A stretch of 64,000 nt of DNA. Source: an uncultured Oscillospiraceae bacterium. Its GTDB lineage: Bacteria > Bacillota > Clostridia > Oscillospirales > Oscillospiraceae. Position 1 is the stretch's first letter. Each line of letters begins with the position of its first letter. Location: assembly GCA_946546815.1 (NCBI GenBank), contig CAMNOL010000001.1:4998-68997 (forward strand), written 5' to 3'. Both the position numbers and the translations under genes were made by a program. Of the stretch, positions 1 through 64,000 are shown piece after piece. Under the pieces are notes generated by a model. It saw nothing but the letters and a program-made list of their open reading frames with translations, did not search any database and had not been told where the DNA came from.

Positions 1-45
1 AACACAGAGTCCTAAATTCTGAACCGATTCATGGAGGTGGCAGCA

Positions 46-873
46 TTGGCATTGATGAGAAAACGGGGACTGTTTGAGAGCAACCGGGTTCTGTTTCTTC
101 CTGTGGGCAATATTGTCCCCAATCCAAACCAGCCCAGAAAAAAATTTGCCAAGGCAGGTCTGCTGGAACTGGCGGACTCCATTCAGCAGCACGGCGTTCT
201 GCAGCCCCTTTCTGTCCGGCGGCTCACCGGTGGACAATATGAACTGATTTCCGGAGAGCGCCGCCTGCGCGCAGCAAAGATGGCCGGACTGGATACTGTT
301 CCCTGTATTCTGGTCAGCGCGGACAATCTGGAGTCCTCTCTTCTGGCTTTGATTGAAAATCTACAGCGCCGTGATCTGGACTTTGTGGAGGAGGCCAACG
401 CCCTGCAAACGCTGATTTCTACTTATCACCTGTCTCAGGAGGAGGCTGCCCGCCGGGTGGGCAAAAGTCAGAGCGCAGTGGCCAACAAGCTGCGGCTGCT
501 GAAGCTGTCTCCCACGCTGCTGGAGGCCTTGCGGGCTTCCGGTCTGACCGAGCGGCATGGCCGGGCGCTGCTTCGCCTTCCCGAGCAGCAGCGAAAGGAA
601 GCCATGAACCACATCATAGAAGAAGGTCTCAATGTTGCCCAGACGGACGCCTACATCGACCAATTGCTTGCTCCCCCGCCGGAAAAGCCATCCAAACGCT
701 CCAGACCCAAAATTTACATCCGGGACATCCGTCTCTTTCTCAACACCCTGCGCCGTGGCCTGGAAACCATGCAGCGCAGCGGCCTGGACGCCCAGTGCGG
801 CCAGGAGGAAAATGAAGACTCCATCGTCCTGACCATTACCATTCCCAAAAATAAGACCAAAACTCCTGTGTAG
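46..873 (+). CDS. noc: Nucleoid occlusion protein Noc (ParB paralog)
   Basis: ParB CTPase motif GERRLRA. HTH region GKSQSAVANKLRLLK...ERH carries the Q/K/K/R residues typical of Noc rather than ParB. Upstream of soj-spo0J. TTG at 46 follows a GGAGGT RBS (ORF track starts at 31). Confidence 0.8.
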   Translation: MALMRKRGLFESNRVLFLPVGNIVPNPNQPRKKFAKAGLLELADSIQQHGVLQPLSVRRLTGGQYELISGERRLRAAKMAGLDTVPCILVSADNLESSLLALIENLQRRDLDFVEEANALQTLISTYHLSQEEAARRVGKSQSAVANKLRLLKLSPTLLEALRASGLTERHGRALLRLPEQQRKEAMNHIIEEGLNVAQTDAYIDQLLAPPPEKPSKRSRPKIYIRDIRLFLNTLRRGLETMQRSGLDAQCGQEENEDSIVLTITIPKNKTKTPV

Positions 874-919
874 CTCTCTCTCTTCCCCTGCGCCGCCCCT
901 GTGGCGGTGCATTTTTTAC

Positions 920-935
920 TGTTTCATGTGAAACA
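920..935. promoter_or_regulatory. parS site TGTTTCATGTGAAACA
   Basis: One mismatch to the parS palindrome TGTTTCACGTGAAACA; adjacent to soj/spo0J. Confidence 0.9.
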
Positions 936-946
936 TTTTTCTTGAT

Positions 947-962
947 TATTTCCCGTGAAACA
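947..962. promoter_or_regulatory. Hybrid NBS/parS site TATTTCCCGTGAAACA
   Basis: Left half matches the Noc-binding site (TATTTCCC); right half matches parS (GTGAAACA). Confidence 0.6.
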
Positions 963-991
963 TATTTTTTTGGTTTTTCATAGAAAAAAGG

Positions 992-1020
992 TTGAAAACT
1001 GTTTCATGGGTGACTATAAT
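992..1020 (+). promoter_or_regulatory. SigA-type promoter of soj
   Basis: TTGAAA-17 bp-TATAAT. Confidence 0.75.
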
Positions 1021-1192
1021 GGACAGGTATTAGGATAGATAAGAGACTCCAAACAACAGAATCTGAGCTGATTGTCAGGCTGTTTTGTCAGATTATGTTA
1101 CAATTGCGCCCTGGTGGGGTGAAAAACAATGTCCTGTATGGGCCAGCTTCTGTTGTGGTGTGTTTTCAGAGAAAAAAGGAAGGTCATGTTTC

Positions 1193-1966
1193 ATGGCAAA
1201 AAGAATCGTCATTGCAAACCAGAAGGGCGGTGTGGGTAAAACCACCACAGCGGTAAACCTCTCCGCAGCGCTGCACCAGCAGGGCAAGCGGGTGCTGATG
1301 GTGGACTTCGACCCCCAGGCAAACGCCACTTCCGGTCTGGGCGTTGACAAAAACGCCACCTCTCCCAATATTTACGATGTGCTGGTCAACGGAGCCGATC
1401 CCAAAAAGGCTGTGGTAAAATCCCCCTGGTGCGACGTGCTCCCCTCTCACAAGTCCCTGGCCGGCGCCGGCATTGAACTGATCGGTATGCCCGACCGGGA
1501 ATTCCTGCTGGACAAGGCGCTGGACCAACTGGAACCCGACTACGACTACATCATCATCGACTGTCCGCCCTCTCTGGAGCTGCTGACGCTGAACGGCCTG
1601 TGTGCTGCCCGTTCCATCATCATCCCTGTCCAGTGCGAGTACTACGCCCTGGAGGGTCTCAGCGACCTGACCAATACCCTGCGGATCGTGAAAAAGCGTC
1701 TGAATCCGGAGCTGGACATTGAGGGTGTGCTGCTGACCATGTACGACGGGCGCACCAATCTGTCCATTCAGGTGGGCGAAGAGGTCAAGCGCTACTTCAA
1801 ACGGAAGGTCTTTTTCACCCTGATTCCCCGGAACGTGCGGTTGTCCGAGGCACCCAGCCACGGCAAGCCTGTGATCGCCTATGACCGATGGTCCCGGGGG
1901 GCGGATGCCTACAACGCGCTGGCCCGGGAACTGATCCGGAAAAACAGCCTGCACCCCGGCGCCTGA
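1193..1966 (+). CDS. soj: Chromosome partitioning ATPase Soj/ParA
   Basis: Deviant Walker A NQKGGVGKTT, DFDPQAN, IDCPP, RNVRLSEAPSHG. ATG 1193 follows an AAGGAAGG RBS. Confidence 0.97.
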   Translation: MAKRIVIANQKGGVGKTTTAVNLSAALHQQGKRVLMVDFDPQANATSGLGVDKNATSPNIYDVLVNGADPKKAVVKSPWCDVLPSHKSLAGAGIELIGMPDREFLLDKALDQLEPDYDYIIIDCPPSLELLTLNGLCAARSIIIPVQCEYYALEGLSDLTNTLRIVKKRLNPELDIEGVLLTMYDGRTNLSIQVGEEVKRYFKRKVFFTLIPRNVRLSEAPSHGKPVIAYDRWSRGADAYNALARELIRKNSLHPGA

Positions 1967-1976
1967 TGTGTTATAA

Positions 1977-1992
1977 TGTTTCATGTGAAACA
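1977..1992. promoter_or_regulatory. parS site TGTTTCATGTGAAACA overlapping an extended -10 (TGTTATAAT, 1969-1977)
   Basis: Same 16-mer as 920-935; directly abuts TATAAT upstream of spo0J. Confidence 0.9.
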
Positions 1993-2197
1993 CAGCAAAA
2001 CTCAGCCAGCGCAGAGATGACTACCATTTGATTCCTTCCATGATTCTCATTGGAATCAATCCTCTGTTTTGCGCTGATGTGATCGGTGTTCCCTGTCATA
2101 CATGAAAATCAGGGAGAACCATAATTTCGAACAATTCCCAGAGATTCTGCTGACGCAAGCAGCAGTCCTCAGCGGTAAAGGAAAGGAGTTCCCATTC

Positions 2198-3094
2198 ATG
2201 GCAAGAAGAAACAGCTTCTCCGGCCTGGGCCGTGGTCTGGGCGCACTGATGGGCGAGGCAGCGCTGGAGCCGGAACAGGAAGGCGTCAGCAAACTTCCCA
2301 TTTCCAAGGTTCAGCCCAACGTTCAGCAGCCGAGAAAGAAGTTTGACCCGGACGCTCTGGCGGATCTGGCCGACTCCATCAAACAGCACGGCATGATCCA
2401 GCCCATCTGCGTCCGGCTGCTGTCCAGCGGCTACTATCAGATCATTTCCGGCGAGCGCCGCTGGAGGGCTGCCAGCCAGGCGGGTCTGGAGGAGGTCCCG
2501 GTGGTCATCATCGAGGCAGACGACCGCAAGGTCATGGAGCTGAGCCTGATCGAAAACCTCCAGCGGGAAGACCTGAACGCTATGGAAGAAGCCCAGGGCT
2601 ATCTGACGCTGATGCAGGAATTCGGCATGACCCAGGAGGCGGTGTCCAAACAGGTGGGAAAGAGCCGCAGCGCGGTGGCCAACGCGGTCCGGCTGCTGTC
2701 CCTGCCCGACGACCTGAAAAGTCTGGTGGAGGAGGACAAGCTCACCGCTGGACACGCCCGCGCCCTGCTCTCTGTGCCAGAGGATGAGTCCCGCCGGGCA
2801 CTGGCGGAAAAGATCATATCCGACGGGCTCTCCGTCCGTCAGGCGGAGGAGCTTGCCAAAAAGCTCTCCGGCAGAGAGTCTCAGCCGGAACCGGAACAGA
2901 AGCCGGCAGCTGACCCGCTGAGCCTGGACTACGCTGCGCTGGCCGCAAAAGAACTGGGCGACTCTCTGGGCCGCAAGGTGAAAATCGTCAGCGGCAAGCG
3001 CAAGGGCCGTCTGGAGCTGGAATACTACGGTGTGGATGACCTGAACGACCTGCTGGATGCGTTAAAGTCCCTTTCGGGCAGAATTTCCGGTTGA
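2198..3094 (+). CDS. spo0J: Chromosome partitioning protein Spo0J/ParB
   Basis: N-terminal GLGRGLGAL peptide, GERRWRA, HTH GKSRSAVANAVRLL, AGHARAL. RBS AAGGAG. Confidence 0.96.
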   Translation: MARRNSFSGLGRGLGALMGEAALEPEQEGVSKLPISKVQPNVQQPRKKFDPDALADLADSIKQHGMIQPICVRLLSSGYYQIISGERRWRAASQAGLEEVPVVIIEADDRKVMELSLIENLQREDLNAMEEAQGYLTLMQEFGMTQEAVSKQVGKSRSAVANAVRLLSLPDDLKSLVEEDKLTAGHARALLSVPEDESRRALAEKIISDGLSVRQAEELAKKLSGRESQPEPEQKPAADPLSLDYAALAAKELGDSLGRKVKIVSGKRKGRLELEYYGVDDLNDLLDALKSLSGRISG

Positions 3095-3119
3095 CAATGG
3101 TAAATAATTGGCAGATAAT
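3091..3119 (+). promoter_or_regulatory. SigA-type promoter of serS overlapping the spo0J stop codon
   Basis: TTGACA-17 bp-GATAAT. Confidence 0.7.
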
Positions 3120-3186
3120 AAGTGCAGTACCGCGGCGCCGATGATGACGGAAAATGCCGCTGAAGGAAACCAAAGGTGAACGATTT

Positions 3187-4581
3187 ATGTTAGATATCAA
3201 ATTTGTCCGTGACAACCCCGAGGTTGTCAAAGAAAATATCCGAAAGAAATTTCAGGATGAAAAGCTGCCTCTGGTAGACCAGGTCATCGACCTGTACGCC
3301 CAGGCGCTGGAGGCCAAGCAGAAGGCTGAGGCTCTGCAGGCCAACCGCAACGCCCTGTCCAAGCAGATTGGCATGCTGAAGGGGCAGGCCAAAAAGAACC
3401 CCGACCAGGCAGAGGAAAACGAGAAGAAAATCGCGGAGATCACTGCACAGGTCACTGCCGAGTCTGAGGAGCGTGAGTCCCTGCTGGCAAAGCAGTATGA
3501 GCTGGACGCAAAGGTTCGGGAGATCATGCTGGTGATTCCCAACATCATCGATCCCTCCGTGCCCATTGGCCCTGACGACTCCTGGAACGTGGAGATTCAG
3601 CGTTTCGGCGAGCCCAAGGTGCCTGAGTATGACATCCCCTATCATACCGATATCATGGGCGCCTACAACGGCATCGACCTGACCAGCGCCCGCCGTGTCT
3701 CCGGCACCGGCTTCTATTACCTGCTGGGCGACATCGCCCGGCTCCATGAGGCCGTGCTGGCTTATGCCCGTGACTTTATGATTGATCGGGGCTTCACTTA
3801 CGTCATCCCCCCCTATATGATCCGGGGCGAGATGGTGGAGGGCGTCATGTCCTTCCCCGAGATGGACGCCATGATGTACAAGATCGACGACCCCTCTGTC
3901 ACCGATCCCAAAAACAACCTGTATCTGATCGGCACCTCCGAGCACTCCATGATCGCCCGCTTCAACGGACAGATCATTCCCGAGGCAGAGCTGCCTCTGA
4001 ACCTGACCTCCTACTCCCCCTGTTTCCGCAAGGAGAAGGGCTCTCACGGTTTGGAGGAGCGGGGCGTGTACCGCATCCATCAGTTCGAGAAGCAGGAGAT
4101 GATTGTCATCTGCAAGCCCGAGGACTCCATGGACTGGTATGACAAGCTGTGGCACAATTCCGTGGATCTGTTCCGCTCTCTGGACATCCCGGTGCGCCAG
4201 CTGGAGTGCTGCTCCGGCGACCTGGCTGATCTGAAGGTCAAGAGCTGCGACATTGAGGCCTGGTCCCCCCGCCAGAAGAAGTACTTCGAGGTTTGCTCCT
4301 GCTCCAACCTGGGTGACGCACAGGCCCGCCGTCTGGGTATTCGCTACAGTGAGAACGTGGAAGTGGTTGACAAGAAGGGCCGCAAGAAGGTCAAGAAGGT
4401 CACCAAGCTGGCCCACACACTGAACAACACCTGCGTCGCTCCTCCCCGTATGCTGATTGCGTTCCTGGAGAACAATCTGAACGCAGACGGCTCCGTGAAC
4501 ATTCCTGAGGCCCTGCGTCCCTATATGGGCGGCAAGGCAAAGCTGGAAAAGGCAAAGACCTACATTCCGCCTCAGGACTGA
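3187..4581 (+). CDS. serS: Serine--tRNA ligase
   Basis: MLDIKFVRDN start, coiled-coil arm, GTSEH, CFRKE...HQFEKQE, EVCSCSN, HTLNNT. Confidence 0.97.
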   Translation: MLDIKFVRDNPEVVKENIRKKFQDEKLPLVDQVIDLYAQALEAKQKAEALQANRNALSKQIGMLKGQAKKNPDQAEENEKKIAEITAQVTAESEERESLLAKQYELDAKVREIMLVIPNIIDPSVPIGPDDSWNVEIQRFGEPKVPEYDIPYHTDIMGAYNGIDLTSARRVSGTGFYYLLGDIARLHEAVLAYARDFMIDRGFTYVIPPYMIRGEMVEGVMSFPEMDAMMYKIDDPSVTDPKNNLYLIGTSEHSMIARFNGQIIPEAELPLNLTSYSPCFRKEKGSHGLEERGVYRIHQFEKQEMIVICKPEDSMDWYDKLWHNSVDLFRSLDIPVRQLECCSGDLADLKVKSCDIEAWSPRQKKYFEVCSCSNLGDAQARRLGIRYSENVEVVDKKGRKKVKKVTKLAHTLNNTCVAPPRMLIAFLENNLNADGSVNIPEALRPYMGGKAKLEKAKTYIPPQD

Positions 4582-4650
4582 ACCGGTTCAATACAGCGGC
4601 AAATCCGCCGTCTGTCTATTGATAATTTTTAGGAAAGAGAGTGAAGTAAA

Positions 4651-5037
4651 ATGAAAAAGCCTTCCTGGATCGATGAGTTCAAAGAATTCATCATGCGCGG
4701 CAACGTGCTGGACCTGGCTGTGGGCGTCGTCATCGGCAGTGCCTTCACTGCCATCGTCACCGCCATTGTTGAGAACCTGCTGACCCCCATCATCGGCCTG
4801 ATCGTCGGCAACACCGACTTCTCCAAGCTGGTCATCGCCGGCTTCGGCGTGGGCAATGTCATCAACGCCATCATCACCTTCCTGATCACCGCCTTCGTGG
4901 TCTTTTGGATTGTCAAGGTTGTCAACCGCATCATGCCCAAGAAGGAAGAAGAACCCGCTCCCGAGGAGCCCGCTGGCCCCACCACCGAGGAACTGCTGGC
5001 TGAGATCCGCGACCTGCTGAAAGAGCAGAAGAAATAA
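4651..5037 (+). CDS. mscL: Large-conductance mechanosensitive channel
   Basis: EFKEFIMRGNVLDLAVGVVIG...; C-terminal LLAEIRDLL. Confidence 0.97.
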   Translation: MKKPSWIDEFKEFIMRGNVLDLAVGVVIGSAFTAIVTAIVENLLTPIIGLIVGNTDFSKLVIAGFGVGNVINAIITFLITAFVVFWIVKVVNRIMPKKEEEPAPEEPAGPTTEELLAEIRDLLKEQKK

Positions 5038-5378
5038 TGCTCTCCAAGCGCATCTGGGCCATGATGGGCGTAGTGTACATGGTTATCATCGTGCTGCTGA
5101 TGCTGTACTGGATGGCGACCATGACGCTGATCTCCGGCATCACCGGAATCATGACTTTTCCCGCCTTTGCCGCCCTGTCGGCTCAGTACTGGAATCGGCG
5201 CTGGATCATCCGCCACGGACGACAGGGTCATGTGGAGGACCCGGACTTTCAGGAACCTCCCTTCCCCCAGCCCGGCGGTCATCAGGAGCTTGCAGCCGGA
5301 CTTGTCTTCGCCGTGCTGTCGGTCCTTTCCCTGGCCTACGGTCTGAAACAGCTGGCTGCCGCTTTGGGCGCCGTATAA
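5037..5378 (+). CDS. Hypothetical membrane protein (about 3 TM)
   Basis: TAATG overlap with mscL; hydrophobic segments; followed by a terminator. Confidence 0.65.
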   Translation: MLSKRIWAMMGVVYMVIIVLLMLYWMATMTLISGITGIMTFPAFAALSAQYWNRRWIIRHGRQGHVEDPDFQEPPFPQPGGHQELAAGLVFAVLSVLSLAYGLKQLAAALGAV

Positions 5379-5386
5379 CGCAACAG

Positions 5387-5430
5387 AAAACAGCGATAGG
5401 AACTGCAACGGTTCGTATCGCTGTTTTTTT
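5387..5430 (+). terminator. Intrinsic terminator after the mscL operon
   Basis: AAAACAGCGATA...TATCGCTGTTTT stem followed by a T run. Confidence 0.8.
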
Positions 5431-5670
5431 GCTGTGACCCAAAAAACATCCCTCTGGGCGCAGCTTCTTCTGTCTGTCCCCATGCGGAGCAGGATTCTCT
5501 GACAGACCGAATTGGTGCCTCACTCCTTTCTGACTCATTTTTCCCACATTTCTTTCAAAACAGGTGGAAAACTTCCTTCTTATCTGGTAGAATAAAGCGT
5601 GTTCTGTTTGGTATTATTTCAGGTTCTCCACAGGAACCTGTGTGATTTTCTTTTTCCTTTGGAGGCCGCC

Positions 5671-6372
5671 ATGAAAACCATCATCGAATCCGGATTACAG
5701 GCTCTGGGCCGTTCCCCTGCCCCTGCGGGTGCGCTGGCAATCTACGGGGAACTGCTGCTGGAGCAGAATCAGGTCATGAACCTGACCGCCATCACCCAGC
5801 CGGACCAGGTTGCCCGGCTGCATATGCTGGACTGCGCTGCTGTGCTGGGCGCCGCAGATTTCCCTGGAAAAGCGGTGCTGGATGTGGGCACCGGCGCGGG
5901 CTTTCCCGGTCTTGTGCTGAAGCTCTGCGAACCTTCCATCCAGCTGACGCTGCTGGACTCCCTGGCCAAGCGCATTGACTGGCTCAGCCGCATTGCCCCG
6001 GAACTGGGTGCAGAAGAGATTCGCTGCGTCCACGCCCGGGCGGAGGAGCTTTCCTCCCTGCCCGACTGGCGGGAGCAGTTTGACATCGTCACCTCCCGTG
6101 CGGTGGCAGATCTCCGGATTCTGTGTGAGCTGTGCCTGCCCTTTGTAAAAGTGGGCGGTGTCTTTCTGGCTATGAAGGCCGAGGACTCCAACGAAGAAGT
6201 CAACTCTGCCGGTCGTGCCGTCTCAATTCTGGGTGGACGGCTGCTCCCCGCTTTCTCTTACCGCATTCCGGGTACTGACGTCAGCCGCAAGGTAATTCGG
6301 GTGGAGAAAATAAAACCTTCTCCGCAAAAATACCCCCGACGTTTTTCCAAAATGAAAAAAGCGCCCCTTTAA
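5671..6372 (+). CDS. rsmG: 16S rRNA m7G527 methyltransferase
   Basis: MNLTAI, HMLDC, DVGTGAGFPG, VTSRAVA, KYPR. ATG 5671 after GGAGG. Confidence 0.95.
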   Translation: MKTIIESGLQALGRSPAPAGALAIYGELLLEQNQVMNLTAITQPDQVARLHMLDCAAVLGAADFPGKAVLDVGTGAGFPGLVLKLCEPSIQLTLLDSLAKRIDWLSRIAPELGAEEIRCVHARAEELSSLPDWREQFDIVTSRAVADLRILCELCLPFVKVGGVFLAMKAEDSNEEVNSAGRAVSILGGRLLPAFSYRIPGTDVSRKVIRVEKIKPSPQKYPRRFSKMKKAPL

Positions 6373-6491
6373 TGCATTTTATTCTTTTTCAGGTTTGATT
6401 TTTTTTCGGAGAATCCTGTGTTTCATGGGTTTTTATGTCATATTTTTTCACCATTTCCTTTTTCTGATTTTATTTTTCGCACAAAAAACTA

Positions 6492-6520
6492 TTGCTATTT
6501 CATTTTATTCTTGTTAAAAT
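6492..6520 (+). promoter_or_regulatory. SigA-type promoter of minD-mgsA
   Basis: TTGCTA-17 bp-TAAAAT with extended TG. Confidence 0.65.
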
Positions 6521-6541
6521 ATTTGTAATGCGAGGTTGACA

Positions 6542-7279
6542 ATGGGCATTTCAATTGTGATCACCTCCGGTAAGGGCGGCACAGGCAAGACCTCCGTGCT
6601 CTGCGGGGTCGCCTCCTGTCTGGCCGCGATGAACTACCGGGTGCTTTGCCTGGATATGGATATCGGTCTTCGGAATCTGGATATGGTTCTGGGCATGACG
6701 GACCGGGTGCTGATGGATTTTTCCGATGTGATTTACCAGCGCTGCTCCCTGCTGGACGCTGTTGTAGAACACCCGCAAATCAAAAACCTGTATCTGCTCA
6801 CCGCCCCTGTCAGCGCCCGGGCTTCTCATATCGACCGCATCGATGTGATGACGCTGTTGGGACAGATCAAACGGGAATTTGACTTCTGCCTCATTGACAG
6901 CCCGGCAGGAATTGACGCAGGCTTTGAACTGGCCTGTGCCGGTGCGGACCGGGCCATTGTGGTGTCCACGACGGAGCCATCCTCCCTGCGGGACGCCCAG
7001 CAGGCTGTCAACCAGCTTCGCAGCAGACGCATCCCCATCCATCTGGTGGTCAATAAAATGTCCAAAAAGCTGCTGCGGAAGCTGCATACCACCATTGATG
7101 ACGCTATGGATACTGCAGGCCTGCCCCTGCTGGGTATTATTCCCCAGGATGACAAAATTCCGGTGTACAACGGCCTTGGCCAGCCCGTGATTTTAAAAGA
7201 ACGCCGGGGCGCTGCCGTGGCCTACTACAACATCGCCCGGCGGCTTCTGGGACAGCGGGTTCCGCTGCACCGATTCTGA
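6542..7279 (+). CDS. minD: MinD-family ATPase lacking a C-terminal membrane-targeting helix
   Basis: TSGKGGTGKT, DMDIGLRNLD, IDSPAGI; ends LLGQRVPLHRF. Confidence 0.88.
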   Translation: MGISIVITSGKGGTGKTSVLCGVASCLAAMNYRVLCLDMDIGLRNLDMVLGMTDRVLMDFSDVIYQRCSLLDAVVEHPQIKNLYLLTAPVSARASHIDRIDVMTLLGQIKREFDFCLIDSPAGIDAGFELACAGADRAIVVSTTEPSSLRDAQQAVNQLRSRRIPIHLVVNKMSKKLLRKLHTTIDDAMDTAGLPLLGIIPQDDKIPVYNGLGQPVILKERRGAAVAYYNIARRLLGQRVPLHRF

Positions 7280-7324
7280 AAACGAATTCGTTCCTCCCTT
7301 TTTCCCCAGAAAGGAGTTTTTCTC

Positions 7325-7741
7325 ATGAATATTGCATTGTTGTCTGATGAGAGTAAGCAGGAGCTAATGGTACAGTTCTGCATCGCCTACTGCGGGATCC
7401 TTGCTAAGCACACCCTGTGTGCCACCAGCGAAACCGGCAAGGCAATTGCAGAGGCCACCGGCTTGGATGTAAAACTGTTTTTGTCCCACGCTCACGGCGG
7501 CGCCCAGCAGATCGGCGCCCGCATCTCCTACAATGAGCTGGATATGGTTCTGTTTTTCACCGGCCCCAACAACGAGGCGTATCTGGACGATCTGTCCTCC
7601 ATCTGCCACCTGTGCGATGTGAACAACGTCCCCGTTGCCACCAATATTGCCACGGCGGAAATGCTCATCATGGGCCTGAACCGCGGCGACCTGGACTACC
7701 GGGAAATTCTGTACCCCCGCACCAAGCAGGTATTGGTATAA
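7325..7741 (+). CDS. mgsA: Methylglyoxal synthase-like protein, catalytically degenerate
   Basis: Overall MgsA pattern (MNIAL...ELMVQF...EATGL...QQIGA...LCDV...PVATNIATAE), but GGDQQ is GGAQQ, AHD is SDE, RDP is TGP and HEPD is YLDD. Confidence 0.85.
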   Translation: MNIALLSDESKQELMVQFCIAYCGILAKHTLCATSETGKAIAEATGLDVKLFLSHAHGGAQQIGARISYNELDMVLFFTGPNNEAYLDDLSSICHLCDVNNVPVATNIATAEMLIMGLNRGDLDYREILYPRTKQVLV

Positions 7742-7964
7742 GATAGTCCTGGCTCTGTCCTTTTTCTTTGAGGCATCACCGCACAATAAGAACTTCAGCG
7801 CCTTGCGGTTTATTCTCCGCCAGATTGTCCGCAGCTTTCTTGAAATCCGCCAGGATTCCTGCGAAATCTTCGAACAATCTGGACAAAGAATATCCTCGCA
7901 ATTCGCTCTTGTCCCATTATGCGGTGAAGCCTTAATTTTTTCCCGGTATCAAGTTTATTTCGTA

Positions 7965-7993
7965 TTGACTGACTCCCAAAAAGCCGGTATAAT
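7965..7993 (+). promoter_or_regulatory. SigA-type promoter of the T-box/hisS-aspS transcript
   Basis: TTGACT-17 bp-TATAAT. Confidence 0.85.
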
Positions 7994-7999
7994 GTGTTG

Positions 8000-8240
8000 T
8001 TGTACCATGTTGATAGGGAATCAGTACACCGGATACCGCCGGACAGAGAAAGCGGCAGCTGCTGAAAGCCGCTACGGAAACGGCCTGATGGAAGACGTCC
8101 CCGGAGTGGGCCGGGAGACCGGCGCGGTTCCCTTCCCGCGCAGAAGAAGGCCGGAGGGCCTGTATCAGGCCGAATTTGGGTGGCACCACGAAGTGATTTT
8201 TCGCTCTCGTCCCAATGCATTTGGGGCGGGAGTTTTTTTC
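8000..8240 (+). ncRNA. T-box riboswitch, Asp specifier (GAC)
   Basis: Stem I GGGA...AGTA...AGAGA...GCTGAA...GAA GAC G TCCC. T-box AATTTGGGTGGCACCACG at 8173-8190. Terminator CTCTCGTCCCAA...TTGGGGCGGGAG followed by TTTTTTT. Confidence 0.92.
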
Positions 8241-8336
8241 ATAATTCAGGACCCCCATCCCAGGACCATGATTTCTAAGTGCTGACACCTGTGCTGTCAG
8301 CGCACAATCGTTCTCACGGAAAGGAAGACACAAGCA

Positions 8337-9695
8337 ATGGCAAAATTAAAGCCCCGCACCCTGGCCGGGTTCATGGAGCTGCTCCCTGCCCCTCAGCAGC
8401 AGATGGAGCGCATCATGCAGACCCTGCGGGAGACCTATTCCCTGTACGGCTTTACACCGCTGGACACCCCCATTATTGAAGACGCGCAGATTCTTCTGGC
8501 CAAGGGCGGCGGAGAGACTGAGAAGCAGATTTACCGGTTCCAGAAGGGCGACAGCGATCTGGCACTGCGCTTTGACCTGACGGTTCCCCTGGCCAAGTAT
8601 GTGGCCATGAACTATGGTCAGCTGACCTTCCCCTTCCGCCGCTATCAGATCGGCAAGGTCTACCGGGGCGAACGCCCTCAACGGGGCCGCTACCGTGAAT
8701 TCTATCAGGCGGACATCGACATCATCGGCGACGGCAAGCTGGACATCGCCAACGAGGCGGAGATTCCCTCCATCATCTACCAGACCTTCTCCCGTCTGGG
8801 CCTGAAGCGGTTCCAGATCCGGGTGAACAACCGGAAAATCCTCAACGGTTTTTATGAAATTCTGGGCCTCACTGAGCAGAGCCAGGAGGTCATGCGCACC
8901 GTGGACAAGCTGGACAAGATCGGTCCCAAGGCTGTCCGGGACATTCTGGTGGATGACATTGCCGTCGCCCCGGAAACCGCTGATGAAGTGCTGAATTTCA
9001 TCGCCATCAAGGGTACCAACACGGAGGTGCTGTCCGCTCTCGAGTCCTACAAGGGAAAATCCGCAACCTTTGACAAGGGTCTGGAGGAGCTGACCACCGT
9101 CACCCGCTATCTGGCGGCCTTCGGCGTACCGGAGGAGAACTTCGCGGTGGACCTGACCATCGCCCGCGGCTTGGACTACTACACCGGCACCGTCTACGAG
9201 ACCGTGATTTTGGATCACCCGGAGGTGGGCTCCGTCTGCTCCGGCGGCCGGTATGACAACCTGGCGGGCTACTACACCGACAAGCCCCTGCCCGGCGTGG
9301 GTATCTCCATCGGCCTGACCCGCCTGTTCTTTGTGCTGAACGACCAGAAAATGCTCAACGACGCCGTTCCCACCGCCCCCGCCGAGGTGCTGGTGGTGCC
9401 CATGAGCGCCGAGCAGCAGGGCTACGCCATCAGCGTGGCAACTCAGCTCCGCGCCAGCGGCATCCGCACCCAGCTCTACACCGAACAGAAGAAGTTCAAG
9501 GCGAAAATCAACTACGCCGTCAAGCTGGGCATCCCCTATGCCATGTTCCTGGGCGAGACCGAGGAGCAGGAACAGGTAGTGGCCATTAAGGACCTGGGCA
9601 AGGGCGAGCAGGTGACGGTAAAGCTGGAAGATGCCGTGGCCATTGTGAAAGAGTATCTGGAGAAAACGAAAGAAATTCCCAGCATCGTAGAGTAA
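8337..9695 (+). CDS. hisS: Histidine--tRNA ligase
   Basis: LRFDLTVP, YRGERPQRGRYREFYQADID, ARGLDYYTG, GGRYD. Confidence 0.97.
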   Translation: MAKLKPRTLAGFMELLPAPQQQMERIMQTLRETYSLYGFTPLDTPIIEDAQILLAKGGGETEKQIYRFQKGDSDLALRFDLTVPLAKYVAMNYGQLTFPFRRYQIGKVYRGERPQRGRYREFYQADIDIIGDGKLDIANEAEIPSIIYQTFSRLGLKRFQIRVNNRKILNGFYEILGLTEQSQEVMRTVDKLDKIGPKAVRDILVDDIAVAPETADEVLNFIAIKGTNTEVLSALESYKGKSATFDKGLEELTTVTRYLAAFGVPEENFAVDLTIARGLDYYTGTVYETVILDHPEVGSVCSGGRYDNLAGYYTDKPLPGVGISIGLTRLFFVLNDQKMLNDAVPTAPAEVLVVPMSAEQQGYAISVATQLRASGIRTQLYTEQKKFKAKINYAVKLGIPYAMFLGETEEQEQVVAIKDLGKGEQVTVKLEDAVAIVKEYLEKTKEIPSIVE

Positions 9696-9794
9696 ATGGG
9701 AAAGTTTTACTGGATTCTGGTACTTTTGTGTAGTGTTATCCTATCTTGTCTTTTTGGGGGTTCTATGGTGGATTCTTATTCCATTGATTTCCCC

Positions 9795-9870
9795 GTAGTG
9801 GCGCACATTGTGCGCCCGGACAACATCCTACAATGCAAAATGTTCCGGGGCGAACTCTGTTCGCCCCTAC
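9795..9870. repeat. Inverted pair of GTAG-type REP palindromes (REPIN-like)
   Basis: GTAG-TGGCGCACATTGTGCGCCC at 9795-9817; on the minus strand GTAG-GGGCGAACAGAGTTCGCCCC from 9870. Confidence 0.75.
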
Positions 9871-9945
9871 AGAATACGTTGAGACACACCACGCCCCTGT
9901 ATTCAATATCTCATCCCATTTTAATTTGAAAAGAGGTCTATTACC

Positions 9946-11724
9946 ATGTTTCAATCCCGTACCCACACCTGCGGCGAGCTGCGTGCCGCTGACGCAGGGA
10001 AAACCGTCACCCTGGTCGGATGGATGGAAAACGTCCGCGAGGTGGGCAGCAACTTTGCCTTTGTGGTGCTCCGTGACTTTTACGGCACCACCCAGGTGGT
10101 CATCGAAAACGCCGAGATGATGTCCGTGGTCAAGCCCCTGAACAAGGAATCCACCATCTCCGTCACCGGCACCGTCCGCATTCGTGAGAGCAAAAACAAG
10201 AAGATTCCCACCGGCGAGATCGAGGTCGTTCCCTCTGAGATCAAGGTGCTGGGCCGCTGCCGTTACAACGAGCTGCCCTTTGAGATCAACCGCAGCCGGG
10301 AAGCCGACGAGGGCGCCCGCCTGAAGTACCGTTATCTGGACCTGCGCAACCCCGCCGTCAAGGACAACATCATCCTGCGCTGCAATGTGGTTGCCGCCCT
10401 GCGTCAGGCCATGACCAACGAGGGCTTCCTGGAGATCACCACCCCCATTCTGACCGCCTCCTCTCCCGAAGGCGCCCGGGACTATCTGGTTCCCTCCCGC
10501 AAGCACCCGGGCAAGTTCTACGCTCTGCCCCAGGCACCCCAGCAGTTCAAGCAGCTGCTGATGACCTCCGGCTTTGACCGGTATTTCCAGATCGCCCCCT
10601 GCTTCCGTGATGAGGACGCCCGCGGCGACCGTTCCCCCGGTGAATTTTATCAGCTGGATATGGAGATGGCCTTCGCCACCCAGGACGATGTGTTCACCGT
10701 GCTGGAGCGGGTTCTGCCCCCCATCTTTGCCAAATACGGCAAGTACAACATCGCTTCCTCTGCCCCCTTCAAGCGCATTTCCTTCCGGGACGCCATGGAG
10801 AAGTACGGCTCCGACAAGCCCGACCTGCGCATTGACCTGATCGTGCAGGACGTCACCGACATCTGTTCTGTGACAGAGTTCGCCCCCTTCAAAGGACAGG
10901 CCGTCAAGGCCGTGGTGGTGCCCGGCTGCAAGCTGGCCCGCAAAGCCATTGACAAGCTGTGCGCCGAGGTTGAGGTTCAGTCCGGCAGCAAGGCTTATTG
11001 GTGCAAGGTGGACGACAAGGGCGAGCTGACCGGCGGCGTGTCCAAGTTCCTGAAGGACAGCAAGGATGCCCTGACCGAAAAGCTGAACCTGACTCCCGGC
11101 TCCTTTATCGGCTTCACTGCCGGCAAGCTGGGTGAGGCACAGAAGGCCGCCGGTGTGCTGCGCACCAGACTGGGCACCGCCTGCGAGGGGCACATGGACA
11201 AAGAACGTTACGAGTTCTGCTGGATCGTGGACTTCCCCATGTATGAGATCGGGGAGGAGTCCGGCGAGCTGGAGTTCTGCCACAATCCCTTCTCCATGCC
11301 CAACGGCGGGATGGAAACCCTGCTGAAGGCAGAGCGGGGCGAGATCGACCCGCTGAGCATCACCGCAGACCAGTACGACCTGGTCTGCAACGGCGTGGAG
11401 CTGTCCTCCGGCGCCGTGCGGAACCACGACCCCGAGATCATGGTGAAGGCCTTTGAGCTGGTCCGTCTGGGTGAGGACGATGTGAAGGCCAAGTTCCCCG
11501 CCATGTACAACGCCTTCTGCTACGGCGCACCTCCCCATGCCGGCATCGCTCCCGGCGTGGACCGCATGGTCATGCTGCTGGCCGGTGAGGATTCCATCCG
11601 CGAGATCATCCCCTTCCCCATGAACAAGAACGCCCAGGATGTGATGATGGGCGCTCCCTCCACCGTGGAACAGAAGCAGCTGGATGAGGTCCACATCGCC
11701 ATTGTGGGAGACGTGGAGGAATAA
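9946..11724 (+). CDS. aspS: Aspartate--tRNA ligase (bacterial type)
   Basis: RTHTCGEL, EGARDYLVPSR, LPQAPQQFKQLLM, CFRDEDARGDRSPGEFYQLD, GAPPHAG. Confidence 0.97.
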   Translation: MFQSRTHTCGELRAADAGKTVTLVGWMENVREVGSNFAFVVLRDFYGTTQVVIENAEMMSVVKPLNKESTISVTGTVRIRESKNKKIPTGEIEVVPSEIKVLGRCRYNELPFEINRSREADEGARLKYRYLDLRNPAVKDNIILRCNVVAALRQAMTNEGFLEITTPILTASSPEGARDYLVPSRKHPGKFYALPQAPQQFKQLLMTSGFDRYFQIAPCFRDEDARGDRSPGEFYQLDMEMAFATQDDVFTVLERVLPPIFAKYGKYNIASSAPFKRISFRDAMEKYGSDKPDLRIDLIVQDVTDICSVTEFAPFKGQAVKAVVVPGCKLARKAIDKLCAEVEVQSGSKAYWCKVDDKGELTGGVSKFLKDSKDALTEKLNLTPGSFIGFTAGKLGEAQKAAGVLRTRLGTACEGHMDKERYEFCWIVDFPMYEIGEESGELEFCHNPFSMPNGGMETLLKAERGEIDPLSITADQYDLVCNGVELSSGAVRNHDPEIMVKAFELVRLGEDDVKAKFPAMYNAFCYGAPPHAGIAPGVDRMVMLLAGEDSIREIIPFPMNKNAQDVMMGAPSTVEQKQLDEVHIAIVGDVEE

Positions 11725-11757
11725 CCCTCCATTCCCTCCGGATCTATTGATTCTCTT

Positions 11758-11794
11758 TTGCCCCTTCGTAAGCTGCGAAGGGGCAACCTTTTTT
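11758..11794 (+). terminator. Intrinsic terminator after aspS
   Basis: TTGCCCCTTCG/CGAAGGGGCAA stem plus T run. Confidence 0.85.
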
Positions 11795-12029
11795 CTGTGT
11801 GTGCATATCCCACAAAATACCAGTCTATTTGTTGTATTTTGTTCTTTCAAGTTCCGTTTTTCTTACAGTGCATGATTTTCTTTTCTCTTTCTCCAGAAGG
11901 GATACTGCTGAATTTTACAACTAATTTTCTTCATTTTTTCCTATTCAAACCTGAAAATTGAAAAAAATAAAACTACTTTCCCATTTTAACTGTTTCTGCA
12001 AGTTTTTCGTCAAAAGCACAAAAAAAGAC

Positions 12030-12058
12030 TTGTCAAAATTACCGCAATGGGGTAAAAT
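12030..12058 (+). promoter_or_regulatory. SigA-type promoter of gap
   Basis: TTGTCA-17 bp-TAAAAT. Confidence 0.7.
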
Positions 12059-12105
12059 AACAATGTAAATCCTATTTACCAAAATTTTTAGGAGGTAATT
12101 TTATC

Positions 12106-13119
12106 ATGGCAGTTAAAGTTGCAATTAACGGTTTCGGTCGTATCGGTCGCCTGGCTTTCCGTCAGATGTTCGGCGCTGAGGGTTACGAGGTTGTCGCTAT
12201 CAACGACCTGACTTCCCCCAAGATGCTGGCTCACCTGCTGAAGTATGACTCCACTCAGGGCAAGTACGCTCTGTGCGACACCGTCAAGGCTGGCGAGGAC
12301 TTCATCGAGGTCGACGGCAAGAAGATCACCATCTATGCGAAGGCCAACGCTGCCGAGCTGCCCTGGGGCGAGCTGGGTGTTGACGTCGTTCTGGAGTGCA
12401 CTGGCTTCTACACCAGCAAGGCCAAGGCTCAGGCTCACATCGACGCCGGCGCTCGTAAGGTCGTCATCTCTGCCCCCGCTGGCAACGACCTGCCCACCAT
12501 CGTTTACAACGTCAACCACACCACTCTGAAGCCCGAGGACACCATCATCTCCGCTGCTTCCTGCACCACCAACTGCCTGGCTCCCATGGCTAAGGCTCTG
12601 AATGATGGCTGGGCTATCAAGGCTGGCATCATGTGCACCATCCACGCTTACACTGGCGATCAGATGACTCTGGACGGTCCTCAGCGCAAGGGCGACCTGC
12701 GCCGCTCCCGTGCTGCTGCTTGCAACATCGTTCCCAACTCTACCGGCGCTGCCAAGGCCATCGGCCTGGTCATCCCCGAGCTGAACGGCAAGCTGATCGG
12801 CGCTGCTCAGCGCGTTCCCACCCCCACCGGCTCCACCACCATCCTGACCGCTGTTGTTGAGGGCACCCCCACCAAGGAAGAGATCAACGCTCAGATGAAG
12901 AGCGAGGCCACCGAGTCCTTCGGCTACAACACCGATGAGATCGTCTCCTCCGACATCGTCGGCATGCGTTTTGGCTCCCTGTTCGATGCTACTCAGACTA
13001 TGGTTCTGGATCTGGGCAACGGCACTTCCGAGGTTCAGGTTGTTTCCTGGTATGACAACGAGAACTCCTACACCTCTCAGATGGTCCGCACCATCAAGTA
13101 CTTCTCCGAGCTGGGCTAA
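12106..13119 (+). CDS. gap: Glyceraldehyde-3-phosphate dehydrogenase type I
   Basis: [27 protein letters not shown]; strongly biased codon usage. Confidence 0.98.
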
Positions 13120-13567
13120 CTCAGCCGTTGGAGGACCCTGCTAGATAGCATATTTGAGGCCGTATCTCCCCGGAGGTACGGCCTCTTTTCGCCCAGCTCG
13201 GCAAGGTGTCCCGCTTCGCGGGATTTATCCCATCGAACTAAACTCAAATGTGCCACTGGCACATTTAAGTTTGTTCGACTCCTCGCTGAAGTAATTCTGC
13301 CCTTAGATTTACCTGTAGCTTAGTTTCGAGCAATGTGCAGCCCCACTCCTCCGGGAGTGGGGCTGTTTTTCCCATTGGGGTAAAAAAACGTGCCCCCGGC
13401 ACCTTTTTTTACCCCAACCTCTCAGATGGTCCGCACCATCAAGTACTTCTCCGAGCTGGGCTAACTCAGCCGTTGGAGGACCCTGCTAGATAGCATATTT
13501 GAGGCCGTATCTCCCCGGAGGTACGGCCTCTTTTCACCCAGCTCGGCAAGGTGTCCCGCTTTGCGGG
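13072..13567 (+). repeat. 151-bp direct repeat (13072-13222 and 13417-13567) of the gap 3' end and terminator, flanking a 194-bp palindrome-rich spacer
   Basis: Both copies read ACCTCTCAGATGGTCCGCACC...GGTGTCCCGCTT(C/T)GCGGG, with two mismatches seen. Confidence 0.92.
13156..13190 (+). terminator. Intrinsic terminator after gap (duplicated at 13501-13535)
   Basis: GAGGCCGTA...TACGGCCTC followed by TTTT. Confidence 0.8.
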
Positions 13568-13639
13568 CAAAGTTCTTTTCGCTTCCTTTTCTTTCAAGAA
13601 AAGGAAAAAAGCAGGTACTCAAATGGAGTACCTGCCTTT

Positions 13640-14077
13640 TTACTTCAACTTCTTCCACTCCCCCACCGCCAGCTCATCGCAGCGGTTATTGTAGGGATTG
13701 TCGGCGTGGCCCTTCACCCAGTGGAGGTTTACCTGATGGAGTTCGCACAGATTCAGCAGTTGCTCCCACAGATCCGGATTCAGCGCGGGTTTCTTGTCAG
13801 ATTTTACCCAGCCACGCTTTCTCCATCCCACTGCCCATCCCTTTTGCAGGGCGTCAATGACGTATTTGGAATCGGAGTATAACTCCACGATGCAGGGCTC
13901 TTTCAGCGCCTGCAGGCCCCGAATCACCCCGGTCAGCTCCATGCGGTTGTTGGTGGTATTGCGCTCGCCGCCGGACAGCTCCTTTTTGTAGCTGCCGTAG
14001 AGCAGAATTGCCCCCCAGCCCCCAGGACCCGGGTTCCCGGAACAGGCTCCGTCCGTATACAGTGTTACGGTTTTCAT
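13640..14077 (-). CDS. rnhA: Ribonuclease HI
   Basis: [43 protein letters not shown]. Confidence 0.97.
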
Positions 14078-14091
14078 GTTTGTTTCCTTTC

Positions 14092-14156
14092 AAAAAACAG
14101 GCAGTTTTCACGCGCAGAAAAACTAAATTTTATACGCGCTCAACTGCCTGTTTTTT
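14092..14156. terminator. Long inverted repeat / probable terminator after gyrA
   Basis: AAAAAACAGGCAGTT/AACTGCCTGTTTTTT 15-bp stem. Confidence 0.65.
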
Positions 14157-14167
14157 TCGTCCGTGTT

Positions 14168-16693
14168 TTATTTCTCGGTGTTCTCGGTCACAGCTTCTGC
14201 GTCCTCCGCTTCCGCCGTCTCCACCTCTTCGGGTTCATCTCCCACCCGGGTCTTGGCCAGTGCGTTGACCTTCACGTTCTCGCCCACGTTCATGACCCGA
14301 ACGCCCTGAGTGGAACGGCCATACACGCTGATTCCGCCGGCAGAGGTGCGGATAATGGTGCCGTCATCGGAAATCAGCAGCACATCATCTGCCTCATCCA
14401 CGATGGCGCAGGCAGTAACCGGTCCGGTCTTGTCGGAAACCTTGTAGTTCCTCATGCCGTAGCCGCCCCGGCCCTGGAGGCTGTACTCATCCGTCAGCGT
14501 CCGCTTGCCGTAGCCGTTTTCGGTGACGCTGAGCAGTGCTTCGCCGTGGCCCACGATCTCACAGCCGATGACTTCATCCCCCTCACGGAGGTTGATGCCC
14601 CGAACACCGGCGGCAGTGCGGCCCATGGGACGGACGTCTGTCTCCTTGAATCGGATGGCCTGTCCCATCTTGGTCACCATGATCACTTCGTCCTCGCCGG
14701 TGGTGCGGCGGACAGCGATGAGCTCGTTCCCTTCATCCAGCTTCAGCGCACGGATACCGGAGTTGCGGATATTCTTCAGCTCCGCACTGGCCAGGCGCTT
14801 GATGGTGCCGTTCCTGGTGGCAAAAATCAGATACTCGTCCTCGGTGAACTCCCGGGAGTGCATCATCGCCTTGACCTTCTCGCCCTGAGAAATGGAGATA
14901 AAGTTGACGATGTTCACGCCCTTGGCCACACGGCCCGCCTCGGGAATCTGGTAGCCCTTTTTGACGTACGCCCGTCCCATGTTGGTAAAGAACAGGATGT
15001 AGTCGTGGGTGGAGCAGGTGAACAGGCTATCCACATAGTCCTCTTCCCGGACGTTCATGTCATTGACGCCCTTGCCGCCCCGCTTCTGGACCCGGTAGGC
15101 GCTGACCGGAGTGCGCTTCAGATAGCCCTTATGGCTCAGGGTGAACACACACTCCTCTTCTTCAATCAGGTCCTCCACGTCGATCTCGTTCTCCACCATC
15201 TCAATGGCGGTTTTCCGCTCGTCGCCGTATTTGTCCCGGATTTCGATCAGTTCGTCCCGCAGCACGCCCTTCATCTTCTCCGGATCCGCCAGCAGGGACT
15301 CATAATACTTGATCTTGGCTTCCAGCTCGTCATACTCCGCCTGAAGCTTGTCATGCTCCAAACCCTGCAGCCGCTTGAGCTGCATATCCAAAATCGCCTG
15401 GGACTGGACCTCGTCCAGACCGAACCGCTCCATCAAGCGCTCCTTGGCGTTGTCGTAGCTGGTGCGGATGATGTGAATGACCTCGTCGATGTTGTCCTGG
15501 GCGATGAGCAGGCCCTCCAGCAGGTGGGCACGGGCCTCGGCCTTCTTCTTCTCATAAATGGTCCGGCGGGTCAGCACATCCATCTGATGTGCGATGTACT
15601 CGTCCAGAATTTCACGCAGGGTCAGAACCTTCGGCCGCCGCTGATCGTTGACCAGCGCCAGCATGATAACAGAGAAGTTGGACTGCATCGCCGTCTGCTT
15701 GAACAGGCGGTTCAGCACCACCTGAGGGTTGGCGTCCCGCTTCAGCTCAATGACGATGCGCATACCTTCGCGGTCGGACTCATCCCGCAGGCCGGAAATG
15801 CCCTCCAGCCGCTTGTCGTGGACCTGGTCGGCGATGGTGGACACCAGACGGGCTTTGTTCACCTGATAGGGAAGCTCCGTCACAATAATCCGGGTGCGGT
15901 TGTTGCCGAACTCCTCCAGCTCCGTCTTGGCCCGGACCACAATGCGCCCCCGTCCGGTACCGTAGGCCGCACGGATGCCGCTCTTGCCCATGATAATGCC
16001 CCGGGTGGGGAAATCCGGGCCCTGAATGTGCTCCATCAGGTCGTTCAGCGTGGCCTCCGGGTTGTCCAGCACGCAGATGGTGCCGTTGATAACCTCGGTC
16101 AGGTTGTGAGGCGGAATGTTGGTGGTCATGCCCACGGCGATGCCGGTGGTTCCGTTGACCAGCAGGTTGGGGAACCGGCTGGGCAGCACCCGGGGCTCCT
16201 TCCGGGTCTCATCAAAGTTGGGGTCCCAGTCCACGGTCTCCTTGTCGATGTCCCGGAGCATCTCGTTGGCAATCTTGCTCAGACGGGCCTCGGTGTAACG
16301 GTAAGCAGCGGGGGGATCGCCGTCCACGCTGCCGAAGTTGCCGTGGCCGTCCACCAGCATATAGCGCATGGAGAAGTCCTGTGCCAGACGGACCAGCGCA
16401 TCATAAACAGAGGCGTCGCCGTGGGGGTGATACCGGCCCAGCACGTCGCCCACGCAGGTGGCGGACTTCTTAAAGGGCCGGTCCGAGGTCAGATTGTCCT
16501 CGTACATGGCGTACAGGATGCGGCGATGGACGGGCTTCAGGCCGTCCCGCACGTCCGGCAGGGCGCGGCCCACGATGACCGACATGGCGTATTCCAGATA
16601 CGCATCCTGCATTTCCTTCTGCAGGTCGATCTCTACAATTTTTTGTTCCGGATAGGCGATGTCTTCCGGCTTGTAATCCTTTTTCTTACTCAA
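14168..16693 (-). CDS. gyrA: DNA gyrase subunit A
   Basis: [32 protein letters not shown], GyrA-box QKRGGKG; TTG start. Confidence 0.98.
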
Positions 16694-16711
16694 AACGTGT
16701 TCCTCTATCCC

Positions 16712-18781
<2,070 letters not shown>

Positions 18782-19054
18782 TCAGCGGTCCATCAGAACT
18801 CCCAGCTCTGACCGCCTTTGCAGGGTCTGGGGAGACAGCGGCGAAATGATCACTGTCTGTCCTTCTCCCGGCCTGGCGCAGACCAGAAAGCTTTTTGGGA
18901 TCTCTTCAATGTCCACATAGGACACGTGTCCCCGCTGCTCCGCCTGATTCAAGTATTGACGGGTTCGGTAGCTTTGAGACGTGATTTCCAGGTCAAAAAT
19001 GCCCACCACGTCCTTTTCATCCACCAAAACACCGTTTCCAAGGTGAAGATACAT
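18782..19054 (-). CDS. remB: RemB/DUF370 family protein
   Basis: MYLHLG...VGIFD...KSFLV...ISPLSPQTL; TGATG overlap with recF; canonical position. Confidence 0.85.
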   Translation of the reverse strand: MYLHLGNGVLVDEKDVVGIFDLEITSQSYRTRQYLNQAEQRGHVSYVDIEEIPKSFLVCARPGEGQTVIISPLSPQTLQRRSELGVLMDR

Positions 19055-20166
19055 CAGCTCTCCTCCACCAGCGCTCCGTCTGCGATGTGCAGCACCTTCC
19101 CTGCCTCCAGCTCTGACAGCCGCTCGTTCTCGCAACAGGTGATGAACACCTGACCGCCCCGGATGCGGTTGAGCACAAACTCCTGTCTCCGGGGGTCCAG
19201 CTCGCTGAGCACATCGTCCAGCAGCAGCACGGGGTACTCCCCGTCGTTTTCATAGAAAATTTCCCGCTCTGCCAGCTCCAAACTCAGCGCCGCCGTGCGG
19301 GTCTGCCCCTGGGAGCCGTAGGTCCGCACGCTGATGCCGTTGATGTCCAGCAGCAGGTCATCCTTGTGGGGGCCGGACAGGCAGCTTTTGCTGTCAATTT
19401 CCGCCTGGCGGTGTCCGTTCATATGATCGCAAAGCTGATGGAACAGAACCTGGGTGGGCGCAAGGGGGTCCGTGACGGTCTTCACCGTCTGATAGTGCAG
19501 CGTCAGCCGCTCCTTGCCGCTGGAAAACTCCCCATGGATGCCCGGAGCGAATTCCGCCAGCTTTTTCACGAAATAGGCCCGGTAGTGGATCACCAGCGCA
19601 CCGGTCTGGCACAGCCGAAGGTTGAAATCGTCCAGTGCCTCCAGCAGGCTGGGCTTTTCGGGCCAGTCCTTCAAAATCCGCCGCTTCTGCTCCAGCAGCC
19701 GCTTGTATTCCGCCAGTGCGGCGGCGTACCGGGGGCGCAGCTGGCAGATGGCGTCGTCCAGAAACCGGCGCCGCTCCACTGCCCCCGCCTTAATCAGGTT
19801 CAGATCCTCCGGGCAGAACAGCACCGTTTTTAAAATGCCGCTCATCTCCCCGATGGTTTTCAGGCGCACACCGTTTTTGCGGATCTGACGGCGCATCCCC
19901 CGGCCCATGCGGACTTCCAGCACAAATTCCCGGTTTCGGGAGGTCAGCTCCCCCCGAACCATGGCCTGCCTGCTGTCAATCCGGATCAGCTCACTGTCCG
20001 TCCGGGCGCGATGGCTCCGGCAGGCGGACAAATAGGCGATGGACTCCAGCAGGTTGGTCTTGCCTTGGGCGTTGTCCCCGGTGATGACGTTGATCCCCGG
20101 GTCAAACTCCGCCCTGACCGTCCCGTAGCTGCGGAAATTCTCCAGCTCAATGGAATGAACGATCAT
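19054..20166 (-). CDS. recF: DNA replication and repair protein RecF
   Basis: GDNAQGKTNLLE, GPHKDDL, GSQGQ, LLLDDVLSELD. Confidence 0.97.
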   Translation of the reverse strand: MIVHSIELENFRSYGTVRAEFDPGINVITGDNAQGKTNLLESIAYLSACRSHRARTDSELIRIDSRQAMVRGELTSRNREFVLEVRMGRGMRRQIRKNGVRLKTIGEMSGILKTVLFCPEDLNLIKAGAVERRRFLDDAICQLRPRYAAALAEYKRLLEQKRRILKDWPEKPSLLEALDDFNLRLCQTGALVIHYRAYFVKKLAEFAPGIHGEFSSGKERLTLHYQTVKTVTDPLAPTQVLFHQLCDHMNGHRQAEIDSKSCLSGPHKDDLLLDINGISVRTYGSQGQTRTAALSLELAEREIFYENDGEYPVLLLDDVLSELDPRRQEFVLNRIRGGQVFITCCENERLSELEAGKVLHIADGALVEES

Positions 20167-20170
20167 CCTC

Positions 20171-20383
20171 TTATTCCACACGGACCGCCGTGTCGCCCAG
20201 CGTCACAGTGTCACCGCTGCGAATTTTCTTCCCCCGCATGGTGCAGGGCTCGCCGTTGACCAGCACCTCACCCTGCTGAATGCGGATTTTGGCCTCCCCG
20301 CCGCTGCCCACCAGATGGGCGTATTTCAGCAGCGCATCCAGCTTGATAAATTCCGTTGTAATTTTAATCTGCGTTTTTTTCAT
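20171..20383 (-). CDS. yaaA: S4-domain RNA-binding protein YaaA
   Basis: [11 protein letters not shown]...SGGEAK...VNGE...RGKK; between dnaN and recF. Confidence 0.92.
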
Positions 20384-20467
20384 GAAAAAATCACCATATT
20401 GAAACGAATCTTGAATCTGGTACAGAAAACCGATGTTTCTTTTCCATTGTGCCCACATTGGGCAGAA

Positions 20468-21577
20468 TTACTGACCTGCCCGCAGACGCACCGGCAGCAC
20501 CATATAAATAAAGTTCTCCGGCTTGCCTTCCTCCGGAACCATCACGCAGGGGGAAACGGGGGTGTTCAGCTTCAGCCGCAGCACGTCGGCAGGCACCGCC
20601 TTCAGCGCGTCCAGCATATATTTGTTGTTGAATCCGATTTCCAGGCGCTCCCCGTCGGACACCACGTTGCACTCGTCGTAAGCCGTACCGATGGCAGTGG
20701 CTGTCTTGAACTTCAGCAGGTTGCCCTCCAGCGTGCAGCGCAGGGGGCTCTTCTGCTGCTCCGTGATGATGAGGGAGCAGCGGTCGATGGAGGAGATCAG
20801 CTGTTTCCGGTCCGCCGTGACATTGATGGGGTTGCTCATGGGGATGGAGTTCTTGTAGTTCAGGAACTCTCCCTCCAGCCGACGGGAGATCAGCGTCACA
20901 TTGCCGGTCTTGAACATGATGTGCCGGGCGCCCTGTACGATGTCGATGGTCTCCTCCGTATCGGAACAGATTTTGGACACCTCACTGAGGGAGGCTGCCG
21001 GAACCACAAAGGAACAGGGCTTGCCCCCCTTGGCCTCTTCCCGTCTCAGCGCCAGGCGGTAGCCGTCCACTGCCACCACCGTCAGCTGGCCCTGATCGTC
21101 CAGCTCAAACAGCTCGCCGGTGTGAATGGGACGGCTGTCATCGTGGCTCACTGCGAACAGGGTCTGATTGATCATGCTCATCAGCGTGCGCTGCTCCATG
21201 GTGATGGTATTCTGATATTCCACGTTGGGCAGGTCGGGGTATTCCTCCGCACTGGAGCCCTGAATCTTGAACTCGCTCATGCCGCACCGAATGGTGACGG
21301 TTTCTTTTTCTGTCGAAATGGACACCAGCTCATCGGGCAGGCGGCGAATGATCTCGCCAAAGAGCCGGGAAGAGACGACAATCGAGCCTTCCTCCTGAAT
21401 GTCGGCAGAAACAACCGTTCGAATACCGGTTTTCATATTGTATCCGGTGAGCTGAAGCTGATCTGTCGCTTCTATAAGGATACCTTCCAGTGCAGGAATG
21501 GAACTCTTAACTGCCACTGTCCGAGATGTAATCGCAATGATGGATTGAAGAATGGATTTCTCGCAGGAAAAGCGCAT
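20468..21577 (-). CDS. dnaN: DNA polymerase III beta clamp
   Basis: VAVDGYRLA, SRRLEGEF, IGFNNKY, VLPVR. Confidence 0.97.
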   Translation of the reverse strand: MRFSCEKSILQSIIAITSRTVAVKSSIPALEGILIEATDQLQLTGYNMKTGIRTVVSADIQEEGSIVVSSRLFGEIIRRLPDELVSISTEKETVTIRCGMSEFKIQGSSAEEYPDLPNVEYQNTITMEQRTLMSMINQTLFAVSHDDSRPIHTGELFELDDQGQLTVVAVDGYRLALRREEAKGGKPCSFVVPAASLSEVSKICSDTEETIDIVQGARHIMFKTGNVTLISRRLEGEFLNYKNSIPMSNPINVTADRKQLISSIDRCSLIITEQQKSPLRCTLEGNLLKFKTATAIGTAYDECNVVSDGERLEIGFNNKYMLDALKAVPADVLRLKLNTPVSPCVMVPEEGKPENFIYMVLPVRLRAGQ

Positions 21578-21589
21578 GAAACAAACCCT

Positions 21590-21860
21590 CCGTTCGTTTA
21601 TAAGAAAAGATCATAAAAATAGTAGTGGTAGTAGGGGTGAGAGCTTTGTGGAAAAGAAAAATTTCCCTTGAAATTGCAGGAAAAAATGCATCCACAGGAT
21701 AACCGGAGGTTCTCCACAGCTTTCCACAAAGTGCCTGGAAACGTTTTACTTCTGCACAGAACGCTTTTCCACATCTGTATAACTCCTGAGGAAACTGTGC
21801 AAAATCCGCCGGGTGTTAGAAAGGGTCAGACGCTCACGAAATATTACAAATTGTATAATC
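21590..21860. other. Replication origin oriC (unwinding module: DnaA-trios, AT-rich tract, DnaA boxes)
   Basis: TAG TAG TGG TAG TAG trios at 21620-21634 next to a GGGG tract and an AT-rich stretch towards dnaN. Box-like 9-mers at 21647, 21688, 21710, 21720, 21765 and 21796. Confidence 0.85.
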
Positions 21861-21945
21861 CTGGACAGGCCGGCCCCTGACTACTGTTTGTATCTGTCCG
21901 CGCGTCGCGTACACACACAGGGGCGACGTACTTTGCTATTTCCCG

Positions 21946-23265
21946 TCAGTAGGTGCGGGAGTTGATGTTGGCCTTGATGTCTTTGATGATGTCCGCCAGG
22001 CCCTTGTCCGTCTTCAGGGCGGTTTCGATTTTTTCGACGGAGTGCATCACGGTGGTGTGGTGCATTCCATAGAACTTGCCCATTTCCGGCAGGCTCATGC
22101 TGGTCATAGAGCGGACGATGTACATACTCACCTGGCGGGCCAGCACGATGTTGGCCTTACGGCTGCTGCCCAACAGCACCTTGGAGTCCAGGTCGTAGAA
22201 CTTGGCGGTCTCCTCCAGGATCACATCGGCGGAGGGAGTCAGCTCATCGGTGGCCCGGATCAGCTCCCGGATGGCCCGGCCGGCGGTGACGTCGTCCACG
22301 TTGCTGCCCAGCAGATCCCGATAGGCCATGAGCTTTTTCAGGGATCCTTCCAGCTGCCGCACATTGGAGGTGATGTTGTGGGCGATGTATTCAATGATAT
22401 CCGGGGGCATATTCAGGCCCAGCAGCAGCGCCTTGTCTTTGATAATGGCGCAGCGGGTCTCATAGTCCGGCGGCTGAATGTCTGCCATCAGTCCCCACTC
22501 AAACCGGGTGCGGAGACGGTCCTCCAGCCGGTTCATCTCAGATGGGGGGCGGTCGGAGGTCAGCACAATCTGCCGGCCTGCCTCGTGCAGGTTGTTGAAG
22601 GTGTTGAAGAATTCCTCCTGGGTGGCGTCCTTGCCGGCGATGAACTGAATATCGTCCACCAGCAGCAGGTCTTTGTCCCGGTACTTTTGACGGAAGGCGT
22701 CGGTGGAATTCAGGCGGATGGCCTCGTTCAGCTCGTTGGTGAACTCGTCGCCCTTTACGTAGATAATTTCATACTCCGGGTGGCTCTGCCGAATGGCGTG
22801 GTAGATGGCGTAGAGCAGGTGGGTCTTGCCCAGACCGGACTCGCCGTAGAGAAACAGCGGATTGTAGCTCCGGCCCGGCGCATCTGACACCGCCCGGGCG
22901 GCATTGTACGCAAACCGGTTAGAGGAACCCACCACAAACCGGTCAAAGGTGTATTCTTCGCTGCCCATCAGAATGTTCCGGTTCTCGGAGGGAGCGGAGG
23001 ACTGGAATTTGGCCGCGTCTGCCGGGTCCAGCACCAGCACCTCAATGTCAGAGGCAAACAGCTCCCGCAGGGACTTTTTCAGCAGCTCAATGTACCGGGT
23101 ACGGATGATGTTGGCCTTAAAAGACTCCGGATGGGTCAGAACCAGCTGGTTTCCCTCAAAGGCGAGGGCGGTGACGCCACTGAACCAGGTGGAGATTGCG
23201 GTCTCTGTCAGGTCACTTTTCAGCAGAGGGAGCACGTTGGCCCAGACCTCAGCGGCAGAATTCAT
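21946..23265 (-). CDS. dnaA: Chromosomal replication initiator DnaA
   Basis: YTFDRFVVG, YNPLFLYGESGLGKTHL, LLVDDIQF, RLRTRFEWG, NVRQLEG, HTTV. Confidence 0.98.
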   Translation of the reverse strand: MNSAAEVWANVLPLLKSDLTETAISTWFSGVTALAFEGNQLVLTHPESFKANIIRTRYIELLKKSLRELFASDIEVLVLDPADAAKFQSSAPSENRNILMGSEEYTFDRFVVGSSNRFAYNAARAVSDAPGRSYNPLFLYGESGLGKTHLLYAIYHAIRQSHPEYEIIYVKGDEFTNELNEAIRLNSTDAFRQKYRDKDLLLVDDIQFIAGKDATQEEFFNTFNNLHEAGRQIVLTSDRPPSEMNRLEDRLRTRFEWGLMADIQPPDYETRCAIIKDKALLLGLNMPPDIIEYIAHNITSNVRQLEGSLKKLMAYRDLLGSNVDDVTAGRAIRELIRATDELTPSADVILEETAKFYDLDSKVLLGSSRKANIVLARQVSMYIVRSMTSMSLPEMGKFYGMHHTTVMHSVEKIETALKTDKGLADIIKDIKANINSRTY

Positions 23266-23336
23266 GTCAAAACCTCTTTTCTTACGGGACGCAGGAGAGC
23301 AGAGGCTGTTCCTGCCTGTGCACGGCAATGTTTCCC

Positions 23337-23604
23337 TGTGGAAAAATGCACAAATCACCCTATCATAATAATAATTGATTATAGCACAGAATGACCTTTC
23401 ATACAATGAAAATTTCCACAGAACCGTGTGCAAAAGCGCTGAAAAGGCTGGCAAACGCTCCAACGGTGGTTTGTGTGCAGAGAGACGCGGAAGGGGAAAA
23501 CGCCCGCTGAGGGCCAATCAGCGCGGATTGGCAGAGAACGCGCCGGCGGTGAAGAATCCAAAAATTCCTGGGGGAGCGGCATTTTCAAGAGAAGCTGTGG
23601 AAAG
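23337..23604. promoter_or_regulatory. Upstream DnaA-box cluster and dnaA promoter
   Basis: Box-like 9-mers at 23337, 23412, 23427 and 23596. Minus-strand TTGTAT(23406)-17 bp-TATAAT(23378). Confidence 0.7.
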
Positions 23605-23654
23605 AAACAGGGCCGGGCCGCCGGATCTGCAGGCGAAAAACCAAAAAATTTGTG

Positions 23655-23684
23655 TTGACACAGGGGAAAGCAATCGGTTATAAT
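23655..23684 (+). promoter_or_regulatory. SigA-type promoter of the rpmH operon
   Basis: TTGACA-18 bp-TATAAT. Confidence 0.8.
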
Positions 23685-23832
23685 GACAAATGCGTTATAG
23701 TGTCCCATGGGGATATTCTGCGCTGTGTTAATAACTGGCGGTTCCGGAGGAGCCCGCTCCCGCCGAACCGAAGAGAACTTTGGAAGCAATGCGTCTGCGG
23801 ACGGCGGAGCTTCCCTGATGGAGGTGTAACGA

Positions 23833-23973
23833 ATGGCTACCAAACGTACCTATCAGCCCAAAAAGCTTCACGGTCAGAAGGTTCACGGTTTCCGTGCCCG
23901 TATGTCCACCAAGAATGGCCGCAAGGTTCTGGCTCGCCGCCGTGCCAAGGGCCGCGCTCAGCTGAGCTACTAA
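23833..23973 (+). CDS. rpmH: 50S ribosomal protein L34 (not in the ORF track)
   Basis: Translated by hand: [46 protein letters not shown]; GGAGGT RBS. Confidence 0.97.
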
Positions 23974-24111
23974 GAAGCTCAAACAAATTGCATATTGCGA
24001 TTACGAGGGGTGGAGGAGTGCATCTTCCACCCCTGTTCAATGTCATCAAGGGAAGAAAAAAGGGGGTCCCCCCCTGTTCTTCCTGGTTTCTGTCAGAAGG
24101 GAGGTGCAGCT

Positions 24112-24492
24112 GTGAAGAAGACAGTGACCATCAAATCCAACCGGGAATTTCAGCGGCTGTACCGCCGGGGCAAATCCGGAGTCAGCGGCACGCTGGTGGT
24201 TTACTGGCAGAAGAACCGGCACGGAGACAGCCGCCTGGGCATCACCACCGGAACCAAGCTGGGCCACGCGGTGGTTCGCAACCGGGTGCGCCGTCAGATT
24301 CGGGAGATCTACCGCCTGAACAAGGAAAAGCTGCTGCCGGGGCGGGATATCATCATTGTCGCCCGGGTGCGGGCGGTGAGTGCTGGGTATCACGTCATGG
24401 AGCGGGATTTTCTGCGCACGGCCAGAAAGCTGGGCCTGCTGGCGGCTGAGGCGAAGAAACAGGAGACGGGGAAAGGGGCGACAAAGCCGTGA
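24112..24492 (+). CDS. rnpA: Ribonuclease P protein component
   Basis: [22 protein letters not shown]...AVVRNRVRR; GTG start after GGAGG. Confidence 0.95.
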
Positions 24493-24707
24493 AAAAACTG
24501 CTGCTCCTGCTGATCCGGTTCTACCAGACCCGAATTTCTCCCGCCACTCCCCCCAGCTGCCGGTTTATTCCCACCTGCTCCGAGTACGCCCGGCAGGCGG
24601 TGGAAAAGTACGGCGCCGCCCGGGGATCTCTGCTGGCGGCCAAACGCCTGGCCAAATGTCAGCCGTTCCACAAACAGAAAAGCATCGAATACGACCCGGT
24701 TCCTTAG
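24489..24707 (+). CDS. yidD: Membrane protein insertion efficiency factor
   Basis: [10 protein letters not shown]...YG...RLAKCQPF...YDPVP. Confidence 0.95.
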
Positions 24708-24862
24708 AGCCTGTTTCCAATCTCCCTGCGCACATTCTTTCGGCCTGAGAGTTGAAACAGTCTCTTGTTGGGAACTGCTACCCCTGATCCCATCAGGACC
24801 GACTTCCCCTGAGGAGCGGCCTGTCGTGGAAATATACCCCCAGAGAAGGAGGACGCCGAACA

Positions 24863-26188
24863 ATGATTACTGCCTTTTTGCGAATCTTCGGCAAACTACT
24901 GCTGTGGATCTATCAGTTCTGCCACAGCTACGCACTGTCCCTGATCCTGTTCACCCTGCTGACCAAGATCCTGCTCTTCTACTTTTCCTACCAGGGAAAA
25001 AAGAGCATGATGCAGACTACCGCCATGCAGGGCGAGATCGAAAAGCTGAAAAAGCAGTTCGGGAAAGATCAGGCAAGACTGAACGAGGAGACCCAGAAGC
25101 TCTATGAGCGGGAGGGCGTCAACCCCATGGGCGGCTGCGTCTGGATGATGGTCCCCATGGTCATTCTGATGGGCCTGTACTACATCATCCGCCGGCCCAT
25201 GTTCTACATGATGGCGCTGTCCAACGATGAGATCACCGCCGCAATGGAAGCGGTGGAAAAGCTGGGCGTCAATCTGGGCACCAATGCCGCTTACAAGGAG
25301 ATGACACTGGCCGGCCTGATGAACAGCGACACCTCTGTCTGGAACGCGGTTGCCGGTGCAGTGGGTGACAGCGCATCCAAGCTGGCTCACATCGACTTCC
25401 ACTGGCTGGGACTGGATCTGGCACAGGTTCCCACCTGGAAGTTCTGGACCCAGGAGCTCAAATGGAGCAACATCGGCCTGACCCTGATTCCCGTAGTGGT
25501 GGTTCTTGTCAGCCTGCTCTACACGCAGCTGTCCCAGAAAACCAACCAGATGAATATGGGCAAGACGGGGGAGCAGAATGAGAGCGTGACCCAGACCAAC
25601 CGCACCATGATGATCATGATGCCGCTGATGTACCTGTGGTTCGGCTACATCATGCCTGCCGGAATGTGCGTCTACATGATCTTCAACTCCCTGTTCATGG
25701 CCATTCAGGAAGTGATCTGCGCCTGGATGCTGCGGGGAAAGTTCGCGGAGATTCAGGCTGCCACGGAGCGCCGGGCTCTGGAGGCCAAGGAAGAGGAAAA
25801 ACGCCGCAAGGCGGAGATCGCCGCCCGCCGCGCCGAAGAGGCCGCCCGGATGAAGACCAAAAAAGGCCGTCAGCTGGCGAAGCAGCAGAAGAAGACCAGC
25901 AAGGACCGCCCCACTGAGTTTACCCGCGTGGGGGTGCGCGCCTATGCCCGGGGCCGCGCTTATGATCCCAACCGCTATCCGGTGACGCCTTACCGCGATC
26001 CTCAGGATGTGCTGGACGAGGCCGCTCTGGAGGCTGCGCTGAGCAGCAAGGGCAAGCTGCCCCCCGCAGAAGAAGTGGAAGAGCCGGTGGATCAGATTCA
26101 GGATCTGCCTGAGACCGTGGAGGTCCAGAACGCAGAGGAAGCGTTTGATGCCATCAACGAGGAAATCAACGGCGGCGAAGAGGAATAA
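24863..26188 (+). CDS. yidC: Membrane protein insertase YidC/Oxa1 with a long C-terminal tail
   Basis: ETQKLYEREGVNPMGGC, TM segments, PAGMCVY; canonical position. Confidence 0.93.
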   Translation: MITAFLRIFGKLLLWIYQFCHSYALSLILFTLLTKILLFYFSYQGKKSMMQTTAMQGEIEKLKKQFGKDQARLNEETQKLYEREGVNPMGGCVWMMVPMVILMGLYYIIRRPMFYMMALSNDEITAAMEAVEKLGVNLGTNAAYKEMTLAGLMNSDTSVWNAVAGAVGDSASKLAHIDFHWLGLDLAQVPTWKFWTQELKWSNIGLTLIPVVVVLVSLLYTQLSQKTNQMNMGKTGEQNESVTQTNRTMMIMMPLMYLWFGYIMPAGMCVYMIFNSLFMAIQEVICAWMLRGKFAEIQAATERRALEAKEEEKRRKAEIAARRAEEAARMKTKKGRQLAKQQKKTSKDRPTEFTRVGVRAYARGRAYDPNRYPVTPYRDPQDVLDEAALEAALSSKGKLPPAEEVEEPVDQIQDLPETVEVQNAEEAFDAINEEINGGEEE

Positions 26189-26233
26189 TTTCTCAACTGC
26201 CATGGAATTGAGTAGAAAGGAAGGAATATTCCC

Positions 26234-27157
26234 ATGTTGAAATGGATCGAAGCAACCGGTAAAACGGAGAACGACGCCATTGCCGCTGCGCTGAAGCAGC
26301 TGGGGCTGGATCGAGACAGCGTGTCCGTGGAGGTAATTGCCCGTGCCAAGACCGGTTTTCTGGGCATTGGCAGCCAGCCTGCCCGCATCAAGGTGACCTA
26401 TGAGGTGCCCGATGAGCCCGCTCCTGCTCCTGTGGAGGAACAGAAGTCTGAGCCGGTGATGGAGAAAAAGCCTGAGAGCGCTCCCGCTGCCCCCGAGGAG
26501 AAAGCGGCTGCTCCCGTGGAGGAGAAGCCCGAAGAGGAGTCCCCCGCTGAGGAGAAAGCGCCCAGGAGAAAGCGCAGCCGCCGCAGAAAGAAGCCCCAGG
26601 AACAGAAGCCTGCCGCACCTGCTGTGGAAGAGGAAAAGTCCGTTGAGGAAAAGCCTGCTGAGGAGGAAGCTCCCGCAGCTCCCACTGAGCCGGCGCCGGA
26701 CCGCACGGAGTCCATCAGCGAATTCCTGACCGGTCTGATGGAGCGGCTGAACATCGACGCAAAGCCTGTGATTACCATCAACGAGGACAACATCTACGCC
26801 GTAGAGCTGGTGGGCGAGAACCTGGGCGGCCTGATCGGCCGCCGGGGGGAAACGCTGGACGCCATCCAGCAGCTGACCAACTACGCGGTGAACAACGGAC
26901 AGTCTCAGCGCGTGCGCATCCATATTGACGCAGAGAACTACCGGGCAAAGCGGGAGGAATCCCTGCAGCGCCTGGCCCGGAAAACCGCCGGCAAGGCCAT
27001 GAAGTACCGCCGCAATATGATGCTGGAGCCCATGAACGCCTACGAGCGTCATGTGATCCACGCTGCGCTGCAGGATTATGACCCGTCCATTACCACTTAC
27101 TCCACCGGCACCGAGCCCAACCGCCGCATTGTTGTGGCGTACAGCCGGAGCCGATAA
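26234..27157 (+). CDS. jag: RNA-binding protein Jag/EloR/KhpB (Jag_N, KH, R3H)
   Basis: GFLGIG, LIGRRGETLDAIQ, DAENYR, PMNAYERHVIH. Confidence 0.95.
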   Translation: MLKWIEATGKTENDAIAAALKQLGLDRDSVSVEVIARAKTGFLGIGSQPARIKVTYEVPDEPAPAPVEEQKSEPVMEKKPESAPAAPEEKAAAPVEEKPEEESPAEEKAPRRKRSRRRKKPQEQKPAAPAVEEEKSVEEKPAEEEAPAAPTEPAPDRTESISEFLTGLMERLNIDAKPVITINEDNIYAVELVGENLGGLIGRRGETLDAIQQLTNYAVNNGQSQRVRIHIDAENYRAKREESLQRLARKTAGKAMKYRRNMMLEPMNAYERHVIHAALQDYDPSITTYSTGTEPNRRIVVAYSRSR

Positions 27158-27163
27158 AAAACG

Positions 27164-27190
27164 ACAGGGCGGCGCTGCCGCCCTGTTTTT
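27164..27190 (+). terminator. Intrinsic terminator after jag
   Basis: ACAGGGCGGC/GCCGCCCTGT followed by TTTT. Confidence 0.8.
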
Positions 27191-27265
27191 GTCGTCGGAA
27201 GAAAAAGCGCTGCTCCACCGGCGACCCGTCGTCCTTGATTTCCATTGAACGAAAGGTCTGTTTCC

Positions 27266-28603
27266 ATGTCAACACCGCTGTATGATGCGCTGAAAAAGTT
27301 TTCCGGCAGCCGGCCTCTCCGCATGGCCATGCCCGGCCACAAGGGAAAGCCGATCCCCGGCATGGGGACGGAGTATTCGGAGCTGGATTTCACCGAGCTG
27401 CCCCCCACCGGCAACCTGTACGCCCCCGGCGGACCCATTGAACAGGCAGAGGGTCTCTGGGCCAAAGAATGGGGGGCAGATCACTGCCTGTTTCTCACTG
27501 GCGGCTCCACCCAGGGCATCCACACGGCGCTGCTCTGCGGCGGAAAACCCGGAGACACCATTCTGGTGGACCGGGTGAGCCATCGCAGCATTCACACGGG
27601 GATGGCGCTGCTGGACCTTCAACCGGTCTGGCTGGAGCGCCCCTGGCTGGCAGAGGCAGGGATTGTGGGGCCAATTGCCCCGGAAGCAGTGGAACAAGCC
27701 CTGTCCTGTGGGAAGAACATAAAAACTGTTTGTATTACCTCGCCGACCTATTACGGTGTGTTGTCTGATGTAGCTGAGATTGCCCGTATTTGTCATGCCC
27801 ACGGAGCGAAGCTGATTGTGGACGCAGCCCACGGTGCACACCTGCACCTGCTGGGAGAGAACTGTATGAAGGATGCAGATCTGGTGGTGGTTTCCGCTCA
27901 CAAGACCCTTCGGGCGCCGGGACAGTCTGCGCTGCTGTTTGCCCGGGAGCCGGTGACCATGGAGCAGCTCCGGGCCGCTTCCATGACCTTTGCCACGTCC
28001 TCCCCGTCCTATCCCATGATGGCGGCGCTGGACTGTGTGCGTGCGTATTACACGGACACCGGAAGGAGCGCTTATCAAAAGACAGCGGAGCTGACTGGGG
28101 CGCTGCGCCGGGATTATCCGTCTTTGAAGGACACGGATGGCCTGCTGGACCCCACCCGCTTCACCCTGTGTGTGGAGGACGGCTTTGCTGTGGAGGCGGC
28201 GCTGCAGCAGCAGAATATCTACCCGGAGATGGCGGACGCCGGTCATGTGGTGTTCATCCTCACCGACTGCGACGGACCTGAGGAATTCCAACGGCTCCGG
28301 GCCGGACTGGACAGCTTGGGGCTGCGAAAGAAACAGCGGAGGGGAAGCACGCTGCCGCCCCTCCCTCCCCTGCCGGAGACGGGGGCATCTCCCCGACAGG
28401 CGGCTTTTGGGGAGAAAAAATACGTGCCCTTTGAACAGGCGGCGGGAGAGATTGCCGCAGAGCAGCTGGCGCCCTATCCCCCCGGCGTTCCGGTGGTGGC
28501 GCCCGGGGAACAAATCCAGAAAAAAGCACTTTCCTATTTGGGTCAAATAGGCTATAATAAAGACGTTATCGCCTGTCTGGTTCGTCAGGAAGGGAAGGGC
28601 TGA
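27266..28603 (+). CDS. PLP-dependent Orn/Lys/Arg decarboxylase family (YaaO-like)
   Basis: MPGHKG, DFTEL, GGSTQG, TSPTYYG, DAAHG, SAHKT, TSSPSY, PYPPGVP. Confidence 0.88.
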   Translation: MSTPLYDALKKFSGSRPLRMAMPGHKGKPIPGMGTEYSELDFTELPPTGNLYAPGGPIEQAEGLWAKEWGADHCLFLTGGSTQGIHTALLCGGKPGDTILVDRVSHRSIHTGMALLDLQPVWLERPWLAEAGIVGPIAPEAVEQALSCGKNIKTVCITSPTYYGVLSDVAEIARICHAHGAKLIVDAAHGAHLHLLGENCMKDADLVVVSAHKTLRAPGQSALLFAREPVTMEQLRAASMTFATSSPSYPMMAALDCVRAYYTDTGRSAYQKTAELTGALRRDYPSLKDTDGLLDPTRFTLCVEDGFAVEAALQQQNIYPEMADAGHVVFILTDCDGPEEFQRLRAGLDSLGLRKKQRRGSTLPPLPPLPETGASPRQAAFGEKKYVPFEQAAGEIAAEQLAPYPPGVPVVAPGEQIQKKALSYLGQIGYNKDVIACLVRQEGKG

Positions 28604-28693
28604 GGGCAAAAAAACAGTCTGGGAAATCCCAGCTTTTCCCACTGCTTTCCTGATGATCGGATTGATCAGGGAAGGATGGAAGGAGGAAAGGCC

Positions 28694-29674
28694 ATGCGTT
28701 TGCCCGGACTGATCGGCAATGAGTCGCTGAAGCGCTCTCTGGCAGCCATGGAACGCCCTCCACACGCGGTGATCATCAGCGGCCCCAAGGGCTCCGGACG
28801 GCATACGCTGGCCCGGCTGCTGGCCCAGGCACATGTCTGCACGGGAAGGGAGATTCCCTGCGGCGTCTGCCCGGACTGCCGACGGGCGGCGGAGGGAATT
28901 CATCCGGATGTGATGGACCTCAGGACCTTTGTGCCGGAAAGCGATCTGAATAAGGATGTCAAAGTGAGTACCATCCGTGACATCCGGTCAGATGCCCAGA
29001 TTGCCCCCAATCAGGCGGGGAGAAAGGTCTATCTCATTGACCAGCCTATCAACCTGCCGGCTCAGAATGCCATGCTGAAGCTGCTGGAAGAGGGGCCCCC
29101 CTACGCTGCTTTTGTGATGATTACCGAGAACAGTGCTTCCCTGCTGGAAACCGTGCGGAGCCGCTGCGCCCAGCTGCGCACCGGTCCGGTGACACAGGCC
29201 CAGGCGGTGAATTTTCTGCGGGAGCGTTTTCCCCAACAGGATCAGAATGCCCTTTCTCAGGCCGCAGAAGCCGCTCAGGGGATTCTTGGCCGGGGGATAG
29301 AACTGCTTGAGGCAGGAACTCAAAATGACGATACAGCCCCTTACACGGAGCGCTGGCTCAACGCACTGCTCAGACGCAGTGAGCTGGCACTGATGGAGTG
29401 CGTCGCAGAGGTGCAGACAAAAAAAATCAGCCGGGAGACGGCGGAGCAGCTGTGGCTGACGTTGGGACAGGCCTTTCGTCAGGCGCTGCTGGTGTGTGCC
29501 GGTGCAGAGGCAGACTCGGAACAGGCCCGAAGGCTGGCACAGACATTTTCCCGCTCTCAGCTGCTGGAGTTTTACGATCTCATCCAGCAGGTCCGTGATA
29601 TGGGAACCTACAATGTGCCGCCGGCGCACAGCGCGGGCTGGCTGGCAGTCAAGCTGGCGGTCAGCTGCAGATAA
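28694..29674 (+). CDS. holB: DNA polymerase III delta-prime subunit
   Basis: GPKGSGR, zinc module C...CGVCPDC, HPDV, AQNAMLKLLEE, ETVRSRC; upstream of ricT. Confidence 0.88.
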   Translation: MRLPGLIGNESLKRSLAAMERPPHAVIISGPKGSGRHTLARLLAQAHVCTGREIPCGVCPDCRRAAEGIHPDVMDLRTFVPESDLNKDVKVSTIRDIRSDAQIAPNQAGRKVYLIDQPINLPAQNAMLKLLEEGPPYAAFVMITENSASLLETVRSRCAQLRTGPVTQAQAVNFLRERFPQQDQNALSQAAEAAQGILGRGIELLEAGTQNDDTAPYTERWLNALLRRSELALMECVAEVQTKKISRETAEQLWLTLGQAFRQALLVCAGAEADSEQARRLAQTFSRSQLLEFYDLIQQVRDMGTYNVPPAHSAGWLAVKLAVSCR

Positions 29675-29770
29675 AAGGGATTGATTTATAAAACAGCACC
29701 GATCCAGCGCTCTGCCTGTTTCGGGCAGGACAGGCGCCGTGCTGTGTGTTGACCAAGTGAGGATATTGAT

Positions 29771-30973
29771 ATGACCGAAATTATCGGAGTCCGGTTCAAG
29801 GCCGGGGGAAAATTGTACTATTTCAACCCGAATGGAGAGCACGTGGATGTGGGACAGTCCGTCATCATTGAAACCTCCAAGGGTGTGGAGTTTGCCGAGT
29901 GCGTTCAGTCCAACACCATGGTGGACGAGATGGAGCTGGTAACCACCCTGCGTCCCATGCTGCGGGTGGCCACCGAGGAGGATTTCCGTCAGGTGGAGAA
30001 AAACAAAGAGCGGGAGAAGAGCGCTTTTGATATCTGCCAGCAGAAAATTCAGGAGCATAAGCTGGACATGAAGCTGGTAGAGGTCAAGTACAGCTTTGAC
30101 GGCAGCAAGATTCTTTTCTTCTTTACCGCTGACGGACGGGTGGACTTCCGTGGACTGGTCAAGGACCTGGCCGCTGTCTTTCACACCCGCATTGAGCTGC
30201 GCCAGATCGGCGTCCGGGATGAGGCCCGTATGATGGGCGGCCTGGGCATCTGCGGACGGCCCTTCTGCTGCTCGGCATTTCTCAACGATTTTCAGCCTGT
30301 TTCCATCAAAATGGCGAAAACTCAGAATATTTCACTGAATCCCACCAAGATTTCAGGCGCCTGCGGGCGGCTGATGTGCTGCCTGAAATATGAGCAGGAC
30401 GCCTATGAGGACCTGCTGAAGCACGCGCCCCGGCTGGATTCCCTGGTGCGGACCCCGGACGGAATCGGCGTCATCAACCAGGTCAACCTGCTTCGGGAGC
30501 AGTCCCGTGTGACGCTGGACAACGACCCGGATACTCCCAGGATCTATCCCAACAGTGACCTGGAGATCATTCGCAGCGGCAAGGGCAAGCGTCCTGCAGG
30601 CTATGAAAAGCCGGAGGCTCCCGCTGCGTCTGCTCCCGCGGTCAGGACTGCAAAGCCGGCGCCGGTGGAGGCTCAGGAACAGAGCGCCGTGCCTCAGCAG
30701 CGGAGCAAGCCACGTTCGAATCAGAACCGTCGGCCCGGCGCACGCCCCAATCCCCCAAAGCCCGGACAGGAAGAAGAGGCTCAGCAGAGCGCAGCGGCGC
30801 AGCAGCGGAAAAAGAGACGTCCCGTCGCGTCTGCCCCAGCGAAACCGGCGGAGGGAGCCGGAGCGGTTCAGGAGCAGGCACAGAAGAGCGGCAAGCGCAT
30901 TCCCCGGCGCCGGCATCGTCCGACCCGCCGCCGGAGCGGAGAGGGAGGAGCACCCAAAGCCCCGGAGGCGTAA
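29771..30973 (+). CDS. ricT: RicT/YaaT (PSP1 domain) with a long disordered C-terminal tail
   Basis: FFFTADGRVDFR, RIELRQIGVRDEA, GICGRPFCC, KISGACGRLMCCLKYE. Confidence 0.92.
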   Translation: MTEIIGVRFKAGGKLYYFNPNGEHVDVGQSVIIETSKGVEFAECVQSNTMVDEMELVTTLRPMLRVATEEDFRQVEKNKEREKSAFDICQQKIQEHKLDMKLVEVKYSFDGSKILFFFTADGRVDFRGLVKDLAAVFHTRIELRQIGVRDEARMMGGLGICGRPFCCSAFLNDFQPVSIKMAKTQNISLNPTKISGACGRLMCCLKYEQDAYEDLLKHAPRLDSLVRTPDGIGVINQVNLLREQSRVTLDNDPDTPRIYPNSDLEIIRSGKGKRPAGYEKPEAPAASAPAVRTAKPAPVEAQEQSAVPQQRSKPRSNQNRRPGARPNPPKPGQEEEAQQSAAAQQRKKRRPVASAPAKPAEGAGAVQEQAQKSGKRIPRRRHRPTRRRSGEGGAPKAPEA

Positions 30974-30981
30974 TCAATGAT

Positions 30982-31020
30982 AAAATCCCGGAGAAACCAT
31001 TGATTTCTCCGGGATTTTTT
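30982..31020. terminator. Bidirectional terminator
   Basis: AAAATCCCGGAGAAA/TTTCTCCGGGATTTT between convergent genes. Confidence 0.88.
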
Positions 31021-31042
31021 GTTTTGACTGGGGGCTTCCGCG

Positions 31043-33562
31043 TTATTTTTTCTTGGTTGAGCTGGAAGCTTTCACAGCGCTGATGTTTGCAAAGGTGTTG
31101 CGGGAGGCCGAAATTTTGGAGCCGGAGGCCGCATAGACCGCTGCTTTTTTGGCGTAAACCACATTGTACAGTGCGCTGATGCCGGATTTGCTCTTACCGG
31201 TGGCGTAGATTCCGTAATTGGCAGAGGAGGAAAGGGTGTTTTTGGTTCCCTTTTTGCCGATGGTGACGGCGGTGTCTCCGGACAGATAAACCGCGTAGCT
31301 TTTGGCGGAAACAGAACAGCGCTGAATATTAATATTCTTTGACTTTTTGACGTAAATACCGATACTTCCGGCCTTATCCGTGGCCTTTACGGTGTTCTTC
31401 TCCAGCAGGATCCGGGCCGTGGAAGTGCCAGCGCTTTCTGTGAGAAGAATTCCGTGGGAGTTGATGCCGGAAATGCTGTTGGAGGTCAGCTTGCCCGCAG
31501 TGCAGTGGTCAAGGTAGATACCGCAGCCCCGGGCGTCCTGACCGGCGACAATGCCGGACACCTTATTTCCGGTGACATTGTAGGAACCCGCATAGGCCAG
31601 GAAAATACCCGAGCTTCTGGCGCAGGAGATGGTATTCTTGCTGATGGTCACGCCGGTCAGGAAGAATTTCTTATGATAGTATGAAGAGACGTTGCTGTTC
31701 TTTCCGGTGAAGTATCCGCCGTACACGTAAATACCGCTGGCATTGGACAGAGAGGATCCCTTTTTCACCGCAATCTTGTTGCCGGAGATGATGGTTTTTG
31801 CGTTATAGGTCTTGACAGTCCCATACTTCGGCAGGCCGCTGATGGGAACATAGTAGTTGCCGTCGGGGGCAAAGCAAAGTGCGTTGAATTCGATTCCGCC
31901 GCCGCAGTTGGAGATCACGTTGCCGGTGATGGCGCAGTTCCGGTAATTCTGGCAGTAAATCGCCTGGTATTTGACGTTCTTGAAGGTGTTGCTCTGTATG
32001 ACGATGTTGTCGTACTGCTTGCCGAACGCCGCGCTGTGGCTGCCCACGCCCCGGGAAAGATTGACAAAGGTGTTCTTGTAGACCACCACGTTGCCGGAGA
32101 CAGTGTCGTCGTAGCGGGCGTAGGTGGGGGTCAGGTTGGAGCTGTTGGTCACATCAATCTGCAGGGCTTCGTTCCGGTTGATGCCCTTGGTGTAGCCGGA
32201 GTCCTTGTAGTCTGTAAAGGAGCAGCCCACCACGGAGACGTCCTTGACGCCGCACAGCTCCAGATGATGGCCGCTGACAGAGCCTTTGAAGTTCACATTG
32301 GCGATGAGAATGTCATGGTCGTGCCCAAAGCGTACGCCGGAAAAATGCTTCTTTGAGCCATGGGCCTTGATGTTGACGTCAATGGTGCCGCCCTCCAGAA
32401 TGATATTGCTCTCCCCGTTGTAGCCGGAAACACGGTCGCCTGACTTGCCGGCTCGAATAAAGGCGCGGTTCAGCGTATCCTTTTTTATAAGCGTCACGCC
32501 GTTCATGGACAGCCAGGTGTTGGAGTAAAGGTGAATGCAGCGATTGACACTGGAGGAAAGCGTACCGTCAATGTAGTATGTCCCTTTGGGAATCACTACC
32601 TTGAACATGGTCCCAGCATAAGCCTTCTCATCGGCGCGGACACGCACCAGATTCATCACCGACTCAATGTAATCGATGTTTTTCTTGCCTGCAGAGGCTT
32701 TGTTGGGCACCAGGTCGGTCACCTGCAGGGTGATCAGACGGGTGTAAGTCACCGCTGCGCCCAGGGCTTTTTTGGTGGAATTTTCGTAATCAGAGAAGCT
32801 CCCGGCGGTCAGAACCTGAGTGGAAGAAAACTTACGGTCGCTGATTTCCTTGGCATGGACTTTTGATGAAGATTTGGAAGACTGAGCATCCAAGGATTTG
32901 GGATCAGGTTCCGCATCTTCCACTTCTGCCTCTTCCATTTCGGAGACGGAAGCATCGGGATCTGCCTCGATGCTTTCATCGGAGGAATCCTCACCGGTGC
33001 CGGACTGAGAAGCATCCTCAGAGGGGACATCCGAAGGAACGGAGTCTGAACCGCTGGAGTCTGAACCGCTGGAGTCAGAGGACCCGGAGGAACTGGAGGA
33101 GCTGGAAGAACTAGAGGACCCGGAGGAGTCAGAATACCCGGGGTCACTGGAGGAGTCAGAGGACCCAGAAGAGCTCGAAGAGCCGGAGGAGTCGTCCTGT
33201 TTTGCAGCTTCTTCTGCCTTCTTGCGCTCTTCCTCTTCTTTTTGTCTCTGTTCTTCTTCTGCTTTTTTACGTTCTTCCTCTTCCTTTCGCTTCTGCTCCT
33301 CTTCTGCCTTTTTGCGCTCTTCCTCTTCTTTTTGTCTCTGCTCTTCTTCTTTTTTCTTCTGTTCTTCCTCTGCCTTTTTACGTTCTTCCTCTTCTTTTTT
33401 CTTCTGCTCTTCTTCCTTCTTCTTTGCCGCCGCCTCATCCTGGTCAGAAGAGGAGACTGTGCTCACAGAGCTGCCGGAGTCCGATGCCAGTACCGGAGCA
33501 CCGCACAGAGAAAACACCATGGCAAGCGCCAGAAGCAGGGACAGGATGCGGGAGTATTTCAT
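31043..33562 (-). CDS. Secreted protein: signal peptide, E/K-rich helix, Ser-rich linker, right-handed parallel beta-helix domain
   Basis: MKYSRILSLLLALAMVFSLC...VLA signal; repeated N-x-I-x-x-N beta-helix pattern (NIVIQSNTF, ITGNVIS, ISGNKI, VTGNKVS). Confidence 0.8.
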   Translation of the reverse strand: MKYSRILSLLLALAMVFSLCGAPVLASDSGSSVSTVSSSDQDEAAAKKKEEEQKKKEEEERKKAEEEQKKKEEEQRQKEEEERKKAEEEQKRKEEEERKKAEEEQRQKEEEERKKAEEAAKQDDSSGSSSSSGSSDSSSDPGYSDSSGSSSSSSSSSSSGSSDSSGSDSSGSDSVPSDVPSEDASQSGTGEDSSDESIEADPDASVSEMEEAEVEDAEPDPKSLDAQSSKSSSKVHAKEISDRKFSSTQVLTAGSFSDYENSTKKALGAAVTYTRLITLQVTDLVPNKASAGKKNIDYIESVMNLVRVRADEKAYAGTMFKVVIPKGTYYIDGTLSSSVNRCIHLYSNTWLSMNGVTLIKKDTLNRAFIRAGKSGDRVSGYNGESNIILEGGTIDVNIKAHGSKKHFSGVRFGHDHDILIANVNFKGSVSGHHLELCGVKDVSVVGCSFTDYKDSGYTKGINRNEALQIDVTNSSNLTPTYARYDDTVSGNVVVYKNTFVNLSRGVGSHSAAFGKQYDNIVIQSNTFKNVKYQAIYCQNYRNCAITGNVISNCGGGIEFNALCFAPDGNYYVPISGLPKYGTVKTYNAKTIISGNKIAVKKGSSLSNASGIYVYGGYFTGKNSNVSSYYHKKFFLTGVTISKNTISCARSSGIFLAYAGSYNVTGNKVSGIVAGQDARGCGIYLDHCTAGKLTSNSISGINSHGILLTESAGTSTARILLEKNTVKATDKAGSIGIYVKKSKNINIQRCSVSAKSYAVYLSGDTAVTIGKKGTKNTLSSSANYGIYATGKSKSGISALYNVVYAKKAAVYAASGSKISASRNTFANISAVKASSSTKKK
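33030..33430 (-). repeat. Coding tandem repeats: about 45-bp EEQxxKEEEERKKAE units and SSGS/SD low-complexity units
   Basis: Repeated TCTTCCTCTTC/TTCTGC blocks on the plus strand match the translated repeats. Confidence 0.85.
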
Positions 33563-34104
33563 AATTTGCCTTCTCTCACCAGATTTGCGGCTTTTAATAT
33601 GCCAATCTGGGATTTTGCGTCGGGGATTTCGTTGTTCATGACCATTTCCAGGGCTTTGTCCAGCGGAATCTTTTCTACTTCCAGAAACTCATCCGGGTCC
33701 AGATCCTGGTGGGTGCTGCTGCTGACCCGGCAGGCCCAGATACGGAGCAGCTCGTTGGTGTAGCCCGGAGTGGGATAGGCGGTGCCCAGATAGATAAAAT
33801 GCTCTGCCAGGCAGCCGGTTTCCTCCCGCAGTTCCCGCTGCATCGCTTCGTAGGGATCCTCCCCTGCTTCCAGTTTGCCGGCGGGAATCTCCAAAATCAC
33901 TTCATCATAGGCGTAGCGGAACTGGCGCACGAAGAACACCTCGTTCTCCGGAGTCAGCGCCACAATCGAGCAGCCGCCGGGGTGTTCTACCTCCTCCCGC
34001 TTGGCCAGCTCACCGTTGGGAAGACGCACGTCATCCACCTTCATGTTGATGACCTTTCCCTTGTAATAGTAGGTGCTGCTGATCTTCTCTTCTCTCAGGT
34101 TCAT
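33559..34104 (-). CDS. NUDIX hydrolase (ADP-ribose pyrophosphatase-like)
   Basis: Nudix box GKLEAGEDPYEAMQRELREETG, REEVEHPGG, DPDEFLE; ATGA overlap with the downstream gene. Confidence 0.92.
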   Translation of the reverse strand: MNLREEKISSTYYYKGKVINMKVDDVRLPNGELAKREEVEHPGGCSIVALTPENEVFFVRQFRYAYDEVILEIPAGKLEAGEDPYEAMQRELREETGCLAEHFIYLGTAYPTPGYTNELLRIWACRVSSSTHQDLDPDEFLEVEKIPLDKALEMVMNNEIPDAKSQIGILKAANLVREGKL

Positions 34105-34156
34105 GGTACATCCCTCCCGTAATGGTGTTTCTGCGGTATATTGATTGATTGCGGAC

Positions 34157-34648
34157 TCAAACGAACCAGAATCCGACGATTCCGGACAAAATTCCAACTG
34201 CCGCCCCGACGATGACGTCCCGGGGCCAGTGAACGCCTCCGATGACCCTGCACAGAGCCAGTCCCACGCCCATCACCAGAAAGACAGCCCCCAGGGGAGG
34301 CAGCAGCCACAGAAATGTCATGGAAATGACAAAAACGGAAAACACATGGCGGCTTGGAAAGCTCTTTCCTTTTGCGTCTTTGCGGATGAGAGGACAGATG
34401 TCCAGCACCTCGTAGGGGCGTTTTTCGTTGTGGAGATTCCGGTAAGCGGACAACAACAGAAAGGAAACAGCGGGAACCAACACCGAACGGACAAGCCGGG
34501 GGTCCCGCCGGACCGCCAGCACTGCCAGACACGCCGGATAGGCTCCGTAGCACAGGGCGGTCAGCAGAGAATTGACCCAATTCAGCAATTTCCTGCGTTT
34601 TTCCGTGCGAAAAGGGGCGGAAATGCGCTCGTAGCCCTGAGCGGTCAT
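34157..34648 (-). CDS. PAP2-family membrane phosphatase
   Basis: KRPYE, SFPSRH, CRVIGGVHWPRD; 4 TM segments. Confidence 0.88.
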   Translation of the reverse strand: MTAQGYERISAPFRTEKRRKLLNWVNSLLTALCYGAYPACLAVLAVRRDPRLVRSVLVPAVSFLLLSAYRNLHNEKRPYEVLDICPLIRKDAKGKSFPSRHVFSVFVISMTFLWLLPPLGAVFLVMGVGLALCRVIGGVHWPRDVIVGAAVGILSGIVGFWFV

Positions 34649-35230
34649 TTATTCCTTGCCTTCCAGGAAATAGGTGGCCTCGCTGTCCGCCGCGTGGAGG
34701 GCGTAAGCAAGGGGGAACATCTCAAAGGCTTTGCCCACATCCCGGTTGTCCTCCGTGCCGGAGAAGCCCATGTGGTAACGGATGGCAAAGGCCTCTTCCC
34801 TTGTCAGGCGCATATAGCCGTTGATGATATACACGCTCTTTTCGCCGTGACCATAGGGCATGGGATCATCAAACTGATACACCAGCTGCTGTCTCCAGCT
34901 GCCGTCGGGTTGCTTCACGTTCCGGGTGGAGGTTTTGTAGCACCCTGCCTTGCACAGGTCGTGCAGCAGTGCGACAATTGCGATGCTTTCCTCGGTGTAG
35001 CCCAGGTTGTATTCCTCCTGTACCCGAGGGCGGTTCATCCAGTCCACCAGACAGTCATAGACGTTCAGGCTGTGCTCACACAGTCCGCCCTCATAGGCGC
35101 TGTGGTAGCGGGCCGAGGCCGGAGCGGTAAAAAAGTCACATTTGTTTTCCAGGTAGTCCAGCAGCTCCGCCGCGCCGGGACGCTTGATTTTTTCTTTATA
35201 AATCTGAATAAATTCTTCTTTAACAGTCAT
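34649..35230 (-). CDS. HD-domain phosphohydrolase
   Basis: YHSAYEGGLCEH, LLHDLCK, GHGEKS, YHMG, LHAAD. Confidence 0.88.
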   Translation of the reverse strand: MTVKEEFIQIYKEKIKRPGAAELLDYLENKCDFFTAPASARYHSAYEGGLCEHSLNVYDCLVDWMNRPRVQEEYNLGYTEESIAIVALLHDLCKAGCYKTSTRNVKQPDGSWRQQLVYQFDDPMPYGHGEKSVYIINGYMRLTREEAFAIRYHMGFSGTEDNRDVGKAFEMFPLAYALHAADSEATYFLEGKE

Positions 35231-35381
35231 TTATCTGCCAATCCTTTCAGGAATTAACCTCATCATTCATCAGACGCTCCCGGAAGAACGCCGGTTGAAC
35301 TCATTTTACCACAGAAAAGGGAAGAAATAAATGGAAATTTGCATAATCTCTAAAAAATGCAGGAGCAGCAGGGCGCTGTCC

Positions 35382-35411
35382 TTGACAGAGAAATGAAAAC
35401 TGTGATAAAAT
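35382..35411 (+). promoter_or_regulatory. Promoter of tRNA-Leu/mutY
   Basis: TTGACA-18 bp (with TG)-TAAAAT. Confidence 0.7.
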
Positions 35412-35422
35412 ACCCTGCGTAT

Positions 35423-35502
35423 GCGGGTATGATGGAATTGGCAGACATGCAAGATTTAGGTTCTTGTGCTTCGGCGTGTGGGTTCGACTCCCACTACCCG
35501 TA
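35423..35502 (+). tRNA. tRNA-Leu (anticodon TAG)
   Basis: Acceptor GCGGGTA/TACCCGT, D-loop GGAATTGGCAGAC, anticodon arm CAAGA-TTTAGGT-TCTTG, T-loop GGTTCGACTCC, discriminator A; CCA not encoded. Confidence 0.95.
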
Positions 35503-35562
35503 TTTTCAGGGTCAAAACGCTTTTTCAGGCGTTTTGATTTTTTCTTATCCGGAGAAAATCGT

Positions 35563-36621
35563 ATGGCTGATTTAATCGAAAAATGCACAAATATGGTGCC
35601 CGGCCTGCTGGATTGGTACCATGACCACCGGCGCACTCTGCCATGGCGCAGTGATCCCACTCCCTATCACGTCTGGGTTTCGGAGATCATGCTCCAGCAG
35701 ACCCGGGTTGCGGCGGTGCTGGACTATTATGCCAGATTTATGAACGCCCTGCCTTCGGTGTCGGATCTTGCCGGGGTGGAAGAGGACGTGCTGCTGAAGC
35801 TCTGGCAGGGGCTGGGCTACTACAACCGGGCCCGCAACCTGCAGAAGGCCGCAAAAGTGGTGATGGAACAGTACAACGGCACTTTTCCCGGGACATATGA
35901 GGAGCTGATTCAGCTGCCAGGCATCGGAGATTACACCGCCGGAGCCATTGCATCCATCGCCTTCGGGCAGGCAGTGCCTGCGGTAGACGGAAATGTGCTG
36001 CGGGTGATGGCCCGGATCACCGGTGACGAGGGCGATATCACCCGGCCGGATACCAAAAAGCGCATCCGGCAGCTGATCTCGGACACCATGCCCCGAAGCC
36101 TGCCCGGGGACTACAATCAGGCCCTGATGGAACTGGGAGCGCTGGTGTGCCTGCCCAACGGTGCGCCGGACTGTGAGCACTGCCCGGTGCGGGCTCTCTG
36201 CACCGCGGCGCTGGAAGGGCGCACGGCGGAGCTGCCGGTGAAAAAGGCCAAGGCCGCCAGAAAGGTGGAGAGCCGGCGGGTCTATCTGATTTTCCGGGAG
36301 GGAAAGGTTGCGCTGCGCCGCAGGCCCAAAGGGGGGCTGCTGGCCCGACTGTGGGAGTTTCCCAATGAATTGACCGGGGATAAACCGGAAATCGGGAACC
36401 ATCTGACCCTTTTGGAGGAAGGTCCCAAAGGAAAGCACATCTTCACCCACCGGGAATGGCACATGGAGTCCGGTATCTACCGGGCAGAGACAGCGGAACT
36501 TCCGGAGAGCTGGGTGTGGGCAGGCCCGGAAGAGCTGAATGAGGTGTACGCCGTGCCCAATGCCTTTGACCCGTTCAAACCCGCTGTGCTTCAATATCTG
36601 AGAAAAGAGGAACGCGTATGA
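35563..36621 (+). CDS. mutY: A/G-specific adenine glycosylase
   Basis: LPWR...PYHVWVSEIMLQQT, WQGLGYYNRARNL, LPGIGDYTAGAI, 4Fe-4S cluster C-x6-C-x2-C-x5-C. Confidence 0.95.
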   Translation: MADLIEKCTNMVPGLLDWYHDHRRTLPWRSDPTPYHVWVSEIMLQQTRVAAVLDYYARFMNALPSVSDLAGVEEDVLLKLWQGLGYYNRARNLQKAAKVVMEQYNGTFPGTYEELIQLPGIGDYTAGAIASIAFGQAVPAVDGNVLRVMARITGDEGDITRPDTKKRIRQLISDTMPRSLPGDYNQALMELGALVCLPNGAPDCEHCPVRALCTAALEGRTAELPVKKAKAARKVESRRVYLIFREGKVALRRRPKGGLLARLWEFPNELTGDKPEIGNHLTLLEEGPKGKHIFTHREWHMESGIYRAETAELPESWVWAGPEELNEVYAVPNAFDPFKPAVLQYLRKEERV

Positions 36622-37493
36622 TCTGCAATCTGTGCCCGCGACGGTGCGGAGCGCTGCGGACGGAAACGGAGGGACAGGGCTTCTGCGGGATGCCGGAGCA
36701 GGTTTACCTGGCCCGGGCGGCGCTGCACCACTGGGAGGAGCCGCCCATTTCCGGCACCCGTGGCTCCGGAGCGGTGTTCTTTTCCGGCTGTCCCCTCCAG
36801 TGCGTGTTCTGCCAGAACGACCAGATCAGCCGGCAAAGGCTGGGAAAACCGGTGAGCGAGGAGCGGCTGAAGGAGATTTTTCAGGAGCTGATCGCCCAGG
36901 GTGCCCATAACATCAACCTGGTCTCCCCCACCCACTACGCCCATGTGCTTTGCAGCGCGCTTTCTGAGCCGCTGCCTGTGCCGGTGGTCTGGAACACCGG
37001 CGGATATGAGCGGGTGGAGACCTTGCAGGCATTGGAGGGCAAGGTGGATGTGTACCTCCCCGACCTGAAATACGTGGACGGTCAGCAGGCGGAGCGGTAT
37101 TCCGGCGCAAAGGATTATCCGGAAACGGCGAAGGCCGCCATTCTGGAGATGTTTCGTCAGGTTGGTCCGGTACAGCTGGACGAAAACGGCATCCTTCAGA
37201 AGGGAGTAATCATCCGTCATCTGATTCTGCCCGGTCAGCTGCCCGCCGCCAAAGCGGTGATGGACTGGGTCAGCCAGCAGTTCCGGCCCGGGGAGGTGCT
37301 GTTCTCCCTGATGAGCCAGTATGTTCCCTTGGGACGGGCGGCGGAGTACCGGGAGATCAACCGCCCCCTGCGCAAGGCGGAGGCCCGCAACGCCGCTCAG
37401 TACATGGAAAATCTGGGATTGGAGGGCTTTACCCAGGAAATGACGGCGGCAAGCGCTCAGTATGTGCCGAATTTTGATTTTTCCGGTGTGTAG
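36618..37493 (+). CDS. Radical SAM protein (PflX-like)
   Basis: N-terminal CNLCPRRC, HHWEEPPISG, GCPLQCVFCQN, VYLPDLKY, RHLILPG; ATGA overlap with mutY. Confidence 0.88.
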   Translation: MICNLCPRRCGALRTETEGQGFCGMPEQVYLARAALHHWEEPPISGTRGSGAVFFSGCPLQCVFCQNDQISRQRLGKPVSEERLKEIFQELIAQGAHNINLVSPTHYAHVLCSALSEPLPVPVVWNTGGYERVETLQALEGKVDVYLPDLKYVDGQQAERYSGAKDYPETAKAAILEMFRQVGPVQLDENGILQKGVIIRHLILPGQLPAAKAVMDWVSQQFRPGEVLFSLMSQYVPLGRAAEYREINRPLRKAEARNAAQYMENLGLEGFTQEMTAASAQYVPNFDFSGV

Positions 37494-37583
37494 GGCGGGC
37501 GTTGTCCGGCACTCCGGCAGAGGCCATGCCCCGACCTCGGTCTGCTGACGGGGCAATGGGGAACGACGGATCAAGTCTGAATG

Positions 37584-37615
37584 AAAAAAAGCAGAGGCTT
37601 TTGACCTCTGCTTTT
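37584..37615. terminator. Bidirectional terminator
   Basis: AAAAGCAGAGG/CCTCTGCTTTT. Confidence 0.8.
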
Positions 37616-37631
37616 ATAGTTTTATGTACTG

Positions 37632-37991
37632 TTACAGCCTGGAAATGGCGTTTCCCAGCAGGATCAGTGCTACACCGATGATTTTTTTCTTGGTTGGTTT
37701 CTCTTTCAGAATCAGGAAACCAAACAGGAAGATCCAGATAAAGCTGGTGGAGGTGATGCAGGGCAGCACGGAAATGGGCACCTGCTTCACCGCAATCTGG
37801 TTCAGCGCCAGGGACAGGAACAGAAATCCGTAGGCCAAAATGACCCGCAGGTTCAGGAACTTCCAGAGAAAGCCCTTTTTGCCCACTGTGTTGTTGGCCT
37901 GTTTTTTCAGCAGAATCTGGCCGGCGGTGGAGATAAACACTGCTACAAAGGCGATGCTGTAGCACAGCAGCGGAGTGAACTCAATGGTCAT
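37632..37991 (-). CDS. Small 4-TM SMR/EamA-type protein (ArnE/F-like flippase subunit)
   Basis: GQILLK...LKEKPTKKKIIGVALILLG; overlaps its partner by 11 nt. Confidence 0.8.
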   Translation of the reverse strand: MTIEFTPLLCYSIAFVAVFISTAGQILLKKQANNTVGKKGFLWKFLNLRVILAYGFLFLSLALNQIAVKQVPISVLPCITSTSFIWIFLFGFLILKEKPTKKKIIGVALILLGNAISRL

Positions 37992-38340
37992 CGGACAGAC
38001 TCACCACCATTCCTACAATGATAATCGCCATACCGATGTATTGATTCACCGTAATGGTCTCGTTGAACAGCACCTTGGCCCACACGAAAATCAGCACATA
38101 GGTCAGACCCTTGCGCATATAGGCGGTGGTCAGGGGCAGCCGCTCCAGCAGCAGCTGCCACGCCACAGCGTACAGAGCCAGGATTCCCAGCGCCACAGCG
38201 AACCAGAACAGGTACATGGGAGAGAGCACCGGGTAATCCTTGCTCATCTTCAGCACGGAGGAGGACAGACTCTCAAACACGATGGCCAAAATCGCCAGTG
38301 TGTACAGATTTCGCTTGTTGTCTAAGAATTTATCTAACAA
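37981..38340 (-). CDS. Small 4-TM SMR/EamA-type protein (ArnE/F-like flippase subunit)
   Basis: WQLLLERLPLTTAY...LFNETITVNQYIG. Confidence 0.8.
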   Translation of the reverse strand: MLDKFLDNKRNLYTLAILAIVFESLSSSVLKMSKDYPVLSPMYLFWFAVALGILALYAVAWQLLLERLPLTTAYMRKGLTYVLIFVWAKVLFNETITVNQYIGMAIIIVGMVVSLSDDH

Positions 38341-38352
38341 AGTATCGACCTC

Positions 38353-39675
38353 TTACTTGACCTTGCTGACGATCATACGGAGCTTGCCGTTGGGGTCAGA
38401 GGGGATCTCATCCATCCATTCGAACTCAAAGCGGAACTCATTGTTCAGCACCGGGGAGAAGGCCTCGGTGTAGCGCTGCTCGATCTCTTCGTTGGTCAGC
38501 TTGGAGTCGGAGCTCTTCACCAGCTGAATGCGGATCAGGTCATAGCTCTCCTGAATGAAGCGGCTCTGGACAATGTCCAGGTCAGAGGAGTAGTTGACCA
38601 CGACTTCGATGTTGCCCCACTCCGTGACAGAGCCGTCCTTGTGGCGGATGACGTCGTTCATACGGCCCAGAATCTTCTTCACGAAACGGATGCCGTGGCG
38701 CTGATAGGTCTCCATCCGGTCATAGGTGGTGTAGTTGATGATGGGCAGGTCGGTCTTGAACAGCGGAGTGACCACAGCCATGCCGTTGTCGGAGGGATTG
38801 CCCTCGTCGTCATAGATGTTTGCCACATGGGTGTCGCTGTTGATATAGAATTCATCGCTGCCGGGCAGGCACACGGCGACGCTGCCCACCTCGGACATAC
38901 CGTAGGCGTTGAGCAGGCCGGGGCCGAACATCTCCTTCAGCAGCAGCTCGGACCGGTGGTCCAGCATCTCGCTGATGGGGCAGTACAGCTTGGGCTTCCA
39001 CAGAGGTACGTTGTTGGTCTTGGCATAGTTGGCGATGCGCACCAGAATGTTCTTGTGGGTGTACAGGAAATCGGGCTTGTACTCGTTGATGTCCTTTACC
39101 AGCTGCTCGCTGGACACACGGTCCTTGATGGCGTCGGACATCTCGTGCCAGCGGGTGTCAATGATCTTGGCCATCAGGGATTTCTTGCCGCCGGTGGTGG
39201 TGTGCAGGCTGTTGGGTCGGTGCATATTCTTATGAACGCCGGGGATAAAGCCTGCGGTGACCAGCACCCGCAGCCAGTTGGCGTGGACAGCGGCATTCTC
39301 ACGGGGGGAGAACAGGGTTTTCAGCGGAATTCCGGTGGAGCCGCTGGTGGGGTTTACATGCCAGTCCTTATACTTGTCGGGGTTGCCGGCCAGCTCCTCG
39401 TCCATCCAGTCCCGCAGCTCTTCCTTGGTCAGCACCGGGAACTTGTACAGATCCGCGGCGGTGTGGTAGTCGGCGGGAGTGGTGCCGCTGAGCTCAAAAC
39501 GGCGGCGGTAGAAGGGAATGTCATAGGCCTTAGCCATCAGCTCCTGAACCGCCTTGTCCTGCTTTTTCTTCAGACGCTGGAGGTCCTTGATGCGCTTGGG
39601 GGGCTTCTTCTCCAGTTTGGAGAACATCTGCATCATCAGCAGTTTTTCGATTTTTTTGTCAGTTGCGTAAGACAT
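38353..39675 (-). CDS. Phenylacetate-CoA ligase/CapK-like adenylate-forming enzyme
   Basis: PFYRRRF, FPVLTKEEL, P-loop TSGSTG, YGMSEVG, DLPIINY, LGRMND, NGKLR. Confidence 0.85.
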   Translation of the reverse strand: MSYATDKKIEKLLMMQMFSKLEKKPPKRIKDLQRLKKKQDKAVQELMAKAYDIPFYRRRFELSGTTPADYHTAADLYKFPVLTKEELRDWMDEELAGNPDKYKDWHVNPTSGSTGIPLKTLFSPRENAAVHANWLRVLVTAGFIPGVHKNMHRPNSLHTTTGGKKSLMAKIIDTRWHEMSDAIKDRVSSEQLVKDINEYKPDFLYTHKNILVRIANYAKTNNVPLWKPKLYCPISEMLDHRSELLLKEMFGPGLLNAYGMSEVGSVAVCLPGSDEFYINSDTHVANIYDDEGNPSDNGMAVVTPLFKTDLPIINYTTYDRMETYQRHGIRFVKKILGRMNDVIRHKDGSVTEWGNIEVVVNYSSDLDIVQSRFIQESYDLIRIQLVKSSDSKLTNEEIEQRYTEAFSPVLNNEFRFEFEWMDEIPSDPNGKLRMIVSKVK

Positions 39676-39705
39676 AATGCACCTCGCTTGCTTGTTATCC
39701 GTAGT

Positions 39706-40674
39706 TTACCGCTGGGATCCCGTTTCAAAAACTGCGGTTTCCCGCTGGACATTCAACGTTTCCCGCACCACATACTGGGGGGAATTGTTCAGAGAAATGT
39801 AGATTCTCCCGATATATTCGCCGATCAGCCCCAGTACAAACAGAATCATGCCGCCCAAAAACAGCATGACCGCCATCATGGAGCTGTAGCCGGTGGCTAC
39901 GGTGGGCACCAGCAGCTTATGAATAATGGTGTACAGCGCCAGCAGCACGCCCAGCGCCGCGCAGACAAAGCCGCAGCCGGAGGACAGCCGCAGGGGCTTG
40001 ATGGAAAAAGCGGTAAAGCTGTTCATCCACAGGGCAAAGGACTTTTTGAAGTTGTAATGTCCCACGCCGATGGTGCGCTCCCGCTCCTCCATGACCACAT
40101 TGGTGACCCGGCTGGTGGCCCGCAGCATCAGACCGGACAGGTAGGGATAGGGGTTGGTGTACCGGATGACCTCATCCTTGACAAACCGCTTCATCACGGA
40201 GAAATTGGAAAATTTCAGATCCTTATCCTTGCCCAGCAGCCAGTTGGCCACAGCATCATTGAGCTTGGAACCAAAGTTTTTGAAGCCAGACTGCTTCTTT
40301 TTGGGATACTTTGCGATGGAAACGTCGTAATTGCCGCTCTCCAGCGGGGCCAGAAGGTTCCAGAGCTGGTCTGTGGGGCACTGCAGATCGTCGTCAATGA
40401 ACACGATATAATCCCCTGTGGCGTAGTGACAGCCGCAGATCAGCGCATTGTGGCGTCCGCCGTTTTTGGCCAGATCAATGACCTTTACCTGGGGATCAAA
40501 CGCCGCCTGCTGACGCAGCACGGAGAGCACATTGTCCGGGGAGAAGTCGTTGACGGCTACAATCTCGTACTCATACTCCGGCCGCTGCGCCACCACGGAC
40601 CGAATCTCGTCCATGACCAGCGCCACAGAGCCTTCGCTGGCGTAGCAGGGGATGATAAAACTGATTACTTGCAT
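39706..40674 (-). CDS. GT2 undecaprenyl-phosphate glycosyltransferase (ArnC/DPM synthase-like)
   Basis: IIPCY, VNDFSPD, NGGRHNA...G, IDDDLQ, two C-terminal TMs, GLIGEYIGRIY...PQY. Confidence 0.9.
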   Translation of the reverse strand: MQVISFIIPCYASEGSVALVMDEIRSVVAQRPEYEYEIVAVNDFSPDNVLSVLRQQAAFDPQVKVIDLAKNGGRHNALICGCHYATGDYIVFIDDDLQCPTDQLWNLLAPLESGNYDVSIAKYPKKKQSGFKNFGSKLNDAVANWLLGKDKDLKFSNFSVMKRFVKDEVIRYTNPYPYLSGLMLRATSRVTNVVMEERERTIGVGHYNFKKSFALWMNSFTAFSIKPLRLSSGCGFVCAALGVLLALYTIIHKLLVPTVATGYSSMMAVMLFLGGMILFVLGLIGEYIGRIYISLNNSPQYVVRETLNVQRETAVFETGSQR

Positions 40675-40718
40675 ACATAACCTCTTTTCTGCGAGGAATC
40701 CTGACAGAGAAAGGATTT

Positions 40719-41852
40719 TTACTGTCCGTAGAACTCCATGACGGCGGATACGACAGTGTGGATCTCCTCTTCCGTCAGCCCGTAATACATGGGCAGACGG
40801 GTCAGGCGCTCGGACTCCCTGGTGGTGTACACATCCTCACCAGCAAAGCGGCCGAAACGCTGTCCGGCGGGAGCAGTGTGCAGCGGAATATAGTGGAATG
40901 CGGAATAAATGTTCCGTTCCTTCAGAAAGGCGATCAGCGCGGTACGCTCTTCCAGGTCTTTGCACTTGATATAGAACATATGGGCGTTCTGGGTGCATTC
41001 CTCGGGGATAAAGGGGAGCTCAATGGTTCCGTTCTCTGCCAGAGGCTTCAGCAGCTCATAATAGCGGTTCCAGCTGTTCATGCGGTCGTTATAAATTTTG
41101 TCCGCATCCTCCAGCTGAGGCCACAGGTAGGCGGCGTTCAGGTCGCTGGGCAGGTAGCTGGAGCCGTAGTCCACCCAGGTGTACTTGTCGATCTGACCCC
41201 GGATGAACTTGCTGCGGTTGGTGCCCTTTTCCCGGTAAATTTCCGCCTGCTCCACCTGCTCCGGGTGATTGACCAGCACAGCGCCGCCCTCACCCATGGT
41301 GTAGTTCTTGGTCTCATGGAAGCTGTAGCAGCCCACGTCACCGATGGTGCCCAGAGCCCGGCCCTTATACCAGCTCATCACGCCCTGCGCGGCATCCTCC
41401 ACCACTTTCAGGTTGTGGCGCCGGGCGATCTCCATGATGGTATCCATCTCGCAGGCTACGCCTGCATAGTGAACCACGCAGATGACGGTGGTCTTGTCGG
41501 TAATGGCGGCCTCGATTTTGGTCTCGTCGATGTTCATGGTGTCCGGGCGGATGTCCACATAGACGATCTTTGCGCCCCGCTGGACAAAGGCGTCCGCAGT
41601 GGAGACAAAGGTGTAGGAGGGCAGAATCACTTCATCGCCCGGCTGTACATTGCACAGCAGAGCAGCCATTTCCAGCGCACTGGTGCCGGAGGTGGTCAGC
41701 AGAACCTTGGGTGCGCCGGTCTTTTTCTCAAACCATTCGTGGCACTTTTTGGTGAAGGGGCCGTCGCCGCAAATCTTTTTGTTGGCAATGGCCTGGGCCA
41801 GACACTCCGCCTCACGGCCCGTGGCCGGCGGCACATTAAAGGGAATATTCAT
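40719..41852 (-). CDS. wecE: dTDP-4-amino-4,6-dideoxygalactose transaminase (DegT family)
   Basis: IPFNVPP, GDGPFTKKC, TTSGTSALEMAA, EDAAQG, SFHETKN, GEGGA, REKGTNRS, KYTWVDYGSS. Confidence 0.9.
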   Translation of the reverse strand: MNIPFNVPPATGREAECLAQAIANKKICGDGPFTKKCHEWFEKKTGAPKVLLTTSGTSALEMAALLCNVQPGDEVILPSYTFVSTADAFVQRGAKIVYVDIRPDTMNIDETKIEAAITDKTTVICVVHYAGVACEMDTIMEIARRHNLKVVEDAAQGVMSWYKGRALGTIGDVGCYSFHETKNYTMGEGGAVLVNHPEQVEQAEIYREKGTNRSKFIRGQIDKYTWVDYGSSYLPSDLNAAYLWPQLEDADKIYNDRMNSWNRYYELLKPLAENGTIELPFIPEECTQNAHMFYIKCKDLEERTALIAFLKERNIYSAFHYIPLHTAPAGQRFGRFAGEDVYTTRESERLTRLPMYYGLTEEEIHTVVSAVMEFYGQ

Positions 41853-41899
41853 GGAAAGTTCCTCCTGAATCAATATGTACTATGAGTAAAATCTGAAAA

Positions 41900-44800
41900 T
41901 CACTGTTTTTTGCGGCGGATCAACCAGAACACTCCGTATCCGGCCAGCACCGCCATGGCTGCGCCGGATACCGCCGCGCCCAGCCGCAGACCCGGTGCGG
42001 TGTAGTAAAGCTCCACCTCAGAGCGGCCCGGCGGAAGCAGCGTGCCCAGGTACATACCGTTGACCTGCATCAGCTCCGCCGGCGCATTGTTGACGGTCAG
42101 GGACCATCCGGAGGAGTAGGGCACCGCAAAGGCCAGCAGCCGGGTGTCGTCCAGGGTGATGGTGCCGGTCAGGCCGCCGTTTGAGGTCTCCTGCACATGT
42201 TCAAGCACGTTTGTCCGCAGCCGGTTCACATCCCTGCTGTAGTCGGACATGGGCAGACAGACGATGTGAATCCCCTGTGCAGAATAGGTACCCTTCTGCT
42301 GGAAGGTGATGGTACAGGCTGTCATGGGAGATTCACTGTAGCCCAGATTGTAAGTATAACCGCTTCGGTCAAAATAATAAAGAGAATTCTCCTGATAAAA
42401 AACGGATTTCTTTTCTCCGCCGCCGCCCTGCACCAAAACCTGGGATTCCGGGTCCGAGCCGGAGTAATGGGTGTGATCCAGATACAGATAGGTTTCACAG
42501 TTTTCCAGCCCCTCAAAGGACAGGGTGATGGAGCCGTTTTTCTTTGTCACTTCAAATGTGCCGTCCTCCAGGGTGACGCCGTCGGAATCGGATACGGTCC
42601 AGGGAAGCTCCGAATCGGTGAGCTCCGGCGTCTTTTTGGGCAGCGCAACGGAAACGGTTTGCTCCGCGTCCGTGCCGATGACGGCGCCCTGCAGGATCGC
42701 CTGCTGCTTTTCCAGCGGCGGAAGGGCGTCATACTCAGCCTCAGGAAGATAGGAGTCGTAAGTGTACCCAAAGGGAAGCGCATACTGATTTTCGTAAACC
42801 GTCAGCTGGGATTTTTTGTCTTTTTTCAGCTCTGTAAACCCATAAGGAACCCGATCCGGGGACTTTTCCACGTAGTATTTAACGCCGCCCACAGCGCAGA
42901 GGCTGGAGCGCTGGTCCAGGCTCCAGAGGGCGTACAGCTGACGGACGGAGTCCAGATCGAAGTCCAGATAATAATCCACCATGGTGCCGTCCAGCACGCT
43001 CCAGTAGGTGCTGGTTCCGTTGCCCCCGGTGAGACAGAAGGTGTTGTGCCGGTTTCCGGGGATTTCTGCACGGTACAGGTCCGATTGCAGCCCTGTGACC
43101 ACGGCTTCTTCGCTGGTGGTGAATTTTTTTGCAGCGCTGCCCCGCTTGAGGTAGCTGTCCACCGCATTCAGGCCGTTGGGACTGTAGTAGTAGTCCACAT
43201 GCACCATCAGAGCCAGGACTGTGGCAGTGGCAAGGAGCTGCTGGGCCAGCTGCTTGTTGGGCAGGCGGTTCACCAGCAGCAGAATCCCGGTCAGTGCCGC
43301 CAGCAGCAGCATACTGTACACGATCATCCGGTTCAGGTGAAGATACAGCACTGCGGCGATATACGCCAGGGTGATGCCGGTCAGAATCCCCTGCTGAGGT
43401 TTGGAGAGGCGCACCAGATCCGGGAACAGACAGACAACGATCCCCGCCGCCAGCATGGCAAAGCCATAGCTCCAGCGGTTGGTGGCATAGCCCATGCCGT
43501 TGAATACGCTGCCCGCAATGGGCAGGCACAGAAATACAGCAGACAGGAGGGTCAGAAGCTTGAGCGGGCGCAGTTCAGAACGCCGCCGGGTGAGAAACAG
43601 CACCACAAGGGCCAGAAACACCGTGCCGACGAATCCCGTTCGGGTCCAGTTGGGCGCGCCGGGATCAAAGGAGACAAAGGTGGTCAGCAGACGGATGTAA
43701 TGGCGGGCGCTGTACAGAAGCCGGGTGCCCGCCGCCAGCGTGCTGCTGCGGCTGCTTTCGAACAGTCCGGCAATGGAGGGCAGGAAGGACACCATGGACA
43801 GCGCCATGCCCCACAGGTACAGCCCCACCAGCTGCAGCAAATCCTTTATGATCTGACCGATTTTTCCCTTGTACAGGTAAATTTCCCGGGTCAGCAGATA
43901 AATGGCCATCAGCAGGCTGTCCATCCAGGCGTAGTAATAGCCCCCCAGGAACAGAAATACCACGACAGCCACGAACATGCCCCATTTGCGCTTTTGCAGC
44001 CAGCGCTCACAGCCGGTCAGCAAAAGAGGCAGTCCCAGCATCAGGTAAGTGATGAAGTAGATGTGCTTGGTGGCGGTGAAAATGCCGAAGCCGCTGAAGG
44101 CGTAGACCAGAGAGCCCACCATCACCGGCAGCTCGTCCTTCTTTCCAACGGAACGGCAGAAGTACAAAAAGGCCAGACCACACAGGAAAACCTGCCCCAG
44201 CGTGTACAGGGCATAGACATACTCCATCCATCTGCGGGGAAACAGCAGCGCCAGCAGGTAGAAGGGGTTGATGCGGAACACCGAAAAGGCGCTGGCCCCC
44301 TGACCAATGGAAAAGTCCCACTGAGGAAGGACCAAATGCCCGGTTTGGAACAGGGTACGCAGGACCTTCCATACGTACTCCCGGGAGTAGTACATCATCA
44401 CCAGATAGAGATTTTCTCCATCGGGCACCCAGATCAGGCTGTGACCGGTCTGGGCAAAGGCGCTCATCATCTGGCTCAGCAGCAGAGCGAATACCAGGCA
44501 GTACAGAGGGAAATACAGGCTGTTTTGCCGGCGGCGTTTGATCTTCAGAATGGAGCTTTGGTCCGTCATGTGCTGGGGCAGGTCCAGGAACCAGTTGGGA
44601 ACCTTGGCCGCCAAGGGCAGACAGGCCGCCAGGGGCAGCACTGCGGTCAGTCCGGTTCTCAGCAGCGCCGCCATGGTTCCGCCCCGCAGGAAGGGCAGCG
44701 CAGCCACCAGGAAGGAAAGTCCACGATGCCAGAAAATACCGGAATACCAGTACTGACTCAGGTTTGTGACCACAGGCAGCGGACGGTTGGGGCAGAGACT

Positions 44801-45580
44801 CAGCAGAGCCACCACCGCCGCCAGCACCGCCAGATACTGTCCGGCCCGCAGTCCCCCGCCGGCCATACTCAGCAGGGCAGAGCCGGTGCCGGAATAGGAC
44901 GCACTGCCCAGGAAAACGGGGGTCCAGGCCAGCAGTCGGCTGTATTTGAGGAAACAGGCTGCCAGCGCCGCCAGCAGGAGTAGCACGCCAAGGACTTTGA
45001 CCCAAAGCCGGGTACAGATGCGTTCCAGCCGGTTGGAATCCACCCAGCGCCCCATTAAAAACAGGGGAAGAAAGGTGAGAAACTGACGCAGGCCCAGCGG
45101 ATTGGGTACAACCGGAAGATAACCGGTGACCACACCCAGCAGGACGGTCAGGGTCAGAACGAAGGGTTTGTCTGCCTTTCGCTGTTCCAGCCACCCGGCG
45201 GCCAGCAGGCACTCTCCTCCCACGAGGAACAGACTGGTGACATTGGAAGGCGAGAGCAGGTCAAAGGAACCTGTCTGTCTGGCGGCGATCATCATCCAGA
45301 AGCCCGGCAGCGTACTGCCTGCAAACAGCACGGTGAGACCCACGGCAAATGTCTTCAATTCCTGCCATCTGGTGTCGATTCCCCGGCTCAGACGGCCACA
45401 GAGAAAGAGGAGCACAGGCAGGCTCAGCACAGCGGAAAACGCCTGCAGGGCGCCAAGGGAGCGATGAGAGGAGCTGATGACGCTGATGCCCAGCAAAAGG
45501 AGCAGTCCCAGCGTCAGATGATGTTCCCGAAACATGGGCTCCGCCCGCTCAGTCAGGGGAATTTCTTTGGTGTGTTGCAT
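41900..45580 (-). CDS. YfhO-family GT-C membrane glycosyltransferase with an N-terminal acyltransferase-3-like membrane domain
   Basis: YfhO pattern (DG...Y, WDFSIGQG, VYAFSG, NRWSY, LDQRS, LPFGYTY, VPYSSGW...VN, NGMYLG). The first ~370 aa are multi-TM with LPVLLFLCG and FLPLFLMG segments resembling OafA/NolL. Confidence 0.8.
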   Translation of the reverse strand: MQHTKEIPLTERAEPMFREHHLTLGLLLLLGISVISSSHRSLGALQAFSAVLSLPVLLFLCGRLSRGIDTRWQELKTFAVGLTVLFAGSTLPGFWMMIAARQTGSFDLLSPSNVTSLFLVGGECLLAAGWLEQRKADKPFVLTLTVLLGVVTGYLPVVPNPLGLRQFLTFLPLFLMGRWVDSNRLERICTRLWVKVLGVLLLLAALAACFLKYSRLLAWTPVFLGSASYSGTGSALLSMAGGGLRAGQYLAVLAAVVALLSLCPNRPLPVVTNLSQYWYSGIFWHRGLSFLVAALPFLRGGTMAALLRTGLTAVLPLAACLPLAAKVPNWFLDLPQHMTDQSSILKIKRRRQNSLYFPLYCLVFALLLSQMMSAFAQTGHSLIWVPDGENLYLVMMYYSREYVWKVLRTLFQTGHLVLPQWDFSIGQGASAFSVFRINPFYLLALLFPRRWMEYVYALYTLGQVFLCGLAFLYFCRSVGKKDELPVMVGSLVYAFSGFGIFTATKHIYFITYLMLGLPLLLTGCERWLQKRKWGMFVAVVVFLFLGGYYYAWMDSLLMAIYLLTREIYLYKGKIGQIIKDLLQLVGLYLWGMALSMVSFLPSIAGLFESSRSSTLAAGTRLLYSARHYIRLLTTFVSFDPGAPNWTRTGFVGTVFLALVVLFLTRRRSELRPLKLLTLLSAVFLCLPIAGSVFNGMGYATNRWSYGFAMLAAGIVVCLFPDLVRLSKPQQGILTGITLAYIAAVLYLHLNRMIVYSMLLLAALTGILLLVNRLPNKQLAQQLLATATVLALMVHVDYYYSPNGLNAVDSYLKRGSAAKKFTTSEEAVVTGLQSDLYRAEIPGNRHNTFCLTGGNGTSTYWSVLDGTMVDYYLDFDLDSVRQLYALWSLDQRSSLCAVGGVKYYVEKSPDRVPYGFTELKKDKKSQLTVYENQYALPFGYTYDSYLPEAEYDALPPLEKQQAILQGAVIGTDAEQTVSVALPKKTPELTDSELPWTVSDSDGVTLEDGTFEVTKKNGSITLSFEGLENCETYLYLDHTHYSGSDPESQVLVQGGGGEKKSVFYQENSLYYFDRSGYTYNLGYSESPMTACTITFQQKGTYSAQGIHIVCLPMSDYSRDVNRLRTNVLEHVQETSNGGLTGTITLDDTRLLAFAVPYSSGWSLTVNNAPAELMQVNGMYLGTLLPPGRSEVELYYTAPGLRLGAAVSGAAMAVLAGYGVFWLIRRKKQ

Positions 45581-45665
45581 GGTTTTTATCACTTTCGGCA
45601 CAAAGCTGCAGAGCGGAACGTCCGATTTTGACCGGCCCTGCAGGGAAAAGGCTACAGATAGATCA

Positions 45666-45694
45666 ATTATATCACACTTATTGGTCAGATGCAA
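45666..45694 (-). promoter_or_regulatory. SigA-type promoter of the surface-modification operon
   Basis: Minus-strand TTGCAT-17 bp-TATAAT. Confidence 0.8.
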
Positions 45695-45757
45695 TCATTG
45701 TCCTGTCCCCGGGCAAAGCGGAAAAATCCGGAGACAGAGAACTGCCTCCGGAAATCA

Positions 45758-47749
45758 TCAGGAAATATCCGCCAGATCCAGGTATTTGTGACCGTTTTCG
45801 TAAATATGGTTTTTTCGCCCCTGGAGATTGTCGCCCAGCAGCAGGTCAAATACCTGCTGGGTGCGCTCCACGTCCTGGGGCATGACCTTGATGAGACGGC
45901 GGGTCTCCGGATTCATGGTGGTCAGCCACATCATGTCCGGTTCGTTCTCACCCAGACCTTTCGAGCGCTGAATGGAGCACTTTTTGCCCTTCAGCTCTTG
46001 CTCCACAATGTCGTTTTTCTCCTTGTCGGAGTAGGCAAACCAGGTCTGATCCTTCCAGGTGATCTCGTACAGCGGAGACTCCGCAATGAACACATAACCG
46101 TCCTCAATCAGCCTGGGAGTCAGGCGGTACAGCATGGTCAGCAGCAGGGTGCGGATCTGATAGCCGTCCACATCCGCATCGGTGCACAGAATGATCTTGT
46201 TCCACCGCAGGTTGGCCAGGTCAAAATCCGCGATGTCCTTGGCCTTTTTTACGCCGGTCAGGTCCACGCCGCAGCCCAGCACCCGGATCAGATCCGTGAT
46301 GATGTCGCTCTTGAAAATGCGGTTGTAATCCGCCTTCAGGCAGTTCAGAATCTTGCCGCGGATGGGCATGATGCCCTGAAATTCCGCATCCCGGCTCAGC
46401 TTGCAGGCGCCCAAAGCGGAGTCGCCCTCCACAATATACAGCTCCCGACGGCTCAGGTCCTTGGTGCGGCAGTCCACGAACTTCTGTACCCGGTTGGAAA
46501 TGTCCATGGTGCCGGACAGTTTCTTCTTGATGTTCAGACGGGTCTTTTCCGCCGTCTCCCGGCTGCGCTTGTTTACCATCACCTGACCGGCAATCTTCTC
46601 TGCATCCATGGGGTTTTCGATGAAATAAACCTCCAGCTGGGAGCGGAGAAAGTCCTGCATGGCCTCCTGCACGAAGCGGTTGTTGATGGCCTTTTTGGTC
46701 TGGTTCTCATAGCTGGTCTGAGAAGCGGTGGAGAAGTTGTTGGACACCAGCACCAGACAGTCCTGGATGTCGTTCCAGGTGATTTTAGACTCGTTTTTGT
46801 TGTATTTTCCGTTCTTTTTCAGGTAGGAATCGATGGCGGAGACAAACGCCAGCCGCATGGCCTTTTCCGGGGAACCGCCGTGCTCCAGCCAGCTGGAGTT
46901 GTGGTAGTGCTCAATGATGTTGACGGTGTTGGAAAAGCAGAAGGACACGGAAAGCTTCACCTTGTACTCCGGACGGTTGGCCCGGTCCCGGCCCACGCGC
47001 TCGGTCTGGTAAAACACCGGAGCGGTCAGAGGGGTTTCCCCGGCAAGCTCCGTGACGTAGTCCACAATGCCGTTTTTGTAATTGAACTCGGTGACCTCGA
47101 ATTTGCAGCCCACCTGATTGCGGAAACGGAAGGTGACGCCGGAGGTGACCACGGCCTGACGCTTGAGCACGTCCAGATAGTACTCCACCGGAATGTCGAT
47201 GTCGGTGAACACCTCCAGGTCCGGCTTCCACCGGAATTTGGAACCGGTTTTGTGCTTCATGGGCTCCTTCTGCAGTCCGCCGATGTTCTCACCCTTTTCA
47301 AAGTGCAGGGTATATTTGAAGCCGTCCCGGTAGATGGTTGCGTCGAAGTACTCGGAGGCGTACTGGGTGGCGCAGCTGCCCAGGCCATTCAGACCCAGAG
47401 AAAAGGCGTAGTTGTCCTCACTGGCGTCGTATTTGCCGCCGGCGTACAGCTCACAGAAAACCAGCTCCCAGTTGTAGCGGCCTTCAGCGTTGTTCCAGTC
47501 CACCGGACAGCCCCGGCCGAAGTCCTCCACTTCGATGGAGTGGTCCGCGTAACGGGTGACAATAATCAGGTCTCCATGCCCTTCCTTCGCTTCGTCGATG
47601 GCGTTGGACAGGATTTCAAACACCGCGTGTTCGCAGCCTTCCAGAGAATCCGAGCCGAAAATGACACCCGGACGCTTCCGGACCCGGTCTGCGCCCTTCA
47701 GCGCCGCGATGGAGTCGTTGTCATAGGTTTTGGCTTTTCTTCTTGCCAT
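45758..47749 (-). CDS. Second type IIA topoisomerase B subunit (ParE/GyrB-like), no adjacent A subunit
   Basis: VRKRPGVIFG, EILSNAIDE, DFGRG, YAGGKY, GLNGLG, VEGDSA, RGKILN, DADVDG, RSKGLGE. Confidence 0.9.
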   Translation of the reverse strand: MARRKAKTYDNDSIAALKGADRVRKRPGVIFGSDSLEGCEHAVFEILSNAIDEAKEGHGDLIIVTRYADHSIEVEDFGRGCPVDWNNAEGRYNWELVFCELYAGGKYDASEDNYAFSLGLNGLGSCATQYASEYFDATIYRDGFKYTLHFEKGENIGGLQKEPMKHKTGSKFRWKPDLEVFTDIDIPVEYYLDVLKRQAVVTSGVTFRFRNQVGCKFEVTEFNYKNGIVDYVTELAGETPLTAPVFYQTERVGRDRANRPEYKVKLSVSFCFSNTVNIIEHYHNSSWLEHGGSPEKAMRLAFVSAIDSYLKKNGKYNKNESKITWNDIQDCLVLVSNNFSTASQTSYENQTKKAINNRFVQEAMQDFLRSQLEVYFIENPMDAEKIAGQVMVNKRSRETAEKTRLNIKKKLSGTMDISNRVQKFVDCRTKDLSRRELYIVEGDSALGACKLSRDAEFQGIMPIRGKILNCLKADYNRIFKSDIITDLIRVLGCGVDLTGVKKAKDIADFDLANLRWNKIILCTDADVDGYQIRTLLLTMLYRLTPRLIEDGYVFIAESPLYEITWKDQTWFAYSDKEKNDIVEQELKGKKCSIQRSKGLGENEPDMMWLTTMNPETRRLIKVMPQDVERTQQVFDLLLGDNLQGRKNHIYENGHKYLDLADIS

Positions 47750-47798
47750 AGGTCCTTTCAAGTTCCTTTCCAGTCTTGATGATTTGCAAAGTGACTCC

Positions 47799-47827
47799 AT
47801 TGTAACGGCTTTGAGCGGCGATGTCAA
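47799..47827 (-). promoter_or_regulatory. SigA-type promoter of the parE-like gene
   Basis: Minus-strand TTGACA-17 bp-TACAAT. Confidence 0.8.
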
Positions 47828-47977
47828 ACAAAAATCCTGTCAGACTGTCCGGAAAAACGGATATTCTGGAAAAGATTCACGGCAATTTCACAATTTCAGA
47901 CCTTTTCAATCCGGGGGCTTTGTGTTATACTGCTTCGGTGAATACCTGATGCAAGCAGAACAAAAGGATGGATTTTT

Positions 47978-48844
47978 ATGATATATCTCAACCGGGAACG
48001 ATTGAAATTCGCGGCAAAAAAACAGGTGCTGGACAGGACCTCCGGTGTCATGCTGGTCAGTCTGATCTACATTCTGCTGACGGACACCCTGTCCACGGCG
48101 GTGAATCTGGTGATGACCAATCCGATCACGCTGATCCAAAATCAGCTGATGAGCAGTATGAACAGTCTGATGAATCAGTACCAGGCCTCCGGCGGTGCGG
48201 GTGACCTGGATCTGACCCCTGCCTATTCCGCCATGTTCAGCTATGCCAGACAGCTGCTGTTTACTCCCAAGCAGGAGATCGTTCTGTTTCTGTTCCTGCT
48301 GCTGTACCTTTATACCATCGTCATGTCCTACGGCTACAGCGACTGGGCGATGCGCACTGTGCGGGGAGAGCGGCTGAGCTGGACCAGTCTGTTTGACCAC
48401 CTCTGGCTGGCGGGCAAGCTGATTGTGCTGGAGCTGCTGACCCTGGTCCTGACCAGCGTCGGACTGGTGTTCTTTGTGCTGCCCGGACTTTACTTTTACT
48501 ACAGCTTTCGCCTGGCCCGTTATGTGCTGCTGGACAGACCGGACCGGTCGATCATCCATGTGCTGCGCCTGAGTATGCGGCTGAGCCAGGGCTACAAGCG
48601 GCAGCTGTTCGCAATGGACCTCTCGTTTATCGGATGGGTGATTCTGAATGCATTTGCCTTGAATGCGGCGTATACCGCAGGTGCTGCGGTGAATGTCTTT
48701 GTGGCAACGCTGCTGGGAGAGCTGGCGTATCTGGCGGTAGCAGTTTTTGTGCTGCCCTACCGGGAGCTGACCGCTGTGAACTACTATGAAGCCATGCGCT
48801 CCAAAGATCTGAGCATGAGTAAGGAAGCCACCACACACAGCTGA
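47978..48844 (+). CDS. DUF975-like integral membrane protein
   Basis: RERLKFAAK start; PGLYFYYSFRLARYVL; S...GYKRQLF..DLSFIGW; PY......Y. Confidence 0.78.
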   Translation: MIYLNRERLKFAAKKQVLDRTSGVMLVSLIYILLTDTLSTAVNLVMTNPITLIQNQLMSSMNSLMNQYQASGGAGDLDLTPAYSAMFSYARQLLFTPKQEIVLFLFLLLYLYTIVMSYGYSDWAMRTVRGERLSWTSLFDHLWLAGKLIVLELLTLVLTSVGLVFFVLPGLYFYYSFRLARYVLLDRPDRSIIHVLRLSMRLSQGYKRQLFAMDLSFIGWVILNAFALNAAYTAGAAVNVFVATLLGELAYLAVAVFVLPYRELTAVNYYEAMRSKDLSMSKEATTHS

Positions 48845-48870
48845 TGGAAATGGGATCCTTTGAAAACAAT

Positions 48871-48901
48871 ATCCCACCTGTTCACACTGAACAGGTGGGA
48901 T
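48871..48901. terminator. Bidirectional terminator
   Basis: ATCCCACCTGTTCA/TGAACAGGTGGGAT perfect 14-bp stem. Confidence 0.85.
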
Positions 48902-48938
48902 TACTTATGGGTGTAGTTTCTTATAAACGGGGTTGGAA

Positions 48939-49859
48939 TCAGGATGCATCCGAATCGCCCTGGAGCTCTTCAAAGACCAGATTGGCAACCTGCTCAAGGG
49001 TTTCCCCGTCTACAGGGTCAAGGCAGCTCAGGTTGTAGTTAACTCCCGGAACCACATCCATCCAGGAGATATAACCGACTTCGTCGCAGGTGTAGATTTT
49101 CGCCTCTCTGCCGTTGACTTCGCCGGCTTCTTCCGAGGTCCATTTGTAGTGCAGACCGGACATATCATAGGTTTCCAGCTCGCCGGTCATCTGGGCACGG
49201 TACTCGTACTTGTGGCCATCGTACTCAAAGGACACTGCAGCGATGAGGTTTTCGTTGTCTTCGATAAAGATGACGGTGCGTTCTACGTTAGTGGCCTTTT
49301 CCGGGGCGTTAAGCACCATACCGACCGTATCCAGCTGCTCCTGCTCGGTTACCTTAACGACGGGGTTGCTCAGACCCGCCAGTTCCGGAATGTTCGGCAG
49401 AGGCGGAATGCCGCTGGCAGAAGCGTCAGCCGCGTCAGCGGTGTCGGTGGCCTGGGCACTCTCAGCGGAAGCCTCTCCCTCCGGGTAGATGAGCAGGGTG
49501 CCGGTGGTGTTTTTGCCGGAGGTGATCAGCACGTTGTAATCTCCCGGCTCCAGATCGTAGCTGTAGGTGTTCACGCCGGTGATGGTCTCATCCACCAGAG
49601 CGGTCTGGTCGTCTCCCTCTGCTCGCACCTTAATCTGAATGGAGGAATCCCCCTCCAGATTGGACTCGACGGCCAAAGTCTGACCTTCTGCCAGGGTGAA
49701 ATAGCCCACGCCGCCGCTGCCTTCTCCGGCCTTCTGCGCCGTTACCTTGACTTGTCCGTCTTCCGTGTTATCTATGGTCATTTCGCCCTTTTGTCCGCAG
49801 CCCACCAGCAGGGCAGCCAGAAGCAGCAAAACGCCCAGGGCTTTCAGTTTCTGTCTCAT
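48939..49859 (-). CDS. Uncharacterised acidic lipoprotein
   Basis: Lipobox LLVG-C; two domains joined by an Ala/Asp linker. Confidence 0.8.
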   Translation of the reverse strand: MRQKLKALGVLLLLAALLVGCGQKGEMTIDNTEDGQVKVTAQKAGEGSGGVGYFTLAEGQTLAVESNLEGDSSIQIKVRAEGDDQTALVDETITGVNTYSYDLEPGDYNVLITSGKNTTGTLLIYPEGEASAESAQATDTADAADASASGIPPLPNIPELAGLSNPVVKVTEQEQLDTVGMVLNAPEKATNVERTVIFIEDNENLIAAVSFEYDGHKYEYRAQMTGELETYDMSGLHYKWTSEEAGEVNGREAKIYTCDEVGYISWMDVVPGVNYNLSCLDPVDGETLEQVANLVFEELQGDSDAS

Positions 49860-49886
49860 ATTGGTTCCTCCTTTGCTTGTGTGAAC

Positions 49887-49971
49887 TGTACTCCTCTAAA
49901 TAGTACAGATTAATTATAACCCCTTTTGTCTGCCCTGTCAAGGGAATGGGATCATTTGTAATCAGTTGTAA
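49887..49971 (-). promoter_or_regulatory. Lipoprotein promoter: TTACAA direct repeat, TTGACA-17-TATAAT, TGTA-N13-TACA operator
   Basis: Repeat 49971-49954, -35 49941-49936, -10 49918-49913, operator 49907-49887. Confidence 0.8.
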
Positions 49972-50003
49972 TGATTGTCACAACTGCTTTCATTGTTAAA
50001 AGC

Positions 50004-50041
50004 AAAAAAACAGCCCGATTCCTGAGAAATCGAGCTGTTTT
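50004..50041 (-). terminator. Terminator after rpsR
   Basis: AAAACAGC(C/T)CGATT stem with an A run on the plus strand. Confidence 0.75.
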
Positions 50042-50056
50042 CAGAATCAATACAAA

Positions 50057-50293
50057 TCAATCTGCGACGTAGGGCAGCAGTGCGATCTGACGGGCGCGCT
50101 TGATGGCGACGGTCAGCTGACGCTGATGCATAGCGCAGGTGCCGGTGGTGCGGCGGGGCAGGATCTTGCCGCGCTCAGACACATAGCGGCGCAGCTTGCC
50201 GGTATCTTTGTAATCGATCTGCTGGATCTTGTCAACGCAGAAGTTGCAGACCTTTCTGCGCTTGCGACCACGATTATTTCTGTCGAAAGCCAT
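50057..50293 (-). CDS. rpsR: 30S ribosomal protein S18 (zinc-binding form)
   Basis: [32 protein letters not shown]. Confidence 0.98.
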
Positions 50294-50340
50294 GATAGAA
50301 ACCTCCTCATTTGAGAATAGAACCCATTACACAGGTTCGT

Positions 50341-50859
50341 TTAGAACGGCAGTTCGCCGTCATCGTCGTTTAATTCCGCAAATTCATTTGCGGGAGCCTG
50401 TCCCATGCCGGACGGGGCATAGGCAGAGGGTGCATTGTAGCTGGGCTGAGCAGGCTGCTGGGGAGCAGCATAGCCGCTGTTATAGCCGCCGCCGTTTGCA
50501 CCGTAGCTGTTCTGCTGGCCATAGCTGCCGCTTTCCCGTTTGGAAGAGGCGAAGTTGACGTTCTCTGCCACGACTTCGGTGAAGTAACGGCGCTGACCGT
50601 TGTTGTCGGTGAAGTCCCGGGTCTGAATGCGGCCGTCTACCAGAATCATGCTGCCCTTGGTGAAATAACGGCTGATGAACTCAGCGGTCTGCCGCCAGGC
50701 AACGATGGTGATAAAGTCAGCATTCTGGGCGTTGGGGTCTTTGCTCCGGTAATCCCGGTCGCAGGCGATCCGGAAGGTTGCCACCGCAACGCCGCTCTGA
50801 GTATGGCGCAGCTCAGGATCCGCCACCAGGCGGCCCTGCAAAATTGCTCTGTTCAGCAT
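50341..50859 (-). CDS. ssb: Single-stranded DNA-binding protein
   Basis: LNRAILQGRLVADPELR, C-terminal DDDGELPF. Confidence 0.97.
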   Translation of the reverse strand: MLNRAILQGRLVADPELRHTQSGVAVATFRIACDRDYRSKDPNAQNADFITIVAWRQTAEFISRYFTKGSMILVDGRIQTRDFTDNNGQRRYFTEVVAENVNFASSKRESGSYGQQNSYGANGGGYNSGYAAPQQPAQPSYNAPSAYAPSGMGQAPANEFAELNDDDGELPF

Positions 50860-50868
50860 AAAAGCTCC

Positions 50869-51165
50869 TTATTCAGCCTGCTCGACCACGATGGAGCGGA
50901 TGACGCCGTCGGTGATGTTGTAGTTACGGGTCAGCTCAGCGGGGAAGTCGGGAGCAGAAGTGAAGGTGATCAGGGTGTAGTAGCCCTCGGTCTTATGATC
51001 AATCGGATAAGCCAGATGACGCTTACCCCATTCAACCACTTCGCCCAGAGTACCGTTTGCCTCAATCAGAGCCTTGAACTTAGCCACCAGAGCCGCAATG
51101 CCGTCATCACCCAGAGTGGTGTCAACAATGAAGATGGTTTCGTATTTGCCAGTAACCTTTGCCAT
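50869..51165 (-). CDS. rpsF: 30S ribosomal protein S6
   Basis: YETIFI, WGKRHLAYPI, EGYY, VIRSIVV. Confidence 0.97.
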   Translation of the reverse strand: MAKVTGKYETIFIVDTTLGDDGIAALVAKFKALIEANGTLGEVVEWGKRHLAYPIDHKTEGYYTLITFTSAPDFPAELTRNYNITDGVIRSIVVEQAE

Positions 51166-51173
51166 GTGATTTG

Positions 51174-51232
51174 CACCTCCTTATGGACATTTGGCCTTCG
51201 CCTGTCGTCTTTTTTTGCGAAGGCAAGGATTC
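51174..51232 (-). ncRNA. S6:S18 ribosomal-protein leader
   Basis: Minus strand ATCCTT-GCCTTCGC...GCGAAGGC-CAAATGT-CCA-TAAGGAGG: stem, CCR motif and anti-SD pairing over the rpsF RBS. Confidence 0.7.
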
Positions 51233-51256
51233 GCTGTGATAGATCACAGCCCTTCC

Positions 51257-51285
51257 ATTCTAACCACATCCTTCCGCATTGTCAA
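51257..51285 (-). promoter_or_regulatory. Promoter of rpsF-ssb-rpsR
   Basis: TTGACA-17 bp-TAGAAT with TG. Confidence 0.85.
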
Positions 51286-51410
51286 GCACAAATCGTTGAA
51301 ATAATGAAAAAATACCGGGATTCCTGTTGGAGACAGGCCAGTTCCCGGCCTTTGATGGATCACAGCGGAGAAAACTTCCCAATGGGGGCAAAGGTTTCAA
51401 AAAAATATTG

Positions 51411-51449
51411 GAACAAATGTTTGCAATGGCGGCGGTTTTGTGATAAACT
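51411..51449 (+). promoter_or_regulatory. SOS (Cheo) box GAAC-AAAT-GTTT overlapping the lexA -35
   Basis: GAAC-N4-GTT(C/T) at 51411-51422; TTGCAA-17 bp-TAAACT. Confidence 0.78.
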
Positions 51450-51498
51450 GATGATGATCAAATCTATTCTTTCCCCCGTATCCAATGGAGGTTATCTT

Positions 51499-52110
51499 AT
51501 GAAACAGCTGACACAGAAACAGCAGGTCATTTATGACTACCTGCTGAAATTTACCGCGGAAAACGGCTATCCCCCATCCGTCCGGGAAATTGCCGCAGCG
51601 GTGGGCCTGAAAAGCCCCTCTACCGTTCATTTTCATCTGAAAGCCCTGGAGGAGGCCGGAGCCATCAACCGGGGAACCGGCAAGACCCGGGCTATCACCG
51701 CGGTCCACAGCGCGGTGCCCGAAGAAGAAGCGCCCCAGCTGAACCGGGTTCCCGTGCTGGGCAATGTGGCCGCCGGAGCGCCCATACTGGCAGAGGAGTG
51801 TGTGGATGATTACCTGACCTTTGACACCGAGGGTCAGTCCGGTGAGCACTTTGCCCTGCGCATTCGGGGAGAATCCATGCTCAACGCCGGAATCCTGCCC
51901 GGAGACTACGTGGTGGTGCACCGCCAGCCTGTGGCACGCAACGGCGAAATTATCATCGCGCTGCTGGGAGAAGAGGCCACCTGCAAGCGTCTAAACAAGC
52001 AGGGGGGGAAGGTTTGGCTGATGCCGGAAAACCCGGATTATGAGCCCATCGACGGCACGGACTGTCAAATTCTGGGCAAGGTGATCGCTGTCGTCCGGAA
52101 ATATCATTGA
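51499..52110 (+). CDS. lexA: SOS repressor LexA
   Basis: YPPSVREI, SPSTVH, VAAGAPI (Ala-Gly cleavage site), GESM, EATCK. Confidence 0.96.
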   Translation: MKQLTQKQQVIYDYLLKFTAENGYPPSVREIAAAVGLKSPSTVHFHLKALEEAGAINRGTGKTRAITAVHSAVPEEEAPQLNRVPVLGNVAAGAPILAEECVDDYLTFDTEGQSGEHFALRIRGESMLNAGILPGDYVVVHRQPVARNGEIIIALLGEEATCKRLNKQGGKVWLMPENPDYEPIDGTDCQILGKVIAVVRKYH

Positions 52111-52589
52111 CCCGGCGGGTGATCCGGACCGCGCTGGGGCAGTTTACCGCCGCTGCGGAGGACGGAGCGGTGACAGAGCTGTCCGTCGGCGTGCTGCCGG
52201 CAAAGGAGGCGGAGCTGCCGGAAGATGCTGCGGTGCTGGATCGACTGGAATTCCAGCTGGAAGAGTATGCCCGGGGGGAGCGAAAGGCCTTTGATCTGCC
52301 GGTGCGGCTGGAAGGCACCGACTTTCAGCGTCTGGTGTGGGCAGAGCTGCAGAAGATCCCCTACGGCGAAACCAGGAGCTATGGACAGATTGCTTCCGCC
52401 ATCGGCAGGCCGACGGCCGGACGGGCTGTGGGCAGAGCCTGCGGGAAAAACAGACTTTTATTGCTGGTGCCCTGCCATCGGGTGGTGGGCAGCACCGGCA
52501 GCCTGACCGGCTTCAGCGCGGAGGGCGGCGTAAAGACCAAGCTGAAACTGCTGGAGCTGGAAAACCATCACAGGAGAAAACCGGAATAA
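52107..52589 (+). CDS. ogt: Methylated-DNA--protein-cysteine methyltransferase
   Basis: GTDFQ..VW, IPYGETRSY, RAVG, PCHRV; TTGA overlap with lexA. Confidence 0.92.
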   Translation: MTRRVIRTALGQFTAAAEDGAVTELSVGVLPAKEAELPEDAAVLDRLEFQLEEYARGERKAFDLPVRLEGTDFQRLVWAELQKIPYGETRSYGQIASAIGRPTAGRAVGRACGKNRLLLLVPCHRVVGSTGSLTGFSAEGGVKTKLKLLELENHHRRKPE

Positions 52590-52595
52590 ATTGAA

Positions 52596-52943
52596 ATGAA
52601 TATTCAGATTTTTGGAAAAACCAAGTGTTTCGACACAAAAAAAGCCCAGCGCTATTTTAAGGAGCGCCGCGTGAAGTTCCAGAACGTGGACCTTCTCAAG
52701 TACGGCATGAGCAAAGGGGAGCTAACCAGTGTGATCCGTGCGGTGGGCATGGATGCGGTCATTGACTCCAAACATCCCATGGCGGCCGGGCTGAGCTACC
52801 TCGCCTATGACGAACAGAAGCTGGATCATCTGCTGGAGGATCCCCGGCTGCTGAAAACCCCCATTGTCCGCAACGGCAGACAGGCCACGGTGGGGTATCA
52901 GCCTGAAATCTGGAAGCAGTGGGAGGCAGCGGAAAAGAAATGA
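52596..52943 (+). CDS. ArsC/Spx-family thioredoxin-fold protein (single Cys)
   Basis: IQIFG.TKCFDTKKA.RYFKER, LLKTPIVRNG, VGY. Confidence 0.82.
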   Translation: MNIQIFGKTKCFDTKKAQRYFKERRVKFQNVDLLKYGMSKGELTSVIRAVGMDAVIDSKHPMAAGLSYLAYDEQKLDHLLEDPRLLKTPIVRNGRQATVGYQPEIWKQWEAAEKK

Positions 52944-53230
52944 CCCCTTCCCTGCTCCCCATCACAGCTGTTTACCTGATTTTGATGAATCTTGCCGGAT
53001 TTGCTGCCTTTGGTCTGGACAAGGGAAAGGCGCAAAAACACCGCTGGCGCATTCCGGAATCCACCCTGCTGGGGCTGAGCCTGGCCGGGGGATGGCTGGG
53101 GGCGCTGCTGGGCATGAAGGCGTTTCATCACAAGACCCGAAAGGCGAAGTTCCGCATCGGCGTGCCGATGGCCGCAGCCCTTTGGATGGGATTGCTGGTT
53201 CTGGCGATTCGGGCAGGGTTGCTTTTCTGA
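52940..53230 (+). CDS. DUF1294 family membrane protein
   Basis: FGLDKGKA...WRIPESTL...GG..GA..GM..FHHKTRK. Confidence 0.88.
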   Translation: MTPSLLPITAVYLILMNLAGFAAFGLDKGKAQKHRWRIPESTLLGLSLAGGWLGALLGMKAFHHKTRKAKFRIGVPMAAALWMGLLVLAIRAGLLF

Positions 53231-53338
53231 GAAAATCTGCCGGTTTCCCTTTCTTGTCCGGGGAAACTGTGCTATACTGACCACAGCTTTTGCGTAAAAA
53301 TCACTGCGGCATCCCGCCGCTGACAGGAGGATCTCATT

Positions 53339-53782
53339 ATGGCAATCGCACATCTCGTTACACAGAAGGTTCAGGAGGTTCACTTCACCAATAAGCTGAC
53401 CCAGCAGGGCCAGATTCAGCTGACCAGCAGCTTTACCTTCAACGTCAACTTTTCAAAGGACGGCAAGCGCTGCATTGCCCGCATTTATCAGAGCGTGAAG
53501 GACAAAGAGGAAAGCGAGCAGCTGTTTGCTTCCGTTGACATGGTGGGCGCCTTTGCCTGCGAGAATGTGGAAACGGATGAGGACAAAAAGCAGGTCCATG
53601 CACAGTGCTATGACCAGCTGTTCCCCTATCTGCAGTCCGTACTCCAGACCCTGATGCAGTCCTCCGGTATCCCCGGATTTACGCTGCGGAAGGCGGTCAT
53701 GAATCCCGAAAATGTCCGGGTTGGCACCGCTCCCAATCAGCAGGGACAGCAGCCGCCCAAAAAGCAGTTCCCCATCGTGTGA
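53339..53782 (+). CDS. SecB-like chaperone
   Basis: Beta-strand N-half, then A..YDQLFPYLQS.....SGIPG.TL, matching the SecB LFPY..GFPPL pattern. Confidence 0.62.
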   Translation: MAIAHLVTQKVQEVHFTNKLTQQGQIQLTSSFTFNVNFSKDGKRCIARIYQSVKDKEESEQLFASVDMVGAFACENVETDEDKKQVHAQCYDQLFPYLQSVLQTLMQSSGIPGFTLRKAVMNPENVRVGTAPNQQGQQPPKKQFPIV

Positions 53783-53794
53783 GAAACAGAAAAG

Positions 53795-53827
53795 AAGGTC
53801 CCGGCATCCAATGTCGGGACCTTTTAT
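53795..53827. terminator. Bidirectional terminator
   Basis: AAGGTCCCGGCA/TGTCGGGACCTT followed by TTATT. Confidence 0.75.
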
Positions 53828-53867
53828 TGCGTATGACAGGAAATTCAACCAAAGGCCGGCGAAGGGG

Positions 53868-54293
53868 TTACTGGTTCAGCATACCGTGCAGCTGACTGCG
53901 GATGCGCTCCACCTGCCGGATGGCGTCGTCCACCTGCCGCTTGGCGGTGCTGATGCGGGACTGTACCATCCAGTCAGCGATCAAACCGTCGAAGAAGTAG
54001 TCGGCAAAGGACAGGAAATCCCCGGTGTCCAGATTGACATCCATGGCGGCGTGGACATCCTGCAGTTCCCGGCTGAACCGGCGAACGGCCTGACGGGCCT
54101 GCTCCAGCTCCCGCTGGGCGCTGTCCATGTGGCTGTGCTTGAGCAGAGTGGACAGAAATCCTCCGCCAAACAGGTCAACCAGTCCCCAGTTGCCAGCTTT
54201 GTTCAGACTGTGTCTGGCCTGATTCAGATACATCAGCGCCTGGTCAGCGGCGTCAATGGCCTCACTGATTTCTCTGTGTTGAAAAGCATCCAT
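53868..54293 (-). CDS. Hypothetical helical protein
   Basis: RBS GAGGA, extended -10 TGGTAGAAT near 54340; WGLVDLFGGG...KH motif; coiled-coil pattern. Confidence 0.75.
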   Translation of the reverse strand: MDAFQHREISEAIDAADQALMYLNQARHSLNKAGNWGLVDLFGGGFLSTLLKHSHMDSAQRELEQARQAVRRFSRELQDVHAAMDVNLDTGDFLSFADYFFDGLIADWMVQSRISTAKRQVDDAIRQVERIRSQLHGMLNQ

Positions 54294-54412
54294 GACAGAT
54301 TCCTCCTGTGAATGAGAATGGTGTTTTCTGATGATCCGGATTCTACCACAGGGTTCTTTGAAGATCCTTGAAAAAGGATTAAAATCACCTGAAAACAACT
54401 TTGACACAGCCG

Positions 54413-54497
54413 TTACAACTGATTACAAATCCGGTTTTTCTATTGACAGGGAAGGGGGCATTGGTTATAATGATGCCGTACTAATCAAAAGCGTACA
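54413..54497 (+). promoter_or_regulatory. ytrA-operon promoter: TTACAA direct repeat, TTGACA-17-TATAAT, CGTA-N13-TACA operator
   Basis: Repeat 54413-54430, -35 54443-54448, -10 54466-54471, operator 54477-54497. Confidence 0.82.
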
Positions 54498-54616
54498 ATT
54501 CATACAGAGGGAGAGGGAACTGTATGCTTGCCAGGCCAGCTGTCGGCGGTGCGTTGGTGCCGGCTCTCCTGAGTGATGGCAACTCACTGTATCTGCGGAA
54601 TAAAAGGGGTGATTTT

Positions 54617-55003
54617 TTGATTATCACACTGAATTACAAGAGCAAGACGCCGCTGTGTGACCAGCTTTGCGAGTCTATCATACGGCTGGCGGCCTGCGGG
54701 GCCCTGCCGCCCGGGGAATCGCTGCCCTCGGTGCGATCACTGGCCCAGGAGTTGGGCATCAATCCCAACACCGTGCAGAAATCTTATCGCATGCTGGAAC
54801 AGCAGGGCGTGATTGAGAGCGTCCCCGGCAAAGGATCCTTTATCGCCCAGGGCAAGGCCGCTCAGCAGCGGCTGAGAAACACCGGTGTGGCAGCGCTGGA
54901 AGAAGGGATCCAGACTGCGCTGGATCGGGGGATTTCCCCGGAAGAGATCCCACAGATCTGCGCGGAGTATCTCAAGAAGAAAGAAGGGACGACTCATGAT
55001 TGA
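54617..55003 (+). CDS. GntR-family (YtrA subfamily) repressor
   Basis: SKTPL..Q, LPSVRSLA, INPNTVQKSY, PGKGSF. TTG 54617 after AGGGGTG; alternative ATG at 54524. Confidence 0.92.
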   Translation: MIITLNYKSKTPLCDQLCESIIRLAACGALPPGESLPSVRSLAQELGINPNTVQKSYRMLEQQGVIESVPGKGSFIAQGKAAQQRLRNTGVAALEEGIQTALDRGISPEEIPQICAEYLKKKEGTTHD

Positions 55004-55907
55004 GATTTCATCCTATACGAAGAAATTTGGCAAGCTGGTAGCGCTGAATCAGATTTCCTTTACCATTGCAGAGGGAAGCATTTTCGGACTGGTGGGCAGC
55101 AACGGCGCGGGCAAATCGACCCTGCTGAGGAGCCTGTGCGGAGTTTATGCGCCGGACGGAGGTTCCATCCAGATTGACGGAGAAAAGCCCTTCGAAAATC
55201 CAAAGGTCAAGTCCAAAGTGGTGTTCGTGCCGGACTTTCCCTACTATATGCCCCAGTCTTCCCTGAGATCCATGGCAAAATTCTACCAGAAAATGTATCC
55301 CACCTGGAGCAATACGGAATATCTGCGCCTGTGCTCCCTGTTTGGGCTGAATCAGAAAACAAAAATTCACAATATGTCCAAGGGTATGCAGCGGCAGGCC
55401 GCCCTGATCTGTGCGCTGGCCACCATGCCGGAGTATCTGCTGCTGGACGAGGTCTTTGACGGACTGGACCCGGTGATGCGACAGCTGCTCAAGCGGATTA
55501 TCTCTGACCAGGTGGTGGATCGGAAAATGACAGTGGTCATTGCTTCCCACAACCTCCGGGAGCTGGAGGATTTCTGCGACCATGTGGGTCTGATCCATGA
55601 AGGCGGCGTCATCTTCGAGCAGGAGCTTGACGCGCTGAAGCTGGGCATTCACAAGGCCCAGGCTGTGTTCCAGCCGCCGCTGGAGCAGCAGCAGATTGAA
55701 TGGCTCAAAGAGCAATTGGACATCATCAAGCTGGAGACCCGGGGTTCTATGGTCAGCCTTGTGGCCCGAAAGGACCAGGAGACGGTAGAGAATACCCTCT
55801 CCCAGCTGGAGCCGGTGTTCTCCGAGACCCTTCCCCTGTCTCTGGAGGAAGTATTTATCAGTGAAATGGAGGCGGCAGGCTATGACCTCAACAAGATCCT
55901 CTCGTGA
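54996..55907 (+). CDS. ABC transporter ATP-binding protein (YtrB-like)
   Basis: GSNGAGKST, MSKGMQ, LLLDEVFDGLD, SH. Confidence 0.93.
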   Translation: MIEISSYTKKFGKLVALNQISFTIAEGSIFGLVGSNGAGKSTLLRSLCGVYAPDGGSIQIDGEKPFENPKVKSKVVFVPDFPYYMPQSSLRSMAKFYQKMYPTWSNTEYLRLCSLFGLNQKTKIHNMSKGMQRQAALICALATMPEYLLLDEVFDGLDPVMRQLLKRIISDQVVDRKMTVVIASHNLRELEDFCDHVGLIHEGGVIFEQELDALKLGIHKAQAVFQPPLEQQQIEWLKEQLDIIKLETRGSMVSLVARKDQETVENTLSQLEPVFSETLPLSLEEVFISEMEAAGYDLNKILS

Positions 55908-58002
55908 GGAGCGCAAAAACAGCTCCTTCCGCCGGGTGTTCTGGTGGACAATGGGGTATAACCGCGTTCTGACGTTTTTCTATACCATGTTTGTGGTGGG
56001 GGCGCTGCCTGTAGGGGTGCTTCTGGGCATTATTGGAAATCGGGATTACTACACCGACATGAGCAACTGGACGGAGAGCACACCGGAAGAAGTTGCGCAG
56101 ATGTTCGGGGACACGGTCCGCCAGAGCTTCAATGTCCAGCTCACCAGTCTTGTCATTCCCCTCGCTATTTTATTCCTGCTGGTGTGGTGTGCCCGAAACT
56201 TCAGCTATATGCACGGCCGCCGCAGCGTAGATTTGTTCCACGCCCTGCCCGTCCGGCGCACCCCCCTGTTTATGGGAACCTATGCAGCAGGACTGATTTC
56301 CATGCTGGTGCCCTTGGCGGTGTCTGTTGGCCTGACTGAGGTGGTCTGCGTGACGAATGGAATCCGCGGAGTAGCCGGCAGTCCCGCCCTGTTCTGGCAG
56401 GCGTTCGGCTTGATGGCGCTGACCATGACGGCCAGCATGACCTTCACCGTGTTCTTTATGGTGGTCAGCGGCAACCTGCTGAACTGGTTCCTGTCCGTTT
56501 CGGCGGTGGCGCTGGGCTGGCCGGTAATCTGCGCGATTGCCAACTTCACTATGTCCGCTTTCCTGCCGGGCTATGTCTCCGTGCTGCCCATGGCCCTGTA
56601 CACCGCGCTGAGCCCCTACTTTGCGGTGTACAGCATCATCCCCAACGGCATCTACTATATGCTCGCCAGCATACAGGACGGGAGTTACAGCGTGGAGCCT
56701 GATGGGGTAATCTACAACATTCCGGTGGAGTTTGTGATCTGGTGGGTGTGCTTTACCCTGCTGCTGCTGGCGCTGTCCGTGTTCTACTACGGCCGCCGGA
56801 AGAGCGAGTGCGCAGAGAACGCCTTCTCCTTCCCCGCTGCCCGTGGCGCAGTGCGCAGCCTGATGACCATCGGCGGCAGCCTGGGCCTGGGTCTGGTGGT
56901 TGGAACCCTTCTGGACAACAACACCGCTTATTTCGCCGGCATTGTCATTGGCGCAGTCGTGGCCCATACGGTGTTCCAGGTGGTCATCACCCGGGGCTTC
57001 CGCAGATTCTGGGTCACCATTCCCGCCTTTGTGGTGACCATGGCGCTGATTGGCGGCGGATTGTATACCCTTTACACCGGCGGTTTGGGCTACGTATCCC
57101 GGATTCCCCAGGCCGGAGATGTGGAGAGGGTGGACTTCACCCTGCCCAGTGTTCCCGGTGATGAGAGCAAGGAGTGTTATCTGGCGGTCAACAACGGCGG
57201 CGGAATAACGCTGCTGAACAAAGAGATGGAGTGGGAGGATCAGCTGACGCCGTATTTCTCCAAACAGGGAGATGTGGACGCCATGTGCCAGTTCCACAGC
57301 CAGGTGCTGACCAAGTACCCCGGTCCCTACCTGCCCTTTGGGAAGAAAATGGACTACAACAATATGCAGAACTTCACGGTGACGTACACCCTGAAGGATG
57401 GACGCACCTTACAGAGGGATTACACCCTGCCCCTTTATCAGGACGACGAGAATCTGCTCTCTGCGCTGGCCACGGTACAGAAGCTGCCCACCTATCAGAG
57501 CTATATCCTTTACTACTCCCTGAAAGCCGATCTGGTTCTCTCTCTGGATGTGTACAAGTATAACGAGAAATCGGAATACTCTGCCGGCAACAATGAGCTG
57601 ACTGCGGAACAAAAGAAGCAGGTTTGGGCCACATTCACCCAGGAGATGAACAGCCCTGACTTTTCTGAGCCGTCGGACCTGGTGACTGCGGAGGAAGCTG
57701 AGAAGGAATCCAACGCTGAGGCAGCGGAGGATGAGAATGGGATTTCCTCTGGCAGCAGTGATTCCTTCACCATCTCCTTTGACAGCATTCCCCTCGATCA
57801 GATCTCTCCAGAGATCCGGGCTCTGATTACAGAAGAGTATCAGCATCCCATTGTGGCTGTTGAAGGAATCTCTATCAACGTGCCCCAGTGCTGCACCAAA
57901 ACCCGGAAGCTGATCGATGACCTGACCAAGCAGAATGGCGAAACCTATTATTACAATGAAGACGAGGACCCTGCAGATGCAGGTCCCGCTGACGCCAGCT
58001 GA
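55882..58002 (+). CDS. ABC transporter permease with a large C-terminal extracytoplasmic domain
   Basis: Many TM segments, DLFHALPVRR motif, YGRRKSE...F; overlaps the ATPase gene. Confidence 0.85.
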   Translation: MTSTRSSREERKNSSFRRVFWWTMGYNRVLTFFYTMFVVGALPVGVLLGIIGNRDYYTDMSNWTESTPEEVAQMFGDTVRQSFNVQLTSLVIPLAILFLLVWCARNFSYMHGRRSVDLFHALPVRRTPLFMGTYAAGLISMLVPLAVSVGLTEVVCVTNGIRGVAGSPALFWQAFGLMALTMTASMTFTVFFMVVSGNLLNWFLSVSAVALGWPVICAIANFTMSAFLPGYVSVLPMALYTALSPYFAVYSIIPNGIYYMLASIQDGSYSVEPDGVIYNIPVEFVIWWVCFTLLLLALSVFYYGRRKSECAENAFSFPAARGAVRSLMTIGGSLGLGLVVGTLLDNNTAYFAGIVIGAVVAHTVFQVVITRGFRRFWVTIPAFVVTMALIGGGLYTLYTGGLGYVSRIPQAGDVERVDFTLPSVPGDESKECYLAVNNGGGITLLNKEMEWEDQLTPYFSKQGDVDAMCQFHSQVLTKYPGPYLPFGKKMDYNNMQNFTVTYTLKDGRTLQRDYTLPLYQDDENLLSALATVQKLPTYQSYILYYSLKADLVLSLDVYKYNEKSEYSAGNNELTAEQKKQVWATFTQEMNSPDFSEPSDLVTAEEAEKESNAEAAEDENGISSGSSDSFTISFDSIPLDQISPEIRALITEEYQHPIVAVEGISINVPQCCTKTRKLIDDLTKQNGETYYYNEDEDPADAGPADAS

Positions 58003-58078
58003 GGTTACTGATTCGGAGGAACCTGTAATGGATTGCTGCTGGGACGGATAACCTCTGCAACAGAATAGAGCAAAAACG

Positions 58079-58110
58079 AAGCGGACGTGCTCTCTGGGCA
58101 CGTCCGCTTT
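58079..58110. terminator. Terminator between convergent operons
   Basis: AAGCGGACGTGC/GCACGTCCGCTT. Confidence 0.75.
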
Positions 58111-58125
58111 GCCATCTGTGATGAA

Positions 58126-59361
58126 TTATTCTTTTTTTCTGGGCAGGGAAAAGAAAAAGGTGTTTCCTATCCCTTCGCTGCTCTCGGCCCAGAGTTTTCC
58201 CTGGTGTTCCTCCGCAATTTGGGCGGCGATGGACAGCCCCAGACCGAAGCCCTCCGAGCTGCGGGCCTGATCTGCCCGGTAAAACCGCTCGAAAATCCGT
58301 TTTAGCTGGTCTTGAGGGATGGGGTCTCCCTTTGTGTTTACACTGAGCCGCACCCGCTTTTGTCCCTCCGGCTTTAGACGGAGGGTGACAGTGCTGTGGG
58401 GAGCGGCGTATTTTTTGGCGTTGTCCAACAGAATGTCCACCAGACGGCGGAGCTTGGAGGGGTCACCGGTGACGGTGAGGTGTTCCGCAATCTCGTCCTC
58501 CAGTGTCTTTCCCGCCTCAAAGAGCGGGGCTTCAAAGAGCAGGACCTCGTCCGTCACCAATTCGCTGAAATCCACCTCTTCCCGGATTCGGTTTTTGGGG
58601 GACTGGTTGTCGGAGCGGGCCAGTGTCAGCAGCTCTTCCACCAGCTCTGTCATCTGGCCGGAGCTGGCCTTGATGTTGTCCACCCAGCGGGCTTCCCGTT
58701 CCCCCAGCCCTTCCCCATAGGTCTGCAGCATATCCACATTGGAAAGAATGACGGTGAGCGGCGTCTTCAGCTCATGGGAGGCGTCGGAGACAAACTGGCG
58801 CTGCTTTTTCCAGCTCTCTTCCACCGGGCCGGTGGCCCACCGCGCCAGCAGCACACTGATGAAGAAAAATACAATCAATGTCCCCGCAAAAATGATAATC
58901 AGGTGGTACAGCAGCGCCTGGAGGGTGCTGAGCTCCTGAGAGATATCCACGAAGGTAATGCGCCAGCCCAGCAGCTTTTCCTGACGCAGGTAGCGCAGGC
59001 GGAAGGCGGGCAGGGAACCCACGCTGCCGGATTCATCCATGCAGGCCTGCACAATGGACTTGAGCTGATCTGCGTCCGCCACCGCCCCGAACTGGTTGTC
59101 CAGCAGCACCACGCTGCCGTCTACCCCTACCATGACGCTGAAATAGGGCAGGTTGATTTCTTTGTCAGAAGTCCCATCCTCGTAGGAACGGGGCCAGCTG
59201 ATGGTGAAGTTTTCGTTTGCCGCCTGATAGAGCATGGAAATACTGTCTTTGCGCAGATTGTCCCGGGTGACTTCCAGCATCAGCACACCGATGGCGGTGA
59301 GAATCAGGGTGACGATGAGCATATTGATCAGGACAAATTTCCACCGAAGTTTGCGAATCAT
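58126..59361 (-). CDS. Sensor histidine kinase (2 TM, HisKA, HATPase)
   Basis: DASHELKTPL, ILLDNAKKY, IFERFYRAD, GFGLGLSIA. Confidence 0.95.
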   Translation of the reverse strand: MIRKLRWKFVLINMLIVTLILTAIGVLMLEVTRDNLRKDSISMLYQAANENFTISWPRSYEDGTSDKEINLPYFSVMVGVDGSVVLLDNQFGAVADADQLKSIVQACMDESGSVGSLPAFRLRYLRQEKLLGWRITFVDISQELSTLQALLYHLIIIFAGTLIVFFFISVLLARWATGPVEESWKKQRQFVSDASHELKTPLTVILSNVDMLQTYGEGLGEREARWVDNIKASSGQMTELVEELLTLARSDNQSPKNRIREEVDFSELVTDEVLLFEAPLFEAGKTLEDEIAEHLTVTGDPSKLRRLVDILLDNAKKYAAPHSTVTLRLKPEGQKRVRLSVNTKGDPIPQDQLKRIFERFYRADQARSSEGFGLGLSIAAQIAEEHQGKLWAESSEGIGNTFFFSLPRKKE

Positions 59362-60038
59362 GTTGCGGTCCCCTCTTCCAGCTGATAGCCCAGCATCCGG
59401 AGGGTTTTGATGGTGACCCGGCTGTTCAGATGGTGGAGCTTCCGCCGCAGCAGAGAGATGTACACCTCCACATTGTTGTCCTCGGCGTTGGATTCATAGC
59501 CCCACACCGACAGCAGCAGCGCCTCCTTGGTGACCACGGTGCTGCCGTTTGCAAGCAGCTTGGACAGAATTTCAAATTCCTTTTTACTCAGCCGAATGCT
59601 CTTCCCGCCGCAGCTCAACTGGCAGGAAGCCAGCTCCAGCCGCAGGTCTCCAAAGGTCAGGGCGTTGTCCTCCACGTTGCTCTGCCGCCGGGTGATGGCT
59701 CGGATGCAGGCCAGCAGCTCCTGGGTCTGGAAGGGCTTGGTCAGGTAGTAGTCGGCGCCTGCGTCCAGGCCGCTGACCCGGTCATCCAGCTGGGTCCGTG
59801 CGGTGAGCATCAGCACCGGGGTTTTGACGCCCTGAGCCCGCATGGTCCGGACAATTTCAAAGCCGTTCCGTTTGGGCAGCATCACATCCAGGATCACCGC
59901 ATCATAAATGCCGCTCAGCGCATTGTCCAGGCCGGACTCCCCGTCGTAGGACAGGTCTACGCTGTAATGCTGGGCGTCCATCAAATCGCCAAGGGTCTGT
60001 GCCAGCCGGCGCTCGTCCTCTACAATGAGAATACGCAT
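59358..60038 (-). CDS. OmpR/PhoB-family response regulator
   Basis: ILIVEDE, LDVMLP, GADYYLTKPF, VEVYISLLRRKL, RMLGY. Confidence 0.96.
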   Translation of the reverse strand: MRILIVEDERRLAQTLGDLMDAQHYSVDLSYDGESGLDNALSGIYDAVILDVMLPKRNGFEIVRTMRAQGVKTPVLMLTARTQLDDRVSGLDAGADYYLTKPFQTQELLACIRAITRRQSNVEDNALTFGDLRLELASCQLSCGGKSIRLSKKEFEILSKLLANGSTVVTKEALLLSVWGYESNAEDNNVEVYISLLRRKLHHLNSRVTIKTLRMLGYQLEEGTAT

Positions 60039-60227
60039 GCAAACCCTCCTTTCTGTTTCTGACGCTATTTTAATGCAAAAGCGGGAAGGCTTCAAGGGAG
60101 AAGTTCCTGCCCTGTCCCCAATCCAACAGGTTCTGTACCAAAAGGAAGAATAACTGCCTTCCCTGTCCGGCCGTGCAGACACACGCAAATCCGTTTTCTT
60201 CGGAAACGCTTTTACAGGGGTTATCCT

Positions 60228-60257
60228 AGTATAGCAACCTGAAAGGGAGCTGAAAGG
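60228..60257 (-). promoter_or_regulatory. Response-regulator promoter with an 11-bp-period CCTTTCAG direct repeat
   Basis: CTGAAAGG at 60239 and 60250 on the plus strand; minus-strand TG-C-TATACT at 60233-60228. Confidence 0.6.
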
Positions 60258-60391
60258 AAGTCCCCAGTCCCGCGATGTCCCGGTTTTGCATACACTGGGG
60301 GCAGAACAAAAGAACAAGGGCCCCAGTGGGGAGAACCCGATTTACAGCGGCGACACTTGCCAAATCGGAGAAAAATCCATACTGATCTGAG

Positions 60392-60409
60392 AGTGAGTTA
60401 AAACTAACC
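60392..60409. promoter_or_regulatory. Candidate DtxR/MntR-type operator upstream of the ZIP transporter
   Basis: AGTGAG-TTAAAA-CTAACC, an imperfect GTTAG-N6-CTAAC palindrome. Confidence 0.4.
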
Positions 60410-60439
60410 ATAGCGTTATGATGAAATGGAAGGGAAGGG

Positions 60440-61228
60440 ATGAATTTGAATATAGAAGCGGTTCGAGGAATTCTGCTGCCCTTTGCGGGAACAACGGCAG
60501 GCGCTGCCTGCGTGCTGTTCATGCGCAGACAGCTGAATCATCTGGTAGAGCGGACCCTGACGGGATTTGCCGCCGGGGTCATGGTGGCGGCATCTATTTG
60601 GAGCTTGCTGGAGCCGGCCATTCAGCAGGCGGAGGAAATGGGACAGGTGGCCTTTCTCCCGGCAGTGGTGGGATTCTGGGCAGGCGTGTTGTTTCTGCTG
60701 GTGCTGGACGAGGTGATTCCTCACCTGCACATGGACAGTGACGAGCCGGAGGGAATGCCGGCTCGGCTGAAACGGACCACCATGCTGGTGCTGGCGGTGA
60801 CGCTGCACAACATTCCGGAAGGAATGGCGGTGGGGGTGGTGTATGCCGGTCTGATCAACGGCAGCACGGGCATCACAACAGCCGGAGCGCTGGCGCTGTC
60901 TCTGGGCATTGCCATACAGAATTTCCCGGAAGGGGCCATCATTTCCATGCCCCTCCGGGCGGACGGAATGGGAAAGGGCCTGGCTTTCGTCTGTGGGACC
61001 CTGTCCGGCGTTGTGGAGCCCATTGCGGCGGTGCTGACAATTCTGGCAGCCGGATGGGTGCTGCCCCTGCTTCCCTATTTTCTCAGCTTTGCCGCCGGAG
61101 CGATGATGTATGTGGTGGTGGAAGAACTGGTTCCGGAAATGTCCTCCGGAACGCATTCCAATCTGGGCACGCTGGCTTTTGCCCTTGGTTTTACACTGAT
61201 GATGGGGTTGGATGTGGGTTTGGGGTAA
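60440..61228 (+). CDS. ZIP-family (ZupT/GufA) metal transporter
   Basis: GFAAGVMVAASIWSLL, HLH loop, LHNIPEG, IQNFPEG, SGVVEP, FAAGAM. Confidence 0.93.
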   Translation: MNLNIEAVRGILLPFAGTTAGAACVLFMRRQLNHLVERTLTGFAAGVMVAASIWSLLEPAIQQAEEMGQVAFLPAVVGFWAGVLFLLVLDEVIPHLHMDSDEPEGMPARLKRTTMLVLAVTLHNIPEGMAVGVVYAGLINGSTGITTAGALALSLGIAIQNFPEGAIISMPLRADGMGKGLAFVCGTLSGVVEPIAAVLTILAAGWVLPLLPYFLSFAAGAMMYVVVEELVPEMSSGTHSNLGTLAFALGFTLMMGLDVGLG

Positions 61229-61231
61229 ATT

Positions 61232-61272
61232 ATTACTGGGGCAATTCAATCATCGCCCCAGTAATCAATATT
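61232..61272 (+). terminator. Terminator after the ZIP gene
   Basis: ATTACTGGGGC/GCCCCAGTAAT. Confidence 0.6.
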
Positions 61273-61539
61273 TTAAAGCCGTTTTGCTCGCTCCTCCCGG
61301 GGCAACCGCAAAACATGGCAATGATTACTCCGGCAAGTTCACGTTTTTAAATTGGAATACGATTGTTTAGTTGCCGGAGTAATCAATGATGGTTTTATGA
61401 GTGGTGATTGAAAAAACATCCCTTTTGTGATAAGGTTGAGACAATGCAAAACGAATCCCCCGGCAGTTCTACCAGGGCCGGTTCTGACAATTGGATCACG
61501 TTTTGCACAGACGCCTGTGAAAAAGGGGGCATACCTCAA

Positions 61540-62898
61540 ATGAAAAGACTGATTTCTTTGCTTTTGGCCGCGGCGCTTTGTGCCGGTCTTGCAGGCTGCA
61601 GCGACCACTATGAGCGTCAAAAGCGAAAGGAAGCGCTGGACGAACTGAACGGCTACACCACCATAGATTATTCCCTGAAGGACGGATCCCGGCTGGAACA
61701 GACGGTGATTTATGAGAAAGAGGGAATCAAAGTCACGATTCTCGGCATGAAGGAGGACGATTACAGCATCTGCCTCTGGGCCAGACTGGAGAACGGCAGT
61801 GACCGCAAGGTGCGCTTCAGCGTGGAAGACCTGGTGGCGGACAGCTGGGAGATCAACGGATCCCTCTGGCTGGAGGCAGAAAAGGGCGGCATCGACCGAA
61901 AGTGCGCTTATCTGGATGCCGACGAGCTGGCGACGGTAGCCCCCGAAGGATTTGGGACGCTCACGGTGAACGGAACGGTGATGGACGAGGAGTATCAAAC
62001 TCTGGACAGAGTATCCGCTCAGCTGAAAGTCACCGGGGGCGGAACCGCCATGGAAACGCCGGAGCTGCAGGGGCAGGTGCTCTATGACGATATGGGGGTG
62101 CATCTGGAGTACCTGGGCGTTGCCGGCAGCAGATATTCCAAATATTTGCAGTTTTATGTCAAAAACGACCGGGATGCCCCGGTAAATCTGAGAAATGATG
62201 ACGGCGTATTTGCACAGGGCAGGTACGGGGAAGTGAAGCTGACCAGCGGAATTTATGAGCGCATTGGGGCGGGGCATAAACGCATTGTGATGATCTGGAT
62301 GGACGATTCCCAGCTAAACGGACAGACTCTGTCTGAACTGCCTGTGAAGCTGAATCTGGATCTGGTGGATTCAGAGTATTACTCCTCCATTGCCGAGCTG
62401 CGGGATGTGGAGCTGAACACGGGTGTGAATGCGGCATCTGAGACCGACACGGAAAGCAGTGCGGGGCAGGTGCTCTACGATATGGGCGGCATCAGGCTGA
62501 CCTATCTGGGAACCTCCGATGACGAAGGTGACACAGAATTCCTGTTTCTGGCAGAAAACAACCGAAAAGAGCCGGTGAGCATGGAGAGTGTGGAAGGAAT
62601 CATCTGGGAAGACAGCGAGGGAATGTCTTATGAGCTGACCGACTCCATCGATGTGTCATTGGAACCCGGCGCTGCTGAAATGATCCCCCTTTCTGCAGAC
62701 CCCGATCTGTGGGAGCAGTACGGGGAGGGTGCGGGAACCCTTAGCATCTCCGAGCTGAGCATCGTCAACGAAGACAGCGGCGAGGAGATTGACTGGCTGA
62801 CGGATGTTGTTCTGGAAGCGGTGTCCGTTGAGCAGGATCCCCCTGAGGAAACAGAGCCTGCAGAAGAATCGACGATAGAAGAAGCTGTCAGCGCCTGA
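61540..62898 (+). CDS. Acidic lipoprotein with three internal repeat domains
   Basis: Lipobox LAG-C; repeats starting QTVIYEKEGIKVTILG, GQVLYDDMGVHLEYLG and GQVLYDMGGIRLTYLG. Confidence 0.82.
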   Translation: MKRLISLLLAAALCAGLAGCSDHYERQKRKEALDELNGYTTIDYSLKDGSRLEQTVIYEKEGIKVTILGMKEDDYSICLWARLENGSDRKVRFSVEDLVADSWEINGSLWLEAEKGGIDRKCAYLDADELATVAPEGFGTLTVNGTVMDEEYQTLDRVSAQLKVTGGGTAMETPELQGQVLYDDMGVHLEYLGVAGSRYSKYLQFYVKNDRDAPVNLRNDDGVFAQGRYGEVKLTSGIYERIGAGHKRIVMIWMDDSQLNGQTLSELPVKLNLDLVDSEYYSSIAELRDVELNTGVNAASETDTESSAGQVLYDMGGIRLTYLGTSDDEGDTEFLFLAENNRKEPVSMESVEGIIWEDSEGMSYELTDSIDVSLEPGAAEMIPLSADPDLWEQYGEGAGTLSISELSIVNEDSGEEIDWLTDVVLEAVSVEQDPPEETEPAEESTIEEAVSA

Positions 62899-62930
62899 GC
62901 TGTCCGAAAATAGTGGAAGAAGAAACAACG

Positions 62931-62961
62931 AACCCCCTTCTTGGATCAAAAGAAGGGGGTT
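62931..62961. terminator. Terminator
   Basis: AACCCCCTTCTT/AAGAAGGGGGTT. Confidence 0.7.
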
Positions 62962-63042
62962 GCCTGTTTCAAATCAAGCTTGCCGATTTACCTGAAACAG
63001 CTGAGCAACACTGTTTTCACAGAGGAGGAGCCAGTCTGTGAC

Positions 63043-63936
63043 TTATTCTGATTGGTTCATTGAGAGTTTTTCCAGAAAGGCGTGTACAATGGCCGCATAT
63101 TTCTCCGGGGCAGTGAGTACCGACTGGGCGTGCCCGGCGCCGGGAATCAGGTGAAGCTCCTTGGGGCCCTGAGCCGCCTGGTAAAGCCGCCGGCTGTTTT
63201 CCGGGGAAATGAAGTTGTCCGCCGCTCCGTGGAGCAGCAACAGCGGCACCTGACTGTTTTTCAGTGCGTCAATGGGACGCATTTCCGAAAAGGCGTACCC
63301 ATACCGCAGTTTTGCCCACAGAGACGCCCAGCCCACTGCCGGCGCCGGGGCTCTGGTCCGGAGAACGTTTTCAATGTCTGCAAAGGGGCAGTCTGCAACG
63401 GCAAACGCCACCTGGGGGCCGTATTGCAGAGCGGCAATGGTGGAAGCTGCGCCCAGAGACTCCCCGTGAAGGCCCAGGGTGATTTCCGCGCCGTAACGGG
63501 AATATGAGTCTTTGATGATCTCATACAGATCCTTGCCTTCCCGGATGCTGTAGGTGCAGAAGGTGGGCGCATTTTCTCCGTGTCCCCGCAGGTCGTACAG
63601 GATGCAGTGAAAGCCCTTGTCCAGGTACAGCCTGGCGTATTTCAGCGCGCCATACCGGTTGTCGGTGTAGCCGTGGGTGAGGATGACGTAACGATTGCTC
63701 TCCTCCGGACACCGGCATAGCAGACAATGCAGCTCATAACCGTCATAAGAGGGCACGAGGTAAGATTCCGTTTCCAGCCGGTCAAACCAGCTCAGGTCAT
63801 AGTGGTCCCTCTGCCACTGCAGCGCCTCTTCCAGCGTCTGGCGCGTGCCGTTCATGGTATAGGAGGAGAGAAACAGACCGCCGGCGGTGAGCAGTGATGC
63901 AGCGCCAATGGTTGCTGCTGCGATTGTCTTTTTCAT
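63043..63936 (-). CDS. Alpha/beta hydrolase (YqkD-like) with an N-terminal anchor
   Basis: THGY, YDLRGHG, nucleophile elbow GESLG, HGAADNFI, GAGH. Confidence 0.9.
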   Translation of the reverse strand: MKKTIAAATIGAASLLTAGGLFLSSYTMNGTRQTLEEALQWQRDHYDLSWFDRLETESYLVPSYDGYELHCLLCRCPEESNRYVILTHGYTDNRYGALKYARLYLDKGFHCILYDLRGHGENAPTFCTYSIREGKDLYEIIKDSYSRYGAEITLGLHGESLGAASTIAALQYGPQVAFAVADCPFADIENVLRTRAPAPAVGWASLWAKLRYGYAFSEMRPIDALKNSQVPLLLLHGAADNFISPENSRRLYQAAQGPKELHLIPGAGHAQSVLTAPEKYAAIVHAFLEKLSMNQSE

Positions 63937-64000
63937 AGGGAGCCTCCTGTCTGTTGACTGGCTGTTTGAAATGTGCTTTTTTGTGCAGCACAGACGCCCA

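Follow-up and report, generated by a model that had tools for sequence, protein, structure and literature searches.

Two adjacent genes in the window (by which we mean the whole stretch of DNA analysed, 64,000 nucleotides in length) encode a MinD-family ATPase without a membrane-targeting helix and, directly 3' of it, a homologue of methylglyoxal synthase (MgsA) in which the catalytic residues are replaced. We refer to these genes as minD' and mgsA'. The account we favour, with a confidence that falls a little short of even, is that they form an operon descended from a clostridial division cluster, and that MgsA' is a pseudoenzyme held under selection for a non-catalytic job which its clade already had. 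The module is real, widespread and apparently undescribed, and its mechanism is what we infer; a full-text literature search found no published link of MgsA to Min, Mre or RodA.

The locus and its two proteins

The source genome, that of a gut Clostridia bacterium, measures 1.86 Mb and is 93.6% complete. On its + strand the window carries, in series, soj, spo0J, serS, mscL, rsmG, the MinD-like gene, the MgsA-like gene, a T-box leader with hisS, and aspS.

1199-1942, + strand: soj
2102-3094, + strand: spo0J
5599-6372, + strand: rsmG
6415-6429: weak terminator-like hairpin 3' of rsmG
6492-6520, + strand: promoter-like site, TTGCTA-17-TAAAAT with a TG extension, a consensus match only
6542-7279, + strand: minD', MinD-family ATPase of 245 aa, stop codon at 7277-7279
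7310-7316, + strand: ribosome-binding site AAAGGAG of mgsA', within the 45-nt gap and 8 nt 5' of the ATG
7325-7741, + strand: mgsA', MGS-fold protein of 138 aa, of the Min-linked MgsA clade
7768-7941, + strand: long imperfect hairpin followed by U6, probable terminator of the putative minD'-mgsA' operon, by folding
7965-7993: hisS promoter, near-consensus
8001-8217: hisS T-box

The promoter-like site lies in a 169-nt AT-rich spacer that separates rsmG from minD'. The latter starts at the ATG at 6542, with a ribosome-binding site (GAGG) 6 nt 5' of it and an alternative in-frame TTG at 6536. A terminator was sought in the 45-nt gap between minD' and mgsA' and was absent, and the hairpin at 7768-7941 (minimum free energy -72.7 kcal/mol, z -5.4) was equalled in stability by 0 of 200 shuffles. 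Given the short, terminator-less gap, the promoter-like site 5' of the pair and the terminator-like hairpin 3' of it, the genes look like a two-gene operon read as a single transcription unit. An earlier reading of this DNA, made from the sequence alone, had described an intact mgsA-like frame with a good ribosome-binding site behind a 45-nt gap, and the features listed above bear this out. A search upstream of minD' for riboswitches and other known RNAs found none, its sole match being a chance-level Moco element at 7190-7332 (22 bits, E 0.029).

By family assignment MinD' is a true MinD by descent, one that is without the helix and the partners of its relatives. It passes the TIGR01968 equivalog (224.3 bits, cut-off 212.9) with an alignment to profile positions 4-245 only, of 261, and because the match stops at this point the protein lacks the C-terminal tail. 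Its ATPase motifs are intact, comprising a deviant Walker A (SGKGGTGKTS) with the signature Lys11 and Lys16, switch I (DMDIGLRNLD) and DSPAG, and across 68 family orthologues the nucleotide motifs are invariant or conserved. The chain closes with LLGQRVPLHRF, three residues past a conserved Pro-Leu, and the amphipathic membrane-targeting helix is missing; both the retained motifs and the helix-less end had been remarked upon in the sequence-only reading, with which the limits of the TIGR01968 match agree. The tail past the Pro-Leu is at most 9 aa in 68 of 68 MinD' orthologues and at least 13 aa in 31 of 31 MinD proteins from other Clostridia orders, where 13-44 further residues carry the usual amphipathic helix. 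A frameshift or read-through that would give MinD' a tail was ruled out, with four weakly matching codons past the TGA and every one of the 68 orthologues ending there too. Among 140 positions at least 90% conserved in MinE-linked MinD, 87 are changed in MinD', including E53, a residue needed for MinE action; on this comparison, the MinE/MinC-contact surface of MinD' has diverged. That MinD binds the membrane by way of its C-terminal helix was reported by Hu and Lutkenhaus (2003) and Szeto et al. (2003), both among the works cited by PMC6803595.

Residues of MgsA' are numbered as in E. coli, after the protein had been aligned with HMMER to the B. subtilis enzyme (6F2C, E 3.7e-29) and with a constant +11 offset to E. 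coli 1B93. It is 47% identical to B. subtilis MgsA and of the same length, and starts straight at strand beta-1 of a compact fold. Its AlphaFold2 model (pLDDT 79.5) adopts the MGS alpha/beta fold and superposes on 6F2C with TM scores of 0.81/0.91 and an rmsd of 1.4 A (Foldseek); the segment of lowest confidence is the former catalytic loop, SHAHGGAQQ. Seven active-site replacements proposed earlier from a manual alignment (H19D, K23Q, G66H, D71A, which removes the catalytic base, D91G, H98Y and R107H) were all reproduced by HMMER, which added D20E, T47E, P67A and M68H. The phosphoryl-binding set is thereby divided, Thr45, Thr48 and Ser65 being retained and Lys23, Thr47 and Gly66 replaced. Since Asp71, His98, His19 and Asp91 are lost, MgsA' is predicted to be unable to make methylglyoxal, and by residue content it is an MGS-fold pseudoenzyme that lacks the attributes of a catalyst. 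Among profile matches, its 105 bits miss the TIGR00160 equivalog cut-off of 146.9, its 104.8 bits pass that of NF003559 (84 bits), and it scores 38 bits against PF02142. It is the NF003559 cut-off, once passed, that gives its relatives their public name of 'methylglyoxal synthase'.

Distribution of the pair and of the classical Min partners

The 120 best protein clusters, at 64-94% identity to MgsA', contain neither Asp71 (0/120) nor His98 (0/120). Approximately 40% of them also have the window's H19D, D20E, K23Q and D91G, and position 71 varies across the family between Ser, Cys, Ala, Ile, Gly and Val. Histidine is found at position 66 in 111 and at position 68 in 114 of these 120 clusters, and the conserved histidines of this SHxHGG motif could mark a new active site. 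MgsA' would then be a new enzyme, using His66, His68 and what remains of the pocket on some other small phosphorylated or carbonyl substrate, and its Min linkage would be inherited gene order. The invariance of pocket residues T45, T48, G69, G70 and Q73 and the very high conservation of the sequence accord with such an enzyme, which we nonetheless consider improbable: residue 71 differs within the family, model confidence is lowest in the SHAHGGAQQ loop, and other lineages lost Asp71 and did not gain histidines, so that there is no common new catalytic set.

A motif-pattern scan of one genome per species, to be read as a lower bound, located the subfamily's motifs within an intact ORF in more than 593 species. 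By their NCBI names, the carriers include members of Flavonifractor, Pseudoflavonifractor, Lawsonibacter, Evtepia, Oscillibacter, Butyricicoccus, Intestinibacillus and Papillibacter. At 72 of 80 family loci minD' lies immediately 5' of mgsA', most commonly in the order rsmG-minD'-mgsA'-hisS; four of the 80 read mreC-mreD-pbp2-minD'-mgsA', and a further seven read mreC-mreD-pbp2-mgsA'-hisS without minD, such that mgsA' adjoins pbp2. MinD was sought genome-wide in the seven genomes with minD-less loci and was found in none. Dozens of species show the paired oddities of MinD' and MgsA' in their own orthologues of the two genes, which places them far beyond chance.

The sequence-only reading had seen no minC or minE near minD', an absence which we can extend to the whole of the 93.6%-complete genome. 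MinC was sought with PF03775 (no match) and by tblastn with clostridial MinC (negative), and MinE was absent by profile and tblastn both near minD' and genome-wide. Above Pfam cut-offs, MinC and MinE each occur in 0 of 151 genomes of the window's order. A check for a second, active mgsA or a minD with the membrane-targeting sequence elsewhere in the genome, also suggested earlier, found neither. Profile and tblastn searches for another MgsA gave, as the sole other MGS domain, that of CarB, and the other MinD-family matches were Soj and two weak P-loops. Spo0A is encoded, as are three RodA/FtsW paralogues and, on a short contig, mreC-mreD-pbp2. DivIVA is likewise present (85 bits) and is a candidate recruiter of the anchor-less MinD', because a direct clostridial DivIVA-MinD interaction has been reported (Valencikova et al. 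2018, as cited in PMC6803595).

Our survey of the order covered 151 genomes from 30 families, from which 80 loci were fetched. A homologue of MgsA is present in 144 of the 151, with scores forming a continuum from 191 to 100 bits. Two kinds may be told apart, stand-alone MgsA and Min-linked MgsA, the latter lying directly 3' of minD. The stand-alone kind has 13 of 13 examined active-site residues intact, and this holds for 16 of 16 copies. The Min-linked kind, in contrast, ranges from fully intact sites to those in which Asp71 has become E, A, S, V, G, L, I, T or Q, with many different residues in place of His98. Its loci have minD directly 5' of mgsA in 62 of 66 cases, mostly with gaps below 100 nt, and often read mreC-mreD-pbp2-minD-mgsA-hisS. 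Of seven genomes without MgsA, five are also without MinD. One genome has MinD' but no MgsA, and several further loci in the order and class, beyond the seven related genomes above, retain MgsA' without MinD.

Class-wide (120 genomes of class Clostridia scored, 40 loci fetched), the cluster takes the form mreC-mreD-pbp2-minC-minD-minE-(rodA)-mgsA, with mgsA last and genes for an M23 peptidase and an M50 protease after it; the MinC, MinE and RodA assignments are backed by Pfam. The pairing of an mgsA-like gene with minD noted earlier is a real, old and very widespread linkage. Degenerate MgsA is also encoded beside complete MinCDE systems, such as that at locus L216, in which MinD retains its normal helix, and is for this reason not a simple replacement of MinC or MinE.

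Two simpler expectations were set aside in the course of these surveys. Firstly, a back-up stand-alone MgsA is no requirement for catalytic loss: some genomes carry both kinds, and most of those with a degenerate copy, the source genome included, carry that copy alone. Secondly, Min-linked MgsA has a hallmark C-terminus, GLxRGDLDWRxIVNPK, which the stand-alone enzymes do not have, and its RGDLDWR portion was considered as a specific marker of non-catalytic function; this was ruled out by its presence in active Min-linked MgsA and in MinD-less lineages.

Selection, phylogeny and the role of the Min-linked clade

Simple decay, with mgsA' dying and minD' a truncated relic, would be in keeping with the many active-site substitutions and with the missing MinD tail and partners. 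It is refuted by the strength of selection and the breadth of conservation, and we give it next to no credence. Median dN/dS (NG86) is about 0.12 over 256 MgsA' pairs and 0.16 over 28 MinD' pairs, far from the value near 1 which the sequence-only reading had associated with decay. Intact ORFs extend over more than 593 species, and the ATP-binding motifs of MinD' are invariant. Mean protein distances over 46 genomes are 0.30 for HisRS, 0.37 for MgsA', 0.57 for MinD' and 0.62 for RsmG. MgsA' is under strong purifying selection and evolves about as slowly as the aminoacyl-tRNA synthetase HisRS.

A tree of 145 MgsA sequences, built from 126 columns after exclusion of the trait columns, places all Min-linked MgsA in a single clade (SH-aLRT 99), with stand-alone MgsA forming two clades outside it. 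Within the Min-linked clade we counted at least 19 state changes at Asp71, a count made approximate by the small number of columns and by 67 of 141 forks being unresolved, and at least 22 at His98; with labels shuffled as a control, the changes averaged 48 and never numbered fewer than 37. At least eight families or family codes hold both Asp71 states, and this therefore serves as a conservative floor for independent changes. Stand-alone paralogues never lose Asp71, and its repeated loss within a highly conserved Min-linked clade argues that this clade has a second function which does not need catalysis.

The residues that persist after Asp71 is gone bear upon the nature of that function. In 72 sampled Asp71-less sequences, K23 is retained in 96%, T45, T48, G70 and Q73 each in 100%, S65 in 42% and H98 in 17%, percentages which are not prevalence estimates since the sample favours low-scoring genes. 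Persistence of the phosphate pocket suggests that the protein binds a ligand in most lineages. The window's MgsA' is unlike most other degenerate relatives, which retain Lys23 and Gly66. A metabolite sensor, as envisaged in the sequence-only reading, consequently suits most of those relatives, with their phosphate binders in place, and is less fitting for the window's own protein, where K23, T47 and G66 are replaced as well.

Whether MinD has lost its helix shows no association with whether Asp71 has been lost (41/27 vs 23/21, with too few independent contrasts for a proper test). Given this, and the degenerate copies beside a normal MinCDE, the two losses appear to have arisen separately. The MinD'-MgsA' distance correlation is 0.67, or 0.58 when RsmG and HisS are controlled for, and exceeds those of MgsA' with RsmG and with HisRS. 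It favours co-evolution of the pair weakly and non-specifically, as the partial correlation of minD with rsmG is equally high (0.57).

These results may be read as making MgsA' the working partner of MinD', whether as a MinC-like effector, a MinE-like ATPase regulator or a substitute surface attachment, in a minimal new Min system. In an order without MinC and MinE, minD and mgsA are yet adjacent in 62 of 66 loci, and in the window's family the two left the mre cluster jointly and now lie at the rsmG locus. The MinE-contact region of MinD' has diverged, E53 included, five of the seven MgsA-less genomes have no MinD either, and the partial correlation of 0.58 points the same way. We regard this partnership account as unlikely all the same, for MgsA' outlasts MinD in some genomes, full MinCDE and degenerate MgsA' are found together in other orders, and MgsA' is without the free, basic N-terminal peptide by which ParA/MinD ATPases are activated. 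A direct MinD'-MgsA' partnership is in itself plausible, and is unproven because MgsA' survives in MinD-less lineages.

Conversely, the non-catalytic role may lie outside division altogether, for instance in binding and titrating a carbon-flux regulator, with adjacency to minD a frozen accident of operon history. Shared gene order can be inherited without a functional tie, mgsA' is kept in MinD-less genomes, and according to the paper behind PDB 6F2C, B. subtilis MgsA reportedly binds Crh in a regulatory complex. We think such a role rather improbable in view of the class-wide adjacency to mre, pbp2, min and rodA, which has persisted despite several rearrangements, and of the loci in which mgsA' still adjoins pbp2 after minD is lost.

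The favoured account, a retained pseudoenzyme from a division cluster, may be set out as follows. The minD'-mgsA' operon would derive from the cell-shape and division cluster mreC-mreD-pbp2-minC-minD-minE-(rodA)-mgsA. The window's order would have lost MinC and MinE, and most of its families the MinD membrane helix too, leaving in MinD' a remnant that would bind ATP and presumably dimerise, its former partner surface having diverged. MgsA' keeps the MGS fold but would not synthesise methylglyoxal, and its non-catalytic job would predate loss of the enzyme in the Min-linked clade. That job may be regulatory or structural, within cell division or elongation; MgsA' may carry it out together with MinD' in genomes that have one, and perhaps also with DivIVA or the machinery of PBP2 and RodA. 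Through its conserved phosphate pocket, MgsA' may in most relatives read a phosphorylated metabolite, DHAP or phosphate. In the window's genus, changes at K23, T47 and G66 indicate a remodelled pocket (K23Q, T47E, G66H, M68H), and MgsA' could perhaps be a constitutive partner or bind another ligand.

The sequence-only reading had proposed a pseudoenzyme retained as an oligomeric adaptor or metabolite sensor for this particular MinD. The retained pseudoenzyme stands, upheld by the absence of Asp71 and His98 in all 120 clusters, a dN/dS of about 0.12, HisRS-like divergence and the preserved fold. The tie to this MinD fares less well against the seven MinD-less genomes, the copies neighbouring MinCDE and the lack of association between helix and Asp71 loss. 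It is the Min/elongasome-linked MgsA clade as a whole, and not the anchor-less MinD specifically, that seems to own the non-catalytic role, which probably has to do with cell division or elongation. A more specific conjecture, which we offer as doubtful, is that Min-linked MgsA is an unrecognised division or elongation component: an oligomeric module, hexameric by homology, that would bind phosphate or DHAP and dock on MinD and/or PBP2-RodA, so making septum placement or wall growth depend on glycolytic state. In the order without MinC and MinE the anchor-less MinD would have come to have no other partner, and the enzymatic activity of the module, having become dispensable, would have been lost many times independently.

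Implications and relation to known systems

If the favoured account is true, bacterial division-site control would have a new player. One and the same mre/min-linked clade has active members in some lineages and catalytically dead ones in many others, a natural experiment by which moonlighting becomes testable. Across a whole order of anaerobes that abound in the gut (Oscillospiraceae, Butyricicoccaceae and ruminococci, by NCBI names), MinD is without MinC and MinE and mostly without the helix. Moreover, owing to the public label 'methylglyoxal synthase', a non-existent methylglyoxal bypass has probably entered the metabolic models of hundreds of gut species.

Among characterised systems, the MinD of MinCDE (E. 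coli, Clostridium) and of MinCDJ-DivIVA (B. subtilis) resembles MinD' in TIGR01968 membership (224 bits), the two-lysine Walker A and switches I and II; the ancestral position of minD' after mreCD-pbp2 is alike too, and DivIVA is present in the source genome. Unlike these, MinD' has no helix, no MinC or MinE, diverged MinE-contact positions and an MgsA homologue 3' of it. MgsA proper (EC 4.2.3.3; 1B93/1EGH, 6F2C) shares with MgsA' its fold, length, conserved core and C-terminal helix region, whereas the catalytic Asp71, His98, His19 and Asp91 and the phosphate binders Lys23, Thr47 and Gly66 are replaced in MgsA'. Stand-alone MgsA differs further in lying outside the Min-linked clade with its GLxRGDLDWRxIVNPK C-terminus.

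Division regulators with the fold of a metabolic enzyme include UgtP of B. subtilis, OpgH of E. coli, and KidO and GdhZ of Caulobacter. Their likeness to MgsA', whose metabolic fold is probably tied to the division machinery too, is one of analogy and not homology. KidO, an oxidoreductase-like protein without catalytic residues that retains cofactor binding, comes closest to degenerate Min-linked MgsA in that most of the latter likewise retain a ligand (phosphate) pocket. All four act on FtsZ and are not encoded beside minD. Orphan ParA/MinD pairs (McdA-McdB, MipZ-ParB, FlhG-FlhF and PomZ-PomXY) likewise join an ATPase without MinC or MinE to one small conserved gene. The known partners in such pairs, however, stimulate the ATPase through an N-terminal peptide that is flexible and basic, in contrast to MgsA', which begins at strand beta-1 of a compact fold; MinD', for its part, is by descent a true MinD and does not belong to a separate ParA branch.

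Transcription signals around mgsA'

The end of the minD'-mgsA' operon and the start of the hisS-aspS control region lie close together, and the following features were located there:

7768-7941: long imperfect hairpin followed by U6, directly 3' of mgsA' and 5' of the hisS promoter (-72.7 kcal/mol, z -5.4)
7965-7993: near-consensus promoter, TTGACT-17-TATAAT, upstream of the T-box leader and hisS-aspS
8001-8217: T-box leader (68 bits, under the Rfam gathering score of 93)
8203-8233: terminator of the T-box leader, upstream of hisS-aspS

The long hairpin is probably the terminator of the minD'-mgsA' operon, and it explains the apparent 160-nt multibranch element at this site. A weak match to the Moco riboswitch (22 bits, E 0.029) at 7190-7332, running from the last part of minD' across the spacer to mgsA', most likely arose by chance.

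Variants of MinD' and MgsA within the order

Among the sampled genomes of the order, a single clear case of MinD' without MgsA was found: the MinD' of genome G065 (L222:1480-2256) scores 168 bits and lacks the membrane helix; its gene is flanked by a phosphofructokinase-like gene and secA, and the genome has no MgsA homologue. In some families of the order MinD still ends in a short tail of basic and hydrophobic residues, such as KKRKKLLL or KINRRILLK (loci L120, L129, L137, L140-L142, L145, L147-L149 and L151). In these same loci the Walker A motif reads S[CFL]KGGVGKT, not SGKGG, and the combination of motif and tail therefore marks a distinct MinD' subtype.

The stand-alone mgsA copies of the order, all fully intact (L153, L155-L158, L163-L168, L172-L174) form two separate clades, one close to the B. 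subtilis type and the other on a long branch with an extended C-terminus. Their patchy occurrence alongside the Min-linked copy suggests that they were acquired separately.

MgsA', although catalytically dead as judged from its residues, passes the NCBIfam model NF003559 (104.8 bits; cut-off 84); TIGR00160 (cut-off 146.9) excludes it. Since NF003559 accepts such proteins, hundreds of them are publicly named 'methylglyoxal synthase'.

Genes downstream of mgsA

Where a downstream gene was seen, hisS directly follows mgsA in most loci of the order, and the HisRS encoded there is of two very different types across families. In the window's family HisRS is 452 aa long (8337-9695 in the window). The HisRS-like protein found in many other families (e.g. 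L097:5465-6745 and L116:5483-6757) has 424 aa, contains a Cys-rich insert and is only 24-29% identical to it. At L116, aspS also follows the gene of the 424-aa type.

Among loci from other Clostridia orders, L216 carries two ORFs 3' of mgsA (L216:5534-6915), and L184 an M23 peptidase gene and then one for an M50 site-2 protease (L184:5404-7068). The M50 protein, used as a tblastn query against the window's genome, gave no match above 40 bits. The mgsA-M23-M50 order at L184 resembles that of B. subtilis, where spoIVFA-spoIVFB come after minCD.

Follow-up and report, generated by a model that had tools for sequence, protein, structure and literature searches.

The DNA analysed here, called the window throughout, is a 64-kb stretch from an uncultured rumen bacterium whose sequence was read directly. 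Its forward strand carries a gntR-ABC-permease operon that begins with a 128-aa regulator (54617-55003, +; TTG start), assigned to the YtrA subfamily of GntR proteins by a Pfam GntR match, structure matches and ortholog alignment. Gene callers report a 159-aa form from an in-frame ATG at 54524. The true start is probably the TTG at 54617 rather than this ATG; orthologs align from residue 1-2 of the 128-aa form, and the ortholog in L050 is called at 127 aa. The winged helix-turn-helix domain matches PF00392 (E = 2.3e-14, 53 bits, where the cut-off is 27), residues 3-120 align with 4HAM (134 aa), and the alignment extends over the full length with 3BY6, 6SBS, 3NEU and 4R1H, all of 121-134 aa. 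YtrA-subfamily proteins are about 120-130 aa long and have a helical C-terminal effector/oligomerization region of about 50 aa, a description that fits the window regulator.

The stop codon of gntR is overlapped by the gene for a DrrA/PmtA-like ABC ATPase (54996-55907, +), which is 58-84% identical to its counterparts in the orthologous operons of Clostridia and 42-45% identical to those in the operons of Erysipelotrichaceae. A membrane protein of 706-713 aa follows (55882-58002, +), with an N-terminal ABC-2-type permease region and an uncharacterised C-terminal region of about 290 aa. It has 71 homologs, several of them with PF12679, and its gene is third in every one of the orthologous operons; the permease gave no match to the FtsX domain, and the homologs carry ABC2_membrane_2. 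Convergent with the operon are genes for a histidine kinase (58126-59361, -) and an OmpR-family response regulator (59358-60038, -). Two hydrophobic segments in the kinase, separated by about 120 aa, predict an extracytoplasmic loop of about that length.

Elsewhere in the window lies a gene for a 306-aa lipoprotein (48939-49859, -; lipobox LLVGC), comprising a beta-sandwich domain, a linker and a conserved, uncharacterised C-terminal alpha/beta domain of about 145 aa. An intrinsic terminator after rpsR (50006-50042, -) separates its promoter from the ribosomal-protein operon, and equivalent hairpins are visible in the relatives L048 and L049.

Architecture of the two promoters

Upstream of the gntR operon (site A, +), the 18-mer TTACAACTGATTACAAAT at 54413-54430 contains the direct repeat TTACAA-ctga-TTACAA-at, with hexamers DR1 (54413-54418) and DR2 (54423-54428), at about -65 to -48 relative to a predicted transcription start site (TSS) near 54478. 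The repeat is followed by a sigma-A/sigma-70-type promoter, TTGACA (54443-54448), N17 and TATAAT (54466-54471), and by a putative operator, CGTACTAATCAAAAGCGTACA (54477-54497), which has the TGTA-N13-TACA form and extends from +1 to about +21. In the window species this dyad is imperfect (CGTACT-N9-GCGTACA). At the lipoprotein promoter (site B, -), the identical 18-mer occupies 49971-49954, ahead of TTGACA (49941-49936), N17, TATAAT (49918-49913), a predicted TSS near 49906 and the operator TGTACTATTTAGAGGAGTACA (49907-49887), whose 6-bp arms are perfect (TGTACT-N9-AGTACA). Spacing is the same at both sites: 18-mer, 12 nt, -35, 17 nt, -10, 5 nt, operator. The initial annotation had described this shared 18-mer, with its coordinates and spacings, and had placed the GntR-ABC operon downstream of one copy and a lipoprotein gene downstream of the other; direct reading reproduced both the architecture and the genes, and the resemblance lies far beyond chance.

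With up to three mismatches permitted, the 64-kb window contains the 18-mer twice and no more, where 0.02 matches would be expected. Sites A and B are likewise the only perfect TTGACA-N17-TATAAT in these 64 kb; one mismatch or fewer gives 7 matches, with 0.08 expected. Both promoters match the consensus at 12/12 positions with a 17-bp spacer, and neither has a weak or absent -35. GTACT-N10-GTACA occurs exactly at the two sites and at 44375, inside a coding ORF. Beyond the motif blocks the two promoters differ in sequence, so they do not represent a simple recent duplication.

Two additional elements had been overlooked in the initial annotation. A third half-site, CATACAG (54501-54507, +), lies 9 bp past the right arm of the operator at the gntR promoter, and a weaker version, GTTCACACAA (49886-49877, -), which includes CACACAA, lies downstream of the lipoprotein operator. 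Further upstream, the block TGAAARCARYTKTGACA is common to both promoters with a 2-nt offset (54390-54406, +; 49992-49976, -).

Conservation and transcription of the promoter pair

A dyad directly after the -10 is found in about 35 orthologous GntR-ABC-permease operons, whose GntR proteins range from 33 to 78% identity, and these operons yield the consensus TGTAYTAAT-N-ATWRTACA. The dyad had been proposed to be a YtrA-type operator, and its position in these operons, the full-length matches to YtrA-type structures and the Bacillus subtilis YtrA sites, dyads with 13 bp between their arms (PMC4730234), all support that proposal. Long palindromes with half-sites some two helical turns apart are the operator type of the subfamily.

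The complete three-part layout recurs in genus-level relatives at the gntR promoter (L049, L050) and at the lipoprotein promoter (L048, L049), as had been predicted for motifs upstream of orthologs. The lipoprotein operator palindrome is kept in positional orthologs, as TGTACT..AGTACA in L048 and TGTACTA..TAGTACA in L049, which supports the earlier suggestion that this gene is a second target. Motif columns are 80-94% identical and repeat hexamer columns 80%, versus 43% for spacers, and gntR-versus-lipoprotein comparisons show this as well. DR1 and DR2 keep the same distance from the -35 in L048, L049 and L050; at the lipoprotein promoter the repeat of L048 reads TGACAActgaTTACAA, and DR2 is degenerate in L049. 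In all, six distinct promoters have a tandem repeat of the form T[T/G]ACAA-N4-TTACAR positioned 14 nt ahead of the -35. The third half-site, TTCATACAGA, does not vary between the window, L049 and L050, and many distant orthologs also have it.

Strain variants of the same species differ almost exclusively at spacer positions. The sole change within an operator is a C to A in L053, which produces the right arm AGTACA. A scan of JGI metagenomes with the composite pattern returned these two promoter types, two chance matches and nothing else. Distant homologs of the lipoprotein domain in L002, L004 and L008 have no such operator, so the lipoprotein target is confined to one genus-level clade.

Both units were detected in four genuine rumen metatranscriptomes, in which most non-ribosomal neighbours read zero; these are low-depth contig data that show presence, not co-variation. 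Of the gntR contigs, the one reaching furthest upstream begins at 54488, which is 10 nt past the predicted TSS. On the comparative sequence evidence, we regard the two promoters as a real, conserved and probably co-regulated pair.

A candidate two-promoter regulon of a YtrA-type repressor

We consider it likely, with a probability of roughly 0.7, that the two promoters constitute a regulon of the YtrA-subfamily GntR repressor, comprising its own ABC operon and the unlinked lipoprotein gene. From the observed promoter architecture, its conservation, the protein family and the transcription of both units, we infer the binding partners, the repression and the signal as follows. When unoccupied, both consensus sigma-A promoters would be very strong. 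The 128-aa GntR protein would bind the TGTA-N13-TACA dyad at +1 to +21 as a dimer, probably also using the third half-site about 9 bp further downstream at the gntR promoter, and its presence on the operator would block initiation or promoter escape. The gntR gene lies inside the ABC-transporter operon with an operator over its own predicted TSS, and GntR is predicted to autoregulate this operon while co-repressing the lipoprotein gene. A signal, possibly the transporter substrate as for Staphylococcus aureus PmtR, would release GntR, and both units would be switched on at the same time. More promoters than these two may belong to the regulon, the genome scan having covered the 64-kb window.

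The lipoprotein and the transporter have no sequence similarity and are never adjacent in other lineages, and the fold of the lipoprotein is uninformative; it is their co-regulation that suggests a functional partnership.

Regulons of this shape have been described. In B. subtilis, YtrA controls ytrGABCDEF and ywoBCD (PMC12772383), and there too a small GntR repressor within an ABC operon autoregulates and controls exactly one unlinked envelope/membrane-protein locus. The transporters are nevertheless not orthologous, that of the window consisting of one ATPase and one 713-aa fused permease instead of YtrBCDEF, and in place of ywoBCD the second target is one lipoprotein that carries a novel domain. 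The window also differs in its TGTAC/GTACA arms, its extra direct repeat and the perfect consensus of both promoters. The likeness covers the shape of the regulon and the operator; induction by cell-wall antibiotics belongs to the B. subtilis side, and the role in cell-envelope stress that the initial annotation had thought plausible could be suggested by analogy only.

YtrA(Sa) of Sulfolobus acidocaldarius regulates two loci, its own operon and a membrane-protein locus, through a motif that covers the TSS and is assisted by flanking half-sites (PMC6746942). The two-locus regulon, the TSS-covering motif and the additional half-sites all resemble the window. However, YtrA(Sa) is an archaeal, compact dimer with a 14-bp core, whereas the window dyad is of the long, 21-bp bacterial type, and the Sulfolobus system has neither an ABC transporter nor an upstream direct repeat. 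In S. aureus, PmtR represses the ABC-2 operon pmtABCD until relieved by the exporter's own substrate (PMC5080381). As in the window, an ABC-2-type exporter operon opens with the gene for a YtrA-type repressor, and PmtR and PmtA are among the nearest named NCBIfam families, both below cut-offs. PmtR controls its own operon and no other locus, and the permease architecture differs from that of the window. By analogy, relief of repression by the substrate plausibly models the signal in the window.

Two-target YtrA regulators are thus already known, and the present regulon leaves the concepts unchanged. What it offers is a testable regulon for a recurrent, uncharacterised Clostridia module (YtrA-type repressor, ABC ATPase and ABC-2 permease of about 710 aa, found in 39 species-level genomes), tied to a lipoprotein with a conserved uncharacterised domain, so that module and lipoprotein alike become accessible to study. 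The motif TGTAYTAAT-N-ATWRTACA, together with the third half-site, can be used to annotate targets of the regulator in gut and rumen MAGs.

BceRS-BceAB modules combine a 10-TM BceB permease with an FtsX domain, an intramembrane-sensing kinase that lacks an extracytoplasmic domain, and an inverted-repeat box. Assignment of the locus to this type was rejected on three features: a permease without BceB/FtsX, a kinase with the extracytoplasmic loop described above and a repeat that is direct.

The TTACAA repeat and its possible binders

The TTACAA-N4-TTACAA repeat at -65 to -50 probably represents a second conserved input, wired into both promoters; its most likely binder is a further transcription factor whose gene lies outside the immediate neighbourhood. 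The initial annotation had proposed dual control, with the repeat as the site of an activating response regulator. The repressor half of that proposal is retained in the YtrA-type operator; the activator half is not supported, since both promoters already have perfect consensus elements and an activator would be unneeded for recruitment. Promoters that depend on an OmpR/PhoB-type response regulator characteristically have a weak or missing -35, which makes their transcription rely on the activator.

In its most specific form, dual control would have the neighbouring OmpR-family regulator, phosphorylated by its kinase, activate both promoters through the TTACAA repeats while GntR represses them, in response to envelope stress. 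We judge this fairly unlikely, even though OmpR/PhoB-type regulators typically use direct hexamer repeats of 10-bp period, set at a constant spacing ahead of the -35. The convergent kinase-regulator pair also stays adjacent to the operon in relatives with a TTACAA-type repeat (L001, L049, L050 and L053, and only these). Furthermore, TTACAA is the reported half-site of Streptococcus mutans BceR, which belongs to the OmpR family, regulates an ABC transporter and binds TTACAA-N2-TTGTAA (PMC11034029).

A different box was found upstream of the response-regulator gene itself. There, TTTCAGctcccTTTCAG (60255-60239, -) contains TTTCAG-N5-TTTCAG, the single match in the window (0.04 expected), and the wider form YTTCAG-N5-TTTMAG recurs in relatives: L049 and L050 have it ahead of the response-regulator gene, L056-58 and L012/15/19 ahead of an ABC-2 operon. 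It always has an 11-bp period and lies about 10 nt from the -10, replacing the -35, and 11 matches were found in 0.93 Mb versus about 0.4 expected. The CiaR box, TTTAAG-N5-TTTAAG, is likewise placed 10 nt before the -10 (PMC3091779); NCBIfam gives the two-component system generic OmpR-family matches only, and its likeness to CiaR is one of box architecture. From its distribution, YTTCAG-N5-TTTMAG is probably the cognate box of the neighbouring regulator.

Like the CiaR and BceR boxes, the window repeat consists of hexamers with the 10-11-bp period of the OmpR/PhoB family, set at a constant spacing from the core promoter, and TTACAR and TTTCAG have a TT-CA core in common. It nevertheless stands upstream of an intact consensus -35, which a CiaR-type box replaces; its period is 10 bp as against 11 bp in the neighbour's box; and it is direct, unlike the inverted BceR site. 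A TTACAA repeat was found neither ahead of the response-regulator gene nor in the vicinity of orthologous two-component systems, and several repeat-bearing promoters (the L010 group and L018/20/21/22) have no such system within 7-10 kb. In the metatranscriptomes, kinase and regulator genes are almost undetected while both targets are transcribed. The neighbouring response regulator, which the initial annotation had implied as the binder, is therefore a candidate but probably not the protein that recognizes the repeat. Since it appears to have a CiaR-like box of its own, the nearest response regulator should not be taken as the default owner of a binding site.

Somewhat less probable still is that GntR itself occupies five TACAR units (DR1, DR2, both operator arms and the third half-site), wrapping the promoter in a higher-order or looped complex that represses tightly. 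A TACA core does occur in the repeat, in the GTACAA/G operator arm and in the ATACAG third half-site. The third half-site is directly oriented and widely conserved beside the dyad, so GntR binding beyond a simple dimer is likely, and secondary half-sites add to binding by Sulfolobus YtrA (PMC6746942). Direct units spaced by 10 bp are nonetheless a misfit for a symmetric dimer whose arms are about 17 bp apart, and the repeats lie some 65 bp away from the operator. The repeats invariably have T ahead of TACA, where the operator and the third half-sites have G or A; in most of the orthologous operons the dyad occurs with no repeat upstream, and repeat hexamers and operator arms do not co-vary across clades. 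We know of no such binding mode described for this minimal GntR subfamily; were it real, it would account for repeat and operator travelling together at both promoters without a dedicated second regulator.

That the promoters resemble each other without regulatory meaning, through copying or gene conversion within the species or through chance, is very improbable and largely refuted by cross-species conservation, given blocks conserved amid diverged spacers, the same blocks retained at both promoters in other species, an operator kept across the whole operon family and chance expectations of 0.02-0.08, although the 18/18 identity, which extends to the non-hexamer CTGA and AT, and the species-specific block further upstream point to some concerted evolution in this species.

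Two promoters with a shared layout

On the forward strand, TTACAACTGATTACAAAT (54413-54430) is followed after 12 nt by TTGACA (54443-54448), after a further 17 nt by TATAAT (54466-54471) and, 5 nt beyond that, by CGTACTAATCAAAAGCGTACA (54477-54497). The same 18-mer is carried by the reverse strand at 49971-49954, where it is followed at the same intervals of 12, 17 and 5 nt by TTGACA (49941-49936), TATAAT (49918-49913) and TGTACTATTTAGAGGAGTACA (49907-49887). Read directly from the window sequence, the three-part layout and its spacings are exactly as the initial annotation had claimed for both promoters. Even with up to three mismatches allowed, the window contains the 18-mer at these two places only (0.02 expected), and a perfect TTGACA-N17-TATAAT is found in the 64 kb at these two promoters only. 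The shared layout is far beyond chance, and the promoters are unlike each other between the motif blocks. Two further common elements had gone unreported: a third half-site about 9 bp past the dyad (CATACAG at 54501-54507; CACACAA within 49886-49877), and an additional upstream block, TGAAARCARYTKTGACA, which is placed with a 2-nt offset and is specific to this species. The composition of the window is uniform (53-60% GC throughout) and gives no genomic-island signature.

A window search for exact GTACT-N10-GTACA returned both dyads and a single further match at 44375-44394. This third site probably arose by chance, as it lies within a 1264-aa YfhO-family ORF, has a GC-rich spacer (CCCGGGAGTA) and is accompanied by no promoter. 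The remaining GTA-N13-TAC matches in the window fall within coding frames and were rejected. Also rejected as an operator was a site at 7987, upstream of a hisS-like gene, whose GTAC elements are N18 apart. A near-consensus promoter (TTGACT-N17-TATAAT, 7965-7993) is present about 340 nt before this histidyl-tRNA-synthetase-like gene (8337-9695), whose long leader matches neither a T-box nor any other Rfam family at the gathering threshold.

The forward-strand promoter precedes three genes, which encode a small GntR regulator, an ABC ATPase whose gene overlaps the GntR stop codon, and a membrane protein of about 710 aa whose homologs carry ABC2_membrane_2. Ortholog alignments, together with a 127-aa gene call in the related locus L050, place the start of the regulator at TTG 54617 (ribosome binding site GGGGTGAT), which makes the protein 128 aa long and the leader about 135 nt. 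The 159 aa reported by gene callers start from an in-frame ATG with a good ribosome binding site at 54524, 31 codons before the TTG. The resulting extension (54524-54616) is not conserved as protein in a locus from another species (L049) or in the group of loci typified by L010, and is absent in L050. Consensus folding of gntR leaders gave no conserved structure (-0.36 kcal/mol), and an Rfam search of the leaders and the whole window yielded one tRNA and nothing else.

The dyad as a candidate operator of a YtrA-type protein

Loci with a gene for a relative of the permease were collected, 39 in all. The order GntR-ATPase-permease is present in 36 of them, and the other three end at a contig edge before the GntR gene. 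A palindrome of the form TGTAYTAAT-N-ATWRTACA is located directly 3′ of the -10 hexamer in almost every ortholog, over a range of GntR identity from 78% down to 33%, and in many cases an additional ATACAG unit comes after it. The regulator has a GntR winged helix-turn-helix domain, aligns end to end with five structures of 121-134 aa (4HAM, 3BY6, 6SBS, 3NEU and 4R1H) and is a YtrA-type protein. Both known YtrA sites of B. subtilis are described, in a secondary source (PMC4730234), as dyads whose arms are separated by 13 bp, and YtrA motifs are described as long, with distant half-sites (PMC6746942). From the conservation of the dyad after the -10 hexamer, the family match and this agreement in geometry, we consider it probable, at roughly 80%, that the dyad is the operator of the GntR protein. 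The ATACAG-like third half-site has the same direction, lies about 9-10 bp past the right operator arm and is widely kept in the operon family (upstream regions of loci L009 to L042); its conservation suggests that the YtrA-type protein may bind as more than a simple dimer.

The dyad covers +1 to +21 of a consensus promoter, a position that implies repression. In the proposed mechanism the YtrA-type repressor, bound at the start site, would hold off two promoters that are intrinsically very strong, and release by a signal would turn on transporter, repressor and lipoprotein at once. This signal could be the substrate of the transporter, by analogy with PmtR (PMC5080381), or an envelope-related cue, by analogy with YtrA (PMC12772383). 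A second factor, bound at -65 to -50, would modulate both promoters in parallel. Regulons of the same shape, in which a YtrA-type repressor controls its own ABC or membrane operon and one unlinked envelope locus, are known from B. subtilis and Sulfolobus. The window genes are not orthologous to those systems, and the arrangement is set apart by its perfect consensus promoters, its third half-site and the additional repeat common to both promoters. Only the binder of the upstream repeat holds some potential for surprise.

The lipoprotein gene as a probable second target

The reverse-strand promoter, which is separated from rpsR by an intrinsic terminator (50042-50006), precedes a gene for a 306-aa lipoprotein with the lipobox LLVGC. 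The protein is rare, with eight homologs, and has positional orthologs in two other species (loci L048 and L049), where the gene likewise lies after rpsR and before DUF975. In both orthologs the operator is a perfect palindrome 5 nt past the -10 hexamer (TGTACT..AGTACA in L048, TGTACTA..TAGTACA in L049), and the repeat is also retained in the L048 promoter, where it reads TGACAActgaTTACAA and is spaced identically. All three parts are retained in the gntR promoters of L049 and L050, so that the motifs are conserved upstream of orthologs on both sides of the pair. Over six distinct promoters, column identity was 0.94 for the -35 and -10 hexamers, 0.89 for the operator arms, 0.80 for the repeat hexamers, 0.57 for the third half-site and 0.43 for all other columns, and the same pattern was obtained from gntR-versus-lipoprotein comparisons alone. 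Differences among same-species metagenome variants fall almost entirely in spacer bases; the single operator change, C to A in the strain variant L053, makes the right arm AGTACA. A scan of the JGI metagenome collection for the composite pattern returned these two promoter types, two chance matches and nothing else. Three distant homologs (L002, L004 and L008) lack both motifs upstream; they share only one domain with the lipoprotein and are uninformative on conservation.

The positional orthologs differ in length (306 aa at 48939-49859 in the window, 475 aa at 871-2298 in L048, 377 aa at 3267-4400 in L049). An N-terminal beta-sandwich and an insert of about 170 aa are variable among them, and the lipobox, the operator and a C-terminal domain of about 145 aa (NPV..LNAPEGA..Y.YR.Q.TGE..YDMSG..WLDVVPGVNY.LSC) are constant. 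A structure search with an AlphaFold model (reasonable confidence, pLDDT 78) gave weak jelly-roll or CBM-like matches for the beta-sandwich and left the conserved C-terminal domain unmatched. The lipoprotein has no meaningful sequence similarity to the permease, and its gene is not adjacent to the transporter genes in other lineages. The lipoprotein had been proposed as a co-regulated partner of the ABC system; its co-regulation is supported by the operator kept in orthologs, and partnership drew no support from similarity, adjacency or an informative fold. A physical association with the transporter might be supposed from the co-regulation.

Both units are transcribed, as contigs from each were recovered at depth 2-8 from four genuine rumen metatranscriptomes. 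For lexA, ogt, DUF975, a 141-aa gene and the kinase and regulator genes, depth in these runs was zero in nearly every case. Among the gntR contigs, the one reaching furthest upstream starts at 54488, 10 nt past the predicted transcription start site. These low-depth contigs are weakly consistent with co-expression from the predicted promoters. One run labelled metatranscriptomic (X5) was dropped for expression because of its flat depth over genes and intergenic DNA, probably reflecting DNA carry-over. In X5, positions 48227-49507 (the greater part of DUF975 and two thirds of the gene for the lipoprotein) had about zero depth at 95% likeness with covered flanks, which suggests strain-level divergence or loss.

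The upstream repeat and the neighbouring two-component system

The first hexamer of the repeat, T[T/G]ACAA, is kept in six of six promoters and the second, TTACAR, in four; their 10-bp period is invariant, as is the 14-nt gap to the -35 hexamer, which places them at about -65 to -50. Clades further removed carry variants (TGTAAC repeats in L018, L020, L021 and L022; GTAACA/GTAAAA/TTACAG on a separate distal promoter in the L010 group), and the most distant orthologs have no upstream repeat. This patchy distribution marks the repeat as an add-on to a basic YtrA-repressed promoter. In seven loci (L010, L011, L012, L014, L015, L017 and L019) two tandem promoters occur about 260 nt upstream of gntR, the distal one with the three repeats and its own operator-like dyad and the proximal one with an operator only; the upstream-repeat module thus appears separable from the basic repressed promoter.

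The TT-CA core common to the hexamers, and the identity of TTACAA with the half-site described for S. mutans BceR (PMC11034029), make it most likely that the binder belongs to the OmpR family. A regulator of this family is encoded, together with a histidine kinase, convergently to the gntR operon (58126-60038, reverse strand), and the initial annotation had favoured dual activator/repressor control, with tandem repeats of a kind typical of winged-helix response-regulator activators. The adjacency of regulator and operon is kept in L001, L049, L050 and L053, and the TT-CA core recurs in the TTTCAG-type hexamers of a box upstream of the regulator gene. It is nevertheless unlikely that this regulator binds the repeat. 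Neither the window nor L049 or L050 has the repeat in its regulator-gene promoter. In L056-L058, the surroundings of the orthologous two-component systems are free of TTACAA repeats, and in the window the regulator gene is preceded by a different box, YTTCAG-N5-TTTMAG. Moreover, both target promoters are already consensus and so would not need an activator. Dual control with this regulator as the activator is likewise unlikely. Another reading, prompted by the TACAR core that the repeats have in common with the operator arms and the third half-site, is that the GntR protein uses them as auxiliary half-sites; this is still less probable, as both geometry and phylogenetic distribution speak against it.

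The YTTCAG-N5-TTTMAG box occurs once in the window (60255-60239, reverse strand; 0.04 expected) and is again found upstream of the regulator gene in L049 (14509) and L050 (6894). In other relatives it precedes an ABC-2 operon (ABC_tran/ABC2_membrane_2/GldG-like/DUF4340) at L056 4507, L057 2921, L058 4711, L012 18974, L015 17265 and L019 15349, with the two-component genes behind the operon in L056-L058. In total, 0.93 Mb contains 11 matches, where our own estimate predicts about 0.4. The geometry is constant, with an 11-bp period and a position about 10 nt before the -10 hexamer, replacing the -35. CiaR boxes share this architecture (PMC3091779), and, given the recurrence of the box upstream of the regulator gene and the ABC-2 operon, the neighbouring two-component system probably recognises it as its own.

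A SecB-like gene lies directly after the two-component genes in L056 (11332-11763) and L057 (9763-10194) and just before the gntR operon in the window clade (53339-53782 in the window), which suggests that the gntR-ABC-permease operon sits in a rearranged ancestral ABC-2, two-component and SecB-like neighbourhood. The stretch from the SecB-like gene to the gntR promoter contains a 141-aa coiled-coil-like ORF without a family match (53868-54293, reverse strand); L049 and L050 lack it there, and it has the look of an insertion specific to this species. The window comes from an uncultured Clostridia bacterium of the ruminant gut, related to Oscillospiraceae/Ruminococcaceae MAGs. Permease identity to the closest species representative is just 57%, and near-identical contigs come from bovine gut metagenomes.
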